DNA from: Arenicellales bacterium
Lineage (GTDB): Bacteria > Pseudomonadota > Gammaproteobacteria > Arenicellales > CBDCFT01
NCBI GenBank assembly: GCA_965216735.1
Contig: OZ244198.1
Location: 3,009,208-3,073,207, forward strand
Length of the DNA: 64,000 bases
Reading direction: 5' to 3'
Made by a program: the position numbers and the translations under genes. Shown in pieces: positions 1 to 64,000 of this stretch. How positions within the stretch are numbered: position 1 is the first letter of the stretch; every line of letters starts with the position of its first letter. Below the pieces are notes generated by a model. It made no database searches. It was not told the origin of the DNA and saw only the letters and a program-made list of their open reading frames with translations.

Positions 1-1632
1 ATTACGCAAGTCCTCGATGGTTTCCAATAAGGGCACCACTTGAATACCGCATGACTCCATGCCTTGCGTATCGGTAAAAGCGCCGGCGAACTTGGCCAGT
101 AAATAAACCCCCAACACATCAGCGGCGCTTTGGGTCATGCTCAACACAAATGTACCGACGGCCTGACGATCGAAATGTCGCCGTGTATCAGCCACAATAC
201 CCAACATCCCAAGTGTGGAAGCCGCCCTACCGGTCAAATCGTTTATCGCGAATGGTGCCTGCCCTTCCAGCGGTTGCGTCAATTGCGTCAGCAGCCATTC
301 TTTCCATTGCTGTGACGCGGGGTCGGGCTGATTCGTGTCCCGGCCCTCGATCAGCCGGTAAATTTCCGCCAAGGCGGCATTGGTGGTAGACGAATTTTCG
401 CGCAAATCCAAACTGACGGTGCGAAAACCAAATACCTCGACCGCATGCCGCAACGGCCGGATCATGGACTTGGCCAAGGATTCGCAGTTTGCATCGATCA
501 AGGCCTGCTCTATCGCTTTCAAGTCATCGACCAATTCTCCGGCATGGGTATATCCAGTTCGTGGACCGTCTCTATCCGTCAATCCGGATTGTGTTGCCCG
601 CAATTTTTTTTGCATGCACACTATATATTGACGAAACAACTCACCGGGATTGCGCGCGCGGATGACTTTACTCTCGCCTGATTGTTGCAAAGCATTGTCC
701 AAACGCGTCTTGAACGATTCCGACACCTCGACGTTGTGAGCGGCGATGCTCATACGTCTTACCAATTGTTCCATTTCCTGCCGGTAACGTTGCAGGCTCA
801 CTTCGCAGTTGGTGTTTAACACAGCGCGGGTCACGTCGTTAGTCACATTGGGATTGCCGTCGCGATCCCCTCCTATCCAGGAGCCGAATTGAAACAAGGG
901 CGGTACATAGAAACTCGCATTCGGATAATGCTCCGCCAACGCATCTTCTAACTTGTCGTACACCCGGGGTGTACCGTCGAACAAGGCCTCATTAAAGAAA
1001 TGTAACCCCCAGGCGACTTCCCGTTCGACTGTGGGTTTTTCGAGAAAAATATCGCCGGTGAGCCACAGCAGTTCGATTTCATTGCGCAGCCTGTCCACCA
1101 ACCCCTGACGTTCGCGTGGTGTCCAACGCTGGTTTTCCAACTCCAGTAGTAACAAATAGATGCGCCTGTGAATCTCCAGCACAGTCACACGCTTGGCTTC
1201 GGTGGGATGGGCGGTAATGACTGGCCGTACCCGCGCGTTATCTAACACGGATTGAATGTCTTCGGCGGGTACACCCGCGGCTGCGGCATCCGCGATCGCG
1301 TGGGCAAAGGTCCCCGGCACCTTGTCGGCACCACGTCCGGTTTCGATGCGCCGGCGTTGACGCATGGCGGCATTCTGTTCCGCAATATTAAGTAGCTGAA
1401 ACCATATACCTTGTGCCTGCAGACTGCGTAATAGTAACTGCCGGTTGCTGGCCGGGATCGCCACCTTGCCTTTTAGTACCGGTTCGATTTCCGGTTGACG
1501 CACACGCACCACGTCGAGCAATAAATCGAACAATATATTGATCGCTTCATCCACAAAAATACCGGTGTGATCGCTGGCATCGTCAACGTCGTCGACGCTG
1601 GATGTTAGAACGGGATTTGGGTGAGTTTGCAT
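1..1632 (-). CDS. ppc: Phosphoenolpyruvate carboxylase, 5' part (runs off the left edge; absent from the ORF track)
   Basis: Manual minus-strand translation from ATG at 1632 (MQTHPNPVL...) contains PEPC motifs VITAHPTEAKR, FGSWIGGDRDGNP and VVPLLETIEDL in one frame. Confidence 0.95.
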   Translation of the reverse strand, partial: MQTHPNPVLTSSVDDVDDASDHTGIFVDEAINILFDLLLDVVRVRQPEIEPVLKGKVAIPASNRQLLLRSLQAQGIWFQLLNIAEQNAAMRQRRRIETGRGADKVPGTFAHAIADAAAAGVPAEDIQSVLDNARVRPVITAHPTEAKRVTVLEIHRRIYLLLLELENQRWTPRERQGLVDRLRNEIELLWLTGDIFLEKPTVEREVAWGLHFFNEALFDGTPRVYDKLEDALAEHYPNASFYVPPLFQFGSWIGGDRDGNPNVTNDVTRAVLNTNCEVSLQRYRQEMEQLVRRMSIAAHNVEVSESFKTRLDNALQQSGESKVIRARNPGELFRQYIVCMQKKLRATQSGLTDRDGPRTGYTHAGELVDDLKAIEQALIDANCESLAKSMIRPLRHAVEVFGFRTVSLDLRENSSTTNAALAEIYRLIEGRDTNQPDPASQQWKEWLLTQLTQPLEGQAPFAINDLTGRAASTLGMLGIVADTRRHFDRQAVGTFVLSMTQSAADVLGVYLLAKFAGAFTDTQGMESCGIQVVPLLETIEDLRN

Positions 1633-1678
1633 CGCTTTGTTTTTAAATCGCTTCAGAACACGCCGGTTCTAAGACGAT

Positions 1679-2650
1679 TTACACCACACGGTCACGGGGC
1701 GCTTTATCGGCAAAAAAGGCATCGAGGTTTTCCAGCACTCGCATACCCATGGCGACACGAGTTTCCTCTGTCGCGCTGCCAAGATGCGGCAACAATACGA
1801 CGTTCTGCATATCGATCAGTTCAGGCGATATGTGGGGTTCGGCTTCGAACACATCGAGGCCTGCGCCCTTGATCGTGCCGGCGCGTAACGCATCGACCAA
1901 TGCCTGCTCTTCGATCACGTCACCGCGGGCGGTATTGACTAAAAATGCCGTTGGTTTCATTAAGGCCAAACGTTCGGCGTTTAACAAATGATACGTATCC
2001 TTGCCCCCGGGACAATGCAGGGAAACGAAATCAGCTTCCTGCAACACCGCTTCGATACTGTCACGGGACTCCGCGCCTAGTGACTTGGCTTCCTCGTCTG
2101 ACGGTGGGTAAGGGTCGTTAAAAATAATACACATGTTAAAACCCTGTGCCGCACGTTTTGCCACCGCCCGTGCGATACGACCGAAACCGATCAGACCCAG
2201 GGTTTTACCGGTGACTTCGGTACCCATCATGTGGGTCGGCCGCCAACCGGTCCAGTCACCAGCGCGGGCATGACGTTCGCCCTCACCCGCACGGCGGGAA
2301 ACCATGAGTAATAAGGTCATGGCGAGATCGGCGGTGGCATCGGTCAACACTTCCGGGGTGTTGGTCACCAACAATCCGCGTGTCTTGGCGGCATCAAGAT
2401 CGATATGATTAAAACCGACGCCGTAACTGCCTAGAATCTTGGTCTTAAGCGGATCCGCGCTCAACACTTCCGCATTGATTTTGTCCGACACCGTGGGACA
2501 CAACGCATCCGCCCGTGCCAAAGCATCGTGCAGTTGCGCTACATCCATGGGGATGTCTTTTTCGTTTAATTCAACATCGTAACGTGCTTGTAACTCGCGT
2601 TCGACAGCTTGCGGCCAGCGCCGAGTAACAATAACTTTTGGTTTGTTCAT
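1679..2650 (-). CDS. D-2-hydroxyacid dehydrogenase (glyoxylate/hydroxypyruvate reductase, GyaR/GhrB-like); probable serine-cycle hydroxypyruvate reductase
   Basis: GFGRIA Rossmann motif, NTARG, GLDVFEAEP, LPHLGSAT; operon context. Confidence 0.88.
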   Translation of the reverse strand: MNKPKVIVTRRWPQAVERELQARYDVELNEKDIPMDVAQLHDALARADALCPTVSDKINAEVLSADPLKTKILGSYGVGFNHIDLDAAKTRGLLVTNTPEVLTDATADLAMTLLLMVSRRAGEGERHARAGDWTGWRPTHMMGTEVTGKTLGLIGFGRIARAVAKRAAQGFNMCIIFNDPYPPSDEEAKSLGAESRDSIEAVLQEADFVSLHCPGGKDTYHLLNAERLALMKPTAFLVNTARGDVIEEQALVDALRAGTIKGAGLDVFEAEPHISPELIDMQNVVLLPHLGSATEETRVAMGMRVLENLDAFFADKAPRDRVV

Positions 2651-2706
2651 AGTTGATGTGTTGTCATTTGTAATATCTACGGACTCTAAGAGCGTTGGTA
2701 AAAAAA

Positions 2707-3588
2707 CTAGCCCAACACTTTTTCCATGGTGGAACCGAATTCCGACGGGTTGGGCACGATGGTGACACCGGCGGCTTGTAGGATCTCGACCTTTTCAGCC
2801 GCACTTTCGCCTTTGGCCGAAATGATGGCGCCGGCGTGACCCATGCGCCGCCCCTTGGGCGCGGTTAAACCGGCGATGTAGGCGGCTACCGGTTTGGTCA
2901 TGTGATGGCGCACGAATTCGGCCGCCTCCGCTTCCTGTGGTCCGCCGATTTCACCGATCATGACTACGGCGTCGGTTTCCGGATCCTGTTCGAATAGTTC
3001 CAATACATCGCGATGTGATGTCCCATTGATGGGATCGCCACCGATGCCGACACTGGTGGAAACACCAATGCCACAGGCTTTCATTTGCGATGCTGCTTCG
3101 TAACCCAGGGTACCTGAGCGACCGACAACCCCGACCCTGCCTTCCATATAGATATGTCCCGGCATGATTCCGAGCAAGGCCTTGCCCGGACTGATGGTGC
3201 CGGCGCAGTTGGGTCCGGTGAGACGCATGCGATTTTCCTTTTTATATCGCCGCATATAACGCTTAACCCGCATCATGTCCTGAGCAGGGATACCGTCGGT
3301 AATAGACACACAGGTTTTTATACCGGCATCCGCGGCCTCCATAATAGAATCGGCGGCATAGGGAGCGGGCACGAAAATAATACTGGCTTCGGCGCCAGTT
3401 TCAGCCACCGCCTCTTTGACCGTATCGAATACCGGCAGCCCAAGGTGGGTGCTGTTACCTTTGCCTGGTGTCACGCCACCCACCACTTTGGTACCGTAGT
3501 CGATCATCTCCTGGGCGTGAAAGGTGCCAATCTTGCCGGTAAAACCCTGCACAATCACAGGGGTTTTTTCATTAATAAGAATAGTCAT
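2707..3588 (-). CDS. mtkB: Malate thiokinase small subunit (SucD family)
   Basis: SucD fold (GPNCAG, RMGHAGA phospho-His); lies between mcl/mtkA and ppc. Confidence 0.88.
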
Positions 3589-3591
3589 TAA

Positions 3592-4776
3592 TCAAGCCTC
3601 CGCGGGTTGTGCTGCTTCATTGCGTGCGGTGACGACCTTATGCGCCGCTTCCGCCAGGGTGTCGGCGGTAATAATGGGCAGTCCACTGTCTTTGATAATT
3701 TTCTGGCCTTGTTCCACATTGGTGCCGGACAAACGCACCACCAGGGGTACCTCTACACCCAGTTTTTCCACCGCCTGTACCACACCTTCGGCAATCCAGT
3801 CACAACGATTGATACCGGCAAAAATATTGACCAGCATGGCTTTGACATTGTCGTCGGATAACACCAGACGAAACGCTTTGGCCACACGTTCGGGCGATGC
3901 ACCGCCACCGATATCGAGAAAATTGGCCGGTTCGCCGCCCGCCAGTTTGATCATGTCCATGGTGGCCATGGCCAGCCCGGCACCGTTAATCATGCAACCG
4001 ATATCGCCGTCCAGTCCGACATAACTCAAGCCCCGGTCCGAAGCTGCAGTTTCGCGCGAGTCTTCCTGGGACTTATCGCGCAGCTCGGAGATATTCGGCC
4101 GCCGGAACATGGCGTTATCATCAAAACCCATCTTGGCATCCAACGCCAACAACCGGCCGTCACCGGTCACCACTAGCGGGTTGATTTCGACCATGGTGGC
4201 ATCCAGATCGCGAAAGGCACGGTAACAGCCTTTAAAGGTTTTGACCGCCTGGGCAATCAGCGCCGGCGGCAGGTCCAAACCGAACGCCAGTTCCCGTGCC
4301 TGAAAATCCTGTACACCCACGGCTACCTCTACCGGCACCCGCAAAATGGCTTTGGGTTTTGTCGCAGCCAACTCCTCGATCTCCATACCGCCTTCGCTGG
4401 ACGCCACCATGACCACACGTTCCTGGGCTCGATCCAGCACCAGGGCGAAATACAATTCGCGTTCGATGTCAGTAGCGGCTTCGACATACAGACGGTAAAC
4501 CACCTTGCCCTTGGGGCCGGTTTGATGAGTCACCAGACGTTTACCTAGCAACTCGTCCGCCGCGTCCCATACTTCGTTGTCATTGGAACAGACTTTGACA
4601 CCGCCGGCTTTACCACGGGCACCGGAATGAATCTGGGCTTTCACCACCCATTTGTCGCCGCCGATTTCCTTGCAACGAAACACCGCTTGCTCCGGGCTGT
4701 ACGCGAGTCCACCGGAGGGAATGGCGACATCGAAATCGGATAATAATTCTTTTGCTTGATACTCGTGAATGTCCAT
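3592..4776 (-). CDS. mtkA: Malate thiokinase large subunit (SucC family)
   Basis: [36 protein letters not shown] (Mtk-type rather than SucC GGIVRCD); adjacent to mcl. Confidence 0.9.
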
Positions 4777-4790
4777 TGTTTTTCTCCTGG

Positions 4791-5735
4791 TTATGCGCTC
4801 TTGGCCTGAATGGCTTCGTCGATACTGACGATGTTCTCCGCCATACGCGCCGAGGCGGCGTCAATCATACGGCCGTTGAGTTGCGCTGCGCCCCTGCCCA
4901 TAACGGCGGCTTCTTGCAACGCTTTGAGAACTGCACGGGCGTGTTCGACTTCGGCCACCGGTGGTGAAAACACTTCGTTGGCTAGTGCAATCTGCGACGG
5001 ATGAATGGCCCACTTGCCAGCGTAACCGAGTGCTGCTGCACGTTTTGCACTTAAGATGTAACCGTCGGGATCGTTAAAATCTCCGAACGGTCCATCAATG
5101 GGCCGCAAACCGTACGCACGGCATGCCACCAACATCTGTGATAAACCGTGGTGCCATTGATCCGCGGGGTAATCCGGATTCAATCCCCCGATGTTAACGG
5201 TGCGTGCACGGCAACTCGCGGCGTAGTCGGCCACACCGAAATGTAGGGCTTCCATACGCGGACTGGATGTAGCGATGGCATCGACATTGACCATGCCCAG
5301 GGTAGTCTCGATCAACGCTTCAATACCGATACGGTTGGTATAACCCTTGGCTTCTTCTATTTGAGTCAACATGGCATCCACCATGTAAACGTCTGCCGCC
5401 ACACCGACCTTGGGAATCAGGATAGTATCGATTTTATCGCCGGCTTGTTCCACCAAATCGACCACATCACGATACATATAATGTGTATCGATACTGTTGA
5501 TACGAATGGACAATGTTTTACCCTTGCCACGCCAGTTGATGTCGTTCAGTGCTTCGATGATGTTTTTACGCGCCTGCTCCTTGTCCGTCGGTGCGACTGC
5601 ATCCTCAAGATCGAGGAATACATAATCGACATCGCTGTTAGCGGCTTTTTCAAACATGTTTGGATTGGATCCGGGTACCGCCAGTTCACTGCGCTGCAGA
5701 CGCTGACAAGCTTGCGGGTATTGTGTGTGACTCAT
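4791..5735 (-). CDS. mcl: Malyl-CoA lyase (CitE/HpcH family)
   Basis: [43 protein letters not shown]. Confidence 0.92.
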
Positions 5736-5912
5736 TGGAATTTACTAAGTTAAGAATGTGAATAATGTGAATGAGGAATTTAAATTGACAGTTCTTAGGT
5801 TCTGAGTCAGTTTTCGCACTACGGAGACAACGCGGAAACCAACTGATGGAACTCAAGTAAAAAAACTCGATGGCCGTTGTGTTTTTTGGCTAAGTTCTTT
5901 TTCGAGGTTTTA

Positions 5913-7052
5913 TCAAGCGGCAACCGTGGCCTTTCCCCGGATTTCACGCATTGTTATGTCTATACAACCTAGGCATCGCTCGACAACGCTGGACCGGCTG
6001 CCCTCACCCATAAGACCGATGCGCCAAATCTTGCCCGCCAGTTTGCCCAAACCAGCACCGATTTCGATGTCGTGTCGGTAGTGCATCGCTTTTCGGAATG
6101 ACGCATCGTCTACATCCGCGGGTATTTTGACGGCGTTCAACGACGGCAGTTGTTCATTCTCTGGCACCAGGTATTCCAATCCGATGTCTTTTAACCCACT
6201 GCGCAAGGCCAGGTGATTTCTGCTGTGACGTGACCAGGATTCCTCAATGCCTTCTTCTTTCAACATCAGTAAGGCTTCGTGCAAACCATAGATAGCATTG
6301 ACCGGCGCCGTGTGATGATAAACCCGTTGGTCACCGGCCCAATAGTCCATGATCAAACTCAGATCCAAAAACCAGCTCTGGGCTTTGGTTTTTCTGGCGC
6401 GAACCTTTTCCAACGCGCGCCCGTTGAGCGACACCGGGGATAAACCAGGCGGACAAGACAAACATTTCTGAGTTCCCGAATACACTGCGTCGATACCCCA
6501 GGCGTCCACTTCCAGAGACACACCACCCAACGAGGTCACAGCATCGACAATAGTTAAGGCACCGTGTCCTCGTGCGATGGCGCACAAAGACTCTGCATCG
6601 GTTAATGCACCGGTGGAGGTTTCCGCATGCACAAATGCGAGTATCTTGGTATCGGGATGGTTTTGAAACGCTTCTTCAACAAGCTCCGGTGGTACCGCTC
6701 TTCCCCACTGCACATCGACGATTTCCGGTATTCCCCGGCAACGTTCTACGATTTCGGCCATACGTGTGCCGAATACACCATTGCGACAGACGATCACTTT
6801 GTCACCCGGTTCAACGAGGTTAACAAAACATGCCTCCATACCGGCAGAACCCGGACCCGAAATCGGTAAGGTCATTTCGTTTGTTGTTCGAAACGCGTAA
6901 CGTAATAACTCCTTGACTTCTTCCATCAAAGAAAGAAAAACCGGATCTAGATGACCCAGTGTGGGACGCGCAAGCGCCGACAACACACGCCAGTGAACCG
7001 GTGATGGACCGGGTCCTAATAACAATCGAGTGGGTGGATTGAAAGTCGTCAT
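5913..7052 (-). CDS. Class V PLP aminotransferase (alanine/serine:glyoxylate aminotransferase type)
   Basis: LLLGPGPS, HAETSTG, DAVTSLGG, SGTQKCL PLP-lysine; start placed at MTTFNPP (7052) because the upstream 36 codons are AT-rich and non-homologous. Confidence 0.9.
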   Translation of the reverse strand: MTTFNPPTRLLLGPGPSPVHWRVLSALARPTLGHLDPVFLSLMEEVKELLRYAFRTTNEMTLPISGPGSAGMEACFVNLVEPGDKVIVCRNGVFGTRMAEIVERCRGIPEIVDVQWGRAVPPELVEEAFQNHPDTKILAFVHAETSTGALTDAESLCAIARGHGALTIVDAVTSLGGVSLEVDAWGIDAVYSGTQKCLSCPPGLSPVSLNGRALEKVRARKTKAQSWFLDLSLIMDYWAGDQRVYHHTAPVNAIYGLHEALLMLKEEGIEESWSRHSRNHLALRSGLKDIGLEYLVPENEQLPSLNAVKIPADVDDASFRKAMHYRHDIEIGAGLGKLAGKIWRIGLMGEGSRSSVVERCLGCIDITMREIRGKATVAA

Positions 7053-7217
7053 CGTTATATTGATATTGTTTGTCAAAATTCTGAATGGGAATTCAATGTA
7101 TTTTGGATTTTCTCTTCGCAACAAAATAATTCTTTCCTGTGAATTATATTGTTGAGCCATGAATTACCAAACAGTGAGAATAAACGTATCGGTTGTAAAA
7201 ATAATATTAAGTAGTTG

Positions 7218-7262
7218 TTATCGTTTTCATAGATAAATGTTTATCGTTTCCACACCAGATAA
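7218..7262. promoter_or_regulatory. Putative LysR-type binding region upstream of the serine-cycle operon
   Basis: TTATC-N9-GATAA (contains T-N11-A) at 7218-7236 and TTATC-N12-GATAA at 7241-7262; TTATCGTTT repeated 23 bp apart. Confidence 0.45.
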
Positions 7263-7519
7263 CGCATGTTAGTGAAAACCATTGTTTAGTCGTTTGATTA
7301 TTTACCGTGGGCAACGATGAATTTCACATATTGGATCATGATTGGTCTACTGCTTTTATGTTATTTGAAGCGAACGAGTACCCACGACCCCGATCCACTG
7401 GTTTTGAGATTCGGTTGAAAACCCACTGGACATTTGTCGACATTTTCAGGACTAACAGGACCCATGACCGCTAATAACATTTCACGCCTTCTCCGTGTTC
7501 GTTATTCCATTGGAAAATC

Positions 7520-7796
7520 CTTCGGTGTATATAGTAGGAACCTGTAACGGGGCGGTCATTGCGGTGTATCCTGTAGCCATATTTATCAAATTTGGGATGG
7601 ATTATTCCGCCCAAGCATACGGTCGTGTGTTTGTAGCATGGGGTGTGGCAGGAGTCAGCGCGCCGTAGTTTACAGGGTTTTGTTTGACCAAACAGGAAGC
7701 TGCGCAGCAGCATTTTTATTCGCATGTATCGCCGCTGCCGGTTCGGTCATTGTTGCTGCATTTACAGTAATTACCTCAGCACGCGTCACCACTTAA
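7520..7796 (+). pseudogene. Remnant of an MFS transporter C-terminus (OFA/oxalate:formate antiporter-like)
   Basis: Reads GAVIAVYPVAIFIKFG...YGRVFVAWGVAGVSAP*FTG then frameshifts to LFDQTGSCAAAFLFACIAAAG; TAG at 7666-7668. Confidence 0.7.
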
Positions 7797-8069
7797 TTTG
7801 TCGTCAAGGCCGTTTAGCACCCCCCTTCTACCAAAGACTTACTCCGGATTGTTTGATCAGTTCTCACCACAGACCGAATAGTTTTGTTCATCCTCATTTG
7901 GCTCACGTAATCTGGGTATCAACAAGACCCGAGCGTTTTTCAGCACGTTCTCGAAACAATTGAAACAAAATGATTCATTTTCGAAATCATATGGAAACCT
8001 GATATCTCCATAATGCCGCTCCATGTTCAGCAAGGGACTGAACAACTTTTCTTAGCTACATAACAGGAG

Positions 8070-8387
8070 ATGGCAGAAATGACCGCAATAAACTCAACAG
8101 AGAAAAGCGATTTCACGGGTACCCCGGCAGGTCTTGCGATGGGTTTGACTGCACCTGCAATACAACTCGGCGAAGATGTTACCACGGTAATCAAGACGGC
8201 ATTTGAGATGGTTAGCGACTTTGGCCGCGAAGTTTCACGCCGGCATCGGCGCAACAAGACCATTCGCACGCTGAACGGGTTGAGCAACCATACCTTGAAG
8301 GATATCGGTATGTCGCGATCCGATATTTACCGGGTAGCCGACGAAATGTCGCGTCAATCTAAGGAAGCTCTGAATAAGTTTGAATAG
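8070..8387 (+). CDS. DUF1127 (YjiS-like) small protein; C-terminus altered by IS5
   Basis: RRHRRNKTIRTLNGLSNHTLKDIGMSRSDI signature; RBS AGGAG upstream. Confidence 0.8.
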   Translation: MAEMTAINSTEKSDFTGTPAGLAMGLTAPAIQLGEDVTTVIKTAFEMVSDFGREVSRRHRRNKTIRTLNGLSNHTLKDIGMSRSDIYRVADEMSRQSKEALNKFE

Positions 8388-9511
8388 ATGAGATAATACG
8401 TTATCGCACAAACGGGATATAAACCAGATGAATGGTTCAAGTTTCGCAGATCTTGAATATTCGGTAAAAAAGAGAACCACACGTAAAGAGAAGTTTCTCG
8501 CGGAAATGGATGAAGTTCTGCCGTGGAAAGAGTTATTGAGTGTTATCAAGAGCTACTATCCCAAGGCAGGTAATGGACGCCCGCCGATTGCGCTGGAGTC
8601 CATGCTGCGCATTTACTTTATGCAGCAATGGTATGGGTTAAGTGACCCTGCAATGGAAGACAGTCTTTATGATATGACGTCAATGCGTTTGTTTGCTGGA
8701 CTCGGATTGGACAACATTCCGGATGAGTCGACGATTCTGCGATTTCGTCATCGTCTGGAACGCCACCATCTCACTGAGAAGCTGTTTCGCAAGACAGAGC
8801 ACTACCTGTCGCAACGCAATTTGATATTGAGTGAGGGTACGATAGTGGATGCCACGATCATCGCCGCGCCGAGTTCGACCAAGAATGAGAACAAAGAACG
8901 TGACCCGGACATGAGGCAGACCAAGAAAGGGAACATGTGGTATTTTGGGATGAAGGTACATATTGGAACAGACACACAGGGCCGGGTGCATAGTGTGGTG
9001 GTGACCGATGCGAGTGTTCATGATTCTCAAGTTATGGATGACCTCATCCATGGGGATGAACAGGTTATCTATGGAGACAAGGCGTATGCCAGCGCTGCCC
9101 GCAAAGAGGAAATGGAAGAAGCCGGGGTAACATGGCGGGTCAACCGCAAAGCGCGTCGTGGCAAGAAACTAAACTGTGCGGATCACTCGTTCAACCGAAA
9201 GAGTAATCGCACGCGGGCCAAAGTGGAGCATCTATTTGGCGTGGTCAAGCACCTGTGGGGGTATCGCAAAGTGAGGTACAAGGGACTCGATAAGAATGCG
9301 AGTCAGGTGTTTACGTTGATGGCGCTGGCCAATTTATACATGGCGAGACGCGAACTCGCTACCTGATAAGGATTGTTGCGTCTTGAGATCAGACAATGAT
9401 CAAAAAGAGCGACAAAAATCACATCAGCTAAACCGACCACTATCAACATTAGGATTAAAGTATGTCAGTGATTGCAAACCTACTCTATTAGGTAACTTGT
9501 TCAGAGCTTCC
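8363..9511 (+). mobile_element. IS5-family insertion sequence (1149 bp)
   Basis: Terminal IRs GGAAGCTCTGAATAAGTT (8363-8380) / AACTTGTTCAGAGCTTCC (9494-9511), 17/18 match; CTAA target duplication at 8359-8362 and 9512-9515. Confidence 0.95.
8428..9366 (+). CDS. IS5-family DDE transposase
   Basis: GRPP, LSDPAMED, PDESTILRFR, VDATII, YFGMKVH, GDKAY, RAKVEHLF motifs. Confidence 0.96.
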   Translation: MNGSSFADLEYSVKKRTTRKEKFLAEMDEVLPWKELLSVIKSYYPKAGNGRPPIALESMLRIYFMQQWYGLSDPAMEDSLYDMTSMRLFAGLGLDNIPDESTILRFRHRLERHHLTEKLFRKTEHYLSQRNLILSEGTIVDATIIAAPSSTKNENKERDPDMRQTKKGNMWYFGMKVHIGTDTQGRVHSVVVTDASVHDSQVMDDLIHGDEQVIYGDKAYASAARKEEMEEAGVTWRVNRKARRGKKLNCADHSFNRKSNRTRAKVEHLFGVVKHLWGYRKVRYKGLDKNASQVFTLMALANLYMARRELAT

Positions 9512-9524
9512 CTAAGTAACCACG

Positions 9525-9851
9525 GTGACAAACGGTGACAGGACTCTCCCCATGACTGTTAAATTGTTCAACGTTACAACCGAGGATACCCATTTCGTGA
9601 TCGGGCTAAGCTACGGACAACTTGTCGAGTTAAACACGTCGTCCGTAGCTTTAGCTCAAGCCGAAAGTTTGAAAGAAAAGTTGGATTATGTCGGCCGTAT
9701 TCCGGTTTGGATTTATGGTGTAAACAACGAGGACTACGATGCACTTTCAGCCGAACCTTTGGAACCAATCAACCTGCACGCTGATGTAATCGAGGAGATT
9801 GAGCCAATTCGCCGGTTTATTAAGTGTGGTTTTCCAACTGCTAATGTGTAG
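9525..9851 (+). CDS. Hypothetical protein (start may be ATG at 9552)
   Basis: 108-aa ORF filling the gap between IS5 and the convergent regulator; no function recognised. Confidence 0.55.
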   Translation: MTNGDRTLPMTVKLFNVTTEDTHFVIGLSYGQLVELNTSSVALAQAESLKEKLDYVGRIPVWIYGVNNEDYDALSAEPLEPINLHADVIEEIEPIRRFIKCGFPTANV

Positions 9852-9908
9852 CATCCACAGACGCTACACGGTTACCGAGTGACATTCTGGATAGTTGAAT
9901 CTAAAACT

Positions 9909-10622
9909 TTATTGTTCGTCGCTGACGAACATATATCCCGCACCACGGATTGTTTTTATTACACGGGGTTTAGCAGGATCGGGTTCGATTTTACGGCGCA
10001 AACGGGCGATGCGAATATCGATGCTGCGGTCGTAGGGGTCCCACTCGCGGTTATGTGCCAGATTAAGTAATTGATCGCGATTCAACGCTTTGTCCGGATT
10101 GTCGGCAAAAGCTTTTAATAAATCATATTCCATATTAGTAATCGCTACTTCATTACCAGCTGCATCGTACAAGCGATGCGCATCGATATCTAAGCTACAT
10201 TGTCCAAATTGAATTCGGTCAGCTTTATTCGCGGACTGGGTAGAAGACACACCGACCAACCGGCGAGTAACACTTTTCACTCTCGCTAATAGCTCACGGG
10301 GTTCAAAAGGTTTGGTCATGTAGTCATCCGCGCCCATCTCAAGACCGATCACACGATCGACCACGTCGGCGGCCGCCGTAAGCATTATTATTCCCACATC
10401 ATGATTTGCCCGTAAATAACGCGCCAAAGTGAGCCCATCCTCGCCGGGCATGGTGATATCTAGTATGACAATGTCATAGTCATTATTGTTAAATTGTTGA
10501 CGCATTTGCTCGCCACCATCTGCGGCGTCCACGGTGAAACCGTGCTTACTCAGATATTTACGCACCATCCAACGAACGTCGGAATCGTCGTCGACAACTA
10601 ATATACGATTGTGTTTTGTCAT
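9909..10622 (-). CDS. OmpR/TorR-family response regulator
   Basis: Receiver (VVDDD, LDITMP, KPF) plus winged helix (DRSIDIRIARLRRKIE, TIRGAGY). Confidence 0.93.
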   Translation of the reverse strand: MTKHNRILVVDDDSDVRWMVRKYLSKHGFTVDAADGGEQMRQQFNNNDYDIVILDITMPGEDGLTLARYLRANHDVGIIMLTAAADVVDRVIGLEMGADDYMTKPFEPRELLARVKSVTRRLVGVSSTQSANKADRIQFGQCSLDIDAHRLYDAAGNEVAITNMEYDLLKAFADNPDKALNRDQLLNLAHNREWDPYDRSIDIRIARLRRKIEPDPAKPRVIKTIRGAGYMFVSDEQ

Positions 10623-10624
10623 AG

Positions 10625-11008
10625 CTAACTAGCTGAAGTTGTTATCGTTGCCAATAACTTTTCAATCTTTTTATACAAGCGAGTCATATTCACCGGTTTG
10701 GAATCAAAATCATCGCAACCGGATTCGAAGGCGCGATCGCGATCCGAAGCCATAGCGCTGGAAGATAACGCCAATACCGGAACGTGACTCGTTTCCTTAT
10801 TTATTTTTAGTTTTCGCGTTGTTTCCCACCCGTCCATCTCCGGGAGAATTAAATCCATGATAATCAAATCAGGTTTATTTTCTTGCGCCGAAATGAGGCC
10901 TTGTTCACCGGTTTCAGCGATCTCGACATCGTGACCGCGCCGGCGCAGACGGCGCGACAACATATAAGCGTTATCGGCGTTGTCTTCGATGTAGAGTATT
11001 TTCGCCAC
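10625..11008 (-). CDS. Single-domain response regulator (DivK/CheY-like)
   Basis: ILYIEDN, MDLILP, GCDDFDSKP; GTG start at 11008. Confidence 0.9.
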   Translation of the reverse strand: MAKILYIEDNADNAYMLSRRLRRRGHDVEIAETGEQGLISAQENKPDLIIMDLILPEMDGWETTRKLKINKETSHVPVLALSSSAMASDRDRAFESGCDDFDSKPVNMTRLYKKIEKLLATITTSAS

Positions 11009-11018
11009 GGTCTGAAAC

Positions 11019-14000
11019 CTAGTGAACAATCTTTAGCTGCGGACGTTCTTGCAACGAGGTTCGCGCGGGAAAGCGCACAATAAACATCGATCCCCGCCCC
11101 AAGGTGCTCTCCGCCTCAATTTCGCCCCCCATAAGTTCGCACAGACGCTTACATATCGTCAAGCCGAGACCGGTTCCTCCATAACGTCGTGTCGTCGAGT
11201 TATCGGCCTGGGTGAATTCATCGAAAATGGAATTCAGATTCTCCTCATTCATACCGATGCCGGAATCTTTTACCGCGAAGGTTAACCAATCCCCGCCGAT
11301 CGAGACATCTCTATGGACATCCAGCCTAACTGTTCCGTCTTTTGTAAACTTGCACGCATTACTGAGCAGATTGAGTAACACTTGCCGTAACCGGGTTGGA
11401 TCGATGACCATGTCACCGACATCGCCTTTACAATGTGCATAGATACGGTTGCCGTTTTTCTCTGCCAACGGCTCCGAGGTAGAAACGGCTTCGTACACCA
11501 ATGTTTCGACATCGATTTTCTCAGGCGCAATTTCGAGACGACCGGCTTCTATCTTCGACAAATCCAGAATATCGTTAATCAGCTTTAACAAATGCTTGCC
11601 CGCGCCACCGATGCGTTCTAATGGCTCTATGAATTCGTCGTCAATCGACTCTTCCTCGCGAACTTCCTCCAGCAGCATTTCCGTGATCCCGATGACCGCA
11701 TTCAAGGGTGTGCGCAGTTCGTGGCTCATATTGGCAAGAAACTGACTCTTGATCTGAGTTGCCTGTTCCGCTTGGTCCTTAGCTCTTTGCAACGCCAACT
11801 CTGCTTGCTTGCGCACCGTTGTATCGCCCACCGATCCCGCAACTCGGATTACGCGGCCTTTTTTATCGCGAGTTCCGGCTGCCCGCACCTGAAACCAGCG
11901 ATAACTACCGTCGCTGCCACGTATTCGATACTCACAATCAAAGTAGTCCGTCTCACCTTTGAAGTGGGCTTTCATGGCAGCGTAGTGCAAATTAAGATCG
12001 TCCGGGTGAATGAGGTTCAACCAGTCATTCGTGCCCACTAAGCCAACAATCTCATCCGATCCAATCAATTGACGTAGACGCGGAGATACGTACACTTTAT
12101 CTTCTTCGATTTGCCAGTCCCACATGCCTTCGTTCGCGCCTTCCATGGCGAGTGCGTAGCGTTCCTCACTTTCACGATAAGCTTGCTCTACCTCTTTCAA
12201 ATGAGTGATATCAAAATAAGTCAGCATCCGTACACCATCCGGTAAGGCGACGCATTGATAGAGCAGTGTTTTACCGTTCGCCAATGGCATCTCGGTACGC
12301 GGTATATTACCCTTTTGAATAGCGGCAATACGTCGTGCATGATGGGCTTCCCACTCGCTATCGCTAACAAGATAGTGACCTTTGCTTTGGTTGTATCTTC
12401 CTAATTCATCGACAGTGCGATGCTCGTCGAAGAACGAACGTGGAACATTCCACATGTTGCAATAAGCACGGTTTGCGATGACGACGTTTAAGTGCTTATC
12501 GGTGAATAACACACCGTAATCAATGGTATCCAACACTGCTTGGAAACGTTCCAATACTTCATCTTTAGCGGTAATGGCTTCAGCTAGCTCCGCTTCGCGC
12601 TGTTTTAATTCGGTAATATCAAAATAGGTGAGCATACGAACGTTATCGGGTAATGCTACGCATTCGTACAATATTACTCTGCCGTCCGCCGTTATCATCT
12701 CGGTGCGGGGAATACTGCCTTGCTTAATCTTGTTTATTCTGTCGTCATACCACACATCCCAATCTTCCTCTGGTATAACATGCGCGCCGCTATTGCGATG
12801 AAAGTCGAGCAATTCACCAAAAGTGGGGCGCTCACGGATAGTCTGTTCTGTAAGACCCCACATATCGAGAAACGCGCGGTTCGCAATTCGAATACGTAAT
12901 CCCGAATCGGCAAAAATGATTCCATAGTCAATAGCATCCAACACCGCCGAAAAATCGGACAATGCATTGTCTTTGGCAGTATTCGCCTCGGCCAGTTCCA
13001 GTTCCCGCTGTTTTAACTCTGTTACGTCGGTAAAAACGCCAACAATGCCTCCCGACTCCGTGCGCCGTTCGTTGATAGTTATCCATCGACCGTCACTCAG
13101 ATGTTGTAGAAAAGGACCTTCGGGGTTCTGGTGTCGTTGTAAACGTTTATCTATCCACGATTCAATCGGCTCGTCAGTGGGCGCCAGCAATCCTCTACTT
13201 ACCGCACCACGTAGCAGTTCCTCGAAAGTCATACCAGCGCGGGGCAAATCGCTAAAACCCAGAATTTCTTTGTAACGGCTATTGAATACCACCAGGCGGT
13301 CCTGCGCATCGTATAATGAAAAACCTTCCGATATGCTTTCAATGGCATCGGTCAAGCGCGTGCGGGCTTCGTTTATTTCACGCAAATTGGATTGCTCCAC
13401 CTCCACCGCAGTATTGCGGAACACGGTCAGTGCATCCGCCATGCCCCCAAGTTCATCGTTTCCTGCGTCAGGAATCGACGTTTGCAAGTCCCCTCCCGCA
13501 ATGGCACGCATACTGTTACTGAGTGCGGTCAGTCGAGCCACTAAATTTCTGTCTACATAAAACCATACGATCAGCACGGAACTGAGAAGACTGAATAGAA
13601 CTATAATCAACAAAACCCGTCCACTGGTTTTGCGCAACTTGTCAGCTTCCACAGTGGCATCATGAATGTCACTCTTGCTAACACTTACTACTGCTGCAAC
13701 CGCATTTTGTAACTGTTCGGACAATTCGCTGTTTTTCGCCAACAGCCGTTCACTTAAACTGGTCAACGCGAGTTCCCGCAAACGCGTTTCCGGAATATTT
13801 TCACTGCCCTCCACATCGCGGCGTAACTGCTGCACGCTTGGACGAATGCGTTGTTGCAATGCCGGCGATAGTCGCATTACTGCACGCTCCGCCTCAACGA
13901 GGTTCCGTTTTAGTGGAAACACCAACAGTGAAAGGTTTCCGGTATCGGTTTCTGCCGCGGTTTTCCTCAACGAGTCGACAATAACGCTACACAGATTCAT

Positions 14001-14624
14001 GACAGTCTGGGCAGGCAAGCCTTGGCTCACCGCAGCACTTATGCTCAATAACTTCGAATCACTGTCTGGCAAGCTGTCTGTATCGAGTGCCAAGGTCATA
14101 CGCTCGATATCGTTCTCCAACACAAGTATTCGTGGTGTTAACAAGCGTCGAATAGTGACCTGAGTTTGTGTCAGTTTTTGTAACAATGCTTGCATATCCG
14201 TATTTACCCGAAGCCGTTGCGATACTGCATTTTCCAAGGCGCGCAGGTTGCGCAATATACTATCTACATCTTGCTCCAAATGCTGAAGCTGCACGGGTTC
14301 CATTTGACTCGACCTCAACTCGTTCAACAATTTACGTAATTGCTGTGCTTCGTTCTGAACCGCAGTTGTCGTATCTACAAGCTCATCTTTACCTGACACG
14401 GATAAATAAGACGGTGCCGCGGCAACAATGCGTTCGGCCTGGCGCGATAGTTCCAATGCCGCAAAGGAAGTCGGTACACGCTGACCGGTAATACGGTCAT
14501 TTGCCTCGTCAACCTTTATGAAATAGTACATAGCGGACAATGCAGCCAATATCGCAAATGCACTAATGGCGAGAAAGGCGAGTAACAAACGTCCCCGCAC
14601 ACCCATTGATTTACTGGGATTCAT
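11019..14624 (-). CDS. Membrane sensor histidine kinase: helical periplasmic domain, HAMP, several PAS domains, HisKA/HATPase
   Basis: Two TM segments, HAMP ([12 protein letters not shown]), PAS repeats, H-box [17 protein letters not shown]1/F/G2 boxes. Confidence 0.93.
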
Positions 14625-14670
14625 AGCCGCTTTTCTACATCACCAATACGAATCGATATTACCTTACACA

Positions 14671-15816
14671 TTAATTAACATAGGGTTGGTATGCGCCATC
14701 TTTCCACTGATACCAGATAAAACGGTGTTCGGTAAGATCGCCCTTTTCGGTGAAGGCGATAGGACCTAATACAGTATCAAACGTTTCATCGTGCAAAACG
14801 GCAATCACCTTTTCCGAATTCAACGTACCCGCTTGTTCCACCGCTTGCGCCCAAACCTGTATCGCTGCATAAGTGTGTAAGGTATAGCCTTCGGGTTCAT
14901 AGCCATTGCCACGAAAACGTTGCACGACGTCAGCCGCCGCAGGATGTTCGCGTGGATCGGCACCAAAGGTAAACAACGCCGACTGCCCAGCCATTCCGCT
15001 AATTTCCCAAAAATCAGTATTGTGCAGCGCATCGCCCGAGACTAGTTGAAATTCCAAACCTTGACTGTACGCCTGGCGCATTATCAACCCCGCTTCCCAA
15101 CTGTAACCGCCCAGATACAACACGTCGACTGCGTTGGCCTGTAGCATTTGGATGAGTTCTGAATACTCCCGGGATTGAGGATCATATTGGTCAAATACCG
15201 CCACCTTAATACCTTGCGCGTCTAACTCCTGTTTGGTTTGGTCTGCCAGGCCTTTACCGTAAATCGATCCGTCATGAACTATACCGATAGCGCGATTAGC
15301 GAATTGATTTGCCAAATAATCGCCGGCGATTTGGCCTTGCTGGTCGTCCCGGCCGCAAACGCGAAACACATTATTGAAACCTTGCTCAGTCAACAATGGA
15401 TTAGTCGCCGATGGAGAGATTTGAATAACGCCGGCCGAGTGGTATATCGATGAAGCCGCAATGGAAGCATCTGATCCGCGATGACCGGCGACGAACACCG
15501 CACCGTCATTAACCAATTTGCGCGCAACTGCCGCTGCCTGACCGGGATCGGCCGCGTCGTCTTCGACCGTCAACGCAACTTGCTGGCCCAACAATCCACC
15601 ATTGGCATTGAGATCGGCGACCGCCAACTCGGCGCCCCGGCGGGATTGTTCACCCGCCCATGCCCGTTCTTCGGTCAGCGGCGCAACCGTCGCTATTTTT
15701 ATTTCATCGGCAAAAGACGCACTATTCGTTTGACATAACAGAACGGCTGCTGTTACACCAAAACATCGTTTGAATACCTGACGCAGCACGCCACAGCAAC
15801 ATTGATTTAGTGCCAT
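14671..15816 (-). CDS. LivK/LivJ-type periplasmic solute-binding protein, orphan, co-oriented with the kinase
   Basis: DLNANGGLLG, ISPSATNP, FRVCGRDDQQG; GGAGG RBS before ATG 15816. Confidence 0.88.
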   Translation of the reverse strand: MALNQCCCGVLRQVFKRCFGVTAAVLLCQTNSASFADEIKIATVAPLTEERAWAGEQSRRGAELAVADLNANGGLLGQQVALTVEDDAADPGQAAAVARKLVNDGAVFVAGHRGSDASIAASSIYHSAGVIQISPSATNPLLTEQGFNNVFRVCGRDDQQGQIAGDYLANQFANRAIGIVHDGSIYGKGLADQTKQELDAQGIKVAVFDQYDPQSREYSELIQMLQANAVDVLYLGGYSWEAGLIMRQAYSQGLEFQLVSGDALHNTDFWEISGMAGQSALFTFGADPREHPAAADVVQRFRGNGYEPEGYTLHTYAAIQVWAQAVEQAGTLNSEKVIAVLHDETFDTVLGPIAFTEKGDLTEHRFIWYQWKDGAYQPYVN

Positions 15817-15925
15817 GATTCTTATCCTCCATTTATGATCGTAGCCTAGAACAACTTTCCCGTCCACAAGCGACAAGGTATGCTAGCCGGCAAAACAACG
15901 AGTAATACCCACTACTTTAGTAAAT

Positions 15926-16984
15926 GTGACTCCTACCACCCCAAATTATTCCGCGTGCATATTGATTGCCGACGATAACGACGACGTGCGTTATCAATTA
16001 CGCAGACGTTTAAAAAAGCTGGGTTATAGCAATCTCAGCATTGCCGAAAACGGACAGGAGGCGATCGATAAAATTACTCAAAATAATTATGACCTGGTGT
16101 TATTGGATATTTTAATGCCAGGCATGTCAGGGTACGACGTTTTAAATCATTTACGTGACAAAGGATTGTTAGCGAATCTTCCGGTCATTGTTATATCAGC
16201 GCTTGATGACCTCGACAGCACCGTGCGTTGTCTGCAAATCGGCGCGGAAGATTATCTACCAAAACCGTTTAACGCCACCTTGCTGGAGGCACGGATTCGC
16301 GGAACACTGGAAAAGAAACGACTTCGCGACGAAGTTCATCAACAACTCAGTGTAATCCGGGAAGTTTTTGGTCGTTACGTGCCGGATAAAGTGGTCGAAC
16401 AAATCGTAGCCGGCCGTGGCATTTTACGCCCCACTAAAACCGTGGCCACCATCTTGTATACGGATATCGCGAACTTCACTAGCATTGCGGAAAACAAACC
16501 GCCGGAACAGGTGGTGGAAATGTTAAATGAATATTTTGCCACGGTGATCGAACCCATTCTACGATTCGGTGGAACAGTGAACCAGTTCCAAGGCGATGCC
16601 ATGTTGGTGACATTCAACGTTCCTTCGCCCGATGAGTGTCATGCAGATAATGCCATTGAGGCTGCACTCGCAATTCACCATGTGCACCGCCACCAAACCT
16701 TTGCTGGTGTCTCCTTGGAAACAAGAATCGGTATCAACACCGGCGAAGTGATTGCAGGTAATGTGGGTTCCGGCGAACGCATGAATTACACCGTACACGG
16801 CGACGCGGTAAATCTCGCCGCCCGGCTGGAACAGCTTAATAAGAACTACGACACCACTATCTTAATATCACAAGCTACGGTCGATGAGTTGTCCGATCAA
16901 AGCGTAACTCGTTTGGTAGATGAAGTGAATGTTAGCGGCAAATCGAAAAGGGTCACGGTTTACACCATCCGACAAAAAATATAG
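15926..16984 (+). CDS. Receiver domain-class III adenylate/guanylate cyclase
   Basis: Receiver (DD, LLDILMP, LPKPF) plus cyclase motifs TDIANFT, GDAM, RIGINTG, GDAVNLAARLEQ. Confidence 0.92.
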   Translation: MTPTTPNYSACILIADDNDDVRYQLRRRLKKLGYSNLSIAENGQEAIDKITQNNYDLVLLDILMPGMSGYDVLNHLRDKGLLANLPVIVISALDDLDSTVRCLQIGAEDYLPKPFNATLLEARIRGTLEKKRLRDEVHQQLSVIREVFGRYVPDKVVEQIVAGRGILRPTKTVATILYTDIANFTSIAENKPPEQVVEMLNEYFATVIEPILRFGGTVNQFQGDAMLVTFNVPSPDECHADNAIEAALAIHHVHRHQTFAGVSLETRIGINTGEVIAGNVGSGERMNYTVHGDAVNLAARLEQLNKNYDTTILISQATVDELSDQSVTRLVDEVNVSGKSKRVTVYTIRQKI

Positions 16985-17028
16985 TGCGCAACATATTGCG
17001 CCCCACTTTAATTACGAACAGATACGAA

Positions 17029-17427
17029 CTACTCCACCCGTTTGTTTTCTCCGTGGAGAATAACTAACAATGTGCAACCGTTTTCGGTCGCAGAAAAATG
17101 CCGGGAGCCCGGTTTGTAACTCACAAAGTCGCCGGTTCTGAATACAGTACCATCGCAATCGGTCATTTCGCCGTCAAGCAAATAGAATTCCTCGCCACCG
17201 GTATGAATATGCGGCGTGGATTTCACGCCCGGCTTCATGCGCAATACAAAACTCTCGTAGCCTTCTTGCGCATTGCCACTTAACGGCAGCCAATCCATAT
17301 CCGGATTAGGCGCACCGTAACGGTCATAAGGCCGGAACACGGTGTCGGCCGTTGAAGTTATTTTTCTGTCTGCAGAACCTAAGATACTTTGTTCTATTTT
17401 CAAGCTACTTTCTTTTTTGTTTGGCAC
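17029..17427 (-). CDS. Cupin (ChrR-like) protein
   Basis: PHIHTGGEEFYLLDG and PGSRH cupin motifs. Confidence 0.85.
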   Translation of the reverse strand: MPNKKESSLKIEQSILGSADRKITSTADTVFRPYDRYGAPNPDMDWLPLSGNAQEGYESFVLRMKPGVKSTPHIHTGGEEFYLLDGEMTDCDGTVFRTGDFVSYKPGSRHFSATENGCTLLVILHGENKRVE

Positions 17428-17429
17428 AA

Positions 17430-18309
17430 TTACGCTCTTACCCGCTCTTTCTGCGGATCGTAGAACGGAAACGGCACGACGGTCGTTAGTATGCGTTTTT
17501 GGTACCCGTCGAGTTTACCTACCTCGACTTTTGTACCGATTTCGGAATGGGCAATGTCCATTCGGCACAAGGCGATGTTCTTTTTCAAAATAGGTGAGCG
17601 CATCGCACTAGTGATAACACCGACTTGAGGGCGGCCGACATGCACACAATCGGCATGTGCCGCCGCTTCGTTGCCTTCCAGTTCAAGTCCGACCAGTTTG
17701 CGCACCGGTTTTGACTTCATAAGATTGCGCTGTCGCGGCATTGATTCGAAAATCCAGGCGCGGATCGGCTAACGGTTCCGGTAATGGGATATCATTCGGA
17801 TCAGAAATGTCGGCGCGTTTTACGACAACGGACAAATCGGTTGGCGGATTTTGTCGATCGATATCCATCTTGTCACCAGGCGCGCCGATCAAGCAACAGA
17901 CATAGTCTTGCACATGGTAAGTAACACGTTCGCCGGCTTCGCTATTTTCGTGAAAAAATCGAAACGCTTGTTTACCCTCCAGCGAAATGTTTCGCCGTTT
18001 CAACCCTCCCCGCACGATTGCGGCACTTTCGCCACCATTACTAAGCATTTGTTGCAACCGATCAGCGCTGTTATTGGCATTGATACCGACAGCGGATAAT
18101 GCTTCCCGGCCTGATTTATCGAATAAAATTAGATCGCCAATTTGATGACCATAGGGAGTAGTGAATTCGACCTCATCATCGGGTTGCAAATCGATAACAA
18201 TACAACCCGTCGCTGGAACACGGTATTGTTCATACCCAGGCTGCATGAGGGCAAGACCAGACTCTCTTCGCCTCACTGAGTTATTGGGTGGATAAATACC
18301 AACATTCAT
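17430..18309 (-). pseudogene. tdm: Internally deleted TMAO demethylase-like gene (DUF1989 N-terminus + GcvT C-terminus)
   Basis: N-terminal ~200 aa ending PLPEPLADPRLDFRINAATAQSYEVK joined out of frame to RKLVGLELEGNE...GKLDGYQKR...FYDPQKERVRA; central part missing. Confidence 0.78.
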
Positions 18310-18515
18310 TAGGATTTATCCCTTCTTGCCTGGCTGTGAATATTGCACATAATGTATGTCGCATGATTTCTGAATTTAATAAATACAACCAATATAATTG
18401 TAGATTAATATTCTCGCATCAGTACTCAAATAACGCACACGGGCTGGTATCTCAATAGCGGTAGACCATTTATTATTTTTCTCCATCCAATTCTAATAGC
18501 ATACAACACAGAACC

Positions 18516-19667
18516 GTGCCAAGCAGGACTCTGAATCAAGACCAACAAATAGGCAAGTTTTCTGGCCAATTAGACCGAGCATCGCCGGATAACGATGTAT
18601 TACAAGCAATAAATACGTTGCAGGTTCAGTTGTTGGCCAACCCGGAAAGCACCGAACCGTTCGCCGACTTGGTAGTTTATCTCGCGCATAAACTAAAATT
18701 TCGTCATTGCTCTATTGTCCGGTTTTCACAACCTCAGTTTGGACCCAAAACCTTAGCATCGACGGGAAGCGACGAATACCGGGTGTCACTCGAATCGATG
18801 ATTCACAATTATAAAGAAGAATTGCTAAAGGCCTCGGATCACGACAACACGCTTGCCTCGTCGGATCTGACTGTTACCTGGCACCCTATCACATATGCGC
18901 ACTCAATTATTGGTGGCATTGTTGTTGAGCAAGGCGACAATTCCAAAGCCACAACCCATGTGTTAAATATGGTTTGCTCATACTTGGGTGACACCCTGAT
19001 CAGCCTGAACCTTTCCCAGCAAAATAGACGTCATGATCTATATGAAGAACGAGCTGCCATTTCTCGTGAGCTGCATGATTCACTAGCCCAATCTTTGACC
19101 TATCTAAAAATTCAGGCGTCACGCTTGCAAGCGTTGCTGTCTAGAACCGAAATGTCCAGGCAAAGCGGTGGAGAATCAATCGACAACGTGCTCAGTGACT
19201 TAAGAGAAAATATATCCACTGCCTACCAGCAGTTACGCGATTTGATGACTACGTTTCGCTTAACCATGCACGGCAAAACATTCAACGATGCGGTAGATGA
19301 ATCGGTCCAAGAATTTGGAGCACGCAGCACTATTGCATTCAAACTGGATAATCGCTTGCCATTGCATTGTCTGGATGTGGATGAAGAAATGCAGGTGTTA
19401 AAAATAATCCGCGAAGCCTTATCCAACATAGTCAGACATTCCCATGCATCTCGTGCGGCGCTGCAACTATGGAGCGATAACGGGCGTGTGTTCATTACTA
19501 TCGAAGATGATGGCGTAGGCACGTCAACGGCTTTAAAACGCGCGCAGCATCACGGCTTAATCATTATGCAGGAACGCATTCAAAATTTAGACGGCAATTT
19601 TCAAGTCGTAACAGCGGATATGGGCGGGACTAAAATAACCGCTAGCTTTGTACCAAATAAAACTTGA
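18516..19667 (+). CDS. Soluble NarX/NarQ-like HisKA_3 histidine kinase (GAF-like N-terminus, no TM or periplasmic nitrate sensor)
   Basis: EERAAISRELHDSLAQSL, AYQQLRDLMTTFRL, REALSNIVRHS, DDGVG; no hydrophobic segments. Confidence 0.88.
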   Translation: MPSRTLNQDQQIGKFSGQLDRASPDNDVLQAINTLQVQLLANPESTEPFADLVVYLAHKLKFRHCSIVRFSQPQFGPKTLASTGSDEYRVSLESMIHNYKEELLKASDHDNTLASSDLTVTWHPITYAHSIIGGIVVEQGDNSKATTHVLNMVCSYLGDTLISLNLSQQNRRHDLYEERAAISRELHDSLAQSLTYLKIQASRLQALLSRTEMSRQSGGESIDNVLSDLRENISTAYQQLRDLMTTFRLTMHGKTFNDAVDESVQEFGARSTIAFKLDNRLPLHCLDVDEEMQVLKIIREALSNIVRHSHASRAALQLWSDNGRVFITIEDDGVGTSTALKRAQHHGLIIMQERIQNLDGNFQVVTADMGGTKITASFVPNKT

Positions 19668-19671
19668 AGAC

Positions 19672-20334
19672 ATGACCACCCTGTCCAATCGCTATCGTGT
19701 GGTGGTCATCGACGATCATCCGTTGTTTCGAAAAGGCGCTGCCCAATTGTTGGAAATGGATGCGAATTTCGAACTGGTTGGTGAGGCCACCAATGGTGAG
19801 GACGGTATTTTAATGATCAAGGATTTAAAGCCTGATTTGGTACTGCTCGATCTCAATATGAAAGGCATGAACGGTATTGAAGTGTTGGATGCCTTAAAAT
19901 CATCGGACGACTTGAATTCGCTCGTCATCGTGCTGTCGGTATCGGATCACCAACAAGATATTGTTAAGGCACTCCGCAAAGGAGCTGACGGTTATCTTTT
20001 GAAAGATATGGAACCCGAAGACCTGCTGACCAAACTTCATCAGGCAATACAAGGCGACGTAGTGCTGGATGAAACCGTTTCGAAATTGTTGGGTAATGCA
20101 ATGCGGGGAAATGTCGTGGTTGCAGAACAAGAACAGGTGAGCCTAACGAAACGTGAGTCGGAAATTCTCGGACTCATCGCCAGCGGCCTACCCAACAAAC
20201 TCATTTCGCAGGAGCTGGATATTAGCGAAGGCACGGTTAAAGTACACGTCAAAAATTTGTTACGCAAACTTCGCTTAAGATCCCGCCTCGAAGCTGCCGT
20301 GTGGGCCATCGAACGAGGCTATGGAAAATCCTAG
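19672..20334 (+). CDS. NarL/NarP-like response regulator
   Basis: DDHPLFRKG, GADGYLLKDMEPEDL, LuxR HTH ISEGTVKVHVKNLLRKL. Confidence 0.92.
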   Translation: MTTLSNRYRVVVIDDHPLFRKGAAQLLEMDANFELVGEATNGEDGILMIKDLKPDLVLLDLNMKGMNGIEVLDALKSSDDLNSLVIVLSVSDHQQDIVKALRKGADGYLLKDMEPEDLLTKLHQAIQGDVVLDETVSKLLGNAMRGNVVVAEQEQVSLTKRESEILGLIASGLPNKLISQELDISEGTVKVHVKNLLRKLRLRSRLEAAVWAIERGYGKS

Positions 20335-20461
20335 ATGTTCACATCCGGAGAACACTTATTAAATTACAATGCATGTCTAACACCTATTGGGTATAGGTAG
20401 ATCGCCGGTCATCGTAAGATGATTAAAGACCGATACTGAAATCAAGGCTAGGGCAATACTA

Positions 20462-21775
20462 TTGAAAGCTTATAAGGGACTACAAGAACCCATTGCTATC
20501 GATTCCGATGTTCACACGATACTGGACACGCTTCCGCAAATTGTTTACCAAACCGACAATAGTGGAGCGTGGATTTACCTCAGCAATGCCTGGACGCGGA
20601 TCACCGGATTGCCTATTAAGGAATGTTTAGGACGGCCACAGATAGATTCATTGCATCCCGAGGATGCTGATAGATATCAAAAGATGCTATCTATACTGTT
20701 ACAGAATACGGATACCGACCACGCGGATACCTTACGGTTTCTCACCCGAGACAATGGTTATGTCTGGTTGGAATGCCACGCACGTTCGCATTTCAGTGAC
20801 AGGTCAGGTGATATTGAAATTGTAGGCACATTGTCTAATATTACGGATCGCGTCGACGAAGAGGCATTACTGCTCGCCCATCACCGAACACTCAGCGGTA
20901 TGCTTAATGATCTACCAGGCATGGCGTACCGCTGCCGTAATAATCCCGACTGGACCATGGAATACGTCAGCGCCGGCAGTCTTGAGTTAACCGGCTATCT
21001 CCCCGAAGATGTCATAAATAGCAAAACACTGTCTTATGGAAGTCTGATTCATCCTGACGATAGCCAGTTTGTGTGGAGCGAAGTACAAAGTGCACTCAGG
21101 GAGAACCGGCGTTTCGAAATGAATTACCGCATCGTCACCGCGGATGGTGCAATTAAATGGGTGTGGGAAAATGGCAAGGGTATTTATTCCCCAGGGCAGG
21201 AATTACTGGGTTTGGAAGGGATAATAATCAATATCAAGAAGCAACACGAAAAGAACGATCTCAGTAATACTGAAAGCACTTTATACGATCCTCTGACCAA
21301 TACGCCTGGTCTTGCGCTGTTTAAAGACCGTATTAATCAGACAAAACTGGAAAGGCGTCCAACTGGCAAGGCATGCAGCATCTTACTGTGTTTAAATCTG
21401 AACCATTTTCAACGGGTAGTGGAAAAATACTCACCCGAATTATTGTCAAACGCGCACATCGATATCGTTGAAAGGCTTGTGTCCACATTGGAGCCCGCGG
21501 ATTCGATATGCTGCTTATCCAACACTCGCTTCGCGGTGTTGATGAAACGCGATCCAGCCGGGCTCGATGAGTTTTGTCGACAGCTTCAGGATTTGTTTTT
21601 GCAGCCTTTGCACATTGCCGGAAATACAATTTTTGTCACCCTCAGCATAGGAGCGGTGATTAACCTGCAAAACGCAACCGCTGCTGACGATCCATTGGGT
21701 AAAGCTCTGGTACTCATGAACAATGCTAGTGAATTGGGCGACGGACATTACGAAGTGACCGGATACCGCGATTGA
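20462..21775 (+). CDS. PAS-PAS-degenerate GGDEF protein
   Basis: Two PAS_3-like domains, YDPLTNTP start of a GGDEF fold, but active site reads LSNTRF. Confidence 0.8.
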   Translation: MKAYKGLQEPIAIDSDVHTILDTLPQIVYQTDNSGAWIYLSNAWTRITGLPIKECLGRPQIDSLHPEDADRYQKMLSILLQNTDTDHADTLRFLTRDNGYVWLECHARSHFSDRSGDIEIVGTLSNITDRVDEEALLLAHHRTLSGMLNDLPGMAYRCRNNPDWTMEYVSAGSLELTGYLPEDVINSKTLSYGSLIHPDDSQFVWSEVQSALRENRRFEMNYRIVTADGAIKWVWENGKGIYSPGQELLGLEGIIINIKKQHEKNDLSNTESTLYDPLTNTPGLALFKDRINQTKLERRPTGKACSILLCLNLNHFQRVVEKYSPELLSNAHIDIVERLVSTLEPADSICCLSNTRFAVLMKRDPAGLDEFCRQLQDLFLQPLHIAGNTIFVTLSIGAVINLQNATAADDPLGKALVLMNNASELGDGHYEVTGYRD

Positions 21776-21926
21776 TTCTCTATCGCTGTGCAATACCGTG
21801 CTCCAACCTGATATCTGCACAACCGGTCCGTCAGCCTCAATTGACGCTGCTATCATAAACCACGAACGTGAAATCCTTTGCACATCACGCAAGCAAACAC
21901 GGCGAATCACGAATTTGGGCCCGCGC

Positions 21927-22000
21927 TACCACCAACTAGGTATGGTCAGCCAACACGTAACATGATTCTCTTGACTTCACGTATCAGGAAAACTTAGCTT
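21927..22000 (+). promoter_or_regulatory. Putative tmd promoter with NarL-type 7-2-7 site
   Basis: TACCACC-AA-CTAGGTA (21927-21942) upstream of TTGACT (21971) N18 TAGCTT. Confidence 0.45.
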
Positions 22001-22022
22001 ATCTTAGAGTTTCCTTTCTTAA

Positions 22023-24266
<2,244 letters not shown>

Positions 24267-24322
24267 TCGATTCGCAAATCGCGAGGTCGGAAATACCGGC
24301 CCGCATGCAACGCGACAGACCA

Positions 24323-24347
24323 CGTCAGCGCCCATTGGGCGCTGACG
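24323..24347. other. Perfect GC-rich hairpin in the tmd-downstream spacer
   Basis: CGTCAGCGCCCA-T-TGGGCGCTGACG, no U-tract. Confidence 0.7.
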
Positions 24348-24487
24348 CATGTATACGCCCAATACATCGCGAGGCAACCGATGCGATGCTGCTACATCGT
24401 GCCACTTGAAGCGCGGCATTTCTCCGTTAGCGCGAACATTTAGGCTGAATTTTGGAAACTTTGACCAGTAAGACGACTGAGTAGGCC

Positions 24488-26617
24488 ATGCAAAATCCGG
24501 AAAACGTTACTCGCATCCTATTTCAAGCTTTTCCCACCTGGATGTTGTTCATGTTCTACGTCGTCGCTATCACCGCCATTGTGGTGTTCGTCTATGGTTG
24601 CTACATACAGGTTCGAAAATACCGGCGCGGACAAGCGTTGATCGTGCCCCGTCTGAGTGCCGGTGTGTGGGGCATGGTAGAGGCGTTACTCAGCCACCGC
24701 ACCCTTAGGCGCCGTGACACCGCCGCCGGTCACAGCCACGCGTTGATTTTTTTTGGTTTCGCACTGTTGTTTATTGCCACCGCCATTATCACTCTGGAGT
24801 ACGATATTCTGGAACCATTGACCGGGATCCGATTCTGGTACGGTTCATTTTATCTCTGGTTTTCGCTGATAGTGGATATTGCAGGCCTGGCGCTAATCGT
24901 CGGATTGCTCTACATGATGTACCGGCGCAAATGGCTGGCCTTGCCCAAACTGGATTACACGCGACCGGACCGTACACCGGAAGAACCCGACTACGACCGG
25001 AGCTGGTATCGCAAGGAAGATTGGCTATTTCTATGGACGCTCATTTTGATCGGCATCACTGGTTTCGTATTAGAGGCGGACCGGCTGGTCTGGCTACAGC
25101 ATGACCCCACCGTGTGGGACTACCGTTGGTGGTCACCGATAGGCGCCGCACTGGCGCATGTCATGCTGAGTCTGGGTCTGTCACCGGAAGGAGCGGAGTC
25201 TTTTCGTTATTTTCTCTGGTGGTTGCACGGACTACTGGCCTTTGCTTTCATCGCGCTTATTCCCTTCACCAAGGTGAAACATATCTTTACCGCTATGGGC
25301 TCGCTGGCGGTGCGAGACCCGCTGCCGGCGGCGCGCTTGCCCAAGGCGGACCTCGAAGGCGAAAGCATCGGATACAAGCAGATCACGGATTTCAGTTGGA
25401 AACATCTTCTGCACCTGGATGCCTGCACCAAGTGCGGGCGTTGTCATGAAGCCTGCCCAGCCAACGCCACCGGTTTCCCGCTGTCGCCCCGCGATTTGGT
25501 GCTGTCGCTACGCGAGTTGTCGATAAATACGCTGGAGAAGCGGGCGATTCCCGAAGCCACGGCTCTGGTCGCCCAGGGCGGCAGTGTAAATCAGGTGCGT
25601 TCCGAGACCTTGTGGTCGTGTCGCACCTGCGCCGCCTGTCTTGAGATCTGCCCGGTGGGTATCGAACACGTACCCATGATCGTGGAAATGCGCCGGGCTC
25701 TCGTAGAAGACGGCGAAATGGAATCCACTGTACAGACCGCATTACAACAGATTCAGAATAAAGGTAATTCCTTCGGTGAAAACAAGCGTAAGCGGGCAGC
25801 ATGGGCTAAAAAACTTGACTTCACCATCAAGAATGCGCGCAAAGAAGCGGTGGATGTACTGTGGTTCGTCGGCGATTACGCGTCGTTCGATCCCCGTTAT
25901 CAGAAGGTTTCCATGGCTTTCGCCCGCATCCTGCACACCGCCGGCATCGATTTTGGGATTCTGTATGAGGCGGAAATGAACGCCGGCAACGATGCACGGC
26001 GGGTTGGCGAGGAAGGCTTGTATCAACACCTAGCCGAAACCAATATCAAGACTCTCGCTGACTGTGATTATAAACGCATCGTCACCACCGATCCCCACTC
26101 GTTCAATACCATCAAAAACGAATACCCGGAATTCGAAGGCACATTCGGAATCGAACATGCCAGCACATTCATAAAACGTCTGCTGGACGACGGCGCGATC
26201 AAACTTCCGCGTCGCCTCGACCGCCGTGTCACTTACCACGACCCGTGCCATTTGGGACGGCTCAACCGGGTATTCGATGCGCCGCGCGATGTGCTCAATA
26301 CGCTTGGCGCTGAGCTGGTCGAGATGGATCGCGCCCGGGAAAATTCTTTCTGCTGTGGCGCCGGTGGCGGCCGTATCTGGATGGCGGATCCGATCGATAA
26401 GGAAAAACCATCCGAAAACCGCATGCATGAGGCGGCTCGTATCGATGGCCTCGAAACGTTCGTGGTCGGTTGTCCGAAGTGCATGAACATGTTCGAAGAC
26501 TCGGTCAAATCGACCGGCAATGAAGCCAATATTCAAGTAAGGGAGTTAATCGAACTGGTCGAAGAATGTATGGAACCGGATACATCGCTGGACGTCGTTG
26601 AGGAAAAGCAAACATAA
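24488..26617 (+). CDS. Membrane-anchored Fe-S oxidoreductase (FadF/DgcB/ETF:quinone oxidoreductase EMO, HdrD-like)
   Basis: N-terminal multi-TM domain with His residues, CTKCGRCHEACP and CRTCAACLEICP, YHDPCHLGR, SFCCGAGGG. Confidence 0.9.
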   Translation: MQNPENVTRILFQAFPTWMLFMFYVVAITAIVVFVYGCYIQVRKYRRGQALIVPRLSAGVWGMVEALLSHRTLRRRDTAAGHSHALIFFGFALLFIATAIITLEYDILEPLTGIRFWYGSFYLWFSLIVDIAGLALIVGLLYMMYRRKWLALPKLDYTRPDRTPEEPDYDRSWYRKEDWLFLWTLILIGITGFVLEADRLVWLQHDPTVWDYRWWSPIGAALAHVMLSLGLSPEGAESFRYFLWWLHGLLAFAFIALIPFTKVKHIFTAMGSLAVRDPLPAARLPKADLEGESIGYKQITDFSWKHLLHLDACTKCGRCHEACPANATGFPLSPRDLVLSLRELSINTLEKRAIPEATALVAQGGSVNQVRSETLWSCRTCAACLEICPVGIEHVPMIVEMRRALVEDGEMESTVQTALQQIQNKGNSFGENKRKRAAWAKKLDFTIKNARKEAVDVLWFVGDYASFDPRYQKVSMAFARILHTAGIDFGILYEAEMNAGNDARRVGEEGLYQHLAETNIKTLADCDYKRIVTTDPHSFNTIKNEYPEFEGTFGIEHASTFIKRLLDDGAIKLPRRLDRRVTYHDPCHLGRLNRVFDAPRDVLNTLGAELVEMDRARENSFCCGAGGGRIWMADPIDKEKPSENRMHEAARIDGLETFVVGCPKCMNMFEDSVKSTGNEANIQVRELIELVEECMEPDTSLDVVEEKQT

Positions 26618-26628
26618 ATAAAGCTTTG

Positions 26629-27996
26629 ATGACCGACGATGTTTCTTTCAAGAAAATGCTGGACCAATCTCTCGACACTCAGGACCCGTTTATCGCCGCC
26701 GCGTGCCACCCCTACGCTAATCCCCACGAACGTCGGGCACTGGAAAGCGTTTTGTTCGCGACCACCAAACTGAGGCGGCAATTCGCACGGGCGATGTATA
26801 CCCCAACATCGGTGCTCGACAGTCTGGCTGCAGACAACGATAAACAGATCCGCTTGCGTGTTGCCAAACATCCAACCGCGACCCCGGCTACCCTGGCTAC
26901 TCTGGCGAGGACGGAGACCGCGGAAGTTGTGTGCGCGCGTATCGCCGGTCACCGGAATAGTCCCCAGGATACGCTGGTTCATTTATTCAAAAAACACCCG
27001 AATTCATTTGAGATCAAACGTGCCTTGTGCAACAACCCAAACACACCACAATCGCTGTTGCAACGGCTGGTGGTGGGTGCACCACTGACAGAACTCAAAG
27101 GCATTGCCCGCAATCCGCACGCAGACGACACCTTGTTGCGGTTGTGCTGGGAACAAAACGATCCGTATTTGCAAGCTGAAGTTTGCGCACACCCGAATTG
27201 TGCGCTTGAATTGCGCGCTGCCGCCGAGCGCGCACCGCACGCCTTGGTGCGCCGCAAGCTGGCACAGAATCCGGTGTTGCCGGATGCGGTGTTAATGCGT
27301 TTACTGGGCGATACCGAAGCCCAGGTTCGGGCTGCCGCGGTACGCCATTTGAGCGAGTCGATGATGGCGGAACTGGATTCCGGCGGCTATGACTCGTCCC
27401 GCCAGGTGCGGCGTGACGAGGCGCGCCATACCGGACTTCCGCTGGCATGGGTTATGCGTCTGGCTCGGGATACCGATTCTTGGGTGCGCCGTTTGATCGC
27501 ACGTAACCAAACAACGCCCGAGCATATACTGCATAGCTTAGCCCACGATGCCGTCATGGAAGTGCGGCGTGGTGTGGCGCGCAACCCGGTGTGCCCGACT
27601 AAGTTATTGCAACAGCTGGCGCGTGACTCTCACCCCTGGGTGCGTGCCGGTATAGCATTACGCGACGATATTGACGAACCGTTGATACTCGAATTGTCGC
27701 GAGATGACGATATCGACGTGTTATCGGCGCTGGGTAAGCATCCGCGTACCCCGCAGAAGATCCTTGAGCGCATCACCCGTCATGTGGATCGCGACGTCCG
27801 GCGGTCTGTGGTTTTGAACACGAGCGCGCCGCCCGGTGTGTTGCACGGGTTATTGGAAGATCCCTATCCGCTCAACCGGGTGTTGCTGGCCGGTCATCGT
27901 AATCTCGCCGACGCTGATTTGTATGGCTTGTTGCATGATCCGGAGCCCACGGTGCGTTTCGCCGGGGCACGCGCGCTGGCCGCGCGTTTACACTGA
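26629..27996 (+). CDS. LRV/HEAT-like helical repeat protein
   Basis: Many ~24-aa repeats of the form LAxDxxxxVRxxVAxNPxTPxxxL. Confidence 0.85.
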   Translation: MTDDVSFKKMLDQSLDTQDPFIAAACHPYANPHERRALESVLFATTKLRRQFARAMYTPTSVLDSLAADNDKQIRLRVAKHPTATPATLATLARTETAEVVCARIAGHRNSPQDTLVHLFKKHPNSFEIKRALCNNPNTPQSLLQRLVVGAPLTELKGIARNPHADDTLLRLCWEQNDPYLQAEVCAHPNCALELRAAAERAPHALVRRKLAQNPVLPDAVLMRLLGDTEAQVRAAAVRHLSESMMAELDSGGYDSSRQVRRDEARHTGLPLAWVMRLARDTDSWVRRLIARNQTTPEHILHSLAHDAVMEVRRGVARNPVCPTKLLQQLARDSHPWVRAGIALRDDIDEPLILELSRDDDIDVLSALGKHPRTPQKILERITRHVDRDVRRSVVLNTSAPPGVLHGLLEDPYPLNRVLLAGHRNLADADLYGLLHDPEPTVRFAGARALAARLH

Positions 27997-28116
27997 ACGA
28001 CAATAAGTCAGGTGCAGGCGCTCACGAATAAATGCTCCGCCACGGATGTGTGACGAATTTCAAGACAAGATTGATTATCGTATCGCAAACTAATCTGGAA
28101 CAGAGGTATAAATAGT

Positions 28117-28914
28117 ATGAAAATTCTAGTGCCGGTAAAGCAGGTCGCTACAGTTGACGAGGACTGCGAGCTACGCGAGGACGGCAAGGATGTCGATCCC
28201 GATTACCTCGACTATGAACTGAACGAGTGGGACGACTACTCTTGGGAAGAAGCGTTGCGTTTGCATGAGGCCCACGGTGACGAGGTCGAGATCGTGCCCG
28301 TTACCGTCGGTCCCGAAGAAGCCGAAGACGGATTGCGTCGTTGTCTGGCCAAAGGCGGCGAACGCGCCATCCGCGTGTGGGACGACGCCCTCGAAGCGTC
28401 CGACCCAATGGCCATCGCGCGGGTGCTTGCGAAGGTCGTGCAACGCGAAAACCCGGATTTGGTTTTTGTAGGAACACTTTCCTCCGACCATGGTTTCGCC
28501 GCCACCGGTATGTGCCTGGCGGGTCTGCTCGGCTGGGCCCACGCGGCCGTGGTGTGTCAGTTGGGTATCAGCCCTGGTGCGCAACAGGTCACGTTACGCC
28601 GCGAATTGGAAGCGGGTCTGGAGGAAGAGATGACAGTGCAGTGTCCCGCCGTGCTCACCATTCAACTCGGCATTAATGAGCCACGCTACGCTTCGCTGCG
28701 CGGCATTAAACAAGCCAAGGCCAAACCCGTGGAGGTTCTGTCGCACACCGATCTGGGTCTGGACGATACCGAGGTTGGCGAATCCGGATCGCTGTCAAGG
28801 GTACGGCGAATGTTCGTCCCCGAACGCGGTCAGGCAGAGCTTATCGAGGGCACCCCTGCCGAGCAGGCGGCGCGCATCGCCGAAATCGTTAAAGAAGCAA
28901 CAGGAGCCGTGTAA
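28117..28914 (+). CDS. etfB: Electron transfer flavoprotein beta subunit
   Basis: MKILVPVKQV, LNEWDDYS, RRELEAG, INEPRYASLRGI. Confidence 0.95.
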   Translation: MKILVPVKQVATVDEDCELREDGKDVDPDYLDYELNEWDDYSWEEALRLHEAHGDEVEIVPVTVGPEEAEDGLRRCLAKGGERAIRVWDDALEASDPMAIARVLAKVVQRENPDLVFVGTLSSDHGFAATGMCLAGLLGWAHAAVVCQLGISPGAQQVTLRRELEAGLEEEMTVQCPAVLTIQLGINEPRYASLRGIKQAKAKPVEVLSHTDLGLDDTEVGESGSLSRVRRMFVPERGQAELIEGTPAEQAARIAEIVKEATGAV

Positions 28915-29876
28915 TGAGCGAAATTATGGTAGTAGCCGAACATCGCCGGGGTGAATTGACCGTGAGTACGCTTGAGGCCATCGCAGCGGCGCTCGAACTC
29001 AAACAAGCCAGGGACATGAGTGTCGCAGTGGCGGTGCTGGCCGCGGACCCGTCCGTCTTTACCAGCCAGGTGAGCGTAGCCGGTGTGGACGAAGTCATCA
29101 ATGCAACGGTTCCGGTCGCCGAATATCAAAACGATATTTACGAGGTAGTCGTAGACAGCTTGATTGATTCGCGCAAGCCGGCAGTGGTACTGGTGCCGCA
29201 TAGCATAGATGCCTGGGGTTATGCCCCGGCCCTCGCCGCGCGCCGCAAATGCGGTTTCGCCACCGACGTGTTTGGACTCAAATACGATGGTGACGACCTG
29301 GTCGCATCACGCGCCGCGTACAGCGAAAAAATGCATGTAGAACTCGACTTCCCCGGAAAACAGACCGTAGTTATCACACTGCGGGGTAACGTTTACAAAC
29401 CGGTGGAGGGAACCTCGACCCCCACGGTAACCAGTTTCGAAGCACCTACCATCGAAACCCATACAGAACATAAAGGCTTCGTAGAACCGGAATCCACCGG
29501 TGATGTAGACATCAGCCAGGCGGAGCTAATGCTGTCGGTCGGCCGGGGCGTGGCCGAAGAAGATAACGTTGAACAATACCAGGAACTTGCGGACGCCATG
29601 GGCTTTACCCTGGGTTGCTCGCGCCCCATCGCCGACAGTGGTTGGCTGCCCAAATCGCGTCAAGTCGGCCAGTCGGGCAAAACCGTCAGCAACTGTAATG
29701 TTTACCTGGCATTTGGTATCTCCGGTTCGGTTCAACATATGGCCGGCATGAAACATGTACCCAATATCATTGCGATCAATACTGACCCCGAGGCGTCGAT
29801 TTTTACCATAGCGCGTTATGGCGTGGTGGCCGATATGTTCGAGATCGCCGACGAGCTGAAAAACCACTTCGAATAA
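28914..29876 (+). CDS. etfA: Electron transfer flavoprotein alpha subunit
   Basis: GCSRPIADSGW, QVGQSGKTV, GISGSVQHMAGM; TAATG coupling to etfB. Confidence 0.95.
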   Translation: MSEIMVVAEHRRGELTVSTLEAIAAALELKQARDMSVAVAVLAADPSVFTSQVSVAGVDEVINATVPVAEYQNDIYEVVVDSLIDSRKPAVVLVPHSIDAWGYAPALAARRKCGFATDVFGLKYDGDDLVASRAAYSEKMHVELDFPGKQTVVITLRGNVYKPVEGTSTPTVTSFEAPTIETHTEHKGFVEPESTGDVDISQAELMLSVGRGVAEEDNVEQYQELADAMGFTLGCSRPIADSGWLPKSRQVGQSGKTVSNCNVYLAFGISGSVQHMAGMKHVPNIIAINTDPEASIFTIARYGVVADMFEIADELKNHFE

Positions 29877-29890
29877 TTCGAGTTCTAATA

Positions 29891-30943
29891 GTGGAAACGC
29901 TGGAACAAGCAAGAGCCAAGTACCGCATACGTAGTGTGCGCTGGGGTTTTTATTGGGCAATATGGTGCGCAGTCATGTGGGGTGCCTGGTATGTGCCGGG
30001 CACCGCCGTGTGGTATGAGGCGCCCTTCATCGCCATGGGTTCAGGAGGCCAGAGCGAGTTTTTGTTGGCCGCTGCGATAATCACGGCTTTCAGTTCACTG
30101 GCGATATTGTTTTTTCTGTTCCTGTGGATCGGCGTGTTGGAAAAATGGGGCGAATACGGCCGCACCATCCGACAGTTACGCATATCGAAATGGTACTACC
30201 TGGCCGCCGTGTTCGGTGGCCCCTGTGCCCTGTTTGGTTCTTACCTTGCGATTGGTTACGTGGGTCCGATTTTTGCCGCGATCGCAGCATTGATGTACCC
30301 GGTGGTAGGAGCGACACTGGCCCGGCTTTGGTATCACGAAAAAATCAGCACCCGCGCTGCGGCTGGAATTGCCGTCATTCTGATCGGGGGGATATCGATC
30401 TACGCGCCCGGCCTGTTGGACGAATTCTCAAACCCTGACGGCGGCGCATGGTTAGGTTATGTCGGTGGTCTCATGGCGGCCGTCGGCTGGGGCGTGGAAG
30501 GCGCTATCGCCGGACGAGCATTGGATGTCAGCGATCCCGACGTCGGTATCACGCTCAGGTTCACCGCCGAAGCCTTTTATTGGATATTCCTGATTCTGCC
30601 CGCGATTGGCCTGTTCAGCGACGCCGACGTGTTGTCGTTGATCGCGTCCGCATTCAACTTTTGGACTATGGTGTGGATAGCACTGGCCGGTGCCAGCTTC
30701 GCTTGTTGTTATGTGGCGTGGTACAAGTCTTTTCCCTTGATCGGTGTCGGCAGAGGGCAGGCAATCGGCGCGCTGTACGGAGTATTCGCAGTGATATTTC
30801 TTTCCATCTTCACCCTGGATTTGCCTGAATGGTATTTCTTGATCGGCTTGACACTGGCGATCTCCGGCGGATTCATCATGTTCACCGAACGCGCCGAGAT
30901 GCTTGAAGTAATACGCAGTGCGGATCCCGTCTCGGCCGGTTAA
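29891..30943 (+). CDS. DMT/EamA-superfamily permease resembling the methanogen trimethylamine permease MttP
   Basis: About 10 TM helices; CAVMWGAWYVPG, GWGVEGAIAG, CYVAWYKSFPLIGVGRGQAI match my recollection of MttP. Confidence 0.8.
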   Translation: METLEQARAKYRIRSVRWGFYWAIWCAVMWGAWYVPGTAVWYEAPFIAMGSGGQSEFLLAAAIITAFSSLAILFFLFLWIGVLEKWGEYGRTIRQLRISKWYYLAAVFGGPCALFGSYLAIGYVGPIFAAIAALMYPVVGATLARLWYHEKISTRAAAGIAVILIGGISIYAPGLLDEFSNPDGGAWLGYVGGLMAAVGWGVEGAIAGRALDVSDPDVGITLRFTAEAFYWIFLILPAIGLFSDADVLSLIASAFNFWTMVWIALAGASFACCYVAWYKSFPLIGVGRGQAIGALYGVFAVIFLSIFTLDLPEWYFLIGLTLAISGGFIMFTERAEMLEVIRSADPVSAG

Positions 30944-30945
30944 AC

Positions 30946-31242
30946 ATGAAGAAATTACACATGAAAGGATTCATTCTTCGGCTGTTGGATAGAAACAAGG
31001 ATGGGCTATGGGACTACGAAATCGCGCGCGAGGTGCTGGCCGAGTATTGTCACTCGGGCGGCTACTGGCGTGGCGAGGTCCGTGCCACCCTGACGGATCT
31101 ATTTTCCGGTGCACTGCTGGAGGAAATCGAGGACCGGCTGGATGACGGTGAACACTTTGGCACCGGCAAGGTGTTAGTCAAGTTCAAGTTGACGCCGTTC
31201 GGACGCAAGAGGATGATCGAAACCGGACTGCGAGCTAGCTAA
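30946..31242 (+). CDS. Small conserved (winged-helix-like) protein resembling the ORF that follows mttP in methanogens
   Basis: Starts 2 nt after the permease; MKGFILRLL...WDYEI...FKLTPFGRKR pattern. Confidence 0.7.
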   Translation: MKKLHMKGFILRLLDRNKDGLWDYEIAREVLAEYCHSGGYWRGEVRATLTDLFSGALLEEIEDRLDDGEHFGTGKVLVKFKLTPFGRKRMIETGLRAS

Positions 31243-31265
31243 CAATCATCACGAGGGTATAAGAT

Positions 31266-31376
31266 ATGTCGGAATTCTGGGGTTTTGCGGGTGCGGATAT
31301 ATTGGCCACTGCGCTCATTTTTGGTTTGTGTGTCATGTGCTTATACCAGGCCAGAACCTGGGTAAAAAAGCTTTGA
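31266..31376 (+). CDS. 36-aa single-pass membrane peptide (below the ORF-track cutoff)
   Basis: MSEFWGFAGADILATALIFGLCVMCLYQARTWVKKL*; GAGGG RBS upstream; fills the operon gap. Confidence 0.65.
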   Translation: MSEFWGFAGADILATALIFGLCVMCLYQARTWVKKL

Positions 31377-31414
31377 CATAGCACACGTACGAATGAACAC
31401 AGCGATGATGCGTC

Positions 31415-31828
31415 ATGAGTGAATTAACCGGGGGTTGTCTATGTGGCGAGGTTCGATACCGCACGAAAGGTACGATACACAAGGTGGTTCATTGCCACTG
31501 TAGCATGTGTCGCAAACCGAGCGGCGCTGCATTCGCGACGTTTGTCGGATTATTTGACCGTGATGTTAGTTTTACAAAAGGAACACCGATGCCCTATCGT
31601 TCATCCGCCAATGGGGTGCGCGGTTTTTGCGCTCGCTGCGGCAGTTCGTTGACTTTCAAAGATGAAAACGACCCAGATATGCTTTGGCTGACGATGGGCA
31701 GTCTGGATCAACCAGATGCCGTCAACCCCGGTGAACACTGGTTTGCGGCAGACAAGCTGAGCTGGCTACATCTTGATGATGATTTGCCCCGTTACCCGGC
31801 GTACGGCAATACCTCCGAATCCGAGTAG
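31415..31828 (+). CDS. GFA/CENP-V family (glutathione-dependent formaldehyde-activating-like) protein
   Basis: GGCLCG, HCHCSMCRK, RGFCARCGS zinc motifs. Confidence 0.9.
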   Translation: MSELTGGCLCGEVRYRTKGTIHKVVHCHCSMCRKPSGAAFATFVGLFDRDVSFTKGTPMPYRSSANGVRGFCARCGSSLTFKDENDPDMLWLTMGSLDQPDAVNPGEHWFAADKLSWLHLDDDLPRYPAYGNTSESE

Positions 31829-31886
31829 CTACTAGTAGTTTTTTAGATTCAACCCGACGATTCATGAACTCGCCGGGCAACACTTT

Positions 31887-32996
31887 TTAAACCACCCGTT
31901 TATCTTTATTCGGATCGTAAAACGGTAGCGTATGTGTTGTTGCACTACAGCTTACATTCGGACCCTTGACTTCCACTTTGACATCGGGTTTCGCCAACTC
32001 GGCGTCAATTCGAACTATTGCCAAAGACTGATTCATGATAGTCGAGTACATCGGTTGCGTGACAACACCTACGTTTTTACCGTCTACGATCAATTCCGCA
32101 TCCGCGTCGACGGCGGTTTCGCAATCTGCAACGATACCAAATACTTTGACTTTTTCTTTGCCGATCGCCGCCATCAGTGCTTCTTTGCCGCGATAATCGG
32201 ATTGTTTTTTCTTCGACACCGCAAAATCGAGACCGGCTTCCCACGGTGTGTGCTCCTCGTTTATATCGAAGGGATAAAACAACAATCCCGCCTCGACCCG
32301 GATCATGTCCAGACAATTGAACGAACAAGCCATGACACCATGAGGCTTGCCGTGTTCGAGGATGTTGTCCCAGATCGAGCCCGCGTCCGCACCTTTGGTA
32401 AAAATCTCATAACCGCGCTCGCCGGAAAAACCGGTGCGCGAAACAACACAGTTGTGTCCGAACAGTGTGGTGGGGACCTGATGAAAGTATTTAAGTTTTG
32501 GCAGATCGATCGGAGTATGTTCGTTGAGAATATCGACGGCCTTTGGGCCTTGGAACGAAAGGTCGTGTAAATCGTCGTCGAAGTGAATACTAACTTCTTT
32601 ACCTTTAGCTGATTTTTCGATTTGTTCCATGGCCGTGCCGCCGCCATGCACAAACATCACATGATTCGGCATTATATGAAACGCTATACAGTCATCCGTG
32701 TAACGACCTTCCTCGTTAAGTACCATAGCAAAGACGGAACGTCCCGGAGTTATCTTGCTCATGTCGCGGGTGATAACATGGTCGACAACAGCTAATGCAT
32801 CGGGTCCGGTTATATGCAATTTCTTGAGACCGGATACATCGAATAGTCCGGCGGCAGTTCGTACCGCGCGGTGTTCTGCGTTAACATCCTGGTCGTACTC
32901 CCAGGCAACATCCATGTCGTTCCAGTCGCCAAGGTTAGAACCAAGCGCACGATGTCTGTCTGCTAATACTGATTGTCTCGGGCTGGGCATACTCAT
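31887..32996 (-). CDS. THF-dependent aminomethyltransferase (GcvT family, DmmD-like)
   Basis: DWNDMDVAW, AAGLFDVSGLKK, FDDDLHDLSFQGP, SRTGFSGERGYE, LPFYDP. Confidence 0.88.
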   Translation of the reverse strand: MSMPSPRQSVLADRHRALGSNLGDWNDMDVAWEYDQDVNAEHRAVRTAAGLFDVSGLKKLHITGPDALAVVDHVITRDMSKITPGRSVFAMVLNEEGRYTDDCIAFHIMPNHVMFVHGGGTAMEQIEKSAKGKEVSIHFDDDLHDLSFQGPKAVDILNEHTPIDLPKLKYFHQVPTTLFGHNCVVSRTGFSGERGYEIFTKGADAGSIWDNILEHGKPHGVMACSFNCLDMIRVEAGLLFYPFDINEEHTPWEAGLDFAVSKKKQSDYRGKEALMAAIGKEKVKVFGIVADCETAVDADAELIVDGKNVGVVTQPMYSTIMNQSLAIVRIDAELAKPDVKVEVKGPNVSCSATTHTLPFYDPNKDKRVV

Positions 32997-33238
32997 TTCC
33001 TCGCTACGTAAGTTTAGTCGAAGCGTATTATTGCAGATAAGTTGTTGTTACAGTCAATACTCGAACTAACTGAAAGACACCTGCACCTATGCTATACCAA
33101 TTAAAATTCGCTTTAGTCCAGAACATCCATTGTTATCACCTGTAGCAGCTAGGGCGCCGCATAGTCGGAAATAATAAAACACTTCGACGGGTCCAATTTT
33201 AAGGGAGGTACGTATCTTGATTTAAGCATCGTAAAATC

Positions 33239-33273
33239 TACTCCCAAAGTAGTACTCCTAATGCAAATTGACA
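33239..33273 (+). promoter_or_regulatory. NarL-type 7-2-7 site plus extra heptamer before a consensus -35
   Basis: TACTCCC-AA-AGTAGTA (33239-33254), perfect TACTCCT (33253-33259), TTGACA (33268-33273). Confidence 0.55.
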
Positions 33274-33390
33274 CTCAGGACGGAATAGTTAACACTTGAT
33301 AATCGGTTCTCAACGCCACAGGTGCGGATCACTTTTCGATCTGCCGTAATTTAAAACTTCAATCGATGTCACTGTCCCTGGAGGAAATAG

Positions 33391-34695
33391 ATGAACAAAT
33401 CAGATAAGTCACTTTTTCAAACTAATATCGGACGCCGTAAATTTTTAGGTGCCACCGCTGCGGGTATTGGAACTGCGATGACGGCGGGGTTTCCGCGCTT
33501 TGGTTTCGCCGATTCCAAAACCGTTAAGATCGGTATGAACATCCCAATGACAGGTGACTATGCCCCGTGGGGATTGCCCGGTCTTTATGGGTGCGAAATC
33601 GTTGCCAATAGTATTAACGCCAATGGCGGCATAACGGTCGGGAGCGACAACTATATGATCGAGATTGCCGCGTATGATCACGCCTATGACACCGAAAAAG
33701 CGATACAGGGTTATAAAAAGTTAGTGTTAGAAGACGAAGTCGAGATGGTGATGATGCTGGGTGGTTCGACGGTCGCATCGGTACTGCCCTGGGCGCACAG
33801 AAAAAAAATGCTGACAAACACTCTTTTGCCCAGCGATATTACACCTGATACACCGTATCTTACCGCAACTTCCGAATCGCATCCGCTATACAACGTCACC
33901 GGGGTTGAGTGGTTGGCAGAAAATTTTCCGGATGCCAAAACAGCGGTCATTGTCACCACCGATGATATTGAATATGGGAAGCAGTCTGCGGCTACGTACA
34001 AAGCGGCATTTGAAGTGGCGGGTATTGAAGTACTGGATACCAACTTCCATGGCTTCGACGTTACTGACTTCGCCCCCATCGTAAGTTCTCTACTGGCCAA
34101 CAAACCGGATATCTTCTGCATGGCCACGGATGTTTATACCACACCACTGGTTGAACAGCTGTTTCATCAAGGGTTCGAGGGTAAAATCGTATCTTGCACC
34201 CTTGATCTCTATGAAGAGGTCATCGCCAAGACCAGTCAGGATTTTGTGGAAGGTTTGATCTTTCAGTTCCCGGACTTCGATGATCCTGCACTGGAGTCTA
34301 ACGATCAGGTTTACTTCCCGAGTCCCAGCCCCGGTGAATTCGATGCGGCATTCAAGAAAGATCACGCAGGTGAATGGTCGGCAGTGGCATGGGAATACCC
34401 GTCTAGTTTGCAGATTTGGGCCGATACAGCGGTTGCCGCCGGCAGTATTGAGCCGATGGATGTTCTTGAGACGTTAAAAGCAAATCCAACACCATCACAT
34501 GCTTTTGGACCGGCTAATTGGTGGGGCAAAGATTTGTGGGGACAGGACAATGCCGTTATTGGTCATTGGCCGGTCGTCACCATGCAGGGTGGACGGGCTC
34601 GCATCGTTGAGTTTAGAAACGTCTATGACTGGTTACAAAAAAATACTGATGTGTTGAAGAAACACATGCAGGAATTAGACTTAAGGACGGTCTAA
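33391..34695 (+). CDS. ABC transporter substrate-binding protein (Liv/HAAT family), Tat signal
   Basis: GRRKFLG twin-arginine leader; INANGGI; TDFAPIVSSLLA. Confidence 0.9.
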   Translation: MNKSDKSLFQTNIGRRKFLGATAAGIGTAMTAGFPRFGFADSKTVKIGMNIPMTGDYAPWGLPGLYGCEIVANSINANGGITVGSDNYMIEIAAYDHAYDTEKAIQGYKKLVLEDEVEMVMMLGGSTVASVLPWAHRKKMLTNTLLPSDITPDTPYLTATSESHPLYNVTGVEWLAENFPDAKTAVIVTTDDIEYGKQSAATYKAAFEVAGIEVLDTNFHGFDVTDFAPIVSSLLANKPDIFCMATDVYTTPLVEQLFHQGFEGKIVSCTLDLYEEVIAKTSQDFVEGLIFQFPDFDDPALESNDQVYFPSPSPGEFDAAFKKDHAGEWSAVAWEYPSSLQIWADTAVAAGSIEPMDVLETLKANPTPSHAFGPANWWGKDLWGQDNAVIGHWPVVTMQGGRARIVEFRNVYDWLQKNTDVLKKHMQELDLRTV

Positions 34696-34709
34696 TTTTA
34701 TGAGTTCGT

Positions 34710-34742
34710 AAAAAAGGGGAAAGCGTGGCTTTCCCCTTTTTT
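34710..34742 (+). terminator. Intrinsic terminator/stabilising hairpin after the SBP gene
   Basis: AAAAAAGGGGAAAGC-GTG-GCTTTCCCCTTTTTT. Confidence 0.85.
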
Positions 34743-34780
34743 AGAAGAATAATAATTTGTTATCCACAAAAGGAAACGCA

Positions 34781-35650
34781 GTGGAGCTATTCCTTCAGTC
34801 TATTGTCAACAGCCTAATTCAAGGTGGTTTTTTTGTTCTTTGGGCCGTTGGTTTAGTACTCATATTCGGTGTAATGGGGGTGGTGAACTTTGCACATGGC
34901 GAACTGGTCATGGTGGGTGCCTACACCATCTGGTTACTACATGCCCAAAACGGGGTTCCGTTTTTGGTGGCCTTGGTCATTGCGGTTATTGTCGTGATGA
35001 TGATCGGCTTATTAATGGAACGGTTTTTATTTCGCCCCAAACGAGACGACCCTTTGGGAGGATTGATTTGTTCCATCGGTGTTTTATTTATTCTGCAGGT
35101 TGTTGCACACGTCGTCGGTGGAACCGGGCCGTCGAAACAAGTACCCCCGCCATTTCACGGAACATTGATTCTGTTCGATTTCCTTCGCATCCCCTACCAA
35201 CGGCTGTTCGCCATTGGGGTGTCCGCTGCGGCTCTGGCATTACTGTGGTATTTCCTGACTCGAACGAAACTCGGATGGTCCTTGCGCGCGGTAGCACTTG
35301 ACAGAGAGGCGTCCGCGTTACAAGGGATTAATATCAACCGCACTTCCATGATCGCTATCGGTGTTGGCACCGCGATGGCCGGCCTTGCCGGTGGCTTGAT
35401 GGCGCCACTGACGAATATCAATCCACACATGGGTCACAATGTCATTATTACCGCCTTTATCGTTACCATCGTTGGCGGTGTCGGCAGTTTGTCCGGTGCT
35501 GTGATGGCGGGCATTCTTTATGCTGTTTTTCATACCTTTATCACTGCCTACTTTAGCGGAGTGATCGCCACCATATGCGGATTGCTTATCATGGTCGTGG
35601 TATTGATCTTCAAACCGACCGGTATCATGGGCACCCAGGTGAGCGAATAA
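34781..35650 (+). CDS. ABC permease, LivH-like
   Basis: GLVLIFGVMGVVNFAHGE, IVGGVGS; GTG start. Confidence 0.92.
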   Translation: MELFLQSIVNSLIQGGFFVLWAVGLVLIFGVMGVVNFAHGELVMVGAYTIWLLHAQNGVPFLVALVIAVIVVMMIGLLMERFLFRPKRDDPLGGLICSIGVLFILQVVAHVVGGTGPSKQVPPPFHGTLILFDFLRIPYQRLFAIGVSAAALALLWYFLTRTKLGWSLRAVALDREASALQGININRTSMIAIGVGTAMAGLAGGLMAPLTNINPHMGHNVIITAFIVTIVGGVGSLSGAVMAGILYAVFHTFITAYFSGVIATICGLLIMVVVLIFKPTGIMGTQVSE

Positions 35651-35654
35651 AATA

Positions 35655-36698
35655 GTGAACACCGGATTAAAAAAAGCAATCGGCCTGGTTGTCTTTCTGA
35701 CGGGTCTTTCGATCTTGCCGCATTTCCTCAAATTTCATCACCAGGATCTCATGATTTTTTTGGTGATCAATGTACTGGTGGTCGTGAGTTACCGCCTGGT
35801 CACACTCACCGGTGAATGGTCGTTAATCCATATCATCATGATGGGAGTGGGCGCCTATACTAGTGCCTTGTTGACAAAACAATTCGATATTTCGTTCTGG
35901 ATCAGTATGCCACTGGCCGGCATGGTCGCAGCCGCGATCGCGGCGTTACTTTGTTTTCCGCTATTTCGCACCAGCCAATTCTATTTTCTAATCGGATCAT
36001 TTGCTGCAGGAGAGGCGATACGGTTGTGCTGGACTTATTTTGTAAAACCCTTCGGAGGTTCAAGCGGCTTGAGTACCATACCCGGTCCGGAGGCCCCGGC
36101 GTTCACGAGTATAGACTTTCTAGACCCTATTCCCTATTACTATTTATGTCTGGCAGTCGTTACTCTCTGCCTGTTTATCCTCTATCGTATTGAGAATTCG
36201 CGTGTCGGCCTGACTCTGAATGCCGTCCACTGGAAGGCTCCGCTGGCGGAGTCGGTGGGAGTTAATACATGGCGGTACCGCTCGCTCGCTTTCATTATCG
36301 GATCTTTGTTTGTTGGCATCGCTGGCGCGTTGAAAGTACATTATCTGGGCACCGTAACTCCTCATCAGTTTGGCATCGGGGTGATGGTGTTTGTTCTCGT
36401 TTGGGTCATTGTCGGTGGCTACACCACATTCTATGGGCCCATTTTGGGAGTAGTCGTTTTAACCATTCTTGATGAATCGTTTCGCGGTTTTGAAGATATC
36501 CGTCCGGCCATCTACGGAGCAATCCTGATCGCCTCTATTATGTTCCTTCCTGCAGGTTTGGAAAGTTTACCCGGCAAAATCATGACCTGGCTCGGCATTG
36601 GGCGATCAGACGAGGAAGAAGGGCTGCGCTACGGTGCGGATGGGAAACGGTTGGAACAGGAAAGGACTTCATTGTGGTATTTATTCCGTAAACCCTGA
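35655..36698 (+). CDS. ABC permease, LivM-like
   Basis: [31 protein letters not shown]. Confidence 0.9.
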
Positions 36699-36741
36699 AT
36701 TTCCTAATACAAACAAAAATAATTTATACGGAAAATATCCG

Positions 36742-37497
36742 ATGGCTGTACTTGAAATTAAAAATGTGACCAAACACTTCGGTGGTCTGACCGCGCTTAA
36801 TGATGTCAGTTTCCAAGTAGAGCAAGGTGAAATACGCGGATTGATTGGACCAAACGGTGCCGGGAAAAGCACCATGTTCAAAAATATCGCGGGCTTCTAC
36901 TCACCGACTAAAGGAGAGATTATTTATCAAGAGCGAAATATCGCGGGGATGCCGCCGAGCGCTGTAGCGGCATTAGGTATTGTGCGCACCTTTCAGGAAA
37001 CAACTTTATTCCAGGAGTTAACGGTCTTTGAGAATGCTCTGGTCGGTTGCCACATCAAGGCTCGCTCAAACATATTTTCAGCAATCTTCGGTATCGATAG
37101 CGCAAAACAAAAACGTGCAAAAGAGAAGGCCCTTGAAGTATTGGAATTTATGGGTATGTCGAAGAGGAAAGATCAACTTGCATCAGCATTGCCATTAGGA
37201 TCCCAGCGCACCCTTGCAATATCCATTGCGCTCACGGCCGAACCAAAAATTCTGTTAATGGACGAACCATTTGCCGGTATGAATCCGGAAGAAACCAGTC
37301 ATATGATGGAATTGACTAAGAAGGTGCGGGAATCTGGAATTACCATCGTGCTCGTCGAACATGATATGAAAGCGGTCATGGGATTGTGCAATTATCTCAC
37401 CGTACTCAATTTCGGACAGTTGCTGGCGGAAGGTACACCTGAAGAAATCCGGAATAATGAACAGGTGATCGAAGCCTATCTGGGTAGGGCAAACTAA
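36742..37497 (+). CDS. ABC ATPase, LivG-like
   Basis: [32 protein letters not shown]. Confidence 0.93.
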
Positions 37498-37498
37498 C

Positions 37499-38206
37499 AT
37501 GCTGTTACAAATAAAAGATGTTCATGTTCACTATCAAAAAGTAGCAGCCATTAAAGGCATTTCCATGGAAGTGGGGGAATCCGATTTTGTCACTCTGATT
37601 GGATCGAACGGCGCAGGCAAAAGCACGACATTACGCACGATATCGGGTTTGGAGCATCCAAGTGCCGGAGAGATTCACTTCGATGGAAAGCGAATTGACA
37701 AACTTCCCGCGGACAAAATCCTGAAACTCGGCATTGCTCACGTCCCGGAAGGACGTCGTGTATTCAAGGGCCTGACAGTATATGAAAATTTGCAGCTCGG
37801 TGCATTTGTTCGGGATGACACTGACGAAATTGAAAAAGATCTGGAAAATGTATTCGAACGCTTTCCACGTTTACGCGAGCGTAAAGATCAACTGGCTAAA
37901 ACCATGAGTGGCGGCGAACAACAGATGCTGGCTATCGGCCGTGCCCTGATGTCGAAGCCACGTTTGCTGTTACTCGATGAGCCTTCCCTAGGGATAGCAC
38001 CCATCATCGTTCAGGACATTGCGCGTATTTTACGGGAAATAAATAAACAAGGCGTTTCCATCGTTTTGGTGGAACAGAATGCCGAACTGGCATTAGAACT
38101 TGCGTGTCACGGTTACGTATTGGAAACAGGAACGATAGCCCTGGAAGGCGAAGCGAAAGGCCTGGCTGACAACGAGCACGTTAAGAAAGCATACTTAGGA
38201 ATATAA
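37499..38206 (+). CDS. ABC ATPase, LivF-like
   Basis: GSNGAGKST, VPEGRRVF, MSGGEQQMLA, LDEPSLG. Confidence 0.94.
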   Translation: MLLQIKDVHVHYQKVAAIKGISMEVGESDFVTLIGSNGAGKSTTLRTISGLEHPSAGEIHFDGKRIDKLPADKILKLGIAHVPEGRRVFKGLTVYENLQLGAFVRDDTDEIEKDLENVFERFPRLRERKDQLAKTMSGGEQQMLAIGRALMSKPRLLLLDEPSLGIAPIIVQDIARILREINKQGVSIVLVEQNAELALELACHGYVLETGTIALEGEAKGLADNEHVKKAYLGI

Positions 38207-38438
38207 CGCTTTGCGGCTTCTTGAATTCACCGGGGATACTTCAATATATTTCCACCAGAAATTTTCCAGTAGATTTTACGGGACAGAAACGCAGGATCGC
38301 CCGCATGGGTCGATTGCGATTTTTACCTTGCCATCGTTAGATTTGCCTTGGGGCACCAAGAATACACCTGCTGAATACGCCCTATCCAAAATCCAAATAT
38401 CGATAAAAAGTTGCAGTCCTCAAATTACCTTTGGTTAT

Positions 38439-38452
38439 TTGATCTGAATCAA
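38439..38452. promoter_or_regulatory. FNR/Anr/FixK-type box
   Basis: Perfect TTGAT-CTGA-ATCAA with TAACAT at 38474, class II spacing, upstream of the CBS gene. Confidence 0.7.
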
Positions 38453-38586
38453 CTGTTCTATACATTAATCACTTAACATGAATTTCACGATACGATATCA
38501 ATCAAGATAGCGGGAGCTGTGCGCAGGGACCCCCCCAACACCACGCAGCTATCTATCTGATACGCCACCTTTACAACCGAAACCAA

Positions 38587-39024
38587 TTGACAAGCAAGAT
38601 GAAACAAGACCTCGTAAAAGACTGGATGGCCACCGACGTAATATCCGTTGAACCTGAAACCACTCTCCATGACGCGCATAAATTAATGAAGAAACATAGT
38701 CTGCGCAGACTGCCGGTTCTCAAAAACGGAAAACTTGCCGGCATTGTGACCCTCAGCGATGTTTTAGAGGCCGAGCCATCGGATGCCACAACGTTGAGCG
38801 TATACGAGTTAAATTATCTGTTGGCAAAGCTGACGGTAAACAAAATCATGACTAAGGCCCCGATAACCGTTCAAACTGACGCCCCCCTGGGACAAGTCGC
38901 GGAGATTATGTTGGAGAAAAAGATTGGCGGTTTACCGGTTGTCGACAATACCGGGAACCTCGTCGGTATCATCACCGAATCAGACATCTTTCGTCGCGTC
39001 GTAAAGGGTTGGAGTGACGAGTAG
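38587..39024 (+). CDS. CBS-domain pair protein (AcuB-like)
   Basis: RRLPV, GIVTLSD, GGLPVVD, GIITESDIF. Confidence 0.9.
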   Translation: MTSKMKQDLVKDWMATDVISVEPETTLHDAHKLMKKHSLRRLPVLKNGKLAGIVTLSDVLEAEPSDATTLSVYELNYLLAKLTVNKIMTKAPITVQTDAPLGQVAEIMLEKKIGGLPVVDNTGNLVGIITESDIFRRVVKGWSDE

Positions 39025-39158
39025 CGTTTGAACCCATGGAGTATGTCAACGATACGTGGAGGCGCAAAACGGTCCGAAATGGTAGTGGCAATACTTTCGT
39101 ATCTTTTATTTTGCAACATTGAGTCGATAAAGCGCATACCTACTCAGGAGGGCTGGTC

Positions 39159-39740
39159 TTATTTCTCGGGGAAAAGGGGTGCGGGTAAATCATAAAATTC
39201 AATATCTGCACTAGGCCGGCCATTCCGTCTTTGGTCAGGTTGCTTACCGGATTTTTTTTCTCCACTGACGACTTCTCCAACCTGTTGCATTCCTTCGGCT
39301 AATTTTTTACTCGCCGTGACTACTTTTGTGTGTAGTTCGGGGCTAAATGGCAATCGGTAAGCCCTTGGTTTACTGGTGCTAGTGGTAATTTCCGTCGCCC
39401 ATATATAAATCTCACCTTCTTCCCCCGACACTTTGTCTGGTTCGTTTACATAAACTGCGACTAATCGGAAATTTTCCGGCAGTGCAGATTTCGTTGGCCA
39501 ACCCAATAGCGGGGGAAACGAAAAGTACGAGATAACATAGAAAGCCGATACGATAATAATCAGACCCGCTTTAACCGGCCATGACCAGCTCGAATACAGA
39601 TTTACCCCCAGTAACAGCACCGCGACCAAAACATACGCGGTAATTAACCCGGAGACTCCTAAAGTAAACATCTTTTCAACCGCAATCTTGTTATCCAGAT
39701 CGTTACGAAAACGATCCACCCTCGTATGAGGCGCTGACAC
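39159..39740 (-). CDS. Conserved hypothetical membrane protein (third gene of MotA-like trio)
   Basis: Two TM helices, LGWP, IYIWA, PRAYRLPF. Confidence 0.75.
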   Translation of the reverse strand: MSAPHTRVDRFRNDLDNKIAVEKMFTLGVSGLITAYVLVAVLLLGVNLYSSWSWPVKAGLIIIVSAFYVISYFSFPPLLGWPTKSALPENFRLVAVYVNEPDKVSGEEGEIYIWATEITTSTSKPRAYRLPFSPELHTKVVTASKKLAEGMQQVGEVVSGEKKSGKQPDQRRNGRPSADIEFYDLPAPLFPEK

Positions 39741-39778
39741 ATTATTGCCTGATACAAAACCATCCCTACAGGAGTTTG

Positions 39779-40393
39779 TTATCCAAATGTAACGAGGCGC
39801 TTAAATAAGCGGTTTATGTTCGTCATCTTACCCTCCGGTTCAATTACAAAACGCACCGCTGTGTGTTCAGCCCCCTGCTTTTCCATTGTAATATGATCGT
39901 AGTAAAGGATTTCGAGAGCGGGGTTTACCTTGGCGACCTTAACGGAAACTTTAACTGGTTGTCCCGTTTCTGATGCGTAGTAATGCAGGTTTACAACGTA
40001 CTCACCGGGCACGACGCCGCGAATAGTAACAATTTCTTGATTCAGCGGGTTTTGTATCAATTCACCGTTAATATCAATTGTATCGTTTAGCGTACCGCGA
40101 TCGTCGCGGTCCAAATGGATAAGACCCGCCTCCTTCCTACGAAACCAGATCAGATTGCCGTTCGGGTCTTCAACCCAGGTATCAATATCATCCGGGTTGT
40201 CGTCAGGCCAAGTAACAGTAATGATGTACTCGGCCTTTGGATCGATGATTCCCTTTTTCGCGATGGGATTCATAAACATGATGGCGACTAAAAATAGAAA
40301 CGTAAATCCCAACAAAGCATTAAAAAGCAAATCCGTGAATGGATCTGATTTGTTGTGGCGTTTATAGGAAGATTGGCCGAACCAGATCATCAA
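39779..40393 (-). CDS. Membrane-anchored protein with ExbD/MotB-like TM aspartate
   Basis: PFTDLLFNALLGF TM segment, WPD...DIDTWV...HLDRDD, PGEYVVNLHYY. Confidence 0.75.
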   Translation of the reverse strand: MMIWFGQSSYKRHNKSDPFTDLLFNALLGFTFLFLVAIMFMNPIAKKGIIDPKAEYIITVTWPDDNPDDIDTWVEDPNGNLIWFRRKEAGLIHLDRDDRGTLNDTIDINGELIQNPLNQEIVTIRGVVPGEYVVNLHYYASETGQPVKVSVKVAKVNPALEILYYDHITMEKQGAEHTAVRFVIEPEGKMTNINRLFKRLVTFG

Positions 40394-41175
40394 TCTGTGT
40401 CTTCTTTGCCGGATCCGGAATTTCTTCCGCGAAGGTGTATTTCCGCTACACGGATGGCTCGCTCCAACAACTCATCTGCACCCCGGTCAAGAATCTGATA
40501 TTGTACGGCCAACAGTACGCTCCCGACGAGCCCAGCCAACGTTGTGTACAATGCAGTACCCATCCCGCTACTCATCTGCTTAAGCACTTTTTGCATGGTG
40601 TTGACATCCAGTGTCGGTGTATTCGCGACCGAACTAAGCATGAATATAAATCCGACAATGGTGCCCAGCAGACCCAGTTTAATCATTATGTCAACGATAA
40701 ACCAACCGTATTCATGAGGCCCTTTAATTTTAGAGGCGTAAACTTCGGACAAGGGTTCATTGGACAGGTTGGCGTCCGTTGAATGCCGTGTATTCATCGT
40801 CAACAAAACGTCACTAAGATAGTGACTAATCATGCTATCCGGTAACGCACCACCTTCTTTGGTTTGAATTCGTGAACCGATCACTCGAAAACCCTTGCCT
40901 GAATATTGCTGAATAAGTTCCTCGACGGTATTGGCAACATTGAGTTCGTTGGAAATCTCTATAAACCTAACCGCGCAGTGAATAGTGCCGATGATGTATA
41001 GCAATCCGATCGCGAACGAAATTTTACTCCGATCACCCGCAATTAATCTGTTAATTAACTCCTCGTTCCATGCGACGATAAATCCGAACACCACAACACC
41101 GGTGAAGATAAGCCAGATCAACAATAAAGAATGTTTCGATTTTCGCATCCCAACTCCTCGATTGGATAATGGCAT
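40390..41175 (-). CDS. MotA/TolQ/ExbB proton-channel family protein
   Basis: LGLLGTIVGFI and GMGTALYTTLAGL. Confidence 0.88.
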   Translation of the reverse strand: MPLSNRGVGMRKSKHSLLLIWLIFTGVVVFGFIVAWNEELINRLIAGDRSKISFAIGLLYIIGTIHCAVRFIEISNELNVANTVEELIQQYSGKGFRVIGSRIQTKEGGALPDSMISHYLSDVLLTMNTRHSTDANLSNEPLSEVYASKIKGPHEYGWFIVDIMIKLGLLGTIVGFIFMLSSVANTPTLDVNTMQKVLKQMSSGMGTALYTTLAGLVGSVLLAVQYQILDRGADELLERAIRVAEIHLRGRNSGSGKEDTD

Positions 41176-41256
41176 TACCGTTTCAACAAATAAAGACTAT
41201 TGCATAGCCATTATTTTAACGACTAAACGGTATCTAAATGCAGCCGATCCAATCAA

Positions 41257-41991
41257 TCAAGTATCAAATGACTCCAGTTCTACAATGATCTCTCCCTGAT
41301 TTAACGTGTGGCTGTCAGTGGTTTCTTTACGTGTGAATCTTACAAGACCGACCCCAGGGGCATACCAACTGACTTCATCAATATCAATTATTGTTGTTCC
41401 AACTAAAAACCCTTTGTAGTTTTTGAGATCAACGTTTTTCGACCCGTGTTTCACGATCTTGATGCAATCAACATAAATACCCGCCGGTACATTTACCGTA
41501 TCATCCGTTGTTTCAATAGTAACGGATAGGGGTATTTCAGTCGTAAACTCGATCCGTTTATATATAGGTGGCACGACTCTGTGCAACAGCTTTGTAGTTG
41601 TAGTTTCTTGCCATTGAATACCTTTCTGCAAAGGGTAGCGAAAAATATAGCGTTCATTCCGTTCAAATAAACCCGATTGGGTTTGCTGTCCCACAAACAT
41701 CGGACCCTTTTCCGTCTCACGGTAATAAAGGAGTGTTCCGTCCATCGATTTACGGATCGAGGCATACTCATCATTGAATTTATCGTTAGGCAGGCTGACA
41801 AAAATATACTTTTGATTTTTCGTACTCCCACGGATTGTCTTTGTGACCTTGTAACTCCACTGCATGCCTTCCTGCAAAGGAAAATAGCTTTGTTCACGTT
41901 TACCGCATCCAGGGAGCAGGAAAAGACACGCAGTAAAAATAAAAATGATTAAAAAATAACGCTTCATTAAAAGACGAAATTCCACACTCAA
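41257..41991 (-). CDS. Hypothetical lipoprotein
   Basis: Lipobox LLPGC; YFPL...W.Y, TVNVPAG, WYAPGVGLVR. Confidence 0.75.
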   Translation of the reverse strand: MSVEFRLLMKRYFLIIFIFTACLFLLPGCGKREQSYFPLQEGMQWSYKVTKTIRGSTKNQKYIFVSLPNDKFNDEYASIRKSMDGTLLYYRETEKGPMFVGQQTQSGLFERNERYIFRYPLQKGIQWQETTTTKLLHRVVPPIYKRIEFTTEIPLSVTIETTDDTVNVPAGIYVDCIKIVKHGSKNVDLKNYKGFLVGTTIIDIDEVSWYAPGVGLVRFTRKETTDSHTLNQGEIIVELESFDT

Positions 41992-42879
41992 CTTAGTATC
42001 ACTTAAGCAGCGTTATCTACCGGTGAAATTAGGAAGGTGGTGCACCATCAAAAATAGATCGTACGTAGCTGAATTGGTACCCAATTGACGCATAGCGGTT
42101 CAATTCAGAATAGGTTATGCTTATATGGGAGGAGGACAGTTTAACAAATACGTAAGTAACAGTGACTAGGGGGAAACCTCGTTTCAACGTTGCTTTATTC
42201 TAAGGCGAATTCAACTCGTAAGTGCAACTCATGTAGCGTTTAAGGGATAAGCTGAAATAATGAAGGCTTATCGTCTAGGCAAAGATGAGAAGCACCATGA
42301 ATCACTATACCCAACTTACCCAAAGTCAACGGTATCAGATTTACTCATTGAATAAAGCCAGTCTGAGTTAAAGCTACATTGCGCAGGAGATCGGTAACGG
42401 CAAACACGATCTGTGGCGTTGTCAGGACAATGGTACCGTTTGTTTGTATATAACCGACGAAGCCGAAGCCGCTAACGACGGAATTCCCACCACTGACGCC
42501 GCTGGTTTGTGATCAGTTGGTTACCGAGCGGTAAGTACGGCATTGCTGAAATTAACCCGCAAGTCTTACTCTCGTATGACCCCGCACGGCCGAGCGAGCG
42601 CGATGGACCCGATGATCGGGAATAGGATGAGCGTGGTGACCCCGCCATTCCTTTTAGCGGTGAAGGCAATCGCGAGGATCCGTTCGGTGGGGATATTCCG
42701 CTCGATGATGGCGTCTCGATCGGCATCTTTCCGTTGCGAATCTGCCCGCTTCGATTACCTGCGAACAAATCCCTATTTTCGCAAATCTGAAACGATAAAC
42801 CTCAGATTGAAAACGATTTTGGTAAAAATGTTTATTCCCGACTGGACGAACGGCGAGTGCAATAGGCTTGATCCTTAAG

Positions 42880-43135
42880 CGTCGGGCACTGGTTCCAAAC
42901 TATAGTTGTAGTTAGATGAACCTTCTTTGGGATTAGCACCTATTATCGTGTGGGAAATCGCCAATATTTTGGTCGAAATTAACAAAACGATGTCTCGGTT
43001 GTATTGGTGGAACAAAACGCGGATCTAGCGCTAAACATCACCCGCCACGGTTATGTGCTCGAAACCGGAAATATCACCTTGGAAGGCGAAGCCAGTGGAC
43101 TTACTAATAACGAACACGTTAAAAAGCGTATCTTG
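42880..43135 (+). pseudogene. Degraded 3' fragment of a livF paralog
   Basis: LDEPSLGLAPIIV...INK / VSVVLVEQNADLAL...HVKK / AYL with a stop at 42909 and two frameshifts; parallels 37940-38200. Confidence 0.85.
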
Positions 43136-43314
43136 AAAAAACGGTTAGTGAACCACTGCAAAACGCGTAGCAACGGCCAAAGGACGAAACCGCTATCGCG
43201 GTAGGGGTGGGCGAGGTTGTGTCGTGATCGTCGTAAATTGAGCTAGCAAAATGGGCATCCCCTGTGTTGAGGTTGTGTTGCTACACGACAATCAACAACA
43301 CAGGAGAACATCCC

Positions 43315-44196
43315 ATGGCCCAGTCTAACAAACCCATCAGTGCTTTGCGCCAGCGCATGATTGACGACATGACGCTACGTCAGTTACATCCCAACACACA
43401 ACGCGCCTACCTACTCGCCGTTAAGAAGCTCACGCAGTTTTTGGGTAGCGCGCCCGATGGCGCATCGTCGGAGGATCTGCGTCGGTTCCAAAAACACCTC
43501 GTTGAGCAGGGGGTGTCGAGTCCGACCATCAACGCTACGATCCGTGGATTGCGGTTCTTCTTCGAGATCACCTTGGAGCGCCCACAGAGGCTCAAACGGA
43601 TGAGTCCGGTGCGCGTGCCGGAGCGTTTGCCGGTGGTCTTAAGTAGCGAAGACGTTACCCGTTTATTGAACAGCGCACCGAACCTGAAGTCCAAAGCGGC
43701 GTTGTCGGTGGCCTACGGCGCCGGCTTACGGGCCAGCGAAGTCTGTCACCTGAAGATCACGGACATCGATAGTGAACGAATGATCATCCGCATCGAGCAA
43801 GGTAAAGGCGCGCGTGACCGTCAAGCGATGCTCTCACCGGCGTTACTGTGTTTACTGCGTGCCTGGTGGCGGGAAGGCCGGCGCCGCGGCAAGATGCTGC
43901 CTAATGGTTGGCTTTTCCCGGGCATGAACCCCGTCAATCCACTCTCGCCACGTCAACTCAATCGGATGTGCAAAGTGGCCGCAGCGGCGGCCGAGTTGGA
44001 TCAACGGATCTCCCTGCACACCTTGAGGCACAGCTTCGCAACGCACTTGCTGGAGCAAAAAATCGACATCCGGATTATTCAAGTATTACTCGGCCATAAG
44101 AAGCTGACCACCACGGCACGCTACGCCCATGTCGCCTCCAAGACCTTGACCGAAGTACAAAGTCCCCTCGACAGGTTAACCTTACCCGTGCCGTAA
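43315..44196 (+). CDS. Tyrosine recombinase (phage integrase family)
   Basis: GAGLRASE, GKG, HTLRHSFATHLLE, LLGH, TTARY; AGGAG RBS before ATG 43315. Confidence 0.95.
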   Translation: MAQSNKPISALRQRMIDDMTLRQLHPNTQRAYLLAVKKLTQFLGSAPDGASSEDLRRFQKHLVEQGVSSPTINATIRGLRFFFEITLERPQRLKRMSPVRVPERLPVVLSSEDVTRLLNSAPNLKSKAALSVAYGAGLRASEVCHLKITDIDSERMIIRIEQGKGARDRQAMLSPALLCLLRAWWREGRRRGKMLPNGWLFPGMNPVNPLSPRQLNRMCKVAAAAAELDQRISLHTLRHSFATHLLEQKIDIRIIQVLLGHKKLTTTARYAHVASKTLTEVQSPLDRLTLPVP

Positions 44197-44197
44197 G

Positions 44198-45355
44198 GTG
44201 GCACGGCCATCGCTTGAGGTGGCAGACATTTTTAGACAAGACGGCGAGACCTGGCGCCAGGCACACGCAGGCCATATCAGCCTGGGCCAACTCCAAGTCA
44301 TGTCTGCCATCGAACGCTGCCGAACCGATGCGCTCGGCGGCCATCGCCTGCACTGCGAGCAGTGCGATGATCAGCGCATTGCCTATAACTCGTGTCGCAA
44401 CCGCCATTGTCCGAAGTGTCAAGGACAAAAGGCCGAACAATGGTTGGCGGATCGCCAGGGCGAACTGGTGCCGGTGGCCTATTACCATGTGGTGTTCACC
44501 CTGCCAGCCCAGATTGCCCGCATCGCCTATCAGAATAAAGCACTGGTGTATGATCTGCTGCTGCGAGTCAGTGCCGAAACACTGTCGATCATCGCAGCCG
44601 ATCCCAAACACCTCGGCGCCAAGATCGGGCTGACCGCGGTGCTGCATACGTGGGGATCCGCCATGATCCATCACCCCCACGTCCACTGCATCGTCCCCGG
44701 GGGCGGACTCGATCGGAATCGGTGGGTGGCGTGCAAACCAGGGTTCTTCCTGCCGGTACGGGTTTTGTCGCGATTGTTCCGCCGCCTGTTCCTTGCGCAG
44801 CTTCATCGCCTGCATCGCGAAGATCAGCTCAACTTCTTCGGTGATTTAAACCACCTCGCCAGCCGCAACGCATTTACACAGTATTTAGCACCGCTCAAGC
44901 AAACCAACTGGTTCGTCTATGCCAAAAAGCCCTTTGCCGGACCCCAAGCGGTGCTCGCTTACCTGTCTCGCTATACCCACCGCGTGGCCATCTCCAATCA
45001 TCGATTGATTGCCTACGATGAAACCGGTGTGACGTTCCAATACAAGGACTATCGCTCTAAACGCTGTGTACGCTACAAACCCATGACGCTCGCCACCGAT
45101 GAGTTCATCCGCCGCTTCTTGATGCACGTGCTACCCAAGGGGTTGCATCGCATCCGTCACTACGGCTTGTTCGCTAATCCCGTACGGCGTGATCATTTGA
45201 CCCGACTGCGCCAGGCACTGAACGCACAGAACACGCCCTGCGAACCTAACGTTGAAGCATCCGCAACGGCGCCACCCACGTTCGTGTGCCACACCTGTGG
45301 AACACCACTGCAGATCGTCGAAATACTCAGCCCCAAGACAAGGGCACCCCCTTGA
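44198..45355 (+). CDS. IS91-family (Y2/HUH) transposase with zinc-binding domain
   Basis: YNSCRNRHCPKCQ, LHTWG, HPHVH, YLSRY. Confidence 0.95.
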   Translation: MARPSLEVADIFRQDGETWRQAHAGHISLGQLQVMSAIERCRTDALGGHRLHCEQCDDQRIAYNSCRNRHCPKCQGQKAEQWLADRQGELVPVAYYHVVFTLPAQIARIAYQNKALVYDLLLRVSAETLSIIAADPKHLGAKIGLTAVLHTWGSAMIHHPHVHCIVPGGGLDRNRWVACKPGFFLPVRVLSRLFRRLFLAQLHRLHREDQLNFFGDLNHLASRNAFTQYLAPLKQTNWFVYAKKPFAGPQAVLAYLSRYTHRVAISNHRLIAYDETGVTFQYKDYRSKRCVRYKPMTLATDEFIRRFLMHVLPKGLHRIRHYGLFANPVRRDHLTRLRQALNAQNTPCEPNVEASATAPPTFVCHTCGTPLQIVEILSPKTRAPP

Positions 45356-45679
45356 CGTTCCTTCGTGCCGACATAAAATGGGACAACGCGAATCCGTGTT
45401 GGCGCTCTGCTATTACCCCAACCGAACCCACTATCCCCTACCTACCACTACCCGCAACAAATCTATCTGTAAATCGAACCCATCAGGCGTTGATCACGTC
45501 GGCTCACCACCCGCTGACGTCTACATCCAGCACATTAATGACCATCATCCCTGAATAATCCCCATAGCCAGCAAACCGCGGTTTCCTCCCCTGGACGTTA
45601 TTCGACACCCGCTCCCAACGCAGCGCATTCACTGCGCGTGCCGCCTCCGCGGCCGTCCAATAACGCTAATCACAAGCGC

Positions 45680-46519
45680 ATGATTGACGACATGACGCTA
45701 CGTCAGTTACATCCCAACACACAACGCGCCTACCTACTCGCCGTTAAGAAGCTCACGCAGTTTTTGGGTAGCGCGCCCGATGGCGCATCGTCGGAGGATC
45801 TGCGTCGGTTCCAAAAACACCTCGTTGAGCAGGGGGTGTCGAGTCCGACCATCAACGCTACGATCCGTGGATTGCGGTTCTTCTTCGAGATCACCTTGGA
45901 GCGCCCACAGAGGCTCAAACGGATGAGTCCGGTGCGCGTGCCGGAGCGTTTGCCGGTGGTCTTAAGTAGCGAAGACGTTACCCGTTTATTGAACAGCGCA
46001 CCGAACCTGAAGTCCAAAGCGGCGTTGTCGGTGGCCTACGGCGCCGGCTTACGGGCCAGCGAAGTCTGTCACCTGAAGATCACGGACATCGATAGTGAAC
46101 GAATGATCATCCGCATCGAGCAAGGTAAAGGCGCGCGTGACCGTCAAGCGATGCTCTCACCGGCGTTACTGTGTTTACTGCGTGCCTGGTGGCGGGAAGG
46201 CCGGCGCCGCGGCAAGATGCTGCCTAATGGTTGGCTTTTCCCGGGCATGAACCCCGTCAATCCACTCTCGCCACGTCAACTCAATCGGATGTGCAAAGTG
46301 GCCGCAGCGGCGGCCGAGTTGGATCAACGGATCTCCCTGCACACCTTGAGGCACAGCTTCGCAACGCACTTGCTGGAGCAAAAAATCGACATCCGGATTA
46401 TTCAAGTATTACTCGGCCATAAGAAGCTGACCACCACGGCACGCTACGCCCATGTCGCCTCCAAGACCTTGACCGAAGTACAAAGTCCCCTCGACAGGTT
46501 AACCTTACCCGTGCCGTAA
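45680..46519 (+). CDS. Tyrosine recombinase copy 2, 5'-truncated (lacks native RBS and MAQSNKPISALR)
   Basis: Identical to copy 1 from MIDDMTL onward. Confidence 0.8.
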   Translation: MIDDMTLRQLHPNTQRAYLLAVKKLTQFLGSAPDGASSEDLRRFQKHLVEQGVSSPTINATIRGLRFFFEITLERPQRLKRMSPVRVPERLPVVLSSEDVTRLLNSAPNLKSKAALSVAYGAGLRASEVCHLKITDIDSERMIIRIEQGKGARDRQAMLSPALLCLLRAWWREGRRRGKMLPNGWLFPGMNPVNPLSPRQLNRMCKVAAAAAELDQRISLHTLRHSFATHLLEQKIDIRIIQVLLGHKKLTTTARYAHVASKTLTEVQSPLDRLTLPVP

Positions 46520-46520
46520 G

Positions 46521-47678
46521 GTGGCACGGCCATCGCTTGAGGTGGCAGACATTTTTAGACAAGACGGCGAGACCTGGCGCCAGGCACACGCAGGCCATAT
46601 CAGCCTGGGCCAACTCCAAGTCATGTCTGCCATCGAACGCTGCCGAACCGATGCGCTCGGCGGCCATCGCCTGCACTGCGAGCAGTGCGATGATCAGCGC
46701 ATTGCCTATAACTCGTGTCGCAACCGCCATTGTCCGAAGTGTCAAGGACAAAAGGCCGAACAATGGTTGGCGGATCGCCAGGGCGAACTGGTGCCGGTGG
46801 CCTATTACCATGTGGTGTTCACCCTGCCAGCCCAGATTGCCCGCATCGCCTATCAGAATAAAGCACTGGTGTATGATCTGCTGCTGCGAGTCAGTGCCGA
46901 AACACTGTCGATCATCGCAGCCGATCCCAAACACCTCGGCGCCAAGATCGGGCTGACCGCGGTGCTGCATACGTGGGGATCCGCCATGATCCATCACCCC
47001 CACGTCCACTGCATCGTCCCCGGGGGCGGACTCGATCGGAATCGGTGGGTGGCGTGCAAACCAGGGTTCTTCCTGCCGGTACGGGTTTTGTCGCGATTGT
47101 TCCGCCGCCTGTTCCTTGCGCAGCTTCATCGCCTGCATCGCGAAGATCAGCTCAACTTCTTCGGTGATTTAAACCACCTCGCCAGCCGCAACGCATTTAC
47201 ACAGTATTTAGCACCGCTCAAGCAAACCAACTGGTTCGTCTATGCCAAAAAGCCCTTTGCCGGACCCCAAGCGGTGCTCGCTTACCTGTCTCGCTATACC
47301 CACCGCGTGGCCATCTCCAATCATCGATTGATTGCCTACGATGAAACCGGTGTGACGTTCCAATACAAGGACTATCGCTCTAAACGCTGTGTACGCTACA
47401 AACCCATGACGCTCGCCACCGATGAGTTCATCCGCCGCTTCTTGATGCACGTGCTACCCAAGGGGTTGCATCGCATCCGTCACTACGGCTTGTTCGCTAA
47501 TCCCGTACGGCGTGATCATTTGACCCGACTGCGCCAGGCACTGAACGCACAGAACACGCCCTGCGAACCTAACGTTGAAGCATCCGCAACGGCGCCACCC
47601 ACGTTCGTGTGCCACACCTGTGGAACACCACTGCAGATCGTCGAAATACTCAGCCCCAAGACAAGGGCACCCCCTTGA
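46521..47678 (+). CDS. IS91-family transposase copy 2
   Basis: Identical translation to 44198..45355. Confidence 0.95.
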   Translation: MARPSLEVADIFRQDGETWRQAHAGHISLGQLQVMSAIERCRTDALGGHRLHCEQCDDQRIAYNSCRNRHCPKCQGQKAEQWLADRQGELVPVAYYHVVFTLPAQIARIAYQNKALVYDLLLRVSAETLSIIAADPKHLGAKIGLTAVLHTWGSAMIHHPHVHCIVPGGGLDRNRWVACKPGFFLPVRVLSRLFRRLFLAQLHRLHREDQLNFFGDLNHLASRNAFTQYLAPLKQTNWFVYAKKPFAGPQAVLAYLSRYTHRVAISNHRLIAYDETGVTFQYKDYRSKRCVRYKPMTLATDEFIRRFLMHVLPKGLHRIRHYGLFANPVRRDHLTRLRQALNAQNTPCEPNVEASATAPPTFVCHTCGTPLQIVEILSPKTRAPP

Positions 47679-48062
47679 CGTTCCTTCGTGCCGACATAAA
47701 ATGGGACAACGCGAATCCGTGTTGGCGCTCTGCTATTACCCCAACCGAACCCACTATCCCCTACCTACCACTACCCGCAACAAATCTATCTGTAAATCGA
47801 ACCCATCAGGCGTTGATCACGTCGGCTCACCACCCGCTGACGTCTACATCCAGCACATTAATGACCATCATCCCTGAATAATCCCCATAGCCAGCAAACC
47901 GCGGTTTCCTCCCCTGGACGTTATTCGACACCCGCTCCCAACGCAGCGCATTCACTGCGCGTGCCGCCTCCGCGGCCGTCCAATAACGCTAATCAAAAAG
48001 AGTCCCTTTCTGTAATAGCTAAATCAGTCTGTTACCGATTTGATTTCGGACGAGCTAATTCG

Positions 48063-48161
48063 TGCTAACGCCCGTTTTAGTGGCCGTCGTAAACTGGCAT
48101 GCCCAATGCGCTGACAAAGGGCGTGATAGATTAGGAGATCCACTGCTTTCATTGGTAAGGC
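48063..48161 (-). other. Degenerate attC-like recombination site
   Basis: Minus strand: GCCTTAC...GCAGTGG.....CCACTAAAACGGGCGTTAGCA, starting 5 nt after the stop of 48167..48592. Confidence 0.55.
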
Positions 48162-48166
48162 GGCGT

Positions 48167-48592
48167 CTACTTCGTTGGACCGTAGTAGTCGTGTCGAACT
48201 ACCCGTTCCAACCGGCGGTCCTCAAACTCGAGTACCAACCAACAATTGCATTCGGGGAGACCCAGATGCCACCGGCTTGATGCAGCAACTCGATCAAAAT
48301 CCGTCTCCAAGATAGGAGAGCCCTTGTATTTCTGCGAATACGTTAGCGCTCCCTCACCAAGCAAGCCAAGCGCTTGAATTTTGCCACTGCGCTGGAGTTG
48401 CATCGCTTGGTCGAAAGCTTCGCGCGTATCTGAGTCTACTATAAAGCCCATATAGGAACCCGAGGAAATCGATTTGCGCTGGGTCCATGGCCAGTTATCG
48501 AACACGACAACGACTGAATATGCAAGAAACGCGACGACGCTGAGAACTGCGGCAGTTAGTGCGATCGCGATGCTCTTGACGCTCGATGCCAC
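48167..48592 (-). CDS. Hypothetical membrane-anchored protein, gene-cassette-like
   Basis: N-terminal TM helix; GTTAACC about 20 nt before the start and attC-like site after the stop. Confidence 0.7.
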   Translation of the reverse strand: MASSVKSIAIALTAAVLSVVAFLAYSVVVVFDNWPWTQRKSISSGSYMGFIVDSDTREAFDQAMQLQRSGKIQALGLLGEGALTYSQKYKGSPILETDFDRVAASSRWHLGLPECNCWLVLEFEDRRLERVVRHDYYGPTK

Positions 48593-49013
48593 GATAATTC
48601 TTCGACGTCGGTTAACAGAGAGTAGACAGCAACATTGGATTAAATCTATTTTTCACAACTTACAAGACTTTGTTGCCGCTCACAATCGGAACAATAACAT
48701 ATAGATACCACTAACTGATTCAATAGATAAATAATTCAGCTATTGCGTATACGTAGCAATATGCATCGTCTTTTAATAACAACTCAATAGCACATCCCTT
48801 CATACAGAACCGACACCACCCTCAACGTAAATTTATGAGGTAACGTCCGGTCTGCCAATTATAACGGACAATTTTCCAACTCCTGCAAACAGTCAGAAAA
48901 GGGTCGATAACACGCGTTTTTATTACGGTCAAGAACTATCCGTAGTTGGAGTAAATCAATCTGTGGCGCCTACCAAACTCACTAGTAGCTAAAGGTGGGA
49001 TGGGAATACTATG

Positions 49014-49892
49014 CTACAACCCTGATCTATCTAAAATAGCGGGAACGTGCTTTTCCCAGCCAATAGCCATAATGTGAATCCCGTTACACAGACTTTTTAG
49101 CGGTTCGATGGTTTGAGCTGCGATTGTGAGACTTTCTTCGATAACGTTTCCTTTTTCTTTCGCATTGGCAACGCGTTGAATCAAGGCTTGCGGAATATCG
49201 ACACCGGGGACACGTTCGTTCATGTAAGTAGCCATCTTGACTGATTTAATCGGAATGATTCCAGCCAATACCACAATATTCGGCGCTTTTAGTTTGTCCA
49301 TGAAATCTACAAATGGTGCGATGTCATATATCGCTTGAGTTTGAAAAAACTGCGCGCCTGCATCGATTTTACGTCGTGTGTTTTCCAGTTCATCATTGAC
49401 TTTGCTGGCGCCCGGATTAAAAACACTACCGATTAAGAATTCCGGCCTACCCTTTATCTCGTTACCACCGTAGTCTTTTCCATTTTTTAAAGTGGTCGCC
49501 GCTTTAATCATCTGATTGGTATATAAATCAAATACCGGTTTAGCGTCCGGATGATCGCCAACTTTTGGTGGATCGCCACCCATAAACAATACATTCTGAA
49601 TACCTAAGGCCGCCGCACCCAACAAACTGCTTTGAATTGCGATGCGATTTTTATCGCGTGATGTAAACTGAACAATAGGTTCAATACCGCGCTGAAGCAA
49701 AAAGTAACCAGCCACCACCGGATCCATAGTCATATGCGCGGTGGCGGACTCGGTCAAATTGAATGCGTCGATTTTGCTTTTTAATAAGTCCGCCTTTTCA
49801 TAAAGACCGTTTAAATCCGTTCCTTTAGGAGGCGACAACTCGCACGTGATAACGAATTCATTTTCTGCAAACGCAGTTGCTAGTTTTTTCAT
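49014..49892 (-). CDS. metF: Methylenetetrahydrofolate reductase
   Basis: TCELSPPKG, RDKNRIAIQS, GGDPP, KIDAGAQFFQTQ, GIHIM. Confidence 0.9.
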   Translation of the reverse strand: MKKLATAFAENEFVITCELSPPKGTDLNGLYEKADLLKSKIDAFNLTESATAHMTMDPVVAGYFLLQRGIEPIVQFTSRDKNRIAIQSSLLGAAALGIQNVLFMGGDPPKVGDHPDAKPVFDLYTNQMIKAATTLKNGKDYGGNEIKGRPEFLIGSVFNPGASKVNDELENTRRKIDAGAQFFQTQAIYDIAPFVDFMDKLKAPNIVVLAGIIPIKSVKMATYMNERVPGVDIPQALIQRVANAKEKGNVIEESLTIAAQTIEPLKSLCNGIHIMAIGWEKHVPAILDRSGL

Positions 49893-50181
49893 GCCCTACC
49901 TTGATCAATAACAAGAAAATGATTGGCAAAACAAATGAACGAATAAGTAGAGGAATAACCCAGCAATTCCGTTCCGGGGTTAGTAGATAATTATTTCTTG
50001 TTCCCCCCGGTCAGATCATACCAGACAAACTAAGTCTATGTGTTATAACACCCTCTTACTCTATGGCGACACATCTCAAACAAACATGGCTTTAGGCGGG
50101 GATTCGCTACCGACCCCCCCCCCATTTGCTTGAATTCCGCACTCCCATTAGACTGCAAAGACAGTATTAAAACCATAATCT

Positions 50182-50505
50182 ATGGAGGAAGATGAAATGT
50201 GCCAAATTTTTGCCGGCCAAGACCCCAAAAACTATCAGTTCATCACCCGCTCGGTGCGCTTAGACGGACGTTGCACCAGTATTCGGCTGGAATCGGCGTT
50301 CTGGGATCTGATTGACGAAATCGCAGCACAACAAGGATTTACAACACCCAAATTTTTATCGACGTTGTATGACGAGGTGATACAGATTCAGGGCGAGGTG
50401 CACAATTTCGCGTCACTGCTGCGGGTTTGTTGCATACGTTATCTGGAAATGCCACGTGAAGTAATGGCTACCGCCCCCAAAGAACCAGTGGCACGGTTAA
50501 TGTAA
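50182..50505 (+). CDS. Ribbon-helix-helix (RHH_4) protein
   Basis: TRSVRLDGRCTSIRLESAFW...NFASLLRVCC. Confidence 0.85.
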   Translation: MEEDEMCQIFAGQDPKNYQFITRSVRLDGRCTSIRLESAFWDLIDEIAAQQGFTTPKFLSTLYDEVIQIQGEVHNFASLLRVCCIRYLEMPREVMATAPKEPVARLM

Positions 50506-50606
50506 CCCACGGGGAATATCGCCCCCATGACCCGGTGGTATTCCGCTACCACCAACACCGACTCGCCGTTCGCTAAAATTTCGGATACAACAAGAGAGGT
50601 ACGTCA

Positions 50607-51002
50607 ATGGCCAAGGCAATTCATTCGATGATTCGAGTATTGGATCTGGATAAGTCGATCGATTTCTACGATAAAGCATTCGAACTCAAAGTCACTGATA
50701 AGTTTGACTTTGATAATTTTGCGCTAGTCTATTTGCGCAATGATGAAAACGATTTTGAGATCGAGTTAACACTAAACAAAGAAAGGGAGTAGGCCTATAC
50801 CCATGGCGATGGTTACGGCCACGTTGCCGTTTGTGTCGATGACGTGCAGTCGGAACATGATCGTTTTGTAGATCTGGGACTAGAACCCACCGACGTAAAA
50901 GAATTTCATCGCGACGGATCATTGATGGCGCGTTTCTTTTTCGTCCAGGATCCGGATGGATATAAGATCGAAGTATTGGAACGGCACGGACGTTATCAAT
51001 AG
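50607..51002 (+). pseudogene. VOC/lactoylglutathione-lyase-family gene with one in-frame TAG (50790-50792)
   Basis: HSMIRV...ELTLNKERE*AYTHGDGYGHVAV...FFFVQDPDGYKIEVL; frame intact on both sides. Confidence 0.88.
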
Positions 51003-51039
51003 TCCAGTCGCATTTAATAAATCACAGAGAGGAACAGAT

Positions 51040-51585
51040 ATGAAAGAAAACATCAGTCGAAGACAATTTTTAAGACGTGGCGGTGGTGCAGTAACCGGTG
51101 TTGCAGCTGCAACCGCTGGAATGATAACACCGAATACAACATGGGCGGCAGAACTCACTGCGCTGGATGAAGACCAAGGTAATACATTACTGAAAGTTGT
51201 TCGCCAAATTTACCCACATAACACTATGGCAGATGATTACTACATCAACGTAGTCAAAAACCTGGATGCGGAAGCAGCCGGAAGCGCCGACACCGCAACC
51301 ATGTTAAAAGAGGGCATTGCCAGTTTAGATGGCGCGATGGGAGTGAAATGGACAGAACTCTCTAACGGCAATCAGTTTTCTGTACTCAAAGAAATGGAAG
51401 ATACACCTTTTTTCCAAAAAATTCGCGGCAAGGCAGTGGTGTCTTTATATAACAATCCATTGGTATGGCGACACTTCGGTTATGAAGGCGCTTCAGCGGA
51501 CAAGGGTGGTTACTTAGAACGCGGTTTCAATGATCTGAGCTGGTTGGATAATCCGCCGGAAGACGCAAGCCCTAAAGCGAGTTGA
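51040..51585 (+). CDS. Tat-exported small subunit (gluconate 2-dehydrogenase subunit 3-like)
   Basis: SRRQFL leader, IYPH, WRHFGYEG, GGYLERGFNDLSWL. Confidence 0.85.
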   Translation: MKENISRRQFLRRGGGAVTGVAAATAGMITPNTTWAAELTALDEDQGNTLLKVVRQIYPHNTMADDYYINVVKNLDAEAAGSADTATMLKEGIASLDGAMGVKWTELSNGNQFSVLKEMEDTPFFQKIRGKAVVSLYNNPLVWRHFGYEGASADKGGYLERGFNDLSWLDNPPEDASPKAS

Positions 51586-51595
51586 GGAGAGAAAA

Positions 51596-53164
51596 ATGGC
51601 TACGATAGATTTTAACGATGATTCCGCCGTACTGGTCATCGGTAGCGGCGCAGGTGGCGGCACATTAGCGAACGAGCTTTGCCAAAAGGGCGTAAAAGTC
51701 ATTTTGCTGGAAGCCGGTGCACGTCATTCCATCGCTGACTTTCAAAACGACGAATGGAATGCGTTCGGTCAACTCTCCTGGTTGGATAAACGCACGACCT
51801 CCGGTTCCTGGCGAGTAGCGAAAGACTTCCCTGGTCTACCGGCATGGATTTGCAAGACCGTTGGTGGCACCACCACCCACTGGGCCGGCGCAAGCCTGCG
51901 TATCCAGAAACACGAATTCAAAGTTAAAGCGCAATACGGCGATATCGACGGCGCCAATTTGATGGACTGGCCGCTGTCCTTGAGCGATCTGGAGCCGTAC
52001 TACGACAAATCAGAAGACAAACTCGGTGTCACCCGTACTCACGATATTCCTGGTTTACCCGGAAATAATAATTTCAAAGTCATGTACACCGGTGCGAAAC
52101 GGCTCGGATATCAAAACGTTCATACCGGCCGTATGGCGATTAACAGCCGCCCCCGGCATGGACGTTCGCAATGTTTGCAGATCGGTTTTTGTTTTCAAGG
52201 CTGTAAGAGTGGTGCCAAGTGGTCAACGCTATACACAGAAATTCCCGCCGCCGAAGAAACGGGTAATCTGGATTTAAGGCCGGAATCCCATGTGCTCACC
52301 ATCGAACACGATGACAACGGTAAAGTGACGGGTGTGGTCTACATGGATAAAGACGGTAACCAGCAAATGCAAAAAGCACGCGCAGTTTGCGTCGCCGGTA
52401 ATGCCATCGAAACACCACGCCTGTTGTTAAATTCTGCCACCTCCAAGTATCCGGATGGTCTTGGGAATTCATCGGGTCAGGTCGGCAAAAACTACATGCG
52501 ACATATGACAGGTTCAGTTTACGCCACCTTCGACCGGCCGGTGAACATGTATCGTGGTACCACTATGGCGGGTATTATTAGCGACGAATCCGGCAACGAT
52601 CCCGAACGTGGATTTGTCGGCGGTTATGAGATGGAAACGTTGGCCTTGGGCGTCCCATTTATGGCAGCATTTCTCGATCCGGGCGCGTGGGGCCCCGCCT
52701 TTACACACGCAATGGACAACTACGATCACATGGCAGGTATGTGGTTAGTCGGTGAAGACATGCCGCAGGAGTCCAATGCCGTCACGTTGCATCCGGAAGA
52801 AAAAGATCAATACGACATGCCCGTACCCAATGTGCATTTCGACGATCATCCAAATGATATTGCTATGCGTAATCACGCGTTTAAACAAGGATCAGCGGTG
52901 TACGAGGCGGCAGGCGCGAATAGGGTGTACGAGACACCACCCTACCCGTCAACGCATAACCTGGGTACTTGCCGGATGAGCGAGAAACCGGAAGATGGCG
53001 TGTGCAACAAGTTTGGGCAATCCCATGATATTCCGAACTTGTTTATTTCAGATGGCAGTCAGTTCACCACAGGTGCTGCGGAAAATCCGACATTGACCAT
53101 CGTTACCCTTGCCATACGGCAAGCAGATTATGTTGCAGAGCAATTGTCGCAACAAAATATTTAA
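51596..53164 (+). CDS. GMC-family FAD oxidoreductase
   Basis: GSGAGGG, VGGTTTHW, CLQIGFCFQGC, HNLGTCRM, ENPTLTI. Confidence 0.93.
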   Translation: MATIDFNDDSAVLVIGSGAGGGTLANELCQKGVKVILLEAGARHSIADFQNDEWNAFGQLSWLDKRTTSGSWRVAKDFPGLPAWICKTVGGTTTHWAGASLRIQKHEFKVKAQYGDIDGANLMDWPLSLSDLEPYYDKSEDKLGVTRTHDIPGLPGNNNFKVMYTGAKRLGYQNVHTGRMAINSRPRHGRSQCLQIGFCFQGCKSGAKWSTLYTEIPAAEETGNLDLRPESHVLTIEHDDNGKVTGVVYMDKDGNQQMQKARAVCVAGNAIETPRLLLNSATSKYPDGLGNSSGQVGKNYMRHMTGSVYATFDRPVNMYRGTTMAGIISDESGNDPERGFVGGYEMETLALGVPFMAAFLDPGAWGPAFTHAMDNYDHMAGMWLVGEDMPQESNAVTLHPEEKDQYDMPVPNVHFDDHPNDIAMRNHAFKQGSAVYEAAGANRVYETPPYPSTHNLGTCRMSEKPEDGVCNKFGQSHDIPNLFISDGSQFTTGAAENPTLTIVTLAIRQADYVAEQLSQQNI

Positions 53165-53184
53165 TCTACCAACGCATTACACTG

Positions 53185-53211
53185 AAAACGCCCCGCTAAG
53201 CGGGGCGTTTT
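53185..53211. terminator. Bidirectional intrinsic terminator
   Basis: AAAACGCCCCGC-TAA-GCGGGGCGTTTT between convergent genes. Confidence 0.85.
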
Positions 53212-54902
53212 AGCACACATTCTTCACTGGCCGAGAGTTTCCAAATGGCCCGCCACAGCAATCGATGATTATCGAACAGGGTTACGAATTCGATCTCACT
53301 GCGACCTCCTTTTGCCTTGACGATTTCAATCAATCCCCGTTTATTCTCAGCGCTCCACTGGGACAAGCCGGGTAACATCATCAGCATGGGACTCCAACGA
53401 TCCCACGCTATTCGTTGTGAGCGCGAGAGGCTGTTTAGCGAGGCAAGCCCTACTCGTTCTGCAAGCCGTTGAGCACAATCCCGGATGCCATGCTCCCGCT
53501 GGGCACCGTATTGACGTGCCAATAGACGAGAGCATGCAAGACCAATCCTGCCGGTATCGATCATGCTGACGGTATCTTCCCGGGGCTTATCGAGACTTAA
53601 AAACAGATTGTCGCGGGAAAGCTGCTTGAGTGTGGCAAGACCGGAGCGGTAGTTAGGTTTGATTTTCTTGCGTGCTAGCTCCTTTTTCATTGTTTCACGT
53701 ACCGAACCGCTACGGGGACGAAAACCGTGTTTGTAATAGAACCAGAAAGCTCCGGTTTTCAACGCCTCCGGGTTGTCTTCACCCAGCTGTTGCGTATTGA
53801 TAATGAATGTATCCGGCTTGAATAAATAGCGCACCATATTCAAGGTAGTCGAAAACACGTGGGAGGTTTCCATTCCCCGATATGTGTCAAATATATTGAA
53901 ATTGATCTCAGCGGATCGGAACAAAGCGCTCGCCTGCGTGTAACCGATGGGCACACCATTCTTTAGTATCAAAAATACATACATCGCTTCAAGAAACAAA
54001 CGTTGCACCGGCCGCAAGCCGTAGCACGCGAATTGCAACCCGCCGCCATAGTCCAATATATGTACGTCGTTGTGATCGGCATTCATAAACGCGAACAAGT
54101 CTCGACCACGGGTAATCATTTGTACCCTAGCGAGGTCAATGAGCCATTGCCCTTCACGGGGAGACACCACACGGTGCGACACCGGCTGGTAATGAAGTTC
54201 TCGAAAGTTGGAAACCGATGGACGCGTCGGTGTGCAATTCTGGAATATAGTATTGGAAACCCGATACTTTGAGTGCGTGCGCGAGGGCGTATCGACGCCA
54301 GGTGCAAGACATAATGGCACGTCAAGGTCTTCGTAGATTTTCTCGCGCGCATCTTGATTCACACCCCACTTCGTAAAACGTTGAATCAGAAAAACCGCGT
54401 CGGTTTCCTCCTGCCCTTTCAGCCTATCAATCCATTCCTTTGGCGAAAGGGTCACGCTTTCGATAGCCTGCGCCTCGCAGGGTGGCAACAGTAAGGGCAA
54501 CAGCTCTTCCAATTTGTCCTGGTTGTCGAACACCGCCCAATCGATAGTAATTGCGCCCGGCCAACGCTCGACCAACCAACGCGCGGTAAGCCAGTAGAAA
54601 GAATAATATATAGCGGTTCCAACGATGCCAGTGTCCGCTAATTCATCGCTGTGACGCACCAAGTCTTTGCGCCACCTAAAACCGGAGAGAATGTCTTCGG
54701 CTATTGCAAGCACTTCCGCATTATCTGGGTAGGCACGCATAAAGCACAGTAAGTCATGCAACCGTACAACGTCGGCAGCTTTGGACAATCTACTTTGTTC
54801 TAGTACACGCAGCAGGGCACACTTTTCGGCGGCCATGTCCGCGCCGAATGAAGCTCTCAAGCCTTGCGCACGGCGCAACGCAGATTCCGCACTCCTCGTC
54901 AT
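53196..54902 (-). CDS. Hypothetical 568-aa protein with GNAT-like C-terminal motifs
   Basis: Long ORF, ATGA overlap with upstream gene; NGVPIGY, DTYRG, AFWFYYKHGF. Confidence 0.75.
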   Translation of the reverse strand: MTRSAESALRRAQGLRASFGADMAAEKCALLRVLEQSRLSKAADVVRLHDLLCFMRAYPDNAEVLAIAEDILSGFRWRKDLVRHSDELADTGIVGTAIYYSFYWLTARWLVERWPGAITIDWAVFDNQDKLEELLPLLLPPCEAQAIESVTLSPKEWIDRLKGQEETDAVFLIQRFTKWGVNQDAREKIYEDLDVPLCLAPGVDTPSRTHSKYRVSNTIFQNCTPTRPSVSNFRELHYQPVSHRVVSPREGQWLIDLARVQMITRGRDLFAFMNADHNDVHILDYGGGLQFACYGLRPVQRLFLEAMYVFLILKNGVPIGYTQASALFRSAEINFNIFDTYRGMETSHVFSTTLNMVRYLFKPDTFIINTQQLGEDNPEALKTGAFWFYYKHGFRPRSGSVRETMKKELARKKIKPNYRSGLATLKQLSRDNLFLSLDKPREDTVSMIDTGRIGLACSRLLARQYGAQREHGIRDCAQRLAERVGLASLNSLSRSQRIAWDRWSPMLMMLPGLSQWSAENKRGLIEIVKAKGGRSEIEFVTLFDNHRLLWRAIWKLSASEECVLKRPA

Positions 54903-55465
54903 GACGGTCTGGTCTTAGATCGAATTCTCACCTTCGTACTGATAACGTGTGCCCGAATATCTGCCGAATTCAACGCAGCGGAAATATAGTCCAGGGCCCA
55001 AACGTAGCCGTCTCCAGGTTCTTCAAGAGTCATTCGCGGTATGCCATGTAAAACATAAACGCTGTGATTATCGATGGAAACCGGTACCGTTGCATCACAA
55101 TGCACCACAAACGATTTGTCAAAGGTCCTGCACAACATTTCATTGAGTAGACTAGACGACGGTAATGAAATGATCACCGAGTCATGTGCCAAAGCGCGAC
55201 GAATAACATCCTTCTGCGATGCGACGTCCTGGCTGGGCATACCACACAAAACCAGATCGAACATGCCCGCCGAGTCCGCGTCCCGGTAAAAAACCGGCGC
55301 ATCTAAGCATAAATCCTGTCCCCGCGTTTGTACTTTAACCCCGCCCTGCGACAACCGCTTCCGCAACGCATCGCCGGACGCAAAAATCGCTTCATTGCCA
55401 TCGAGACACAGTAGCGCCCCCACGCAAACAGCCTGCGGTTCATCGCCGACGACCAGCACCCGCAT
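54899..55465 (-). CDS. Ketopantoate-reductase-like N-terminal domain only, degenerate
   Basis: MRVLVVG...FDLVLCG Rossmann-like topology without GxGxxG and without the C-terminal domain. Confidence 0.55.
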   Translation of the reverse strand: MRVLVVGDEPQAVCVGALLCLDGNEAIFASGDALRKRLSQGGVKVQTRGQDLCLDAPVFYRDADSAGMFDLVLCGMPSQDVASQKDVIRRALAHDSVIISLPSSSLLNEMLCRTFDKSFVVHCDATVPVSIDNHSVYVLHGIPRMTLEEPGDGYVWALDYISAALNSADIRAHVISTKVRIRSKTRPS

Positions 55466-55470
55466 GTCGT

Positions 55471-55935
55471 TTACCCCGAAAAGATTAGTTCATTATCGAC
55501 AACACATTCGACGAAACGCTTGAAAAATCTCGCGGAAATACGATTCGCTGCCGCACTGATTATGCCAGGAGCGATATTACCTAAGGTTCCGCCTATCTGA
55601 AATTCACCAGTATAAGACAAAACCGTTCCGCACTCGACATCCACAAGTGTTACATCGGCAAAACCTTTAGCCGACTCCGCTAAGCCACTTTGCCCGATTC
55701 CCTGTAACGTATAATTTTCCGGTGGTTTCAAATTTTTTAACAGTAATTGCACGGCAAAACTGGATTTCATCGGGCCAATTCGAATGGTCATAGCAATAAT
55801 CCATTCTTCATTCGAAACTTTATGTACATTGTCACATCCACGGATACTTCGTTCTAATATCTCGGGGCTATTCATAGCCACCCAAACTCGCTGTTTTGGC
55901 GCAGGTATGAAGTGTTCGCCGCTAATTGGTATCAC
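55471..55935 (-). CDS. CoxG/SRPBCC-family protein
   Basis: IPAPKQRVW...PEILERSIRGC, IGPMK, GTVLSY. Confidence 0.85.
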   Translation of the reverse strand: MIPISGEHFIPAPKQRVWVAMNSPEILERSIRGCDNVHKVSNEEWIIAMTIRIGPMKSSFAVQLLLKNLKPPENYTLQGIGQSGLAESAKGFADVTLVDVECGTVLSYTGEFQIGGTLGNIAPGIISAAANRISARFFKRFVECVVDNELIFSG

Positions 55936-55956
55936 CGTTGCTCGCCGAGAAACGTG

Positions 55957-56271
55957 CTAATGTGATTCGGCTGCACGAACGTCATGCAACACTGTATTTA
56001 TTTCTCCTATATAGGCGAACAAAGCCTTATGCGTCTCAGGGTCGCGTTGTTTCAGACTTTCTGATGCTAATTTAAAATTATTGACTTGTGTATCATGATC
56101 CCGCAATAAATTTTTTAGCAGTTGAGATTCTTTGGCAGTTGGCTCGAGGTTGAATTTTTTCTTTTTCGTTTCGAGCGCAGTCAACAAATCGAAATGACGT
56201 TGTTTGGTCGTTTCCATCGCATTATAGGCTTGCCATGTTTCGGACGCGATGTACCGTTGCCGCTCATCCAA
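55957..56271 (-). CDS. Hypothetical helical protein
   Basis: 104-aa ORF tightly packed in the AOR-distal operon. Confidence 0.7.
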   Translation of the reverse strand: MDERQRYIASETWQAYNAMETTKQRHFDLLTALETKKKKFNLEPTAKESQLLKNLLRDHDTQVNNFKLASESLKQRDPETHKALFAYIGEINTVLHDVRAAESH

Positions 56272-56276
56272 AACGC

Positions 56277-56567
56277 TTATCCGCCTCCGCGACGAAAGTA
56301 AAGATTAAAACGGTGCATGAATGCATCAACTTCTTGCTGGCTAAACCCTTTGAAGACGAAATGCAAATTGGTGTACGGAACTTCCAATAGAGCAATCTTA
56401 CGCTTTTGCTCCGGACTAAGTTCAATTTCTACCCGGCGGTCATCATAGTCCATTGTAACGCGATTGCCATCGACACGATAAGGATGGTTTTCAATGGCGG
56501 CAGGCAGGGAACGGAAGAATTCGGTATGGGTTAGACCAAATTCTTTGGTAAAACCGTGGTCCTCCAT
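56277..56567 (-). CDS. Conserved hypothetical protein
   Basis: KEFGLTHTEFFRSLP...RFNLYFRRGGG; operon packing. Confidence 0.75.
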   Translation of the reverse strand: MEDHGFTKEFGLTHTEFFRSLPAAIENHPYRVDGNRVTMDYDDRRVEIELSPEQKRKIALLEVPYTNLHFVFKGFSQQEVDAFMHRFNLYFRRGGG

Positions 56568-56590
56568 AAGTGACCCGCAAATTTGCTTAG

Positions 56591-56730
56591 GTCATACCGG
56601 AAACGCCGTAGGCGTTATCCGTTATCCAGCAAGGCATTTTAAAACTCTGGATTCCATCCTTAAGTCCACCAAACACGTGCATCCATGCACTGGTATCTCT
56701 AGGTAAGCGCTATGCGCTTCCCGGAATGAC
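56591..56730. repeat. Palindromic intergenic element (REP/RPE-like)
   Basis: Termini GTCATACCGG / CCGGAATGAC, internal TCCAG...CTGGA and three short hairpins. Confidence 0.6.
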
Positions 56731-56775
56731 GCACGCATTGACTAGCAGGTGGTCAGACTTTGGATCACAAAGAGT

Positions 56776-57027
56776 TCACCCTCCGGCCACTGGCGGCCAA
56801 ATTGCCAGCGTATCACCTTCTTTTAGAATCGTCTTATCGCGATCCACGGAACATGCAAATATCCCGTTCACTAACACCAAATGCGCCAACTCACGCGGCA
56901 CGTGGTATTTATCAATAACGCCGTTGAGCGATGTGTTGTCGGGAACATCGATTTGCGCCGTGTTTTCGTGCGCCCCAGCAGGCAAATGTTCACTCAACGA
57001 GGCATATAACTTTAAGGTTATTTTCAT
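56776..57027 (-). CDS. MoaD/ThiS sulfur-carrier protein
   Basis: LKLYASL...LKEGDTLAIWPPVAGG C-terminal GG. Confidence 0.92.
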   Translation of the reverse strand: MKITLKLYASLSEHLPAGAHENTAQIDVPDNTSLNGVIDKYHVPRELAHLVLVNGIFACSVDRDKTILKEGDTLAIWPPVAGG

Positions 57028-57040
57028 ACGGCACTGATAA

Positions 57041-58285
57041 TTATGCGGCACCCTGAGTCACACTTAAATACGCTTCCATGATATTCAACGGATTGTCCAT
57101 TAACCTGTCTTTCCATTTGCCTAGATGACATTGTGTTTGAATTAATCCGCGCAGCACGCCAACGTGTTGAGTCAGACCTAAACTATTGGCACCCACCAAA
57201 ACATCGTCTTCGAATTGCAAATTTAAATAACGATAGTTGTCCGGATCATTCAGCTCCGCCGTATCGCCATCTTCGGCTCCCTCCCACAATCCGAAAGATG
57301 CGGAAATCAAACCCATGGTATCCAGCACATTCATGTTGACACTGCCTTGGTGAATGGATTCCTGTCCTTCCACCATGTTCACCGCGGCGATACGGCCGTG
57401 ATCAGCGGCGGTGGGTTGAATCGCTTGCACTGTGTACTCGCCAGTGGAAAAATCCTTACCCTGAGCAACATCACCGGCAGCAAAGATGTCCGGGTTACTG
57501 GTGCACATATGTTCATCAATCAAAATCCCGTGATCGATTTTGACATCGGTGTCTTTTAGTATATCCGTGTTCGACCGCACACCAGTCGCGCATATCACCA
57601 AATCGGCGGGAATAGTTTCACCGGATTCGAGCGCAACATCCAAAGGTGTGCCGCCGGAAATTCCTGTTACACGGGTCGATGTCAACACTCGGACATTTTT
57701 ACTCTCGCACCATTTTTTAATGAGACCGCCGGAATCTTCATTCATCATGCGCGGTACCATGCGGTTCTCCATTTCCACCACGGTGAGGTCGACCCCACGC
57801 GCGGCCAAGGCTTCAAGAATAATACAACCGATAAAACCCGCGCCCATGAGCACCACTTTAGAACCTGGTTTGGCTAGACCGGCAATGTTTCGCGCGTCTT
57901 CCAGCGTCCAACAACTATGAACGCCGGGCAAGTTCATACCCTCTATCGGCGGTTTGGTTGGATGCGAACCTGTAGCAACGAGCAATTTGTCATACTTCAT
58001 GTTCCCACCACCTGAGAGATTTAATGTCCTCGCAGTCGTGTCAACAGATTCAACACGCTCTTGCTCGATGTTAATACCATATTGCTTGTAAAAACCGTCG
58101 CGCTTGCGCAGGTAAGTGCCGGCCTCATCGATACTGTCGATCAGGTAATACGGAATCGCCATGCGTGAGTACGGTGGCTCCGGCTCGTCGCCGACAATGG
58201 TGACGTTTGATTGAGGGTCAAGTTTTCGTAACGTCTCCGCTGCAATAACACCGGCCGGACCGGCACCAATGATGACATGTTGCAT
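57041..58285 (-). CDS. FAD/NAD oxidoreductase (AorC-like subunit)
   Basis: GAGPAG, PYSR, ATGS, GAGFIG, IFAAGD. Confidence 0.9.
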   Translation of the reverse strand: MQHVIIGAGPAGVIAAETLRKLDPQSNVTIVGDEPEPPYSRMAIPYYLIDSIDEAGTYLRKRDGFYKQYGINIEQERVESVDTTARTLNLSGGGNMKYDKLLVATGSHPTKPPIEGMNLPGVHSCWTLEDARNIAGLAKPGSKVVLMGAGFIGCIILEALAARGVDLTVVEMENRMVPRMMNEDSGGLIKKWCESKNVRVLTSTRVTGISGGTPLDVALESGETIPADLVICATGVRSNTDILKDTDVKIDHGILIDEHMCTSNPDIFAAGDVAQGKDFSTGEYTVQAIQPTAADHGRIAAVNMVEGQESIHQGSVNMNVLDTMGLISASFGLWEGAEDGDTAELNDPDNYRYLNLQFEDDVLVGANSLGLTQHVGVLRGLIQTQCHLGKWKDRLMDNPLNIMEAYLSVTQGAA

Positions 58286-58368
58286 GTTTACCCTCCTAAA
58301 ATAAGCAGGGCAGTGCCAAGCACCGCCCCGAACTAAACACCTTAAGGTTGAAAATTAAACGTTATTGA

Positions 58369-60225
58369 TCAAGCGGGCAACCCGAGGCGTCGACGCGTCT
58401 CCGCCGTGATGGTGCCGTCGGCATTCCAGCCACGTTCTTCATAGTAAACCGGTAACATCTGATCTAGACCGCACACTTTACCTTCGGCCGGACCGGTATT
58501 AGCCGGATCCTTGGTTAAACGATCCGGTAACCTGTCTTCGGCACCGGAGATACCTGCCTTCATATTAAAGTCGCGCTCCAGATTCCAGATGCGCTCGCCG
58601 ACTTCCACCAATTTTTCCGGGGTCCATTCGCCTTCGCAAGCCGCATCAATCTGTGGTGCGATATTTTCTAATGTCCAGGCAAAAGTGGTAAATACGCACA
58701 GACCGGAGGAATCCACTGCCGCCGTTGCGTCTTGGAATGCTTTCACCAGACCCGGTTTACCTTCCGTTTCCAATGGATCGGTCTTCTCAGGTATACCCAA
58801 AATCTCCGACGCCACAGTGTAGCTGCGTAGATGACATGCACCGCGATTGGAAGTGGCATAGGTCAAACCCATGCCCTGAATACCACGCGGGTCGTACGCC
58901 GGGAATTCCTGTCCCTTCACCGTCATGGACAATTCCGGTCGACCGTATTTTTCACACAAACGTTTGGAACCAAGACCAAGTTCTTTACCAAAACCTTCAC
59001 CCGTAGCCACCGCTTCAGCCGCCCAAGTCAACGCCTCAGCAGAACCGAATTTCAATTCCACGCCACCGGTCTGTTCCGTAGTAATTGCGCCGTCTTCGAA
59101 CAATTCCATTGCCGCCGCGACGGTGGCACCGAATGAAATGGGATCCATGCCATCTTCATTACACAGAAAGTTAGCGTAGGTAAGTGCGTCGAGATCGTCC
59201 ACACCGGTATCGGATCCCAGAGCCCAAGCCGCTTCATACTCCAATCCACCTGAGTTACCCCAGTATTGCGGTTTGTTTTCGACTGTGAAATGACCCTTGT
59301 CCACCGTTGAAATCCGACCACACGCAATCGTGCAACCAAAACAAGCTGCATTGGTTGTCAAGTTTGGTTTGCCGTCACTCTTGCGTGGCTCGGCCATGGC
59401 TTCCGCAGAGATTTTGTGGGCGCCTTCGAACTGCACTTCACGCATATTACGTGTGGGCATGGCGCCGACTTCGTTAATAACGTTCATCAGCACTTGCGTA
59501 CCGAATGTCGGCAAGCCTTGTCCGGTAACCGCATTCTCTGCCAAGACTTGTTTTTGCGCCGCCGTCTCTTGAATAAACCGTTTCGGGTCTTTGACATTCC
59601 CGACGCCCTTGGTACCGCGCACCACCACGGCCTTTAAATTCTTCGATGCCATCACTGTGCCCACACCGGAACGTCCAGCCGCCCGATGCAAATCGTTGAT
59701 GACTGCCGAATACAAACATCCTGCCTCAGCGGCGCGACCCACGCATGAGATTCTAATCTGTGGGTCCTGATGTTTTGTATGCAAAATCTCGTCGGCTTCC
59801 CAAACGGATTTACCCCAGATGTCGTCCGCCGATAGCAGTTCTGCATTGTCATTGTTAACATACAAATAAACCGGCGATGGCGATTTGCCTTCAAAAATTA
59901 TCATGTCCCAACCGGCGCTTTTGATTTCTGCACCAATGAAGCCGCCGGAATTCGAACACGCCACTGCGCCGGTCAAAGGACTTTTACAAATGACCGAATA
60001 CCGGCCACCGGTTGACGCCATTGTTCCGGTCAACGGGCCGGTTGCCATGATGAGTTTATTATCTGGTCCCAATGCATCCGCTTTGGGATCAACTTCTTCT
60101 ACCAGATAACGGGTAGCCAAACCACGTTGACCTAGATACTGTTGTGCCCACTCCATGTTGAGTGGCTCGGATGTGACTTTACCTTCGGTTAAGTTAACGC
60201 GAAGAATTTTCTTTGCCCATGCCAT
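58369..60225 (-). CDS. Tungsten-type aldehyde:ferredoxin oxidoreductase catalytic subunit (AorB-like)
   Basis: KSPLTG, SNSGG, RAAGRSG, CFGCTIAC, EYE, YDPRG, RGACH; start at MAWAKK with GGAGG RBS. Confidence 0.93.
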   Translation of the reverse strand: MAWAKKILRVNLTEGKVTSEPLNMEWAQQYLGQRGLATRYLVEEVDPKADALGPDNKLIMATGPLTGTMASTGGRYSVICKSPLTGAVACSNSGGFIGAEIKSAGWDMIIFEGKSPSPVYLYVNNDNAELLSADDIWGKSVWEADEILHTKHQDPQIRISCVGRAAEAGCLYSAVINDLHRAAGRSGVGTVMASKNLKAVVVRGTKGVGNVKDPKRFIQETAAQKQVLAENAVTGQGLPTFGTQVLMNVINEVGAMPTRNMREVQFEGAHKISAEAMAEPRKSDGKPNLTTNAACFGCTIACGRISTVDKGHFTVENKPQYWGNSGGLEYEAAWALGSDTGVDDLDALTYANFLCNEDGMDPISFGATVAAAMELFEDGAITTEQTGGVELKFGSAEALTWAAEAVATGEGFGKELGLGSKRLCEKYGRPELSMTVKGQEFPAYDPRGIQGMGLTYATSNRGACHLRSYTVASEILGIPEKTDPLETEGKPGLVKAFQDATAAVDSSGLCVFTTFAWTLENIAPQIDAACEGEWTPEKLVEVGERIWNLERDFNMKAGISGAEDRLPDRLTKDPANTGPAEGKVCGLDQMLPVYYEERGWNADGTITAETRRRLGLPA

Positions 60226-60244
60226 AATGATTCCTCCTGTTCGT

Positions 60245-60718
60245 TTATGCGCGCGCAGCGTTGTCGGTTTTCTCGGCCCAGGCACGCATACGGTCCAAGC
60301 CGGTCGCATTGGCATCGAGATATGTGATCGCACCTGTGGGACAGGCTTGTGCGCATTGCGGGTCGCCGCCACATAGATCGCATTTGATCACCTTGCCGGT
60401 GTCGGCATTGTAGTTCACAGTGCCAAACGGGCACGCTATCGTGCACACTTTGCAACCGACGCACACATCCACCTTAACATCTTTCGAACCGGTTGCCGCA
60501 TTGATAACAATCGCGTCGACCGGACAGGCATGCATACACCAGGCTTCATCACATTGGGTGCAGGTATAGGGGACGAAACGACCTTCGTCATGAAAGGTAA
60601 AAACCTTGATGCGGGATTTAGACGGATTAAATACACCTTCGTTTTCGTAAGAGCAGGCCATTTCGCACTGCAAACACCCGGTGCATTTTCCGGGATCGAT
60701 GGTGAGGGACTTCAGCAT
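60245..60718 (-). CDS. Polyferredoxin 4x[4Fe-4S] subunit (AorA-like)
   Basis: CTGCLQCEMAC, CTQC..WCMHACP, CVGCKVCTIACP, CDLC...CAQACP. Confidence 0.92.
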   Translation of the reverse strand: MLKSLTIDPGKCTGCLQCEMACSYENEGVFNPSKSRIKVFTFHDEGRFVPYTCTQCDEAWCMHACPVDAIVINAATGSKDVKVDVCVGCKVCTIACPFGTVNYNADTGKVIKCDLCGGDPQCAQACPTGAITYLDANATGLDRMRAWAEKTDNAARA

Positions 60719-60911
60719 TCGCTTTCCTCCAGATTCGGATTATTAAATTGATTTTTTCGCCACCATTTCTGGTGCGTTTGGCTCCGCCCGACCGTTTAAA
60801 ACCGACGCGGTATAAACAACTTTTTAACATTATTAGACTCGAGTGACAACTACCCCCCAGAATTCTATCCGCCATTTGTAACTACCCTCGTGTTAAAGGT
60901 TTCCGTCCCAT

Positions 60912-61721
60912 TTATGACCCAACCATCGAACCTCTAATCACCTTTTTAGAATAAATCAACGATAACGCGAACAAACCCGTAGCTACTGCGACGATAGACG
61001 GGCCGGCGGGCGTATCCCATTGCAACGATGCCCATAGTCCTATGAATACGGCGATTGCACCCGCAAGCGCCGCGCCGATGGCCATTTGCTCCGGTGTCGA
61101 ACTGAAGCTACGCGCGATGGCAGCGGGGATGATCAACATGGAAACGATCAACAACAACCCGACTATTTGCATGGCAACAGCGATCACAGTGCTCACCAGC
61201 AATAAAAACAACAATTGCACTTTTTCCACTGCCACACCATCAACACGGGCAAGCTCTTCGTGAGCCGTTATCGACAACAGCACGCGCCAAAAGAAAATCA
61301 ACAGCACAAGACAGACCAAGGCGCCGGCGAATATCCAAATTACATCGGAACTGGAAACAGCCAAAATATCGCCAAATAAATAAGTCAACAAATCAACACG
61401 CACCGAATCCACAGACGACAACACGATCAAACCCAAAGCTAACGATCCGTGGGCGGCAATGCCGAGCAAAGTATCGTTGGATAGACGTTGGGTTTTTTGT
61501 AAAGAAAACAGTGCAAGCGAAACCAACACAGCTATCAGTAAGATACCGAGCTGCAAACTAATATCCAATAAAAACCCTAACGCGACTCCCAGCAAGGCGG
61601 CATGGGAAAGCGTCGCTCCAAAATATGCCATGCGGCGCCACACGACGAAGCAACCCAACGGCCCCGCAATGCTCGCGATTCCTAGACCGGCGGCAAGCGC
61701 ACGAATCAGAAATTCATCCAT
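60912..61721 (-). CDS. znuB: Zinc ABC permease
   Basis: GPLGCFVVWRRMAYFG, YLFGDILAV, DTPAGPSIV. Confidence 0.95.
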   Translation of the reverse strand: MDEFLIRALAAGLGIASIAGPLGCFVVWRRMAYFGATLSHAALLGVALGFLLDISLQLGILLIAVLVSLALFSLQKTQRLSNDTLLGIAAHGSLALGLIVLSSVDSVRVDLLTYLFGDILAVSSSDVIWIFAGALVCLVLLIFFWRVLLSITAHEELARVDGVAVEKVQLLFLLLVSTVIAVAMQIVGLLLIVSMLIIPAAIARSFSSTPEQMAIGAALAGAIAVFIGLWASLQWDTPAGPSIVAVATGLFALSLIYSKKVIRGSMVGS

Positions 61722-62484
61722 GATGAGTATGTTCCGCCAAATCCTGATTCACGTTGCCAGCTAAATCATGCGTGTGATCATGATGATGAGTGTAGACCGC
61801 TAACTGATCTTGCAGGCGTGACCCAAACAGCGTGAGGTATTCTGGATGCTGACTCACCGCATCTGGACGACCATCGCAACAGACATGGTGGTTCAAACAG
61901 ATGACACGATCCGTCGCTGCCATCACTAAATGCAAATCGTGTGATACCAACAATACACCACAATCCAACTCATCACGCAGCGACTTGATCAAATCGTACA
62001 GTTCCGATTGACCCACTACATCTACACCGGCACTGGGTTCGTCCAACACCAACAAGTCCGGATCTTGCAGTAATGCACGTGCGAGTAACACGCGTTTTAA
62101 TTCTCCACCGGACAGACTTTGTACCGGTGATTTCAATACATGATTCGCGCCGACCTGCGTTAACATGGCTTCAAATCGGTGTGTCTGACCACGTGCGCCC
62201 AAATCCAAAAACCGCTCCACTGTCAAGGGCAATGTTTCATCGATATGCAGACGCTGTGGCATGTATCCGATGCGGATATGTTTGGCTAGCCAGACTTTTC
62301 CCGAGCCCGGCGCCACCAAACCCAACGCCACTCGAACCAGTGTTGTCTTGCCACAACCATTCGGTCCAATGAGCGTTACGATCTCGCCCGCCTGCACCTT
62401 GAGATTGACTTTGTCCAACACCGCATGCCCGCCGTGCCAAACGGAAACCCCGTTCACTTCAACCAGGGTATTGGAATCATTCAC
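61714..62484 (-). CDS. znuC: Zinc ABC ATPase
   Basis: GPNGCGKTT, LSGGE, CLNHHVCC, YTHHHDHTH. Confidence 0.95.
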   Translation of the reverse strand: MNDSNTLVEVNGVSVWHGGHAVLDKVNLKVQAGEIVTLIGPNGCGKTTLVRVALGLVAPGSGKVWLAKHIRIGYMPQRLHIDETLPLTVERFLDLGARGQTHRFEAMLTQVGANHVLKSPVQSLSGGELKRVLLARALLQDPDLLVLDEPSAGVDVVGQSELYDLIKSLRDELDCGVLLVSHDLHLVMAATDRVICLNHHVCCDGRPDAVSQHPEYLTLFGSRLQDQLAVYTHHHDHTHDLAGNVNQDLAEHTHHG

Positions 62485-62508
62485 TCGATTGTCGATTCAT
62501 TTGTGCTG

Positions 62509-62997
62509 TTACGCCGAATCGCAATGCGTACAAACACCTTGTAATTCGATAGTCTGGTGCTGTACTCGGAACCCGGCTTGCTTCGCTTTTTTTGTCATCA
62601 GCTGATTGATTTCCGTATCGCCCAGCTCCACCACCGACTTGCATCGATCGCAGATGAGAAATTGACCGGCATGATTCTTCACCGGGTCACTACAACCGAT
62701 ATACGCGTTCAACGATTCGATTCGATGAATCAAACCGTGTTCCAGTAAAAAATCCAGCGCCCTGTAAACCGTCGGTGGCGCCGCACGACGATTCTCACTG
62801 CGCAACTGTTCCAATAAGTCATAGGCCAACATGGGTTGGTGCCGCGCCCAAATCATCTCCAGTACCTGTTTACGCAACGGTGTCAAACGCGCCCCTCGCC
62901 TGGTGCATACCGCATCGGCTGCAGCCAGAGCCGAAGCCACACATCGGGCATGATTGTGTTTTTGAGTTTTAAATAACGACGATGATCTGGTGGGCAT
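62509..62997 (-). CDS. zur: Zinc uptake regulator (Fur family)
   Basis: RLTPLR, PPTVYRALDFL, HRIESLNAY, CxxC pairs; adjacent to znu. Confidence 0.93.
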   Translation of the reverse strand: MPTRSSSLFKTQKHNHARCVASALAAADAVCTRRGARLTPLRKQVLEMIWARHQPMLAYDLLEQLRSENRRAAPPTVYRALDFLLEHGLIHRIESLNAYIGCSDPVKNHAGQFLICDRCKSVVELGDTEINQLMTKKAKQAGFRVQHQTIELQGVCTHCDSA

Positions 62998-63015
62998 TAG
63001 AGTTGCGCTCGTGAT

Positions 63016-63037
63016 TCATGTAATAATATAACATTAC
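63016..63037. promoter_or_regulatory. Zur box between divergent zur-znuCB and znuA
   Basis: ATGTAATATAATAACAT palindrome resembling TGTTATAATATAACA. Confidence 0.8.
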
Positions 63038-63044
63038 GTTTAAC

Positions 63045-63971
63045 GTGATTCTAATGAATTTTCATCGAACCGCGGCACTGTTGGTGGCGCTTTTAACGAT
63101 TACCGACACAGTATTTGCTAATCCGCCAAATGTATTGGTGAGTATTAAACCCGTGCACTCGCTCATCGCCGGGGTGATGAAGGGTGTCAGCGAGCCCGGT
63201 TTATTGCTCGCTGGCGCCGCATCGCCCCATACCTATGCAATGCGTCCTTCCGATGGTCGCAAATTACATGAAGCAGACATTGTTTTTTGGATTGGCCCCA
63301 GTCTGGAATCATTTCTGGTCAAACCACTATCGACACTGGACTCGCGCACACGAATCGTCACATTAATAAAACAAAAAGATATTCATCTCCTGAGAATGCG
63401 CTCGCCACATCGTCACACGCACAACAATGAGTCAACATATTTTGATGACCTCGAACTCGATCCCCACATTTGGCTTGATCTCGATAACGCTCAACAGATT
63501 GTGCGCATCGCTGCCGCTATCTTAAGTGACATCGATCCCGCACGCCAACAGACCTATTACAATAATGGCAATAAAATCGTTGCCCATCTAAATACTCTTG
63601 ATGACGAAATACGTGAGCGTTTACATTCGGTGGTAGAAATTCCCTATGTTGTGTTCCACGACGCCTACCAGCACTTCGAAAACCGTTATGGGTTAAACTC
63701 ACTCGCGGCCATCACTGTCAACGCCGGGCAAACACCGGGTGCAAAAAGTGCAGTGGCAATAAAAAACCTAATTGCCGAAGAAAACGTAAAATGTGTGTTC
63801 GCCGAACCTCAGTTTGAGCCGAAAATTTTGAAGACCATCACTGAAGACGTAAACATAGAAACGGGCACGCTTGATTCACTCGGTGCAATCATCGAGCCGG
63901 GAGTTAGTGCTTATGAGGAAATTATGATGGGAATAGCAGATTCTTTGGTATCTTGCTTGCGTCGGACATAG
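63045..63971 (+). CDS. znuA: Zinc ABC substrate-binding protein
   Basis: SIKPVHSL, ASPH, DPHIWLD, VFHDAYQ, FAEPQF. Confidence 0.95.
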   Translation: MILMNFHRTAALLVALLTITDTVFANPPNVLVSIKPVHSLIAGVMKGVSEPGLLLAGAASPHTYAMRPSDGRKLHEADIVFWIGPSLESFLVKPLSTLDSRTRIVTLIKQKDIHLLRMRSPHRHTHNNESTYFDDLELDPHIWLDLDNAQQIVRIAAAILSDIDPARQQTYYNNGNKIVAHLNTLDDEIRERLHSVVEIPYVVFHDAYQHFENRYGLNSLAAITVNAGQTPGAKSAVAIKNLIAEENVKCVFAEPQFEPKILKTITEDVNIETGTLDSLGAIIEPGVSAYEEIMMGIADSLVSCLRRT

Positions 63972-64000
63972 CAAATTGAACTGGGAACCAAATACTGTGT

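Follow-up and report, generated by a model that had tools for sequence, protein, structure and literature searches.

A permease gene and the two small genes that follow it in a bacterial trimethylamine dehydrogenase operon (ORFs 29891-30943, 30946-31242 and 31266-31376 of the window, by which we mean the whole 64-kb stretch of DNA that was analysed) are in all likelihood the bacterial orthologues of the archaeal genes mttP, mttQ and mttS, and the complex that they would encode most likely imports trimethylamine (TMA) for the presumably co-transcribed trimethylamine dehydrogenase (Tmd). This explanation is built on four observations, namely the homology of the three parts, their conserved order, the existence of natural fusions between P and Q, and the identity of Tmd.

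To our knowledge, the uptake of TMA by bacteria has hardly been described, and in a literature search we came upon no publication that connects bacterial tmd or tmm genes with a DMT permease. In Methanosarcina mazei, according to the accessible part of an unreviewed preprint from which all archaeal functional data used here are taken, MttP is a permease of the DME family, the gene for MttQ (97-98 aa) begins 1 bp after that of MttP, and the one for MttS, a protein of 49 aa with one transmembrane helix, a further 18 bp on (bioRxiv 10.64898/2025.12.02.691841). The same part of that source reports that the three proteins co-purify and that their complex confers TMA uptake on E. coli, that a deletion of mttS leads to poor growth on TMA, and that the extracellular helix of MttS is proposed to act as a lure recognising TMA (bioRxiv 10.64898/2025.12.02.691841). 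It states as well, in the portion available, that MttQ and MttS are absent from bacteria and limited to methylotrophic methanogens (bioRxiv 10.64898/2025.12.02.691841).

Gene layout of the locus

A first-pass annotation of this DNA had drawn attention to two ORFs of 350 and 98 aa and had quoted three permease motifs, all of which are present in the 350-aa translation. The genes around them are the following:

22074..24266, + strand: tmd, trimethylamine dehydrogenase, 730 aa, an OYE-like FMN / 4Fe-4S / ADP-binding flavoprotein (1298.8 bits to PDB 1DJN/2TMD over residues 2-729; Pfam Oxidored_FMN plus OYE-like second domain)
24488..26617, + strand: membrane-anchored Fe-S protein with two CCG domains, 709 aa (Pfam CCG plus 4Fe-4S dicluster)
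26626..27996, + strand: LRV/HEAT-repeat protein, 456 aa (Pfam LRV, LRV_2 and HEAT)
28117..28914, + strand: etfB, electron transfer flavoprotein beta (Pfam ETF, 122.7 bits)
28914..29876, + strand: etfA, electron transfer flavoprotein alpha (Pfam ETF_alpha plus ETF)
29891..30943, + strand: mttP, DMT/DME-type permease, 350 aa, GTG start (similarity to Methanolobus MttP P0364; Pfam EamA; PDB LicB 7B0K)
30946..31242, + strand: mttQ, 98-aa predicted cytoplasmic winged-helix subunit, ATG start (methanogen-only HMM; fused homologues; AlphaFold2 model with a PadR/RosR-like fold)
31266..31376, + strand: mttS, 36-aa predicted single-transmembrane subunit (methanogen-only HMM; position after Q in bacterial loci; alignment; complex model)
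31415..31828, + strand: GFA-family protein, 137 aa (Pfam GFA, 87.2 bits)
31887..32996, - strand: GcvT-like aminomethyltransferase, 369 aa (Pfam GCV_T, 235.6 bits)

Five genes (tmd, those for the Fe-S/CCG and LRV/HEAT proteins, etfB and etfA) thus precede mttP on the same strand, the mttP start being placed 15 nt after the etfA stop, with 2 nt between the mttP stop and mttQ and 23 nt between the mttQ stop and mttS, the ORF of the latter being preceded by GAGGG. A terminator and promoter scan of positions 31200-32000 gave counts not above those of shuffled sequences. The Fe-S/CCG protein displayed weak NCBIfam matches to TfrB, TmcB and DsrK, and to QmoC over its N-terminal part, and would be the acceptor that passes electrons from ETF to the quinone pool. 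The LRV/HEAT-repeat gene was found in eight bacterial loci with a tmd context and is missing from those of Rhodobacteraceae. Downstream of mttS, the GFA-family protein could possibly handle the formaldehyde released by Tmd, and a homologue of the GcvT-like protein (53-55% identical) is placed between etfA and mttP in loci L075, L077 and L078.

The first-pass annotation had also proposed that the permease and its partner are attached to tmd and uncoupled from pyrrolysine (Pyl) methyltransferases, and the data agree with it on both points. The tmd product matches 1DJN with the score given above, and no MttB-family gene occurs in the 64-kb window, the 13 PF06253 matches of the genome all lying outside it (the nearest at about 80 kb) and all 13 lacking an in-frame stop. 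Similarly, none of the ten ORFs scanned around mttP with Pfam and NCBIfam had an MTTB or B12-binding match, so that the Pyl-dependent mttB/mttC context of the archaeal operon is not found at this bacterial locus.

The permease

Two named archaeal proteins obtained by a profile search were used for comparison: the mttP product shares 49% of 346 aligned residues with P0364 of Methanolobus (E 2e-98) and is 38% identical to P0340, a Methanococcoides paralogue. When P0364 was searched against one genome per species, 79 loci were obtained, of which 76 were from methanogens (Methanosarcinales and Methanomassiliicoccales) and three from Rhodobacteraceae. In the locus of P0364 itself (L002), whose order is mttB-mttC-P-mtbC-mtbB, as well as in two Methanosarcina loci (L021 and L033), P is surrounded by mttB split by an in-frame stop, mttC, mtbC and mtbB, and this arrangement, given likewise in the accessible part of the preprint, marks them as true mttP loci (bioRxiv 10.64898/2025.12.02.691841). 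The likeness to MttP that the first-pass annotation had pointed out is therefore borne out.

Pfam returned a single match for the permease, to EamA (PF00892; 32.6 bits against a cut-off of 28.2), confined to residues 188-331 in the C-terminal half, and there was no NCBIfam match for either the MttP or the MttQ ORF. Hydropathy analysis indicated at least eight hydrophobic stretches, a figure that comes from a crude scan and is not a formal helix count. The sole solved relative found by sequence was LicB (PDB 7B0K, E 7.6e-6, residues 71-330), a permease of the DMT superfamily. Permease homologues go by the public names of "DMT family transporter" or "hypothetical protein", an atlas look-up gave "DMT family transporter" clusters only, and many of these homologues have about 456-486 residues rather than about 350.

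Two small genes downstream of mttP

HMMs built exclusively from methanogen sequences were run against all ORFs of at least 20 aa in the six frames of the window (1060 ORFs). The MttQ profile, made with 71 sequences found in 71 of the 76 loci, retrieved ORF 30946-31242 at E 4.7e-16 with the runner-up at 3.8, and the MttS profile, made with 68 distinct sequences from 69 of the 76 loci, retrieved ORF 31266-31376 at E 7.4e-6 (21.9 bits) with the runner-up at 0.078. In the opposite direction, a tblastn search of the 76 archaeal loci with the 98-aa protein as query matched the DNA immediately 3' of mttP in 42 of them, with identities of 23-37% and E-values no higher than 8e-5. These results identify the 98-aa ORF with the small gene that follows mttP, as had been supposed from the sequence, and they show that the best hits of the pair are not just generic EamA exporters and that the small ORF does have mttP-linked homologues.

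The 98-aa protein could also be aligned with the C-terminal 95 or so residues of two homologues of 458-460 aa, P0068 (Roseovarius) and P0033, to which it is 63% and 66% identical, respectively, and the same C-terminal domain is fused in distant representatives of 447-472 aa with 27-35% identity. That P and Q exist as two genes in some genomes and as a single fused gene in others marks them as a functional unit. The earlier suggestion that the small protein is a subunit finds backing in these natural fusions and in the co-purification reported for M. mazei in the part of the preprint available (bioRxiv 10.64898/2025.12.02.691841).

An alignment of bacterial and archaeal MttS disclosed a common aromatic motif at the N-terminus (F-W-G-F versus Y-W-A-N), a shared hydrophobic transmembrane helix and a shared C-terminal motif, L-Y/W-Q-A-R-T-F/W. 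Among the 59 distinct bacterial MttS ORFs there is striking similarity, and the bacterial protein has 36 residues as compared with 48-49 in Methanosarcinales, about 13 N-terminal residues being absent. The role of bacterial MttS may differ from that of its archaeal counterpart, because the missing N-terminal part is what the preprint, as far as accessible, proposes to be the extracellular TMA-recognising helix (bioRxiv 10.64898/2025.12.02.691841).

Distribution in bacteria and neighbouring genes

We examined 84 bacterial loci, made up of the best 80 of 340 metagenome relatives retrieved with an alignment of bacterial homologues, the three of Rhodobacteraceae and one from the class to which the window belongs; a locus was considered assessable for Q or S when it presented the hit or enough downstream DNA. 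Within this set (the best 80 of 340 plus four), Q was present in 79 of 80 assessable loci, fused to P in six and separate in 73, and S followed Q in 76 of 77. The exceptions were L125, without Q and S, and L081, from a genome of the window's class, in which a second mttP-like gene comes after mttP and no Q was found within the 3-kb locus. In that class the permease is rare, with two of 400 genomes scoring at E 1e-40 or better (G000 included and G248 left out).

The neighbours were counted over the same 84 loci (the best 80 of 340 plus four), only 53 of which are 8 kb or longer. A Tmm-like FMO adjoined the module in 28 of these 84, five of them carrying in addition a DUF1989+GCV_T protein, an architecture that we take to be the TMAO demethylase Tdm, and two carrying Tmd. 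Still among the best 80 of 340 plus four, genes for Tmd, ETF and/or the Fe-S protein adjoined in 19, PAS and phospholipase-C-type genes in 11, Amt in three, and Pyl-type MtbB and/or MttB in two, and the 23 that had none of these neighbours were mostly short contigs. The module thus turns up in bacteria as well as in archaea, and its catabolic surroundings vary. This is the part of the initial proposal, that of a portable two-gene TMA module shared across domains, that stands; the number of genes has to be corrected to three, since the 36-aa MttS follows.

PAS/phospholipase-C-type and Amt neighbours are not plainly TMA-specific and, because of this, the substrate may vary within the family. We think it unlikely, albeit worth weighing, that at the locus studied here the three proteins together move a different small amine, such as dimethylamine, methylamine, TMAO or choline, or that they work as an exporter, ridding the cell of the dimethylamine that Tmd produces. 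Since Tmd and ETF act in the cytoplasm, TMA has to enter the cell, and the module recurs beside three routes in which TMA is the first substrate (Tmd, Tmm and MttB), both of which speak for TMA and for import. The loci adjoining Amt plus a glutamine-amidotransferase, or PAS and phospholipase-C-type genes, are more in keeping with another substrate, and so are the paralogue clade that methanogens possess (P0340, no more than 38% identical) and the presumed choline substrate of LicB, which among solved structures comes nearest in sequence. With regard to direction, DMT/DME transporters are mostly known as exporters, but the archaeal orthologue imported TMA into E. coli, both points being taken from the available part of the preprint (bioRxiv 10.64898/2025.12.02.691841).

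Predicted structure of MttQ and of the complex

The AlphaFold2 model of MttQ (mean pLDDT 94.5) displays three helices, then a beta hairpin and a final helix, that is, a predicted winged helix plus a C-terminal helix. Foldseek searches of this model against the PDB gave nothing at E 0.001 or better, the nearest solved folds being winged-helix regulators of the RosR, PadR and MarR families (TM 0.55-0.66, E 1e-3 to 2e-2), and comparison with Pfam and NCBIfam gave no family match at E 0.01 or better, regulators included.

The three chains were also modelled together, and MttS, taken as the partner to be scored, obtained 0.81 versus 0.02 for the best control, a mark reached by 116 of 157 solved complexes and by two of 215 mismatched pairs, a calibration that is only rough here because custom alignments and three chains were used. 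The contacts agreed in at least 97% between runs, and the pLDDT of the partner was at least 84. In the model, MttS runs along permease residues 14-47, 75-83, 258-279 and 303-310, and its last residues (32-36) touch residues 39-47 of MttQ, which correspond to the third helix, the one that reads DNA in winged-helix regulators. The model supports a predicted binding among MttP, MttQ and MttS. Moreover, the modelled contacts would fit an MttS with its N-terminus out and its C-terminus in, the basic tail meeting the cytoplasmic subunit, and this matches the prediction for the archaeal complex in the accessible part of the preprint (bioRxiv 10.64898/2025.12.02.691841).

As the best structural matches of MttQ (with the TM and E values given above) are DNA-binding winged-helix regulators, it could be argued that the main task of the 98-aa protein is to control the operon, as a PadR-like transcription factor, and that it lies beside the permease only for co-regulation. 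We hold this to be very improbable, since neither Pfam nor NCBIfam matched it to any regulator family, Q is fused to the permease in six of the 79 bacterial loci that have it (among the best 80 of 340 plus four) and in many database homologues, the helix that would read DNA contacts MttS in the complex model, and M. mazei MttQ co-purifies with MttP according to the available part of the preprint (bioRxiv 10.64898/2025.12.02.691841). Finally, a generic EamA exporter followed by small ORFs by chance would suit the uninformative public names and the weak EamA match (32.6 bits, in the C-terminal half), but it hardly deserves credit when methanogen-only HMMs single out both small ORFs among the 1060 of the window and their gene order is preserved in 76-79 of the 77-80 bacterial loci that could be assessed (the best 80 of 340 plus four).

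Proposed mechanism

TMA is largely protonated at neutral pH, and Tmd and ETF are located in the cytoplasm; therefore, an importer in the operon makes sense. On the basis of the evidence presented above, we infer the formation of the complex in this organism, its substrate, the direction of transport and the path of the electrons. MttP would be a membrane permease with a DMT fold, on whose cytoplasmic face MttQ, a soluble winged-helix protein, would be docked, and MttS would be a lone helix lying against MttP, its aromatic N-terminal end facing the exterior and its basic C-terminal end reaching MttQ on the cytoplasmic side. The MttPQS complex would most likely import TMA into the cytoplasm, where the presumably co-transcribed Tmd would oxidise it to dimethylamine and formaldehyde. 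EtfAB would accept the electrons from Tmd and probably hand them on to the membrane Fe-S/CCG protein; a role in formaldehyde handling may fall to the GFA and GcvT-like proteins.

Relationship between bacterial and archaeal modules

A quick tree of 61 rows was computed after rows at least 80% identical to a kept row had been dropped. With the distant fused homologues as root, it places the archaeal sequences, as a clade with an SH-aLRT of 99, inside a grade of bacterial ones. A tree of 26 hand-picked rows (13 bacterial, eight archaeal and five outgroup) placed the bacteria on one side of a branch with a support of 47. Archaeal MttP is accordingly one well-supported clade (SH-aLRT 99-100); whether it branches from within the bacterial sequences varies with the data set, and from these two trees we make no claim as to which domain was the donor.

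The finding of mttQ and mttS in bacteria means that the preprint statement on their absence from bacteria is wrong, and it weakens the evolutionary scenario put forward in the part of that work that was accessible (bioRxiv 10.64898/2025.12.02.691841). Our literature search disclosed no description of a bacterial MttPQS, with the proviso that the supplement of the preprint may hold a homologue search. The module represents a concrete three-gene candidate for TMA uptake in bacteria, where it lies beside a Tmm-like FMO in 28 and beside Tmd/ETF in 19 of the 84 loci (the best 80 of 340 plus four), and the presence of mttPQS next to tmd points to how such bacteria may take up TMA. In addition, the naturally shorter MttS bears on the role proposed for the extracellular helix.

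Tentatively, and as a possibility on which we would not insist, MttPQS could be a widespread mobile module for TMA import rather than an invention of methanogens, serving every known bacterial route of TMA use (Tmd/ETF, Tmm-Tdm and Pyl-type MttB), with MttQ as a cytoplasmic gate or sensor. If so, it would be the missing dedicated TMA importer of aerobic TMA oxidisers, including marine ones, and, since bacterial MttS is devoid of the extracellular helix, this helix would not be a general determinant of TMA specificity. TMA turnover matters for nitrogen and carbon cycling in the sea. It also bears on the levels of TMA and TMAO in the gut, as mentioned in the accessible part of the preprint (bioRxiv 10.64898/2025.12.02.691841).

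Comparison with known systems

Among solved transporters, LicB (PDB 7B0K/7PAF) belongs to the same DMT superfamily as MttP but is very distant from it and works without MttQ or MttS partners. We take LicB to be the choline transporter of Streptococcus pneumoniae, so that its substrate would likewise be a small methylated amine cation. MttQ is like the PadR, RosR and MarR regulators in fold (three helices, a beta-hairpin wing and a C-terminal helix; TM 0.55-0.66) and unlike them in having no sequence-family match and in being fused or, by prediction, bound to a membrane permease. The tmd gene of the window encodes a close full-length homologue of trimethylamine dehydrogenase (PDB 1DJN, 2TMD and 1O94), an enzyme that we assume to be that of Methylophilus methylotrophus W3A1, and the ETF genes are in the same operon; the literature search found no paper tying the W3A1-type Tmd/ETF enzyme system to an MttP-type permease.

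The closest comparison is with MttPQS of M. mazei (MM_1691, MM_1692 and MttS/sORF05), as described in the accessible part of the preprint (bioRxiv 10.64898/2025.12.02.691841). The bacterial system differs from it in its host and in its partners, which are Tmd and ETF instead of the Pyl methyltransferase MttB and MttC, and also in its MttS, which at 36 versus 49 residues is without most of the proposed extracellular helix. P is 49% identical to its methanogen counterpart, and Q about 23-37%. Both systems have three genes in the same order and with tight spacing (P-Q, 2 nt here and 1 bp in M. mazei; Q-S, 23 nt and 18 bp), a P of the DMT/DME type, a 98-aa Q with helices and a beta hairpin, and a one-helix S ending in the same C-terminal motif. 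P-Q fusions occur in both domains, and the module is part of a TMA-catabolism operon here as in M. mazei. Judged by sequence, the locus is a member of the MttPQS system, its three defining parts being present and homologous.

Fused, split and doubled forms of the permease gene

The homologues of the 350-aa permease MttP vary in how they are joined to MttQ, the winged-helix protein encoded next to it. In a distant branch of the family (P0208, P0213, P0215-P0217, P0222, P0224 and P0227), consisting of proteins of 447-472 aa with 27-35% identity to the permease of the window, an MttQ-like domain was fused in every member, and in another database homologue, P0219 (555 aa), the Q domain was interrupted by a proline/alanine-rich insert. 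A figure legend in PMC5688252 gives the mttP of Methanomassiliicoccus luminyensis as two proteins, "N-term" and "C-term"; going by that legend, the division may correspond to a P/Q split or to an in-frame amber codon. A doubled form was found in a genome of the window's class (L081, G119:C103:1-3004), where an mttP homologue (59% identical) was followed after about 170 nt, in place of mttQ, by a second mttP-like gene, which displayed 56% identity over its first 97 residues, the remainder being lost at the contig end.

Surroundings of the tmd-mttPQS cluster

Just downstream of the cluster lies a five-gene ABC transporter of the branched-chain-amino-acid/urea type, and elsewhere in the window there is a gene for another such binding protein. 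Further on there is a perfect tandem duplication (43352-47995, spacing 2323 nt), the second copy being an exact repeat of the first, that could have originated by rolling-circle tandem transposition or be an assembly artefact.

Features of the window
14671-15876, second binding protein
33391-38206, ABC transporter: one binding protein, two permeases, two ATPases
43352-45672, copy 1: tyrosine recombinase (Phage_integrase), then IS91-type Y2 transposase (Y2_Tnp + Zn_Tnp_IS91)
45675-47995, copy 2: same content and order

Methyltransferase genes

The MttB family (PF06253) is matched 13 times in the genome containing the window, always outside the window itself (for example, C1:2881238-2882746; 2753397-2763716; 2928196-2929680). 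Twelve were full length and none had an in-frame stop; these proteins are non-pyrrolysine methyltransferases of the MttB superfamily.

In a bacterial-looking metagenome contig (L114, 4234-12334), mttPQS lay among methyltransferase genes. Around it were a pyrrolysine-type dimethylamine methyltransferase gene (Dimeth_Pyl), an MttB gene, and genes for an APC-family permease and a DUF2284 protein; the Dimeth_Pyl frame breaks off after 352 aa, which looks like the effect of an in-frame stop. Here mttPQS stands in a methyltransferase context outside the methanogen loci.
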